DNA from: Octopus bimaculoides
Lineage: Eukaryota
Assembly (NCBI RefSeq): GCF_001194135.2
Contig: NC_068985.1
Coordinates: forward strand, 71,367,311-71,400,386
DNA: 33,076 bases
Direction: 5' to 3'
A model generated the notes under the pieces. It worked only from the letters and a program-made list of their open reading frames with translations. It ran no database searches and had not been told where the DNA came from. Each line of letters starts with the position of its first letter. The first letter of the stretch is position 1. Positions 1-33,076 of this stretch are shown here, in pieces. Made by a program: the position numbers and the translations under genes.

Positions 1-1
1 C

Positions 2-322
2 GTCGCTCTGACCGCATCTCGGGCAGGTCGGTCCGGTGGTTTTCGAACCGTGTCTGTAGATCTTCTCTCGAACTGGTAGTGCGTCTCGATAGCATTGCCA
101 AGCCAGGGATCTCTGGAAATTATCCATAGGCCCCGGCCCGAACGTCGTCTTGAAAAGGCGGGTTAGGAATTTCTCGTCGACACCCAGGTTTGCCCCGAGA
201 GTGTCGTCAGACCTCCCCTCCACTAGTCCTCTATAGAACGCATTGGTCGTTTGGAAGTTGCACAAGTTTGATCCCGGACGGCAGAGCTGTTGTAGAGCTT
301 GGCGACACTCGCGGTGACTTAT
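2..322 (-). mobile_element. L1/Tx1-type non-LTR retrotransposon ORF2 C-terminal fragment (zf-RVT region), runs off the window start
   Basis: Stop-free minus-strand frame missed by the ORF track: HRECRQALQQLCRPGSNLCNFQTTNAFYRGLVEGRSDDTLGANLGVDEKFLTRLFKTTFGPGPMDNFQRSLAWQCYRDALPVREKIYRHGSKTTGPTCPRCGQSD. The W-x6-LP...CxxC pattern is typical of the L1/Tx1 zinc-binding domain. GC-rich relative to its flanks. Confidence 0.8.
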
Positions 323-335
323 ATATACGTATATA

Positions 336-497
336 GGCGCAGGATTGGTTGTGTAGCAAGTAGCTTGCTTACCAAGAACATGGTTCCAGGTTTAGTCCCA
401 CTGTGTGGCACCTTGGGCAAGTGTTTGCTGCTGTAGCCTCGGGGCGACCAAGCCTTGTACGTGGATTTGGTAGACGAAAACTGAAAGAATTCCGTCG

Positions 498-531
<34 letters not shown>

Positions 532-722
532 CGTCGCCTCACCATCGCTTGATAACCAACCTTGGTGCCTTTACGTCCCCGTAATCTACGCGATTCGGCA
601 AAAGATCCCGATAGAATAAGTACTAGGCTTACAAAGAATAAGTTCTGGGGTCGATCTGTTCGACTAAAGGCGGTGCTCCAGCATGGTCACAGTCAAATAA
701 TTGAAACAAATAAAAGAACAAA
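336..722 (+). mobile_element. tRNA-derived SINE, family A, full length
   Basis: Head GGCGCAGGATTGGTTGTGTAG with a B-box-like GGTTTAGTCCC, body GGCACCTTGGGCAAGTGT...GGATTTGGTAGACG, internal (TG)n, tail GGCGGTGCTCCAGCATGG...GAAACAAATAAAAG. Homologous copies recur through the window. Confidence 0.85.
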
Positions 723-756
723 ATAATATATATGTGTGTGTGAGTGTTATTGTGTA

Positions 757-1108
757 NNNNNNNNNNNNNNNNNNNNNNNNNNNNNNNNNNNNNNNNNNNN
801 NNNNNNNNNNNNNNNNNNNNNNNNNNNNNNNNNNNNNNNNNNNNNNNNNNNNNNNNNNNNNNNNNNNNNNNNNNNNNNNNNNNNNNNNNNNNNNNNNNNN
901 NNNNNNNNNNNNNNNNNNNNNNNNNNNNNNNNNNNNNNNNNNNNNNNNNNNNNNNNNNNNNNNNNNNNNNNNNNNNNNNNNNNNNNNNNNNNNNNNNNNN
1001 NNNNNNNNNNNNNNNNNNNNNNNNNNNNNNNNNNNNNNNNNNNNNNNNNNNNNNNNNNNNNNNNNNNNNNNNNNNNNNNNNNNNNNNNNNNNNNNNNNNN
1101 NNNNNNNN
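757..1108. other. assembly gap (N run) flanked by TG/TA microsatellites
   Basis: N characters. Similar gaps lie at 17986-18421, 21649-21658, 22184-22643, 23550-24288, 24892-25071 and 29118-29210. Confidence 1.
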
Positions 1109-1410
1109 ATATATATATATATATATATAGACATATATATAGACATATATATATATAAAGACGATTCGTTTGTGTGTACCTGTGTGTAATTGTCTGTGTG
1201 TCTGCGTGAAGCTGTTTTGCACGCGCCGCCGTGTGTGTGTGTGTGTGTGTGTGTATTATACTCGTACGTGTATGCGTGCACGCTGTTAATTAAACAGAAA
1301 ATGTGTAGATATTCACGTGACTATTGCGCACACACACACATGCACATACATGCAGATACACGCACATAGGCATAACCACACACACACACACACACATACA
1401 TACATACATA

Positions 1411-1446
<36 letters not shown>

Positions 1447-1561
1447 TACACATTCACGTAGACTCTATCATAGTTTGGTTTTACCTGTTCAACATCTGTA
1501 CTGGTTGACACGTGAATATATCAGCGGTTTCCTCTTGCAAAACATAATAATAATTATTATT

Positions 1562-1770
1562 ATTTTAAATTTTTGCCACAAGGGCAGCTTGGGAGAAGTG
1601 GGGATGTGTCGATTACATCAACCCAGGGTTCAACTGGTACTTATTTTATCGACTCCGAAAGGATGAAAGGCAAAGTCGACTTCAGCGGAATTTGAACAAA
1701 GAACTTAGAGCGGGCGAAATACCGCTAAACATTTCGTCCAGCGCGCTAACGATTTTGCCAGTTCGCCATC
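1562..1770 (-). mobile_element. tRNA-derived SINE, family B (CORE-like body)
   Basis: Reverse complement matches ...TTCAAATTCCGCTGAAGTCGACTTTGCCTTTCATCCTTTCGGAGTCGATAAAATAAGTACCAG, the same body as the plus-strand copy at 5361-5565. Confidence 0.85.

Positions 1771-1772
<2 letters not shown>

Positions 1773-1853
<81 letters not shown>
1773..1853 (+). repeat. (AAT)27 microsatellite between two family-B SINEs
   Basis: Perfect AAT run. Confidence 0.95.
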
Positions 1854-1854
<1 letters not shown>

Positions 1855-1983
1855 TCCTCAAATTTAGTGGTGGTGTCTAATCGATTACCTCGACTCCAGT
1901 GCTTGACTGGTACTTATTTTATCGACCCCGATATGATGAAAGGCATTTTGTCCGACGCACTAACGAATCTCTCAGCTTGCTGC
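1853..1983 (-). mobile_element. family-B SINE, internally deleted
   Basis: CTGGTACTTATTTTATCGACCCCG...GATGAAAGGCA joined directly to TTTTGTCCGACGCACTAACG, so the middle is missing. Confidence 0.75.
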
Positions 1984-2009
1984 TTTTTGTTATTATTATT
2001 AATAATAAT

Positions 2010-2190
2010 AATGGTTTCAAATTTTGGAGAACAAGGTCAGCAATTTCTGAGGGGAGGATAAGCTGATTTACATCCACCCAAGTGCTTCACTGGTTCCTAT
2101 TTTATAGACCTCGAAAGGATGAAAAGCAAAGTTAAGGTGGGTGAGATTTGAACTCAGAGCGTAAAGCGTCTGATGAAATGCCGCTGAGCG
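2010..2190 (-). mobile_element. family-B SINE, diverged
   Basis: TTTCAAATTTTGG...GAAAGGATGAAAAGCAAAG...GATTTGAACTCAGAGCGTAAAG. Confidence 0.75.
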
Positions 2191-2544
2191 GTCAAATAAG
2201 TACTACTTTATTTCAACACAGCGACTCTCACAGGCAAACATGCCTATATGAAGCGCAAACCAGTTCTAGAAGCACAGGCATGCACACAACTACGATATGG
2301 AATATACAGAGTTATTCCAGGCCTAAACACATAAACGTAGAATTCTACACGCACACATAAACACATCCGTAGAAGTGTTTACACGGATTAAGGTAGACGG
2401 AACGAGGGACAGTTCGACACAAATTTGTTCGCAGCACGCACACACGAACACAAGACATGCAAAAACGAATTAGATTGTCAGGCAATCAATGTCAGTCATA
2501 TATACGCGTATGCACATGCATACGCATTGTAGTCCTAGAACAGG

Positions 2545-2574
2545 GAATAACTACTTTAAACATATAACGAACAC

Positions 2575-2628
<54 letters not shown>

Positions 2629-2795
2629 TCATGCGCACATTTGTACGCTCATAAAAACATATACACCCACGCGCACACATATACATATACATATTTACAC
2701 CTTTACATACATATATGCACACATACATACATACATACATACACACATACATACGTAGTTTCATACAAATGCATATACACGCACATACATACATA
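2545..2795 (+). repeat. (CA)n/(CATA)n compound microsatellite
   Basis: Direct reading. It generates the HT/CV-repeat ORFs in the track. Confidence 0.9.
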
Positions 2796-3074
2796 CAGTG
2801 ACTCATTCATGTTTACCCTTTTTTAGTTGGAAGGGAAAGCAGTGTTCACGACCTTTCACGGGAAACCCGCAATAAGAAGGGATGGAAGACGATGTCTTGA
2901 AATCAGGGATCTGACCCGAATGTTTGATGAGTAGATTTCGTAAAGGTGCAAATGGACGATTGTGTTTACCAACCAAGTAGGCCATGGCGAGAATTGAACA
3001 CAGAACGTAAAGACCCAGAACAAATTCCGCAAAGAATCCGCTCCGATGTTCTTACATTTCCACCAGTCCACCGT

Positions 3075-3195
3075 ACTGGGACTGGGATATTTTCTTCGAC
3101 TTCCAAAAAAGAAAAAAAAACTGACCTCGGTCGGATTTGAACTCAGAGGATACCGAATTGGAACAAATACTGTTAGTTATTCTATCGGACGCGAT
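3075..3195 (-). mobile_element. family-B SINE remnant
   Basis: GACCTCGGTCGGATTTGAACTCAGAG matches the family-B B-box region. Confidence 0.55.
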
Positions 3196-3231
3196 AAAAA
3201 AAAAGCTGACGCTTTCGACATGTCTATGAAA

Positions 3232-3297
3232 GAATTCTGTTGGAATATTCTTGACAGGACTTCAGTAAAACGTAGTCCTAACAGACCAGATATCATT
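3232..3297 (+). mobile_element. short R4/Dong-type restriction-like endonuclease (RLE) fragment
   Basis: EFCWNILDRTSVKRSPNRPDII aligns without gaps to EHWWNIFIKTSVKCKHNRPNIV of the fragment at about 4195-4260. It contains the NRPD motif. Confidence 0.65.
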
Positions 3298-3307
3298 CAT
3301 ATAAGAC

Positions 3308-3525
3308 CCCTTTAGCATTCAAATCACAAATGTTTAGTTTATTTATTCACATTGTTTTAAACTAATCATAGTTGATACACAATACACAAACTCGACTGGT
3401 TCGCCGCCTAAATTCATCATGCATTATCTTATAACTTCTAAGTTTCGATTATGCAATTGTTCATTTTTTAGAATAACATTGTAGGGTATGTATGAGAGGA
3501 CAAATCTAATCAGAAAATGAAAACG
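3308..3525 (+). mobile_element. truncated non-autonomous DNA element, possibly piggyBac-like (CCCTTTAGCATT end)
   Basis: Starts with CCCTTTAGCATTC, which I recall as a cephalopod MITE terminus. The right end and a TTAA duplication are not seen. Confidence 0.35.
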
Positions 3526-3875
3526 TCCCGGTCGACTAATTCGAGATCTTTACATACTCCACCTAATAATTTCGGAAACTAGTCTAAATTATTGAGATGC
3601 AGGATTATGTAACACCCTCAATGCCAATCTCTGCAATCTGTGTTTCACACAGCCAGAAAGGTAAAAAAAAAATACATCAGATTAGAAAATTAGAGTTACA
3701 AGAAGTAATGGGACAACGAAGTATGCAAAACCTTTTGTAAGCACATATACACACGTTTAGACATACGAATATATACAAATACAAATCAACACATGCTACG
3801 ATAACCACACTTGTACATGTGTATACATGTGCAATTACATACATACATTCATACAAATAGACAGACAGAGCGCTC

Positions 3876-4690
3876 CTTACATCACACTTTGAAGGCTATG
3901 CATTTGCAATACAAGAACAGGAGATTGCTACTAAATACCTAATAAACAAAAGAAACAGTGAAGTCCTTGAAGTTCTAAGATGCAACAGGAAATTTAGATT
4001 ATGTCATATTTCTGTGGAAGACATCACATATATGATTAGCAGCTGCCCAAAAATATCATCAAGGTACTTCCTTTCTATGCGACATGACGCTGTCGCAAAA
4101 GCAATATACAATGCCATTCAGAAAAAAAGACTGCCCAGGAATAACTGTAGAGAATCCCCGTTATTTAGTACATATATCCAAACATCAATCCAAGGAACAC
4201 TGGTGGAACATTTTCATCAAAACATCTGTCAAGTGTAAGCATAACAGACCAAATATTGTTGTTTGGTACAGACAAGCAAAAGTATTTACCGTGATAGAAG
4301 TCCTGATGGTGTGAATATCTCTTTGAAAATAAAAGAGAAAGATGGTAACTATGGATAACTGCTTCGAAACCTCCAGATTACAAATTTACATTGGTACCAA
4401 TAATAATTGGTGTACTTGGTTTTGTGTGTAAATGCTTAAGTGACGCCCCGCATGAGCTTGGATTTTCAGAAAAAGAAATCAGCCAACTAATTCACACACT
4501 AAAAATACAATCTGTATGGGGAACAATAAAAATATGCAAGACTTTTCTCAAGTTTAGAACGTGACATTGTCTTCATTATCTACATTGGAGCTTAGAATGT
4601 TTGTTAGGAACCGGCTCTTTCCCTAGAGGAAGAATTTAAATAACTAAAAACAAGAGAACATACATGCATACATTCATACATACATACCAA
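3876..4690 (+). mobile_element. 5'-truncated, decayed R4/Dong-clade non-LTR retrotransposon (zinc knuckle + RLE domain + 3' UTR)
   Basis: Frames read LTSHFEGYAFAIQEQEIATKYL...FRLCHISVEDITYMISSC...RHDAVAKAIY / WWNIFIKTSVKCKHNRPNIVVW...VIEV / KEKDGNYG*LLRNLQ / YKFTLVPIIIGVLG...GTIKICKTFLKFRT* (stop 4562-4564). Decayed CCHC knuckle, frameshifts and an internal stop. Ends in (CATA)n. Confidence 0.85.
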
Positions 4691-5009
4691 TTCAACGGTG
4701 ACGGCAAGTTTATATGGGAAATTCTGTTTCACCTGACAATTTCTGCCTCACCTTTGATAACTCACACATACCCAAAGACACAGTAATATCTAGAAGATTC
4801 CCTAAACGCTAAAAGTAGTAGTCAATTCACACTCAAATCTCACCCTATGATCTTTAAAAAAATGTTTCATTTGTTTTTAGACTATAGGCTGTGATTGGAG
4901 TACATTGGAAAATGCATTCCTACATATATAAAAATATGGAATAGTCATAAATGGAACGCCGGTGGTCATAGTTGATGCTAATATATAACAGGTTTAATAT
5001 ATATATTGA

Positions 5010-5021
5010 ATGAATAGATAA

Positions 5022-5069
<48 letters not shown>

Positions 5070-5120
5070 ACATAGACAAGCAGACAGACAGTTAGATGGA
5101 TAGATAGACAGGTAGATCGA
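5010..5120 (+). repeat. (GATA)n/(GACA)n microsatellite
   Basis: Direct reading. Confidence 0.9.
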
Positions 5121-5244
5121 CAGACTGACAACATATTAATAAACAACGTCCAAACACAATACACCCAGCAAAGATGCTAACAGCTTTTAAACGCAACATA
5201 CAAACACCAGTAACAACGAGAACGAGCTGAAATGTAGTCTCGTA

Positions 5245-5960
5245 GCCTGCTAGAAATAGCAGCCAAATCTCCCTCAATTGAATATAATGTAGTTTTGGGT
5301 ATGCTATATCTAAAAGAAGAAAAAATGTGATGGTTGTCACGTTTGGACTGCATTTTATCTTAGGCAGACGCATTAGAACGCCGGGTGAAATCCTTAGTGG
5401 TATTTCGTCTGCCTATAAGTTCTGAGTTCAAATTCCGCCGAGGTCGACTTTGCCTTTCATCCTTTCGGGGTCGATAAATTAAGTACCAGTTGCGTATTGG
5501 GTCAATCTAATCGACTGGCCCCCTCCCCCAAAATTTCGGGTTTTGTGCCTAGAGTAGAAAGAAGCAAGAATATCAGTCAGACAACGAAGAAACTTTATGT
5601 GGTCGCCACATGTGCTAAAAATATCAGCTAAATCTTTCAAATCGCATTCAAAAATGTAGTTCCAGATATACTGTCTAAAAAGACGAGTGTTCACGACCGG
5701 AATGGTTTTTGAACAGTACCAAGTAACAACGACCTGTTAGAAATCACAGCCAAATTTCTCTCATATCACACCCTACCGTTATATATAACGAAGTATACAA
5801 TGAATCAGCGAGTGAGACCCTGTTAGAAACAGCAGCCAAATCTGCTTCGTATAACAGCTCTATCGTCTTGCAAAGAGAAAGGCACGTTAGATAATGTAGT
5901 TCCATGTTTAAAAAGATAATAAGTGATGGCCACTGTTGGAATGTCTTTCCTGGTTGGTCT
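5245..5960 (+). repeat. cluster of four degenerate copies of an unclassified dispersed repeat (family E, motif TAGAAATAGCAGCCAAATCTCCCTCAA)
   Basis: Motif variants at 5251, 5616, 5738 and 5824. Further copies at about 6850 (+), 9012 (-), 13430 (-), 19800 (-) and 27660 (-). Confidence 0.65.
5361..5565 (+). mobile_element. family-B SINE, near full length
   Basis: GTTCTGAGTTCAAATTCCGCCGAGGTCGACTTTGCCTTTCATCCTTTCGGGGTCGATAAATTAAGTACCAG...GTGCCTAGAGTAGAAAG, with a B-box-like GAGTTCAAATTC. Confidence 0.9.
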
Positions 5961-7094
5961 ACAGGTTGAAGCTGGTGTTGGCAATGACGTAACACCAACG
6001 TCTATGGAACATGAATTCAACAGCGTAGTTCTACAAATAAAGGAAGTCGGAATGGGCAAGGGTTAACGACTTTCATTTTGAAGGGGGTCATGATTGATTG
6101 GCAATAACTATCAGTACTCCCCTGCCTCTGTTGTCACTTCATTTTTGCCCGTACACAGATACACACACGCATACATAACATTTATACACACACACACACA
6201 CTATTCCACAGAAATTACGCAACTTGACTATTTCTTTCCTAGTTTATACGTTCGATTTGTGATCTAAGGTTTGTTTCAAGTGCTGCTCGTTGTTGCTTAA
6301 CTGAAAAATCCGATTGAATTGTAGAACATTTAAGAGAATGCCGACGAATTTCGTTGTACATTTAACGCAAAGTATTTAATGTTATAAGCTAGCTTTCTTT
6401 CGGACTAAAAAAATAAGGGTTTCTATGCGATCACTTACACTGCTTGAATTAAGTCCTGACTTTGCTTAATATCATATCCTGTCGCTCTAAAGCAGAAGGT
6501 TACGTTGGTGGATAGTATAGTTCTAAAATAAAATAAGATAAAATAAAATACAAAAAACACGAGAAATACGGGAAGGTCAAGATGGGCAGACCTTCTATCA
6601 TGGAGTTACTTCCATTAGTGTATCTAAAAGGAGCGGGGAATGCGTCCCCACCGGATTGCATTTCGGGGCTTGAGTCACGTTATGTTGTGTTTGTAGCGGG
6701 AATGGTTCAAAAGATTCAAAGACAACACCAATAGGTACAAATTCTGCCTTCTCATCTGCATCAGAGCTGGGGTTAAACAACAACAGCTGCCACTACAATA
6801 TCGACGACACACAATCGAATCTGGAAGTTTCCTATATGGTCGATTGGTCAGCAAGAAACAATACCCAAATCTCTCAAAAATCACATACTGCCTTTAGAAA
6901 ATAGGAGAGATAAGAAAGTGGGGTCTGAGTTATACTTTTTTTTTTTTTTTTTTTTTTTCCTCATTTCGGTTATAAGGTTTATTCCTTTTGGTACAGGATT
7001 TTCTTGCTTTAGGGATGCGACTGAAATGTTACTCTAGTCGACACATCATTCTGTCTGACACTAGCCAAGACATTTTCCTGTCATGTGGAGGATA

Positions 7095-7660
7095 GTAATA
7101 CGAGGCGGAGTTTGAACTCAGAATGCAAAGAGCTGGGATATTTACTGTAATGCATCTTATCCGACGCTCTTACAATTCCGCCAATACACAAACCTCGACT
7201 GGTATTTTATTTATTTGTTGATTTCAAATTTTGGCATAAGACCAGTAAGTTCGGGTGAGGGGCTAAGTCGATTACATTGACCCCAGTGCTCAACTGCTAC
7301 TTATTTTATAGACCTTGAAAGAGTGAAAAGCAAAGTCGACTTCAGCGGAATTTGAACTCAGAGTGTGAAGACGGACGAAATGTCGCTAAACATTTTGCTC
7401 GGCGTGTTAACGATTGAGCGAGCTTGCCGCTTTACTTTAATGCAAAAAATAATGAAACGTCTTAAGATTTTATAATTACTAAACAAGTAACTAAAGAAGT
7501 AATTAAATTAAATAAGCCAGCTCGCTGTCTTATTTTATTTATTTACCGACAACAACAAAAAAGGGTAATGTTGAATTCAATGAGATTTGAACTCAAGTGC
7601 AAAGAGACGTAGAAAATATTGCAAGGCAGCCTGTTACCGAAGATCTAGTGACCCTGCCAA
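7095..7660 (-). mobile_element. three adjacent family-B SINEs (7095-7185 degraded, 7215-7432 good, 7530-7660 degraded)
   Basis: Each contains a variant of GGAATTTGAACTCAG. The middle copy carries the complete body. Confidence 0.7.
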
Positions 7661-8117
7661 TTTACCAAATTTCGAGTTTTACAACGACTGGGGGAAGGAA
7701 GAAAAAGGGTTGGTCGCGACTAGGACGCTTTTGATTATAAATCTACTTAACTGGGACTGTCCCATAGTAAACTAGCGACTGCACTGGAAGTGTCGGCAGA
7801 CGATAGTATCAGCAAAATCTACAAACTTCACTGAATAAATTTTACAGACAGACAACAACTGAAAGTCTCCTCACACACGGTTGTTTATGTATTTTATATT
7901 TTTATTTTTCTCTGAAAGACGAACTGGAATTTGTTGTTGTTGTTATTGTTGCTATTGTTGTTTAGCCAAGCTAAGCAAATTCCACCTGTAATCGTCTTTC
8001 TTTCTTCCCTTCTTTCATTCATTCTTTCTTTTTCGTTTTCTCTCCCCCATCGCACACACCAGTTATAATGTATCATCTGTGTTTCTCTTTTTGCCCCATT
8101 TATGGTTTACTCTAGAA

Positions 8118-8376
8118 CTGTGGTTCTCAACCAGGGTCCATATGACCCTTAAGGGTTCATATAAGACTTTGTTGCTAAAAATTTATGTGCAAATAAATTG
8201 GTTATACTTCTACAAGACAAAATATTTTAACTATTTTTTTATACAATTCCTAATAATATTTAATTATAAAAAATATAAAGGCTTTTTTTTTAAAAACATG
8301 GAACGGTTATGAGATTCCATCCGAGTAAAGTAGGAATCAAAGGGGTCTATAGGCAAAAAATGGTTAAGAATCACTA
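8118..8376 (+). mobile_element. hAT (Charlie-like) MITE, internally deleted
   Basis: TIRs CTGTGGTTCTCAACC / GGTTAAGAATCACTA. Left flank CTCTAGAA fits the NTCTAGAN target preference; right flank GCCTAAAG is only a partial TSD. Same family as 28756-29087. Confidence 0.75.
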
Positions 8377-8624
8377 GCCTAAAGGCAGGGGATGTGCTCA
8401 AAACCACCACAGGTCCTCTATGACAGTTCAGTAGTGATATAGTTTTGATCTTCTTGGACAACTCCTCGCAAATCAAATCTTGCATAAGAAGGGTGAGATG
8501 GATGCTTTGATAGGTTGATTTCCTGGAGAAGGATTGGGTGTAGTTGTTAAAGGGAGGCCCACGAGGCAAGCAAGCAGACGTAGTATGGATGACAAGAGGA
8601 CTAGATGTGTGTCTGTGCCGAGTG

Positions 8625-8869
8625 GATAGAGGATAAAGTATAAAGATCTATATGACTCATAGGGCCGGTTTCCATGGCGCATATATTCCCCCACCGGAAC
8701 GGGACGCCGGTCTGTCGCAGGATTACTCATTTTTGCCAGCTGAGCGGACTGGAGCAACGTGAAATGAAGTGTTTTGCTCAAGAACAAAACGCGTCGCCTC
8801 GTCAAGGAATCGAAACCAGTCTTAAAACCATGAGCACAGCACCCTGACCACTAAGCTACCCGCCTCCAC
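8625..8869 (-). mobile_element. tRNA-headed CORE SINE with a Meta-like 3' domain (family C)
   Basis: Reverse complement: A-box GTAGCTTAGTGG, B-box GGTTTCGATTCC, CORE-like TTCTTGAGCAAAACACTTCATTTCACGTTGCTCCAG..., then CTGCGACAGACCGGCGTCCCGT...GGAAACCGGCCC, which resembles the Meta domain as I recall it. Confidence 0.7.
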
Positions 8870-9336
8870 TGTCGGGTACACCAGGGTATAAATGACACGT
8901 GACAGCCAGATTGGAAGAGGTACAGCCTACTATTGTAGCAGTAGAAGAATGCATCTCTGTCAGCTGCTGCTATGGTTCTTCGTGTTCTTTCAAAATGGAA
9001 GTGTGTGACTTGAGAGAGATTTGGCTGCTATTTGTGGCAAGTCGCACGATGACATAAAAGTTCTCTTGTTGGCTTGGGGATGTGTTTGGGGATGAAGAAA
9101 AGTGATTTTGTGTTTTTTAACGTACTTTTACGTAAATATTATTATTGTTTTGTTTTTGTTTTGTTCCTTTTACGTTTATAATTGCCTGTCTCACTCTACG
9201 AATGTATTTGTGTCTATGTCTGTCTGTCTACCAAAATATCTGTCTGCATACCTATACGAATTGTTATTTAGCAATCTATATGGGTGTATGCATGTATGTA
9301 TGTATGTATGTATTTATGTACGCAGGTATGTGTGTG

Positions 9337-9540
9337 TATTTATTATTCATGTACAAGAATGTTATTAACAGTGACTTCGAAGTTTCAGCCGGCTAAGATA
9401 TCGTCGGACGAATACTTAGCTGGCCCAACATTCGAAGTCTCTATCAACAACATTCTTCTATAAGGACAATAAATTTGTACTCTACAAAAGTTGAGTGACC
9501 CATCAGATTAATGTAGGATTGTTTTCATAACAGAACGTAA
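9337..9540. mobile_element. two inverted copies of a hammerhead-bearing repeat (Penelope pLTR-like, family P) joined as a palindrome
   Basis: 9340-9386 matches 14780-14826 in the same orientation; 9431-9535 matches 14720-14820 in reverse orientation. The right arm has AATAAA about 30 nt after the GTC site. Confidence 0.7.
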
Positions 9541-9552
9541 AGGCAAGTATTT

Positions 9553-9820
9553 ATGTACGCATGTATGTATGTACGTACGTATATTATATATGTATGTATA
9601 TTACGTATGTCTATTATGTATGTATGCATGTATGTATGTATGTATGTATGTAAGTATGTACATATGTATATTATATATGTATATTATATATGTATGTATA
9701 TTATGTATGTCTATTACGTATGTATGCATGCATGCATGTATGTATGTATATATATGTGTGTATGTGTGTATGTATGTATATATGCATGTATGTATGTACG
9801 TATGTATGAATGCAAGTATG

Positions 9821-9851
<31 letters not shown>

Positions 9852-9905
9852 GTATGTATGTATGTATGTATGTATGTGTGTATGTATACATGCCTGTATG
9901 CATAT
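9553..9905 (+). repeat. (TATG)n compound microsatellite
   Basis: Direct reading. Confidence 0.9.
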
Positions 9906-9906
9906 A

Positions 9907-10301
9907 TTCTTTTACTCTTTACTCTTTTACTTGTTTCAGTCATTTGACTGCGGCCATGCTGGAGCACCGCCTTTAGTCGAGCAAATCGATTCCAGGACTT
10001 ATTCTTTGTAAGCCTAGTACTTATTCTATCATTCTCTTTTGCCGAACCGCTAAGTTACGAGGACGTAAACACACCAGCATCGGTTGTCAAGCGATGTTGG
10101 AGAGACAAACACAGACACACAAACATATACACATACATACATACGAGCTTCTTTCAGTTTCCGTCTACCATATCTACTCACAAGGCTTTGGTCGGCCCGA
10201 GGCTATAGTAGAAGACACTTGCCCAAGGTGCTATGCAGTGGGACTGAACCCAGAACCATGTGGTTGGTAAACAAGCTACTTACCACACAGCCACTCCTGT
10301 G
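9907..10301 (-). mobile_element. family-A SINE, full length, low divergence
   Basis: Reverse complement gives CACAGGAGTGGCTGTGTGGTAAGTAGCTTG...GGTTCAGTCCCACTGC...GGCGGTGCTCCAGCATGGCCGCAGTC...AAAAGAGTAAAGAG. Confidence 0.9.
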
Positions 10302-10450
10302 TTTGTGCAAGTATCTATGTTTATATGCGTATATGTTTGTATGTATGTATATATGTATGTATGCATGTATGTATGTATGTATGTATGCATGTATGTGTGT
10401 ATCTATGTACGTACGTATGTATGAATGCAAGTATGTATGCATGCATGCAT

Positions 10451-10499
<49 letters not shown>

Positions 10500-10929
10500 C
10501 AATCAGCATGCCTTCTTCATGTCTGCAGCACACGTATAACCTACGCGCGCACTCATGCACTCACACATTCATTCACGCTCATCCAGCTACGTCTACACTC
10601 CGTCTGTGTTATGCGCGAACTGTAATAAATTCACCTATAATCAATCACTTGTCGTTAGAATCCTTCCTGTCATGGTGTAGTTAATAATTCATAGTTGCCA
10701 CGTGACAGATATGCTGTCGCAAACTTTTCAGTGGACCATGGAGGCTCTGAGACTATTTTCCATGAAACCAAAACAGTAAAAACTCTGAGTGACAGAGGGT
10801 AGTCCTTCATAAGACCTTTGTGGATTTTTCATCTTCTTTAAATACTGATGATGGTGGTGGTTTTAATGGTAGTGGTGGTGGCAGCGGCGGCTGTGATGTG
10901 GGTGACGAGACGACGATGATGATGATTGT

Positions 10930-11535
10930 TACATAGGTACAAAGCGGGTAATTTTGTAGGAAGGGGTTGGTCCATTCAACCAACCTCGGTACTTGAATGG
11001 GACTTTATCGAACTTTATCTCTTGTTGAGATTTGAAATCAGAACATAAAGAACCACTTTCAATAAGGATGGTTTCTGATTTAAGGACGAGGCCAACAACA
11101 TTAAAGGAAGGGGTTAGTCGATATCAGTGATCCTAGTACTTCACTGGTACTTTATTTTATCGACCCACACTAGGATGAAAGGCAAAGCTGACCTCGACGG
11201 GATTTGAACTCTGAACATTAAGATACAGAACGAATACATTCACACATACAGAAAACGTTTTAAAGATGTCACAAAAGCGTGAGTATATACGAAGTTAAAT
11301 AATAAAAGTGGCAGTGGGCCAAAGATTGGATTCAAATTTTGGTCCAAGGCCAGCAAGTTCGGTGGGAGGGATAAGTCGATTACATCAACGCCTGTGTTCA
11401 GCTGGTACTCATTTTATCGACCCCAAGCAGATGAAAAGCAAAGTCGACCTCGGCGGAATTTGAACGTAAGGAAGAACAAAATGCCGCTAAGCATTTTGCG
11501 CGGCGTACTAACGATTCTGCCAGCTCACTGCCTTC
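10930..11535 (-). mobile_element. three tandem family-B SINEs (10930-11050 degraded, 11065-11235, 11325-11535)
   Basis: Repeated ACTGGTACT...TTATCGACCC...GATGAAAGGCAAAG...GATTTGAAC blocks. Confidence 0.8.
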
Positions 11536-11649
11536 GCTCTATTACGAAACGTTGAAACGTGTTAGCATTTTATTAATTACTAAAAGTAATTAAATAAGTA
11601 TATTTTAACACATTACAAGTAAAAGAATTATAAATATAAACACAAATTA

Positions 11650-12440
11650 AGTGTAATCCTTCCGTACACAGGTGAGAAACTACAGCTTGGGTTTGATAAA
11701 CGCATCACATGGGCTCATCACCTTTCATTCCCAAGTATTCTTTGTCTTCATATTGGTAACCGTTAGTACCGAATGAGTCTGTGTATAACTCAAATGCCTA
11801 AGTGGCTTCAAAATCTTTTAAATGCGGTTTTCACCAGCAGCTTATTTCCTATTTGCTCCACATAATCGGAGCTCCTCTCTTTGCAAATCTACACTTTGTC
11901 TAATGGTTATTGCAGGCCACTTAGATAGTCTCACAGTTGGACGTTGCTATACGAAGCATTGTAATCCCATACGTCTCTAGAAAAAGGTGAGCCCATCCGC
12001 ACATGTTCTACTCGCTTTCCCTTCAAATCTACTTGACATTTTTAGAAGTTTTTTTCTCTCTCTTACTCATTCCACTGCCCTCCATAGTCTTCGACCCCTG
12101 ATTATTGTCTAGCGCCTCATCGTCACAAGACGATGGGAGTAATGTTGTATTTGGCTGGGGTGAACGAGGACTCGGTCATTCTCTTCTGGGACGGGGAGAC
12201 GAGACGATATCTCCCGATACTCCCAGAGCATTGACTGGTGGTGCCATGAGAACAGTAGCTTCTGTGATCGGATGCTGTTGTTGTTGCAGCTTTCTCTTCA
12301 GTTTTCATTTTCTTTTTCTTGAGTTCTTCCGCATAGCAGCTGAGCTTTTTGTGCTGGACCGCCAATCTCACCGCATCTTTGCTTTCTGCACTCAAGACTC
12401 AATACTCTTCTGGAACGATCCTGCGACATTCGAAGGTAAT
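11650..12440 (-). mobile_element. heavily decayed LINE fragment, probable ORF1 3' part plus ORF2 apurinic-endonuclease start (L1/Tx1-like)
   Basis: Minus strand gives MLRIATSNC at 11959 (compare the usual MLRIATLNxRG start), then a frameshifted DYV-(A)IQE(T)KL-like stretch. Upstream lie a basic helical segment (AESKDAVRLAVQHKKLSCYAEELKKKK) and a P/S-rich segment. Many stops. Confidence 0.5.
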
Positions 12441-12594
12441 TAAGACTTGAATGTTTATGCAGACCCCTCCCGATCGCATGTCATTTCCAGTCTCTTAAGT
12501 GTTGAATAATACTGATGATAGGGAAAGATCTACATTGAAATGGAATGATTTCGGAAAAAGAAAGGGAAAGCATACACAGTATATGAAATAATAT

Positions 12595-12805
12595 TCTTTC
12601 TAATATAGGCACAAGGTTTGAAATTTGAATGGGGGAGCTGTTAAGTCGGTAACACCGACCCCAGTACTTGACCGGTGTTTATTTTATCGCCCTTTAAAGG
12701 ATGAAAGGCAAAGTAGACTTCGGCGGAATTTGAGCACAATGACGGACGGAATGCCACTAAGCTTTTTGTTTGGCATTCTAAAGATTCTGCCAGCTTGCAA
12801 CTTTC
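12595..12805 (-). mobile_element. family-B SINE
   Basis: Complete body: GACCCCAGTACTTGACCGG...AGGATGAAAGGCAAAGTAGACTTCGGCGGAATTTGAG...GATTCTGCCAGCT. Confidence 0.85.
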
Positions 12806-12809
12806 TTAA

Positions 12810-12823
12810 TAACAACAACAGCA

Positions 12824-12882
<59 letters not shown>

Positions 12883-12999
12883 AAGAAGAAGAAGAAGAAG
12901 AAGAAGAAGAAGAAGAAGAAGAAGAAGAAGAAGAAGAAGAAGAAGAAGAAGAAGAAGAAGAAGAAGAAGAAGAAGAAGAAGAAGAATAGTAATAATAAC

Positions 13000-13045
<46 letters not shown>
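12810..13045 (+). repeat. compound (AAT)n-(AAG)44-(AAT)n microsatellite
   Basis: AAG run 12853-12984 with AAT runs on both sides. Confidence 0.95.
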
Positions 13046-13049
<4 letters not shown>

Positions 13050-13050
<1 letters not shown>

Positions 13051-13225
13051 TTCTGATATAAGCACAAGATCAAAAATATTGGGAGGCGAAATTGCTGTCA
13101 GTTAAAGAGACCCTAGTAATTTACTGGCTCGGGAAAGGTGATAAACAAACTGTATTCTGGTGGGATTTGAACGCGAATGGGTGGTTGTGGAGACTGGGAC
13201 AAATTAAATACTGCGATGCATTTTG
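13050..13225 (-). mobile_element. family-B SINE remnant
   Basis: TTTCTGATATAAGCACAAG...GACCCTAGTAATTTACTGG...GGGATTTGAACGCG. Confidence 0.5.
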
Positions 13226-13494
13226 TCCAGGAGTTGTTTTGCATTTGTTGTTGGTGATGGTGATGTTAATGGCGGTTGTGCTGGTTGTGTCTAAGCCCTA
13301 TCCATCCCTATCAGTCAGCCTGATCCATTTGATCTATGATTAAAAGGGATCATCACAGCAGATTTTTTTTCAAACATAGTGTACCACATTTATTTAATGT
13401 ACCCAATTTTTAACAGCAGAGAGTGGTTCGGGACATTTAGCTACTGTTTCTAGCAAATTCACTTATGGGATCAATCGTCTTTATCGCGGTTGAA

Positions 13495-13829
13495 GATTAC
13501 AATACTGGCACTTCGTCGGTTACGACGACGAGGGTTCCAGTTGAACCGATCAAAAGAACAGCCTACTCGTGAAATTAAGGTGCAAGTGGCTGAGCATTCC
13601 ACAGAAATGCGTACCCTTAATGTAGTTCTCAGGGAGATTCAGCGTGACAGAGAATGTGACAAGGCCGGCTCTTTCATATACAGGTACAACTCATTTTTAC
13701 CAGCTGAGCAGACTGGGGCCACGTGAAATAAAGTGTCTTGCTCGAGCACACAATACGCCGCCGGGAATCGAAATCACGAGCTTACGATTGTGAGCCGAAT
13801 ACGCTAACCACTAAGCCACGCACTTTCAC
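13495..13829 (-). mobile_element. tRNA-headed CORE SINE with a long distinct body (family D)
   Basis: Reverse complement: A-box TGGCTTAGTGG, B-box GATTTCGATTCC, CORE-like GAGCAAGACACTTTATTTCACGTGGCCCCAG...AAAAATGAG, body ...GAATCTCCCTGAGAACTAC..., tail GGAACCCTCGTCGTCGTAACCGACGAAGTGCCA. Confidence 0.8.
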
Positions 13830-14714
13830 AGCTTAGAATACTAAAACACAAAACAAATCAAATATTTCTGCGGCCAAAAGACTTTGAGAGTGAGAGATGT
13901 CAAAAGTTTCCTCCAATCGATAGGTGAGTGTATGACAAGGACATTAAATAGTGACAGGACAATAAATAGATCGTCTATCTACAGCGGATTGGATTCAAAT
14001 GTCTCTTCTCGTACAATGACTTGATTGACCTTTTGGTTCATGTCATTAACGGAGACGAGGGAAATGATTTAGGATTAAGGATTTCTATATAACAACTATG
14101 GAACCAAGAAGCCTACCATAACATTCCTACTACATCTTTATATGTAGGATTAGTCCTTTTGTCATCTCATCATCATTGTTACTATCGCATTCGTCCCCAT
14201 CAACGTCGACATCATCATGGCCGACATCATCATCGTCATCGTCACCATCATGATTATCATCATCGTCATCGTCATCATCATCGGTTAAAAGCATGATTAA
14301 CTTAGGTATTTACTTTTGTCAGTTTGTGTTCTGTGTTCTGTGTTCCAGTCAGTCCCTCTGGAGTCGATATAAACGAAGTTGAATGTTGATTGCATGACAA
14401 AAACCAGAATCCCCGTAGAACTCTGCGTACAAACTCTGGCAGTATTCAACAAACGTCAATATGTGTTCTTAGTTCAATACCTACAGAGGCAAGATTTTCA
14501 TCTTATCCATTAGATGAGGTGAAATCGATAAAATTAAATAGCAGCCAAGAACCAAAATTAGCTAAATATTTGCAATAAAAGTTGTATGTATTATATTATA
14601 TCATATTACACACACTCACACATACATACATACAACATACATACATACATACATACATACATACAAACATACCTACATACATACATACATACATAACGTT
14701 TGTTTTTATGTTCA

Positions 14715-14860
14715 ATTATAATAAGAACTATTCTACATTAATCTGATGGGTTATTCTATACTTTTATAGAGTACAATTTTATTATTCTTATAGAAGAATG
14801 TTGTTGACAGAGACTTCGAAGTTTCGGTAGTAGTTGCCGTCGTCAGACTGCAGACAACGT
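14715..14860 (-). mobile_element. family-P hammerhead-bearing repeat (Penelope pLTR-like)
   Basis: Homologous to both arms at 9337-9540 and contains a hammerhead core. Confidence 0.65.
14803..14858 (-). ncRNA. type-I hammerhead ribozyme motif (degenerate helix I)
   Basis: Minus strand: ...GCAGU-CUGACGA-C-GGCA/ACUAC/UACC-GAAA-CUUCGAAG-UC-UCUGUCAAC. Both core boxes are intact, with a GUC cleavage triplet and a palindromic helix III (ACUUCGAAGU). Confidence 0.65.
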
Positions 14861-15139
14861 CGCGTTACCTAAACCCCTTGATACATCATTACCTCAGCCT
14901 TCACACACGTCTCCCGTACATTCAAAAATAACCTCAGACCATAATCCTCCCCTACCGCAGCCACGTTGACAGCCGTTGCTTTTGGATTCCAGAGAAAGCT
15001 CGTCTATTACGCTACCGTTCATGCAGGTTAGTTAACCGGGCCAACGCATGCAAAGTCACGAACTCGGACAGTTGAACAAGATTACCGTTATATCGTGTCC
15101 TGAGAACACTGAATATTCTCTTAACTTTTGATAATGACA

Positions 15140-15394
15140 TATAGCTATACAGATAGATATACAGATAGATAGATATACTGATTGATAGATATACTGATTG
15201 ATAGATATACTGATTGATAGATATACAGACAGAAGACAGGCAAACAGACAAACAGACAGACAGACAGACAGATAGATAGACGGACGGACGGACAGACAGG
15301 CAGGCAGGCAGGCAGACACACAGACAGACAGACAGACAGAAAGAGAGATAGACATAAATATATACATATGTATGCATGTGTAGAGAGGATAGAT

Positions 15395-15426
<32 letters not shown>

Positions 15427-15440
15427 AGACAGACAGACAT

Positions 15441-15481
<41 letters not shown>

Positions 15482-15492
15482 TAGACAGACAG

Positions 15493-15575
<83 letters not shown>
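15140..15575 (+). repeat. (GATA)n/(GACA)n compound microsatellite with a 16-bp higher-order unit
   Basis: GATAGATATACTGATT x3 at 15168-15215. Confidence 0.9.
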
Positions 15576-15779
15576 TTCGCGACAAAACAACAAATCAAGA
15601 AAAGAGTAGAACACAGTATAGAAACATGTAAATCAACCCGGATACATCGATTCTCGTCCAATCACAGAACTTAAGCAACATCGAACCAAGTATTTTGCGA
15701 TTAGGTGGGTGACCGCGTGAAAGTCCTACACACTGTAAATATATGCTTTATTCTTTCAAGGCGGTAACCAATCATGGCT

Positions 15780-16164
15780 GCAGAGGCGTGACTATGTTGT
15801 AAGAAGCTTGCTTCTCATCCACATGGTTCCGGGTTCAGTCCTGCTGCGTGTCACCTTGAGCGAGTGTCTTCTACTATATCCTCGACTAACCAGAGCCTTG
15901 TGAGTGGATGTGGTTGATGGAAACAGAAAGAAGCCCGTCGTACATGTGTGTGTGTCTGCGTTTATCACCCCACCACTGCTAAACAACTGATGATGTGCTT
16001 ACGTCTATGTAACTTAGCGGTTCGGCAATAGAGTCGCTAGAATAAGTATCAGGCTTTAAAAAAAAATACTAGGGTCAATTCATTCGGCTAAAAATTCTTC
16101 AGGGCGGTACCCCAGCATGGCCGCAGTCTAATGATTGAAACAAGTAAAAGGTGAAAGTAAAAAG
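15780..16164 (+). mobile_element. family-A SINE, diverged
   Basis: GCAGAGGCGTGACTATGTTGTAAGAAGCTTGCTT...GGGTTCAGTCC...GCATGGCCGCAGTCTAATGATTGAAACAAGTAAAAG. Confidence 0.85.
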
Positions 16165-16199
<35 letters not shown>

Positions 16200-16239
16200 C
16201 ACACAGACACACACATAATATATATATATATATATATAA

Positions 16240-16311
16240 GGATGCTGTTTGTTGAATGGTAGCACATCAACCTCTCGTAAAAGGGAGTAAGTTCGATTCT
16301 CACAGTTTCTA
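16240..16311 (+). pseudogene. tRNA-like unit (tRNA-Thr(CGT)-derived pseudogene or SINE head)
   Basis: Acceptor GGATGCT/AGTTTCT (6/7 pairs including wobbles), D arm TGTT-GAATGGT-AGCA, loop CTCGTAA, T arm GTAAG-TTCGATT-CTCAC. The anticodon stem is largely unpaired, so it is not a functional tRNA. Confidence 0.55.
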
Positions 16312-16325
16312 ATATCTAACCTTCT

Positions 16326-16385
16326 TATTTTCACTGACGATGCCTCAGCATGGACGCAGCGCATGAGCCGAAATGCATATAATGC
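16326..16385 (+). ncRNA. type-I hammerhead core 1 (helix I 3' strand not evident)
   Basis: CUGACGA (16334-16340), helix II GCCUCA/UGAGCC (5/6 bp), GAAA (16370-16373), palindromic AUGCAU helix III, AUA triplet. Confidence 0.5.
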
Positions 16386-16640
16386 GTAGTGGTTAAGAGC
16401 GTGGTCTACTAACCCCAGGCTTCCGAGTTCGATTCCAGGCAGTGACCTGAATAATAATAATAATAATAATGATAATAATAATAATAATAACAACATCGAA
16501 AAATACCTTAGGAATGAGGACCCAGGTTCGAAATTTCCCCAGGACACCTGATGAAGGCTGGAGGGTATATCAGCCGAAACCTTGTGTTAAGAACAAACAA
16601 GATGAGGACAAATATCCATGTAAATAATGTGCAATTATTA
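16375..16640 (+). mobile_element. tRNA-headed, (AAT)n-containing, hammerhead-bearing SINE-like element
   Basis: A-box-like TGCGTAGTGGTT (16383-16394), anticodon-loop-like CTACTAA, B-box GAGTTCGATTCC (16425-16436), (AAT)n at 16450-16490, hammerhead at 16543-16588, AT-rich tail. Confidence 0.7.
16543..16588 (+). ncRNA. minimal type-I hammerhead ribozyme motif 2
   Basis: GACAC-CUGAUGA-A-GGCUG/GAGGGUAUAU/CAGCC-GAAA-CC-UU-GUGUU. Helix I GACAC/GUGUU (5 bp) and helix II (5 bp) pair. Helix III reads ACCU instead of the self-complementary ACGU, so this copy is probably impaired. Confidence 0.75.
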
Positions 16641-17039
16641 TGTATTATCTGATGCAAATATTTATAAAATATATTATATATCATTTAAAATATATCTCAG
16701 TATACATATTGTATGTAGATAGATAGATAGATATACGTTTATATATATATTGCATTATATGTGTGTGCGTGTATATATATGTGTGTGTATGTATGTGTAT
16801 ATATAGTTTTGTATGTGTGTGAGTGTTTGTGTGTCTGTATTGACTTGAAACTCACAGTAACTCCAGTATAATTTTTGAAAAGTGATTTTGCTACAGTATA
16901 GTCCCATGACAAGAAAATTTTAGTTGCCATCTGTAATCTTATTTTATTAACAATTGCGTATATAGGATCTGTAACATGTGCATAAATGATGAGTATCCGC
17001 ATATAAAATTAATACATTAAATATATGTTATGTAATATT

Positions 17040-17041
17040 TA

Positions 17042-17082
<41 letters not shown>

Positions 17083-17083
17083 C

Positions 17084-17119
<36 letters not shown>

Positions 17120-17155
17120 TAGATAGATAAATAGATAGATAGATAGATAGATATG
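17040..17155 (+). repeat. (CA)n-(TA)n-(GACA)n-(GATA)n compound microsatellite
   Basis: Direct reading. Confidence 0.9.
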
Positions 17156-17639
17156 TTTCTTTATTAGCCACACAGGGCTCAACATAGAAGGGACAAAATA
17201 CAAATGTAGAGTTTTTCTTTTCGAGGGGGGGCGAAAAAAATAAAAAAATAAATAAATAAAATAAAAATTTTTTTTTTAAAGTGGGGACAACGATGGAAAA
17301 AGAACATCGCAGAACGTTTGGGGTATTTACAAAAAATATGAAATAATACAGAAAATAGGTAGATAGATATTCCTGTATTTATATATAAAATATACATGCG
17401 TATTTTCATCTTGGTGCATATTTATTTCATGCGCTAGCGCGCGCGTACACGTGAGCGTACATTATGCATGCATTGATCTATCGTTTTCACTACACTTGTA
17501 ACTGTGTTATAATTTTCCTACCATATAAGACCACCATCATCGAGATTGCTTCTGGCAAATTATCTACATTTCTACCTCTTGCTTATTTTCTGAGGCATCG
17601 AAACTCGGAAATTCCTGTGGAATCTGTTAATCGTCTGTC

Positions 17640-17859
17640 ATTGACTTGTTTCAGTCATTAGACTGCGGCCATGCTGGGGCACCGTCATGAAGAGTTTTAG
17701 TCAAACGAATCGACCCCAGGACCTATCTTTTTAAAGCCTGGTAGTGATTCCTATTTGTCACTTTTGCTGAACTAGTAAGTTACGGGAACGTAAACATACC
17801 AACACCGATTGTCAAGTGGTGTTGGGGAACACACACACAAAAGCATACACACCGACACA

Positions 17860-17909
<50 letters not shown>

Positions 17910-18591
17910 CACACACATACACAGACACATATATATGTGTGTGTGTGTATATATGTATATATACATGTGTATGTATGTATGTATANNNNNNNNNNNNNNN
18001 NNNNNNNNNNNNNNNNNNNNNNNNNNNNNNNNNNNNNNNNNNNNNNNNNNNNNNNNNNNNNNNNNNNNNNNNNNNNNNNNNNNNNNNNNNNNNNNNNNNN
18101 NNNNNNNNNNNNNNNNNNNNNNNNNNNNNNNNNNNNNNNNNNNNNNNNNNNNNNNNNNNNNNNNNNNNNNNNNNNNNNNNNNNNNNNNNNNNNNNNNNNN
18201 NNNNNNNNNNNNNNNNNNNNNNNNNNNNNNNNNNNNNNNNNNNNNNNNNNNNNNNNNNNNNNNNNNNNNNNNNNNNNNNNNNNNNNNNNNNNNNNNNNNN
18301 NNNNNNNNNNNNNNNNNNNNNNNNNNNNNNNNNNNNNNNNNNNNNNNNNNNNNNNNNNNNNNNNNNNNNNNNNNNNNNNNNNNNNNNNNNNNNNNNNNNN
18401 NNNNNNNNNNNNNNNNNNNNNATATATATATATATACATACGACGGGCTTCTTTCAGTTTCTGTCTTTCAAATCCCCTTGGTCGGCCGGGGCTATAGCAG
18501 AAAGACACTTGCCCAATGTTCCACACAGTGGAACTGAACCGGGAATCACGTGGCTGGAAAGCAAGCTTCTTACCACATAGCCACGCCTGCG
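17640..18591 (-). mobile_element. family-A SINE with a greatly expanded internal microsatellite spanning a gap
   Basis: Tail at 17640-17830 and head at 18435-18591 are in the same orientation, separated by (CA)/(TA) repeats and Ns. Confidence 0.8.
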
Positions 18592-18924
18592 ACTATGATA
18601 TTGTATGTTTCAAGGTTTCATGGTTTTGTTCTTTCTCTGTTTCTTGCTTTCTGTCCCCTTCTTTCTTTGGCTATTTCATCTGCCTGCACTCACGTGCTCG
18701 GACACATACTTAAGTGCATTCATACAGACACACAGTGACACACACGGATGTAAACGTAAACAAGCCGAGACATACAGACACACGGATACGAACACACACA
18801 CATGCGGACAAACAGACGTCAAGATACATGGGGACATAACAGCCGCTCATACATATACACATGTATATTCACACACACATGCATAGATATAGGCGTGTAG
18901 TACACGTCCACGCGTACATGGGCT

Positions 18925-18971
<47 letters not shown>

Positions 18972-19284
18972 ATACACACAAATATACACATGTTTAGATA
19001 TACAGAATAATGAACAGAGACACACCGACACGCACGCATAATGATACAGTAACAAACACAACTATTCATGTATGCACAAGTATATTGAAACACACACGCA
19101 CACACAGATACATATATGCATTAATATAGGGGTTTTAGCAACAACATATACATCATGCATGAATTCACTGATATACAGAGAGTCAGATACGGACCATTCG
19201 AAAGTGAAGACTTAAGAAAATGTATGGAGCGAGAATAGAATATATGTTCTGAATTCCCATGTAAATCGTCAATGGACGAATAAG

Positions 19285-19400
19285 ACAGTGTGTGTGTGTA
19301 TGTATGTATGTATGCATGTAAGTATGTATGTGTGCGTGTGCATGTATGTATCTATGTATGCATGCATGTATGTATACATGTATGTATGCATGTACATATG

Positions 19401-19433
<33 letters not shown>

Positions 19434-19535
19434 GCATGCATGTATGTATATACATACATGTATATACATGTTATATATACATATATATGTGTGTGTGTGT
19501 GTGTGTTTGTGTATATGTGTGTGTGTGTGTGTATA
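19285..19535 (+). repeat. (TATG)n/(TA)n/(TG)n microsatellite
   Basis: Direct reading. Confidence 0.9.
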
Positions 19536-20084
19536 AATATGGCAAATTTGCCACTTTCTCTGAAGATTAAAAAACGGTGAAAAGTCTTAATCGATTTTCG
19601 ACCCTTATTGGAATTTCATTAGACGTGTCTGAATCATTTGACCAATCCTAGGTAAGCTGGTGCTCAATCTAGGTAGGTCCATATTTGCATATATTGATGT
19701 TTAAATCTATGTTGATTTTGAATCAGCGGAACTATCCTCAAAAACGCTTCCAACCATGTCCATCTTTAAGTTAAAAGCCAGTATAGTGTGACTTTAGGGA
19801 AATTGAGTGCTATTTCTAGCAATGGGGTTTCTTCCTATGTATGTATGTGTATATAATCTGTGTATGGGTGTGTGTAGTTGAGTATCCTTTTTGCTAGAGC
19901 CTCAAAGAGGAAAGGCAGCACCTATAACACTTGTCAGGGTATCTGAAATCGGTGAAAGGATAGAAATTATCCTCAGCCCAGAAACCTTACCCGAATATTT
20001 GCAGCAGAGTGGGCCCTCTCAAAGGTACCCATGGATCAGATGGTGATATATAACTTGGCGACGGATTAGAAGACGCAGCCGCAA

Positions 20085-20275
20085 GAAATACAAACTGTCT
20101 CTCCGACACAGTCTTCCATGTACGATATTTAATTCACAAAGGCTCTAGTCTGCCTGAGGCATTTGTGGGAGGTACATACCGAAGGAATTACATTAAAGAC
20201 TGTAGAAATTTCCAAGCTAATCGAATCAACAACCTGATGTGTAAGCTCAGCTGTAACCACTTTATTAGGTCACTA
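20085..20275 (-). mobile_element. very decayed family-A-like SINE
   Basis: CAGTCTTCCATGTACGATATTTAATTCACAAAGGCTCTAGTCTGCCTGAGGC resembles the reverse of the family-A body. Confidence 0.4.
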
Positions 20276-21574
20276 CCACATTTCCGACAGGTTTGGACAT
20301 CACGAAGCACGTTACTCAATCAATGAAATCAGTTGTAGCTGTGTATCTATACAGAAATGTATGTCCGTTCAATTAAAATACGTTTTATATGTAATGACAC
20401 ATACAAACGGAACTCATGACAATCCCACGTTTTGTATATGTCCTCGTTTCTATTCTGATACATAAATTTATTGATGTTCATAACATTATTTATGTTAAAA
20501 ATATCGATTGTGTCTTCGATATCCTTTCATAGTCAAGGATGTTGAAATCGTAACTCTTGAACTTGCTTCTTTGTGCTAAATATTTCGATTACACGTCGTG
20601 ACAAGTAGATAGATTTTTTACACATAAATGTTTATATTTGCTACAAATGACGTAAGAAAATTAGAACCATTTTCCTAATTCCGCTTTCTATTTCTTCAAC
20701 AACACGCAACAAATATGAAAGGATACCGGAATCACCATAATTTGGCTGACACTGAATTAAACTTATAAATTTGGAGAAACGTTTTTATTGATATGTCTGC
20801 AGAAAGTAGTGTTGTAAATATTTGGAAGACATTTATATTTCCTGAAGTATAAACAGACACGTTAAGAAAGCCATCGTCCAATGTAAGATGTCTATGTTGC
20901 AGTTAATAAAAAATTGATTTGTGAGTGAGTCGTGAAGCTGAAATCTTCAATAATAAAAGTAATATGAAAACTATATTCTAATAAAAAAAAAACAGTATAG
21001 TAAAATTAGAATTTATACGAATTTTTTTGACAGTGTTGACTTTGATAATTGCCCTTTGCTTTAGTAAAAGATACATACTCCAAACTAATTAATACACGAC
21101 TTTCTTTATAGATGGATGTATGTATGTAATTATAAGCAAATACGTGACGAAGTCTTAGGCGAATAGACTTAGGCGAATAGTTAGGTGAATAGCTTCGTAA
21201 TCATGAGGTCCAAGGCTCGGTTTCTCTGTGCGGCATCTTGAACAGATGTATTTGCCAAAGATTCCGATTGATTCTCGCCTTGGGGATGAAATTTAGTAAA
21301 ACAGAAGGTGAACAGAAGATTGTTAGAATGATTATAACTATAACTCAAAGGTCCTGCTAATTCACCCTCGGATGGCTACGGGTGTCTGTGGAAATCTCAG
21401 TCACGTGTGTGGGGAGGTTATTCAGCTGATCACCATCGAAAGAGAGGAAGACTACTGGATTTGTGGAATTTATAGACAGTTTGGCTGTTTATTTCTCTGG
21501 CATTTGGTCAGATAGGGTAGACACCTCAGATGAGAAGCCAATAAGGTTCCAAAACCGATTAACGTTGTTCAGAT

Positions 21575-21722
21575 CTTTTTTCTTCTTCTTCTTCTTCTTC
21601 TTCTTCTTCGTCTTCTTCTTCTTCTTCTTCTTCTTCTTCTTCTTCTTCNNNNNNNNNNCTTCTTCTTCTTCTTCTTCTTCTTCTTCTTCTTCTTCTTCGT
21701 CTTCTTCTTCTTCTTCTTCTTC
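21575..21722 (+). repeat. (CTT)n microsatellite with a 10-N gap
   Basis: Direct reading. Confidence 0.95.
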
Positions 21723-22763
21723 AATCTACGGAGAAATCATTAAATTTGCCATGTTTGAATGTCTCCTATGTAGGTTTGCACACACACACACAGACAGACA
21801 GACACACACACACACAGACAGACACACACACACGCACGTATATATATATATTTAAGAAAATAAGATGACAAAGGAATAAACAATTATCTTTTGAACTTCA
21901 TTAGCTTACAGCTGTTTCTGCTATAGATGCAGTGGACTCAAAGTTGATTGCCTGAGTAACACCTTATAGCTTCTTCAGAGCCTTGAATATGAAGTGAAAT
22001 TTATTTGGGAAAAGAATTACTTTTATGCATATAGGGGGTAGCATTAGCAATGAGAAAGCCAACATCTATGTTGGGGATTAAAAGCAGGGGCTCCCGTGCA
22101 TTGAGTTCTACTATATACATATATAGATAGATAGAGAGAGAGGTGGAGACAGGGACAAAGACAGACAGTGACAGATATATATANNNNNNNNNNNNNNNNN
22201 NNNNNNNNNNNNNNNNNNNNNNNNNNNNNNNNNNNNNNNNNNNNNNNNNNNNNNNNNNNNNNNNNNNNNNNNNNNNNNNNNNNNNNNNNNNNNNNNNNNN
22301 NNNNNNNNNNNNNNNNNNNNNNNNNNNNNNNNNNNNNNNNNNNNNNNNNNNNNNNNNNNNNNNNNNNNNNNNNNNNNNNNNNNNNNNNNNNNNNNNNNNN
22401 NNNNNNNNNNNNNNNNNNNNNNNNNNNNNNNNNNNNNNNNNNNNNNNNNNNNNNNNNNNNNNNNNNNNNNNNNNNNNNNNNNNNNNNNNNNNNNNNNNNN
22501 NNNNNNNNNNNNNNNNNNNNNNNNNNNNNNNNNNNNNNNNNNNNNNNNNNNNNNNNNNNNNNNNNNNNNNNNNNNNNNNNNNNNNNNNNNNNNNNNNNNN
22601 NNNNNNNNNNNNNNNNNNNNNNNNNNNNNNNNNNNNNNNNNNNAGGACGATGGCGATGACGAGGAGGACGATGGCGATGACGGGGAGGACGAGGAGGACG
22701 AGGAGGACATGCATATATATACACACATACATACATACATACATACATACATACATACATACA

Positions 22764-23180
22764 TGGGTCTGTGGCTCGAAGTTTGCTTCTCAGCTACATT
22801 GTTCCGGGTTCCATCCCCCTGCATAGCACCTTCGGCAACTGTCTTCTACAATATCCACAATGGCCCGGCCCGACCAAAGTCTTGTGAGTGAATTTGGTAG
22901 ACGGAAACTGAAAAGATACCCATCGTATATGCATATATCTGTGTGTGGTGGTGGTGGTGGTGGTGAGAGGGGGGTCTTTGTGCTTGTGTTTGTCCCTCAA
23001 CACTACGTGACAACTGATGTTGGTTTGTTTATGTCCCTGTAACCTAGCGGTTCGACCTAAGAGTCCGATTGAATAAGTACCAAACTTTAAAAAAAAGAAT
23101 TACTGGGATCGATTCGGTCAACTAAAATTCGCGAAAGCGGTGCTCCAGTCTAATGAATGAAACAAGTAAAAGATTAAAGA
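22764..23180 (+). mobile_element. family-A SINE, diverged
   Basis: GCACCTTCGGCAACTGTCTTCTAC...CGACCAAAGTCTTGTGAGTGAATTTGGTAGACGGAAACTG...GAAACAAGTAAAAG. Confidence 0.85.
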
Positions 23181-23188
23181 TAATACAT

Positions 23189-23222
<34 letters not shown>

Positions 23223-24288
23223 GTATATGTATATATATATACACGTACATACATACATACATACATACATACATGCAAGCGTATATACATATGTAGATAT
23301 ATACACACACACACGTATGTATGTATGTGTATAAAGCATCTCTTATATTAGATAAGGACTTGTAAACAAATTTCAGTTTGTGTATATTTAAAAATGTGTA
23401 ATTATATGTTTATGTGCGTATGCTTGTATGTAATTAAATACATACATATATATATATATGTATATACATATATGTGTGTGTGTGTGTGTGTGTGTGTATG
23501 TATAAATATATATTTGTATATATATATATATGTATGTATATATGTATATNNNNNNNNNNNNNNNNNNNNNNNNNNNNNNNNNNNNNNNNNNNNNNNNNNN
23601 NNNNNNNNNNNNNNNNNNNNNNNNNNNNNNNNNNNNNNNNNNNNNNNNNNNNNNNNNNNNNNNNNNNNNNNNNNNNNNNNNNNNNNNNNNNNNNNNNNNN
23701 NNNNNNNNNNNNNNNNNNNNNNNNNNNNNNNNNNNNNNNNNNNNNNNNNNNNNNNNNNNNNNNNNNNNNNNNNNNNNNNNNNNNNNNNNNNNNNNNNNNN
23801 NNNNNNNNNNNNNNNNNNNNNNNNNNNNNNNNNNNNNNNNNNNNNNNNNNNNNNNNNNNNNNNNNNNNNNNNNNNNNNNNNNNNNNNNNNNNNNNNNNNN
23901 NNNNNNNNNNNNNNNNNNNNNNNNNNNNNNNNNNNNNNNNNNNNNNNNNNNNNNNNNNNNNNNNNNNNNNNNNNNNNNNNNNNNNNNNNNNNNNNNNNNN
24001 NNNNNNNNNNNNNNNNNNNNNNNNNNNNNNNNNNNNNNNNNNNNNNNNNNNNNNNNNNNNNNNNNNNNNNNNNNNNNNNNNNNNNNNNNNNNNNNNNNNN
24101 NNNNNNNNNNNNNNNNNNNNNNNNNNNNNNNNNNNNNNNNNNNNNNNNNNNNNNNNNNNNNNNNNNNNNNNNNNNNNNNNNNNNNNNNNNNNNNNNNNNN
24201 NNNNNNNNNNNNNNNNNNNNNNNNNNNNNNNNNNNNNNNNNNNNNNNNNNNNNNNNNNNNNNNNNNNNNNNNNNNNNNNNNNNNNNNN

Positions 24289-24339
<51 letters not shown>

Positions 24340-24693
24340 CATATATCATTTACCTTATTATATATGCAATCACATAAACACACACACAAGCGTATGTTTG
24401 TGTAGTCATTCATATGTTGAATTGGGTAGAATGTGTATGAAACTGATACAGCAAGAAGGTGTTGAAGCTGTGTGTGACGGCGGAGGGAGGGCGAACCATC
24501 ACGTGAATGAACGAGTGCGTCAATAAGAATGGTTCAACAAGGAAACGAAATGTGTAAACGCCGATCTATCGATCGCTCGATCGACTCAACGAGCGATCGA
24601 TCACAGCAATGTTATGGTACAATGAGCGGCAGATCGAAGCTCTATCGAACTGTTTAATAAAAACCCCTTCACACCCCTCCTCATCATCATTAT

Positions 24694-24721
24694 CAGCAGC
24701 AGCAGCACCAACAGCAGCAGT

Positions 24722-24752
<31 letters not shown>

Positions 24753-24783
24753 CCAACAGCACCAACAGCACCAACAGCAGCAT
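24694..24783 (+). repeat. (CAG)n/(CAGCACCAA)n trinucleotide-derived repeat
   Basis: Direct reading. An in-frame TAA at 24721 breaks the polyQ frame. Confidence 0.85.
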
Positions 24784-25317
24784 TGTGGCGCACTGTGAAC
24801 ATTTAAGGAAAGTTACTGATGCATAAGGAAGTTAAAGTGATGAAGCTTTGAACATTGAGAATTGTTAAGCCTATTTACTGCACATGGTATTNNNNNNNNN
24901 NNNNNNNNNNNNNNNNNNNNNNNNNNNNNNNNNNNNNNNNNNNNNNNNNNNNNNNNNNNNNNNNNNNNNNNNNNNNNNNNNNNNNNNNNNNNNNNNNNNN
25001 NNNNNNNNNNNNNNNNNNNNNNNNNNNNNNNNNNNNNNNNNNNNNNNNNNNNNNNNNNNNNNNNNNNNNNNTATATATATATATATATATCTGTATGTAT
25101 GTATGTATGTATGTATGTATGTGTGTGTGTGTGTGTGAGAGAGAGCTGATTCAGAGTAACACTCTAGCGGATAGATAGATAGATAGATAGATACATGCAT
25201 GCACGCATGCATACATACATACATACATACATACACACATACATACATAAGGGGGTACTAGTGGAGGGAAGATTGGTAGATGTATTGGCAAATTCTGTGT
25301 GTGCGTGTGTGTGTGTA

Positions 25318-25355
<38 letters not shown>

Positions 25356-25469
25356 ATGTGGACACTACGATGATAGGGGCGAGACATATCTCAAACAATG
25401 GTTAAAATGCATAGAATCTCGAACCGTGTCGCCGACTTTGTTTACTGGGTGTTTATTGCCCACTTCAGG

Positions 25470-25475
<6 letters not shown>

Positions 25476-25555
<80 letters not shown>
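25476..25555 (+). repeat. (CT)n microsatellite
   Basis: Direct reading. Confidence 0.95.
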
Positions 25556-25558
<3 letters not shown>

Positions 25559-25700
25559 CATCTATTTTTCTCTCCCCTTCTCTCTCTCGCACTCTCTCAC
25601 ATACTTCAAACACTCACTTCTGCGTGAGCATATCTATATATGAGCGTAAACGTGTGCTCGTGTTTGCGTGCCTGTGAGAATGAGCGTCATTGATTTAGAA

Positions 25701-25829
25701 GAGACATGGGCAACCTTCTTCGTGATTCAGGCTATATGAGACCAGACTCATCATCATGTAAAGCATGCTACTAAAAAAAAAGTGAAGATACTTTTTCTTT
25801 CGACGTGCCATTCAGGTTGCCCCATGATT
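25701..25829 (+). mobile_element. 129-bp hAT-type MITE
   Basis: TIR core CATGGGCAACCT / AGGTTGCCCATG. 8-bp TSD ATTTAGAA (25693-25700) / GTTTAGAA (25830-25837). Confidence 0.8.
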
Positions 25830-25884
25830 GGTTTAGAAGTTTGATTCACACTCATTAATTCATTAATATTATCAAAACGACTAA

Positions 25885-26330
25885 GGCGGTGAGCTGGCAG
25901 AAACGTTAGCACGCCGGGCGAAATGCTTAGCGGTATTTCGTCTGTCTTTACTTTCTGGGTTCAAATTCCGCCGAGGTCGACCTTGCCTTTCATCCTCTCA
26001 GGATCGATAAATTAAATACCAGTTGCATACTGTGGTCGATCTAATCGACTGGCCCCTCCCTAAAAAATTCGGGCATTGTGCCTAGAGTAGAGAAGAATAT
26101 TATCAAGATGAGCAAGACGGCGATCTGGCAGAATCGTTGGCACGCCGGGCGACATGCTTAGTGGCATTTCATCCGTCTTTGCATGCTGAGTTTAAATTCC
26201 GCCGTGGTCGACTTTGCCTTTCATCCTTTAGGCGGTCGATAAAATAGTACCAATTGATCTCTGAAGTCAGTCTAATCGATTTATACCTCCCACGAAATTG
26301 CTGGCCTTGTGCCAGAATTTGAGATCAATT
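25885..26330 (+). mobile_element. two tandem family-B SINEs (25885-26098, 26115-26330)
   Basis: Both begin GGCG(G)TGAGCTGGCAGAA / CGATCTGGCAGAATCG and carry the full CTTTCATCCT...GTCGATAAA body. Confidence 0.9.
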
Positions 26331-26469
26331 TTATAAAGATAGACTCTGATGGAGTCTAAACCTGATGGACTCTAAACCTCGAGAATAGAGGAGAGGGAAA
26401 CTGAATGGAGATCCATCGAGTGGACTCTATCTGTCATCACAACGATTCTGCCTGTAAGTTACGTTAACG

Positions 26470-26755
26470 CAGAACTGCTTAATCTTTTTGACTTCGTGGT
26501 GCACTAGAGATCAAATATAGAAAAAAACTGACGAAGCTCGCATGGAAAGTTAACACAGCATATTTTAAAATCAAACATTTAGGAGGTAAAAAAAAAACAC
26601 AGAAAACCTATTGATCGCCTTGTTTTATTAATCAGACTTGTGTATAACAAAATATGAATAACACGTTTTTCAAGAAGATCAATCATCAGTATAGATTTTC
26701 TAAAGCCTTAAATCATATTTTTAAAATTCCGCGGTGCACCGTTTGAAAACTACTT
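26470..26755 (+). mobile_element. old hAT-type MITE
   Basis: Ends CAGAACTGCTTAATC...GTGGTGCACT / GCGGTGCACCGTTTGAAAACTACTT. Flanks CGTTAACG / CGTTAAGA match 6/8. TIRs are degenerate. Confidence 0.45.
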
Positions 26756-26837
26756 CGTTAAGAGTACAAATGCTGCGTAATGTAAATGATAATTATGTTG
26801 TGAGGTCGTGTGTAGCTGTATAAGGTGTGGCTCTTTA

Positions 26838-27080
26838 ATCTTTTATCTTTTACGTGTTTCATTCATTTGACTGCGGCCACGCTGGAGCACCGCCTTGAAG
26901 AATTTCTAGTCGAATCAATCGACCCCAGCCCCCTTCTTTTTTTTTTCGTTTTAAAACTTAGTACTTATTCTATCGATCTCTTTTTACTGAACCGCTAAGG
27001 TTACGGGGGCCATAAACACACTAACACTGGTTGTCAAATGGTAGCGGGGGGTAAAAAAAAACAACCACAAACATACACAC
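26838..27080 (-). mobile_element. family-A SINE, 3' half
   Basis: TTTCATTCATTTGACTGCGGCCACGCTGGAGCACCGCC...AACCGCTAAG...GGTTGTCAA. Confidence 0.8.
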
Positions 27081-27125
27081 ATCCATCCATCCATCCATCC
27101 ATCCATCCATCCATACATACATACA

Positions 27126-27155
<30 letters not shown>

Positions 27156-27156
<1 letters not shown>

Positions 27157-27462
27157 GGTAAGAAGCTTGCTTCCCAACCACATGGTTATGGGTTCAGTCC
27201 TAGTGCGTAGCACCCAGGGCAATTGACTTCTTCAATAGCCTCGGGCCGACCAAAGCCTTGAGAGTGGGTTTTGTTGATGGAAACTAAAAGAAGCCCGTGT
27301 GTGTGGTTTGGTGTGTTTACAGTCCCATAACTTAGCGGTTCGGCAAAAGGATATCATGCTTTAGAAAACATAAGTACTGGACTCGATTTGTTCGACTAAA
27401 ATTCTACAAGATGGCGCTCCAAAATGGCCGGGATCTGACTGAAACAAATAAAAGATAAAAGA
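27156..27462 (+). mobile_element. family-A SINE, internally deleted
   Basis: TGGTAAGAAGCTTGCTTCCCAACCACATGG...CCTCGGGCCGACCAAAGCCTTG...GAAACAAATAAAAGATAAAAG. Confidence 0.85.
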
Positions 27463-27842
27463 CGTCTCCAGCAATTAATAGACGCAGTTCACGCATTAAT
27501 ACTATGTATAGCTGTGTGTCACACCTGCCGCTTTCATTGTCTATATTGTTTAATACCTGGTAAATTCTGAGCAGTTAGACGTTATTAAAGGCATTCAGTT
27601 TCTCTGAATAAATTCACTCGATCTTCGTTATCATCTTATAAGCAGCACGGTTTGATTTGAGAGAAATATAGGTGCTATTTCTAACAAGTCAAGTGACCGT
27701 GTAAAGAAGTTTTCATTGGCTCGTGTTGTGTGTTTGATGGGGATTACATAAATAAATCACTGGTTAATAAAAATCATTCACATACGCTCGAATAACTATG
27801 AGAAAACATAAGTGTAGATAAGAGAATTGCTAGGTAGTATAA

Positions 27843-28265
27843 AGAACGAACGAATCAGATTTAAACAACAAACGAATGAAAATATAAACAAGAAACTAAT
27901 CAAATATAGAGAAGGAATCAAATATAGAGAAATAAAATTATAGAAAACGTTTCTATAAAGAACAAACGAATTAGATATAAGAACGAAATTAAATATAGAG
28001 AATGAAAGAAAAAAATATCAAATACATAATTAAATGATGAATTAAATGCTAGAAAAAAATAACGAATCGATATGAAAGACCGAACCAAATATATAACGAA
28101 ACGACGAATGAAATATATAAAGGAAAGAATGAATGAAATGTGTAAGAGCGAATCAATATCATGGAACAACGAATCAAATATACAATGAGCGAATCAAAGA
28201 AAGAATGAGTGAAATATAAAAAAAAAAGAAAAAATGCCGTGTCAGTACCATGAAAGAACGAATCA
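27843..28265 (+). repeat. degenerate minisatellite, unit close to AACGAATCAAATATAGAG (about 18-20 bp)
   Basis: Recurrent (A)CGAAT(C/G)AAATAT variants across about 420 bp. Confidence 0.6.
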
Positions 28266-28479
28266 TTGCTAAAGATTGGTTTCTTTTTTATTTATATATT
28301 TATTTTGATTTACTAGTTTCAGCTCGAGAGCTGCGGCCATGCTGGGGCAATTTATTTTTCTCTTAATTTTAATTTTATCTTACGTTTAGGTTCACATGTG
28401 ACACAGGACCTCCAGTCAATGTGTTGGGGGTAGTTAAGCGCAGTTTTGACTCGTAAGTTGTTGGACGGATAGTGTAGCG

Positions 28480-28700
28480 CAGAGGTTCTCAATGTAAGCG
28501 GTACCGACCCCAACGGAGTCATGTCGAAGGGAGCGTTAGGCTTTTGTAGGGGCGGTGAAATAACATTAACATACTAAATTTTACCTATAGTAGTAATTAT
28601 ATTATACATGATAAAAACTACTAATGATTAGTAAAATAAAATGAGATCCCATCAGGCACAAGGAAATCATTAACTTGGAATGTATAATGTAACTTTACGA
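28480..28700 (+). mobile_element. orphan hAT-type left end
   Basis: CAGAGGTTCTCAA at 28480 followed by GTACCGACCCC...GGGGCGGTG. No right end carrying its flank GTGTAGCG was found. Confidence 0.45.
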
Positions 28701-28755
28701 CTCTTGTCTTTATGCAATCCATTTTAGAGTAAAATTTATAAATTATCATCCATAT

Positions 28756-29087
28756 CAGTGGCTCTTAACCGTGGTCTATATGGCCCCTGAGGGTCCATCT
28801 AAGATTTTGGGGGTTCACGCAACAAAATAGCAAATTGGGATCCACAATAATATTTTAAGGGCCCCTGAAAGCATTTTGTTTTAGATGTATAAATAGGTAT
28901 GTATTGCAAGAAACAACTAAGTTTCTTTAAATCTTACATAATCCAACCTGCACAACTTAATGTGTGAAAAGCAAATAAAGGAATTTCGAAAGTTTCTATA
29001 AAACTAGTTTTTAAACATCGAATGGCTATGGGGTACACCAGAATAAAATAATAATCAAATAGATAAAAAAATGGTTGAGAACCTCTG
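28756..29087 (+). mobile_element. 332-bp hAT MITE with a perfect TSD
   Basis: TIRs CAGTGGCTCTTAACC / GGTTGAGAACCTCTG. TSD ATCCATAT at 28748-28755 and 29088-29095. Confidence 0.9.
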
Positions 29088-29635
29088 ATCCATATCAAGT
29101 TGGTTTAGTCATGCTACNNNNNNNNNNNNNNNNNNNNNNNNNNNNNNNNNNNNNNNNNNNNNNNNNNNNNNNNNNNNNNNNNNNNNNNNNNNNNNNNNNN
29201 NNNNNNNNNAATCGGGTAAACGGCGTGAGGAATAATATTTGGGCGTGAGTGAACGGTGGGAGTAATGATGTTTAAGCTTCCAAGGGAAATAATCCATTCC
29301 CTCCTGGAAATAACCACCAAGGGAGGTAACCCATTCATTTTCAGTATGCTTATTTCTTAGTATTTGAACTATTTTAGTTATTTTCTCAATTTATCCAATA
29401 CAACGATAAACAAGTAAATAGTATTCTCCTAAACAATAGATCCACTCATTTCGGTTAGTGACTTATTCACGAATATACCAACACTAGCGCTGCAGAGGGT
29501 AATATTCTCTGGGAACGCACAAAACCGTTTTAAGGGCTACATACTTTGTATTGTTGTTACTGGATTAGCGAAACAATTATGAGAACGGAACCAAGGGATA
29601 AGCCCGCTTTCCTGGGAATTACCGGGTATGTCAGC

Positions 29636-29680
<45 letters not shown>

Positions 29681-29682
<2 letters not shown>

Positions 29683-29980
29683 TTCAGGCCAACGAAACCT
29701 TGTAAGTGGATTTCGTACTCGGAAACTGAATGAACACTGTCGTATATATGTGTATATTTGTGTATGTGTGTGCGTGTGTCTTGTGTTTGTACCCCACCAT
29801 TGCTTGACTACTGATGTTGCTGTGTTTACATTCCCGTAACTTAGCGGTTTGGTAAAAGACACTGACAGAATGATTACTAGGCTTACAAAGAATAAATCCT
29901 GTGGTTGATTTCTTCGACCAACGGCGGTGCTCCAGCATGGCCGCAGTCACATGAATGAAACAAGTAAAACAATAAAAATC
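29681..29980 (+). mobile_element. family-A SINE, 5'-truncated
   Basis: CCTTGTAAGTGGATTTCGTACTCGGAAACTG...GGCGGTGCTCCAGCATGGCCGCAGTC...GAAACAAGTAAAAC. Confidence 0.85.
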
Positions 29981-29989
29981 TATGTCATT

Positions 29990-30023
29990 TTAATCCCGAG
30001 CAAAGCCGGGTATTTCTGCTAGT
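29990..30023 (+). mobile_element. Helitron-type 3' terminus remnant
   Basis: GC hairpin CCCG-AGCAAAGC-CGGG (29995-30010), then 8 nt later CTAG|T (30019-30023). Confidence 0.6.
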
Positions 30024-30264
30024 AACTACTTAAAAGGATGGAGCTTCTTAAAAAGGGGCATTAGGCATAACTAATACTTATAAAATGGGCGCTAAGCATA
30101 ACAAGTACTTAAAAATAACACTACAATATAAAAAAAAGTTAACCATTACTGTAATGTATGCAATGGAGTAGCTAGAATGTGTGGGGACAGCCCTCGAGTC
30201 CGTCCCCCATTCCAGGCTCGCAAGTCTATACAGGCTAAAACAGCAAACCCACAAGTGCCACTCC

Positions 30265-30324
30265 TATAAAAGCTTCGCCCGAAGTGACCCCACTACCAGC
30301 TGCGCTACCGATCTTCTGGTGAGT
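30265..30324 (+). promoter_or_regulatory. candidate TATA box, initiator, short exon and splice donor
   Basis: TATAAAA at 30265-30271, CCACT about 27 nt downstream, CTG|GTGAGT donor at 30319, in non-repeat sequence. Confidence 0.4.
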
Positions 30325-30705
30325 ATAGCAGTAATTGCAAATACAAATAACACACACACACATACGCACACACACACACACACACGCACACACACACACA
30401 CACACGCACACACACACACACACACACACGCACACACACACACACACACACATAAATGCGCGCTCACGTGCACCATGTAAAGGGACAAACAAAGTCAAAG
30501 GAAAATAGTGGGTAGTCCACGTTGGCAATAATGGTATTATAGAATGAATAAGGTAAGGGGACTTTATTATGCCTAAAACTATTGGTTGTACATTTTTCAC
30601 TCTGTCTCTTTTTCTCCGATGAGTGGCACAGCCCTGAAATGCTTCCTTTGTCTCCTTCCCTACATCTCTACACATCATGAACTCATCAAACCTGCTGAAC
30701 ACACA

Positions 30706-30757
<52 letters not shown>

Positions 30758-30764
30758 TATACTT

Positions 30765-30985
30765 TGAGTTCAAATTTTGGCACACGGCCAGCAATTTCGG
30801 GAGAGGGGGTGGGGGCTTATCGATTACATCGACCTCAGCATTCAACTGGTATTTACTTTTACCTATCTCCGAAAAGTTAAAAGGCAGAGTCGACCTCGGC
30901 GGAATTTGAACTCAGAATATGAAGACGGACGAAATGCGGATAGCTCTTTGCTCGGTGCGATAACGATTCAACCAGCTCGCCGCTT
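30765..30985 (-). mobile_element. family-B SINE
   Basis: Complete body: TCAAATTTTGGCACACGGCCAGC...GTCGACCTCGGCGGAATTTGAACTCAG...AACCAGCTCGCCGC. Confidence 0.85.
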
Positions 30986-31196
30986 TTAGTACGCACAAAT
31001 GTTAAGCATAAATACGTAAACATACATGCATACATACATATATATACTCACACACGCATACATAGCGGAAACCGCCTATTATTGTTATCAAACGATTATT
31101 GTTATTAAAATTAATAGGACTGAAGCTTATTATGTGTGTATGAGTAATGATATTTAATATGATATAGTCAGACATTCATATACACACATGTGCGAA

Positions 31197-31227
<31 letters not shown>

Positions 31228-31585
31228 ATGAGTGTGTGTGTGTGTGTATGTGCGTGTGTGTGTGTGTGTGTATGCTTGTGTGTGTGTGCGTTTGACGGGG
31301 ATGTATGTGTGAGCGTGAGGCTGTGCGTAGATTGAAAGGTTAATTTCATGCCATGCTAGTTTGGCCAGTTGTTTAACTCTTATATTAAGTTTGATTGAAA
31401 AGATTTTTTCAGAATCAAACCTACCATGACCATCACGTCTAAATTTTGTTTATTTATTTATTGACAAAATGTCTCTAGATCTAAATAACCCAATATAGAC
31501 TTGTATTTTTTGAAGATGGCAGGGTATGATCTCAGGGAGACTTGGCTGCTGTGGAGATTGTTTTTAAAGAATAGATTTGCGATGT

Positions 31586-31649
<64 letters not shown>

Positions 31650-31689
31650 CCTACCACCGCTTGAAAATCGGTTTCAGTTTATTTACGCC

Positions 31690-32530
31690 TCTGCATGCAA
31701 ACGGCCTGAACCGATCTGCGCCAAATCCAAGTCCCTTCTGATGAATCTGTGTTGCACTCACCATGTCTCGGTGGGTAAGTGAAGACAAGATGTTATCAGT
31801 CTCTGTTTCTGCTTTCCATTTCGTGGCTGTTTTTTTATATTTGGTGGATTACGCCTGGTTTCTATATTCTTCGAGTCTCTCAGCTTCATCAGCGTTCGTA
31901 CCTTCCCTAGTTTATATATTTCGACTATTGACGCCAGTGGTTACTGCAACGAGTCTCTTTTATGATAGAGAGCTGAATTGTTCAGTATCTGAGCTAGGCC
32001 TAGCCACTTTCTAATGAACACATTACACTTTTGTTCAATGATTTGAACTTGTGACTGTGCCACTTCGTATATTAGAAGTGGCCACGAAAGGCATGAATAC
32101 AAGCCGAACTGTAAGCACCATATTTTATATTTACCTGGTAGCTTTGAGCTATCCATGGCTGTTAACCCATCCTCGGTTTGTTTCATATTTTGCATCCTGC
32201 GACTCCTATCTATCAATGTTCCAGCGTATACACACCCCAAGCCCTTAACGGGTTCTTCCTTGACCGTTGGAATGCTTTCTTCATCTATTTTAAACTTGAC
32301 TCCTTTTTGCACTCCCTTAATAAATGTCAGACTACGTGACTGTTTTTTGCCCTGAATCGCATCCTTGACCACTTCACAAACTCATCTAGCCTCAAGAAGG
32401 CACCCTGCGTGATTTACTTGCCTGTCGACAGAAGTGTCACTTCATCCATGAAGACCTTCTTGGGTGATTGTACATGGGTGATTTGTTCCGAAAAGTCCGC
32501 TGCTTTCAAAAATCATCTCCATGAAAAGGA
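31690..32530 (-). mobile_element. decayed Hero-clade (R2-superfamily, RLE-type) non-LTR retrotransposon fragment, RT motifs 5-7 plus thumb
   Basis: Minus strand across frameshifts: MEMIF / SPKKVFMDEVTLL / LDEFVKWSRMRFRAK / SRSLTFIKG...IPTVKEEPVKGLG...LPGKYKIWCLQFGLY...WPLLIYEV...IRKWLGL...ALY...LQ*PLASIVEIYKLGK / TATKWKA...KGLGFG. This matches Hero ORF signatures as I recall them. Confidence 0.8.
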
Positions 32531-32574
32531 GATGATTTCAAGAACATCATTTTATATTTTTATAATCAAATATT

Positions 32575-32782
32575 ATTGATTTCAAATTTAGGACAAATGC
32601 AAGAAATTTAGGGGGCGGGGTATGTCGATAACATCGACCCCAGTGCTCGACTGCTACTTATTTTATCGAACCCGAAAAGATTAAAGGCAAAGTCGACCTT
32701 GACGGAATTTGAGCTCAGAACATGAAGATGGGGGAAATGCTGTTAACCATTTCACCAAGGGTACTAACGATTCTGAGAGCTA
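32575..32782 (-). mobile_element. family-B SINE
   Basis: ATCGACCCCAGTGCTCGACTG...AAAGGCAAAGTCGACCTTGACGGAATTTGAGCTCAG...ACTAACGATTCTG. Confidence 0.85.
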
Positions 32783-32812
32783 AACGAAAACGAAAATATT
32801 TTGTATATTGTA

Positions 32813-33024
32813 CAGGGTGTCCACAAAGTCTGGGTACATGGAGTAAATAAAATCATGACATAAACAATTAAATATAAGAAATAATAATTTCTTAAAGTAT
32901 GTGCTAATCCCCATGTGGGTACATGGAGTAAATAAAATCACAACATAAACAATTAAATATAAGAAATAATAATTTCTTAAAGTATGTGTTAATCCCCATG
33001 TACCCAGACTTCGTGGACACCCCG
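32813..33024 (+). mobile_element. Tc1/mariner-type MITE with an internal 85-bp tandem duplication
   Basis: 29-bp TIRs CAGGGTGTCCACAAAGTCTGGGTACATGG / CCATGTACCCAGACTTCGTGGACACCCCG (2 mismatches). TA on the left, AA on the right. Duplicated units 32832-32916 and 32917-33001. Confidence 0.85.
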
Positions 33025-33076
33025 AAGCGTAACCAATTTATTGCAGATAAATTTTAACAACAAAATCTTACATGCT

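What the first reader, a model, noticed from the sequence alone, without database searches (positions are those of the whole stretch)
16240..16640. Tandem [tRNA-like Pol III head + hammerhead ribozyme] units: a candidate ribozyme-terminated SINE / retrozyme-like system
Seen: two different tRNA-like heads (16240-16311, Thr(CGT)-like; about 16375-16445, ACT loop) are each followed by a type-I hammerhead core (CUGACGA...GAAA at 16334-16373; CUGAUGA...GAAA at 16548-16579). Both have a minimal helix III. Known: minimal type-I hammerheads with palindromic helix III occur in Penelope-like element pLTRs and work as dimers; Schistosoma Sm-alpha combines Pol III boxes with a hammerhead; retrozymes are hammerhead-delimited non-autonomous elements. 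Inference: these may be Pol III-driven non-autonomous elements that use self-cleavage to define their ends and borrow a Penelope-type RT/GIY-YIG. Finding two unrelated head+ribozyme versions back to back is what makes this unusual. I do not know whether this family is already catalogued.
Basis: partly seen in the sequence, partly recalled or inferred. Interest (0 to 1): 0.85.

Follow-up and report, generated by a model that had tools for sequence, protein, structure and literature searches.

The report
Octopus SINE pile-up with one mini-hammerhead
This stretch of octopus DNA is a pile-up of decayed tRNA-derived SINE copies; one of the two proposed ribozymes is a chance look-alike in an ordinary SINE tail, while the other is a convincing copy of the minimal hammerhead already known from Penelope-like retroelements.

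Summary
The window is Octopus DNA, dense in microsatellites and tRNA-derived SINEs.

**Hammerhead 1 (16334-16373) is not a ribozyme.**
- It is a diverged copy of the 3' tail shared by about 10 CORE-type SINE copies in the window.
- Only this 1 of 10 tails has CUGANGA.
- It has no helix I.
- A TTTT run separates it from its head.
- Its "helix III" is built from a target-site duplication plus the next element.

**Hammerhead 2 is probably real.**
- 16543-16588 fits the Penelope-like-element (PLE) minimal type-I hammerhead almost completely: helix I of 5 bp, CUGAUGA, a bulged A, G10.1-C11.1, helix II of 6 bp, GAAA, U16.1, H17.
- The chance rate is about 2.5e-4 per window.
- A covariance model built without it scores it 32.8 bits, the only significant hit.
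- It lacks the palindromic 15.2/16.2 pair and has no partner copy, so this copy is probably inactive.

**Context.** The arrangement tRNA-like head, (AAT)n, hammerhead module recurs in an O. bimaculoides gene model. The head part is more diverged than the hammerhead part, which favours a separate, younger insertion into the (AAT)n tail.

**Verdict.** Partly supported. This is a new member of a known kind, not a tandem ribozyme-SINE system.

The parts
15753..16175 (+). Full copy of the abundant ~400-nt CORE-type tRNA-derived SINE, resembling OR2 by my recall. Its tail is a stem-loop, then GAAAC, then (GTAAAAGA)n.
   Evidence: nhmmer with the profile of the window's own copies gives E=1.5e-118. 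See alignment A1.
16166..16238 (.). (TA)n/(CA)n microsatellite, the probable insertion target.
   Evidence: Tandem Repeats Finder and the sequence itself.
16240..16376 (+). Unit A, a short degenerate tRNA-related SINE. Head at 16240-16311, linker with TTTT at 16328-16331, and a 3' tail domain at 16334-16373 that is 'hammerhead 1'.
   Evidence: The tail is homologous to the CORE-type SINE tail: BLAST E=2.7e-4 to two other tails, nhmmer hits exactly 16334-16373 at E=0.033, alignment A4. No tRNA or hammerhead call.
16234..16239 (.). Putative target-site duplication ATATAA, 5' copy.
   Evidence: Read from the sequence. Low-complexity context, so weak evidence.
16377..16382 (.). Putative target-site duplication ATATAA, 3' copy. 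It overlaps the palindrome AUGCAU (16373-16378) that was read as helix III of hammerhead 1.
   Evidence: Read from the sequence.
16383..16449 (+). Unit B, a tRNA-derived SINE head. Box A-like site at 16382-16392, box B-like site at 16426-16436.
   Evidence: Resembles other tRNA-type heads in the window. The antisense translation matches the C-terminus of P0001.
16450..16490 (+). (AAT)13.7 array, either the tail of unit B or the target of unit C.
   Evidence: Tandem Repeats Finder. The second copy, P0001, has a shorter array.
16494..16620 (+). Unit C, the hammerhead-bearing module. The 5' end is defined by the P0001 copy. The 3' end is only guessed from an AAT-like remnant at 16621-16629.
   Evidence: 21/21 residues identical to P0001 over 16495-16557. 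No other copy in the window.
16543..16588 (+). Hammerhead 2, a minimal type-I hammerhead. Helix I GACAC (16543-16547) pairs with GUGUU (16584-16588). Core CUGAUGA at 16548-16554. Bulged A at 16555. Helix II GGCUGG (16556-16561) pairs with UCAGCC (16570-16575). GAAA at 16576-16579. CC at 16580-16581. U16.1 at 16582. U17 at 16583. Predicted cleavage between 16583 and 16584.
   Evidence: Descriptor scans and simulations. The minimal-hammerhead fold equals the minimum-free-energy fold of the 46-mer, -12.0 kcal/mol. Covariance models R2 (32.8 bits) and R3 (16.0 bits) both rank it first. Related motifs occur in metagenome contigs.

Best explanation
The region 15.75-16.65 kb is a head-to-tail pile-up of decayed retroposons in an Octopus genome. 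In order, it holds:
- a full CORE-type tRNA SINE;
- a (TA)n microsatellite;
- unit A, a short tRNA-related SINE that uses the same LINE-style 3' tail domain;
- unit B, a second tRNA-derived SINE head ending in (AAT)n;
- unit C, a module of about 130 nt inserted in or after that (AAT)n.

**Unit A (inferred).** It was made by Pol III transcription of a source gene and copied into the (TA)n tract by a LINE reverse transcriptase that recognises the tail. Its CUGACGA...GAAA is an accident of this diverged tail.

**Unit C (shown by sequence and structure statistics).** It carries one complete minimal type-I hammerhead of the kind found in the pseudo-LTRs of PLEs and in their non-autonomous derivatives.

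**How it works (inferred).**
- In the source element this motif cuts the multimeric or read-through transcript after U17, here between 16583 and 16584.
- It does so by pairing with a second copy, because it has no helix III of its own.
- The PLE RT/GIY-YIG machinery then inserts the product, with a preference for microsatellites.

**This copy (inferred).** It is solitary, its 15.2/16.2 positions (C, C) cannot form the dimer helix III, and no PLE coding sequence is nearby. It is most likely an inert relic.
For: **Organism and SINE families**
- The antisense translation of 16408-16557 matches the C-terminus of UniRef A0A0L8FR24_OCTBM.
- About 10 copies of one SINE and two further families lie in the window.

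**Hammerhead 1 is a SINE tail**
- BLAST and nhmmer hits; alignment A4 shows CUGANGA in 1 of 10 tails.
- The hammerhead pairing is not kept in the other tails: helix III 35% paired, helix II 51% paired.
- Not found at E<=10 by any of three minimal-hammerhead covariance models.
- T4 at 16328-16331 and ATATAA repeats bracketing unit A.

**Hammerhead 2 is a minimal hammerhead**
- It has features listed for PLE minimal hammerheads in PMC4209133: an unpaired nucleotide between 9 and 10.1, G10.1-C11.1, a long helix II, and a helix I of 4-5 bp.
- Chance rate is about 2.5e-4 per window or lower.
- It is the only hit in the window. The same descriptor finds 3 hammerheads in one 15-kb eukaryote-like contig, which serves as a positive control.
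- A pattern taken from its core and helix II retrieves 3 distinct loci, two of which (L006, L003/L005) have a complementary helix I of a different sequence although helix I was not in the pattern.
- Covariance model R2, built without it, gives 32.8 bits and E about 4.5e-7. Fully independent R3 gives 16.0 bits, the top hit.
- The paper states that most such motifs occur singly and are probably truncated PLEs. Solo retrozyme monomers are reported in the 2026 preprint.

**Unit C is separate from unit B**
- 0/21 versus 5/18 residue differences between the two copies, p about 0.015.
Against: - The 15.2/16.2 pair is C, C, which is not palindromic. This fails one of the four emergent features of PLE minimal hammerheads.
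- The fully independent model gives only E about 0.08, and E-values from these models are rough.
- L006 was retrieved with a pattern taken from hammerhead 2, so R2 is not fully independent.
- No RT/GIY-YIG remnant and no second copy of the motif lie in the 33-kb window.
- No octopus PLE consensus could be consulted, so the link to PLEs rests on architecture only.
- Both known copies of unit C have the same 5' end and follow the same kind of SINE head. Random 5' truncation of a PLE would not give that; a defined short element or a composite SINE fits it better.
- Only two copies of unit C are known, and only one each of units A and B.
- No eukaryotic genome database was available.
Confidence: 0.6

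Rival explanations
1. Unit B, (AAT)n and unit C form one element: a Pol III-transcribed, tRNA-headed SINE whose 3' module carries a PLE-type minimal hammerhead. It would resemble the schistosome Sm-alpha and would be mobilised by PLE machinery.
For: - The same order (head, AAT array, module) with the same module 5' end recurs in the O. bimaculoides gene model P0001.
- Unit B has box A and box B with tRNA-like spacing.
- By inspection, no TTTT run lies between unit B and the hammerhead; the first is near 16807.
- Sm-alpha shows that tRNA-like SINEs with hammerheads exist.
Against: - The head part is significantly more diverged than the module part between the two copies.
- An AAT-like remnant 3' of the module hints at insertion into the array.
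- Only two copies are known, and they might be orthologous or duplicated loci.
- The head is not recognisable as a tRNA by ARAGORN or Rfam.
- An internal 40-nt microsatellite in a SINE body is unusual.
Confidence: 0.22
2. Both hammerhead-like motifs are chance matches in decayed SINE debris, and nothing ribozyme-related is here.
For: - No Rfam hammerhead family matches, even at E<=10 on short slices.
- Hammerhead 2 lacks a helix III and the palindrome.
- In wider context its helix I competes with other hairpins, and the fold z-score is only -1.1.
- The finding was selected by eye from an unknown number of windows.
- About 20 chance matches of this grade are expected per 2.7-Gb genome.
Against: - Rfam also misses the related metagenome hammerheads, so its silence says little.
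- The chance rate per window is about 2.5e-4.
- Features that were not part of the search are present: the bulged nucleotide and G10.1-C11.1.
- Models built without hammerhead 2 rank it first in the window.
Confidence: 0.12
3. Both hammerheads are functional and delimit a unit of about 200 nt (16382 to 16583) that is excised as a small, possibly circular, RNA. This would be a retrozyme-like element with two different ribozymes.
For: - Both cores have a bulged nucleotide and G10.1-C11.1.
- Hammerhead 1 has a palindromic AUGCAU after GAA.
- The two helices II share 8 of 12 positions and show one compensatory swap.
- The spacing falls within the 150-450 nt range of animal retrozymes.
Against: - Hammerhead 1 has no helix I in either register.
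- Its CUGANGA is absent from 9 of 10 homologous SINE tails.
- Its 3' half lies in a putative target-site duplication and in unit B.
- The covariance models do not find it.
- The flanks of the two motifs are not repeats of each other.
- No tandem repeat is present.
Confidence: 0.03

Closest known systems
Minimal hammerheads of Penelope-like elements (Cervera & de la Pena 2014, PMC4209133)
   Same: Hammerhead 2 has type-I topology, a CUGANGA/GAAA core, one unpaired nucleotide between A9 and G10.1, G10.1-C11.1, a long helix II (6 bp), a short helix I (5 bp), and no helix III hairpin. It occurs singly, which the paper says is the commonest situation.
   Different: Positions 15.2/16.2 are C, C rather than a palindromic pair. 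No PLE pseudo-LTR or ORF, and no second copy, lies within 33 kb. No family consensus or covariation from octopus is available.
Animal non-LTR retrozymes (PMC7229834; bioRxiv 10.64898/2026.07.22.740005)
   Same: A short AT-rich non-coding module carries a type-I hammerhead. Solo monomers are described, and these elements are PLE-derived.
   Different: There is no tandem array. The module is about 130 nt, below the usual 150-450 nt. The ends do not coincide with the cleavage site. No circular RNA evidence exists.
Sm-alpha / Sj-alpha SINE-like retroposons of Schistosoma
   Same: A tRNA-derived head lies upstream of a hammerhead in a short non-coding repeat.
   Different: Sm-alpha is a single multicopy unit with a canonical hammerhead that Rfam and tRNAscan recognise. 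Here the head and the hammerhead module are probably separate insertions, the head is not callable as a tRNA, and the hammerhead is of the minimal type.
Octopus tRNA-derived SINEs, including the CORE-SINE OR2 (Ohshima & Okada 1994, cited in PMC4758252)
   Same: Units A and B have tRNA-related heads. Unit A shares the 3' tail domain of the abundant CORE-type SINE of this window.
   Different: Units A and B belong to none of the three multicopy families seen in the window. Naming the abundant family as OR2-like rests on my recall of the CORE domain, not on a database match.
'HHR_core' motifs noted in Naiad PLEs (Craig et al. 2021, PMC8557442)
   Same: Hammerhead 1 has the two core boxes at a plausible spacing but does not fit a stem-loop descriptor.
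   Different: Hammerhead 1 sits in a LINE-style SINE tail, not in a PLE.

Membership tests
PLE-type minimal hammerhead | CUGANGA and GAAA core boxes in type-I order | tested here: met
   Hammerhead 2: 16548-16554 and 16576-16579. Hammerhead 1: 16334-16340 and 16370-16373.
PLE-type minimal hammerhead | One unpaired nucleotide between A9 and G10.1, plus a G10.1-C11.1 pair | tested here: met
   Hammerhead 2: A16555, and G16556 paired with C16575. Hammerhead 1: U, then G-C.
PLE-type minimal hammerhead | Helix II of 6-8 bp | tested here: met
   Hammerhead 2: GGCUGG/UCAGCC, 6 bp including one G-U. Hammerhead 1 reaches 5 of 6 with a C-C mismatch at 10.2/11.2.
PLE-type minimal hammerhead | Helix I of 4-5 bp in register, directly after U16.1-H17 | tested here: met
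   Hammerhead 2: GACAC/GUGUU after U16582 and U16583. Hammerhead 1 does NOT meet this in either register: 1 bp or 0 bp, by manual reading. It is also absent from the covariance-model hits.
PLE-type minimal hammerhead | Palindromic 15.2-16.2, which allows a dimeric helix III | tested here: not met
   Hammerhead 2 reads A-C-C-U (16579-16582). Cofolding two copies gives no hammerhead dimer. Hammerhead 1 has the palindrome AUGCAU, but it spans the putative target-site duplication.
PLE-type minimal hammerhead | Lies in a PLE pseudo-LTR, or belongs to a genomic family with covariation | not testable with these tools
   No octopus genome or repeat library was available. None of the window ORFs scanned gave a significant Pfam domain, so no RT or GIY-YIG was detected. 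Relatives from other organisms show helix I covariation, but that set is selection-biased.
PLE-type minimal hammerhead | Self-cleavage, as a dimer | not testable with these tools
   This needs an experiment.
Canonical hammerhead (Rfam hammerhead families) | Reaches the family gathering score | tested here: not met
   No hammerhead family matched at the gathering threshold or at E<=10. Rfam also misses the related metagenome motifs.
Animal non-LTR retrozyme | Tandem repeats of near-identical 150-450-bp monomers, each with a type-I hammerhead | tested here: not met
   Tandem Repeats Finder reports only microsatellites. There is no self-similarity between the two units.
Sm-alpha-like hammerhead SINE | tRNA-derived Pol III head and hammerhead belong to one transposed unit | tested here: inconclusive
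   The arrangement recurs in P0001. However, head and module differ in divergence, p about 0.015.
tRNA-derived SINE (units A and B) | Internal box A and box B at tRNA-like spacing | tested here: met
   Unit B: 2 and 1 mismatches, 33 nt apart. Unit A is only weakly met: 3 and 2 mismatches, by eye. Neither scores as a tRNA.
tRNA-derived SINE (unit A) | 3' tail shared with a LINE or SINE partner, flanked by target-site duplications | tested here: met
   Tail homology. ATATAA at 16234-16239 and 16377-16382 (low-complexity, so weak).

The most novel reading that the evidence does not exclude
Octopus carries a Sm-alpha-like class of SINE: a tRNA-derived Pol III head, an (AAT)n spacer, and a PLE-type minimal hammerhead of a sub-class (GAAA-CC-U-H) that cannot form the usual palindromic dimer helix III. 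Such an element would depend on PLE machinery. A further possibility is that the tail domain of the abundant octopus SINEs descends from such a hammerhead module.
Probability: 0.2. Interest if true: 0.55.

Novelty: new member of a known kind. Interest (0 to 1): 0.3.

Why it matters
PLE-type minimal hammerheads are already known to be widespread in animals. A solitary copy in an octopus extends the list but does not change the picture.

- **For annotation.** The Rfam release 15 copy searched here missed hammerhead 2 and three other minimal-type type-I hammerheads in metagenome contigs. SINE tails can also mimic the two core boxes.
- **What remains open.**
  - Whether the hammerhead module is a short autonomous-looking unit that targets (AAT)n tails, or part of a tRNA-headed SINE.
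  - How a GAAA-CC-U-H sub-class could form helix III.
- **How to settle it.** Both questions could be answered with the public octopus assemblies and a simple cleavage assay.

Tried and rejected
**Searches that gave nothing or did not help**
- Rfam at the gathering threshold and at E<=10 found no tRNA and no hammerhead. This later proved uninformative for minimal hammerheads.
- ARAGORN found no tRNA.
- I looked for more copies of units A, B and C:
  - In the window by BLAST and nhmmer: only the tail of unit A recurs.
  - By six-frame translated searches of the protein collection: one hit for units B/C (P0001) and none for units A/B.
  - By exact look-up of P0001 and of two window ORFs: not on record.
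  - By exact 22-mer scans of metagenome and viral contigs: nothing.
  - By a GTDB genome scan: nothing.
- The ENA contigs that encode relatives of the window's RT fragment contain no octopus SINEs, so they did not help.
- Pfam scans of ORFs near the metagenome hammerheads found nothing.

**Ideas I dropped**
- Unit C as a diverged copy of the CORE-type SINE body: nhmmer gives no hit at E<=10.
- Units B and C sharing a duplicated tRNA 3' half: alignment not significant, p=0.49.
- My own first verdict that hammerhead 2 lacks helix I and a cleavage site. I had wrongly required a helix III hairpin. I corrected this after reading PMC4209133.

**Other readings tested and not supported**
- Type-III and discontinuous readings of hammerhead 2: no partner strand found.
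- The window as the NUP42 locus itself: no other NUP42 exon in the window, which is inconclusive.
Full report
**1. What the window is**

The sequence is rich in microsatellites, about 37% G+C, and has N gaps. A six-frame translated search of the finding's region gave one hit, UniRef A0A0L8FR24_OCTBM, an Octopus bimaculoides gene model named NUP42. Its C-terminus, PSSGVLGKFRTWVLIPKVFFDAI(I)nQVTAWNRTRNLGVS, matches the minus strand of 16408-16557. The window is therefore Octopus DNA.

It is crowded with tRNA-derived SINEs.
- A family of about 400 nt is present in about 10 full or partial copies. Its body resembles the CORE domain. Calling it OR2-like rests on my recall; PMC4758252 lists OR2 as the octopus CORE-SINE.
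- A second family has about 9 copies.
- A third kind of tRNA-like head has a perfect box A.

**2. Checking the observation**

The two core strings are at the stated coordinates. Head 2 has box A-like and box B-like sites 33 nt apart. Head 1 is weaker. Neither head is called a tRNA by ARAGORN or by Rfam, even at E<=10 on a 215-nt slice. No Rfam hammerhead family matches at any threshold.

CTGANGA followed by GAAA within 45 nt is common: 11 such pairs in the window against 2.3 expected. The bare strings therefore mean little.

**3. Hammerhead 1 (16334-16373) is a SINE tail**

BLAST of unit A against the window hits only the 3' tails of other SINE copies. nhmmer with the SINE profile hits exactly 16334-16373 at tail positions 367-406 (E=0.033).

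In alignment A4, ATTTTCACTGACGATGCCTCAGCATGGACGCAGCGCATGAGCCGAAATG lines up with the tail consensus AAATTCTTCAAGGCGGTGCTCCAGCATGGCCGCAGTCAAATGACTGAAACAAG.
- The GAAA belongs to the TGAAAC block; its GAAA columns are identical in all 10 tails.
- CUGANGA is present in 1 of 10 tails. The nearest relative reads CATGACGG.
- The tail ends in 2-3 copies of GTAAAAGA after a stem-loop. From general knowledge, that is the style of a CR1/L2-type LINE tail.

Projecting the hammerhead pairing onto the 10 tails leaves helix III paired in 35% of cells and helix II in 51%.

I could not draw a helix I in either register.
- With the palindrome AUGCAU as helix III, there is 1 bp.
- With the hairpin AUGCAU-AUA-AUGCGU, there is 0 bp.

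Further points against it:
- A TTTT run (16328-16331) lies between head A and the core. It would stop a Pol III transcript.
- ATATAA at 16234-16239 and 16377-16382 brackets unit A like a target-site duplication. Everything 3' of GAAAUGC would then be target DNA plus unit B.
- Three minimal-hammerhead covariance models do not report it at E<=10.

**4. Hammerhead 2 (16543-16588) is probably real**

I first rejected it because no helix III hairpin, valid cleavage site or helix I could be drawn. That was a mistake of descriptor.

Cervera & de la Pena 2014 (PMC4209133) define the PLE minimal hammerhead as:
- type I, with a helix I of 4-5 bp;
- an unpaired nucleotide between A9 and G10.1, and a conserved G10.1-C11.1;
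- a long helix II;
- no helix III, only A15.1-N-N-U16.1-H17, with the two N palindromic so that two copies dimerise.

Read this way, the sequence is GACAC|CUGAUGA|A|GGCUGG-AGGGUAUA-UCAGCC|GAAA|CC|U|U^GUGUU. Helix I has 5 bp, the A is bulged, G10.1-C11.1 is present, helix II has 6 bp, and U16.1 and U17 are in place. Cleavage is predicted between 16583 and 16584. Only the palindrome fails (C, C).

Evidence that this is not chance:
- A descriptor requiring helix I >=4 bp and helix II >=5 bp gave 0 hits in 20 Mb of Markov-simulated sequence. It gave 1 hit in 265 Mb of i.i.d. sequence. That is about 2.5e-4 per window and about 20 per 2.7-Gb genome.
- At the grade of hammerhead 2 (helix II >=6 bp, helix I >=5 bp) there were no hits in 265 Mb.
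- The 46-mer's minimum-free-energy fold is essentially the minimal-hammerhead fold, -12.0 kcal/mol. In wider context other hairpins compete.

**5. Relatives elsewhere**

A pattern fixing only the core and the ends of helix II (CCTGATGAAGGCT N8-16 AGCCGAAACC) retrieved 4 metagenome contigs, 3 of them distinct.
- In L006 and in L003/L005, helix I was not part of the pattern. It is nevertheless perfectly complementary and differs in sequence: UCCC/GGGA and UUGCUAC/GUAGCAG.
- L004 has a different topology. A viral-contig hit (L007) is a classical type-III hammerhead with the same bulged A and GGCU/AGCC helix II.

The descriptor found three type-I hammerheads in the 15-kb contig L005, two of them with the classical short palindromic helix III (GAAAUAUGUC and GAAACAUGUU). 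In the window it found only hammerhead 2. This is a positive control.

Rfam recognises none of these, so its silence on hammerhead 2 is uninformative.

Covariance models gave:

| Model | Built from | Score for hammerhead 2 | Rank in window |
|---|---|---|---|
| R2 | L006 plus two L005 hammerheads, without hammerhead 2 | 32.8 bits, E about 4.5e-7 | only significant hit |
| R3 | the two L005 hammerheads only, fully independent | 16.0 bits, E about 0.08 | top hit |

On the structural alignment, 91% of cells pair, against 22-42% when the partners are slid. The sequences were selected for pairing, so this overstates the case.

**6. What carries hammerhead 2**

The P0001 match shows the order unit B, (AAT)n, unit C, with the same 5' end of unit C, in a second place. 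The other NUP42 exons are not in the window. I could not decide whether that place is a different locus or an orthologue.

Between the two copies, the unit C part has 0 of 21 residue differences and the unit B part has 5 of 18 (one-sided Fisher p about 0.015). An AAT-like remnant (16621-16629) follows unit C.

I therefore favour the following reading.
- Unit B is an older SINE with an (AAT)n tail.
- Unit C is a younger element of about 130 nt with a defined 5' end, inserted into that tail.
- This fits the microsatellite insertion bias reported for PLEs (PMC8557442).
- It also fits the statement that most minimal hammerheads are solitary, probably truncated PLEs, and the solo retrozyme monomers of the 2026 preprint.

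A single composite, Sm-alpha-like SINE remains possible, at about 0.2.

No RT or GIY-YIG sequence lies near. The only RT-like ORF (31941-32372, minus strand) is 15 kb away and of unknown clade.

**7. Mechanism and status of each step**

Shown:
- the sequence architecture and its rarity by chance;
- homology of hammerhead 1 to SINE tails;
- recurrence of the unit B, (AAT)n, unit C order.

Inferred from the literature:
- in the source element the minimal hammerhead cuts multimeric transcripts as a dimer, and PLE RT/endonuclease inserts the product.

Inferred here:
- this copy is inert. It has no partner, and ACCU cannot dimerise; cofolding gives no hammerhead dimer.

**8. Comparison, novelty and verdict**

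Hammerhead 2 meets five of the six sequence features of the PLE minimal hammerhead that I could test here. It fails the palindrome. I could not test family covariation, pseudo-LTR location or cleavage.
- It is not a retrozyme array, because there is no tandem repeat.
- It is not demonstrably a Sm-alpha-type unit.
- My literature search found no paper describing hammerheads in octopus. Minimal hammerheads are, however, reported from cnidarians to arthropods and in vertebrates.

This is a new member of a known kind. There is one plausible PLE-type hammerhead next to, but probably not part of, a tRNA-derived SINE, and one false hammerhead in a SINE tail. Interest is modest.

**9. Unexplained**

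- The GAAA-CC-U-H linker is shared by hammerhead 2, L006 and (one nucleotide shorter) L003/L005. It cannot form the palindromic dimer helix. CC was forced by my pattern, but U16.1 was not.
- Hammerheads 1 and 2 share 8 of 12 helix II positions and show one compensatory swap. The profile search does not link unit C to the SINE tail, so I treat this as coincidence.

Noticed in passing
window 315-731, 9915-10325(-), 15761-16159, 17627-17892(-), 18424-18614(-), 22734-23183, 26838-27085(-), 27118-27467, 29676-29983: About 10 copies of one ~400-nt CORE-type tRNA SINE. Its tail is the stem-loop CAGTCAAATGACTG, then GAAAC, then 2-3 copies of GTAAAAGA, which looks like a CR1/L2-style LINE tail. A tail-only copy lies at 28295-28349(-).
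   Followed up: partly
window 5365-5501, 7266-7434(-), 25882-26050, 32639-32775(-), 1560-1990(-), 11070-11470(-), 30780-30920(-): A second abundant tRNA-derived SINE family with the core GTTCAAATTCCGCCGAGGTCGACTTTGCCTTTCATCC...GGGGTCGATAAAATAAGTACCAG.
   Followed up: partly
window 8770-8870(-), 13730-13830(-): A third kind of tRNA-like SINE head with a perfect box A (TAGCTTAGTGG and TGGCTTAGTGG) and a box B. It is followed by ...TGTTCTTGAGCAAGACA. ARAGORN does not call it a tRNA.
   Followed up: no
window 31941-32372(-): A 143-aa ORF that is the C-terminal side of a reverse transcriptase. Relatives at 57-70% identity occur in ENA metagenome contigs, one with a weak RVT_1 match below Pfam's curated cut-off (25.1 bits against 29.6). 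Whether it is LINE or PLE was not determined.
   Followed up: partly
window 17986-18441 and 23532-24339, among others: The long 'inverted repeats' reported by the repeat finder are runs of N (assembly gaps), not real repeats.
   Followed up: yes
window 12799-13045: A large compound (AAT)n(AAG)n(AAT)n array lies next to a SINE head on the minus strand.
   Followed up: no
L005 3781-3826(+), 5907-5946(-), 14258-14299(+); L003 is the same sequence: A eukaryote-like metagenome contig (Ga0131853_10013589) holds three type-I hammerheads in 15 kb, none recognised by Rfam. It also has a tRNA-like SINE head at 3999-4072.
   Followed up: partly
L006 1709-1718 and 1783-1792: The strand 3' of the L006 hammerhead pairs perfectly (10 bp) with a segment 65 nt upstream. 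This is an alternative to the 4-bp helix I.
   Followed up: no
window 16408-16557(-): In O. bimaculoides, a gene model (NUP42, A0A0L8FR24) ends in an exon made of the antisense of unit C, (AAT)n and unit B. Its splice acceptor lies inside the loop of hammerhead helix II. This is probably an exonised or mis-annotated repeat.
   Followed up: partly
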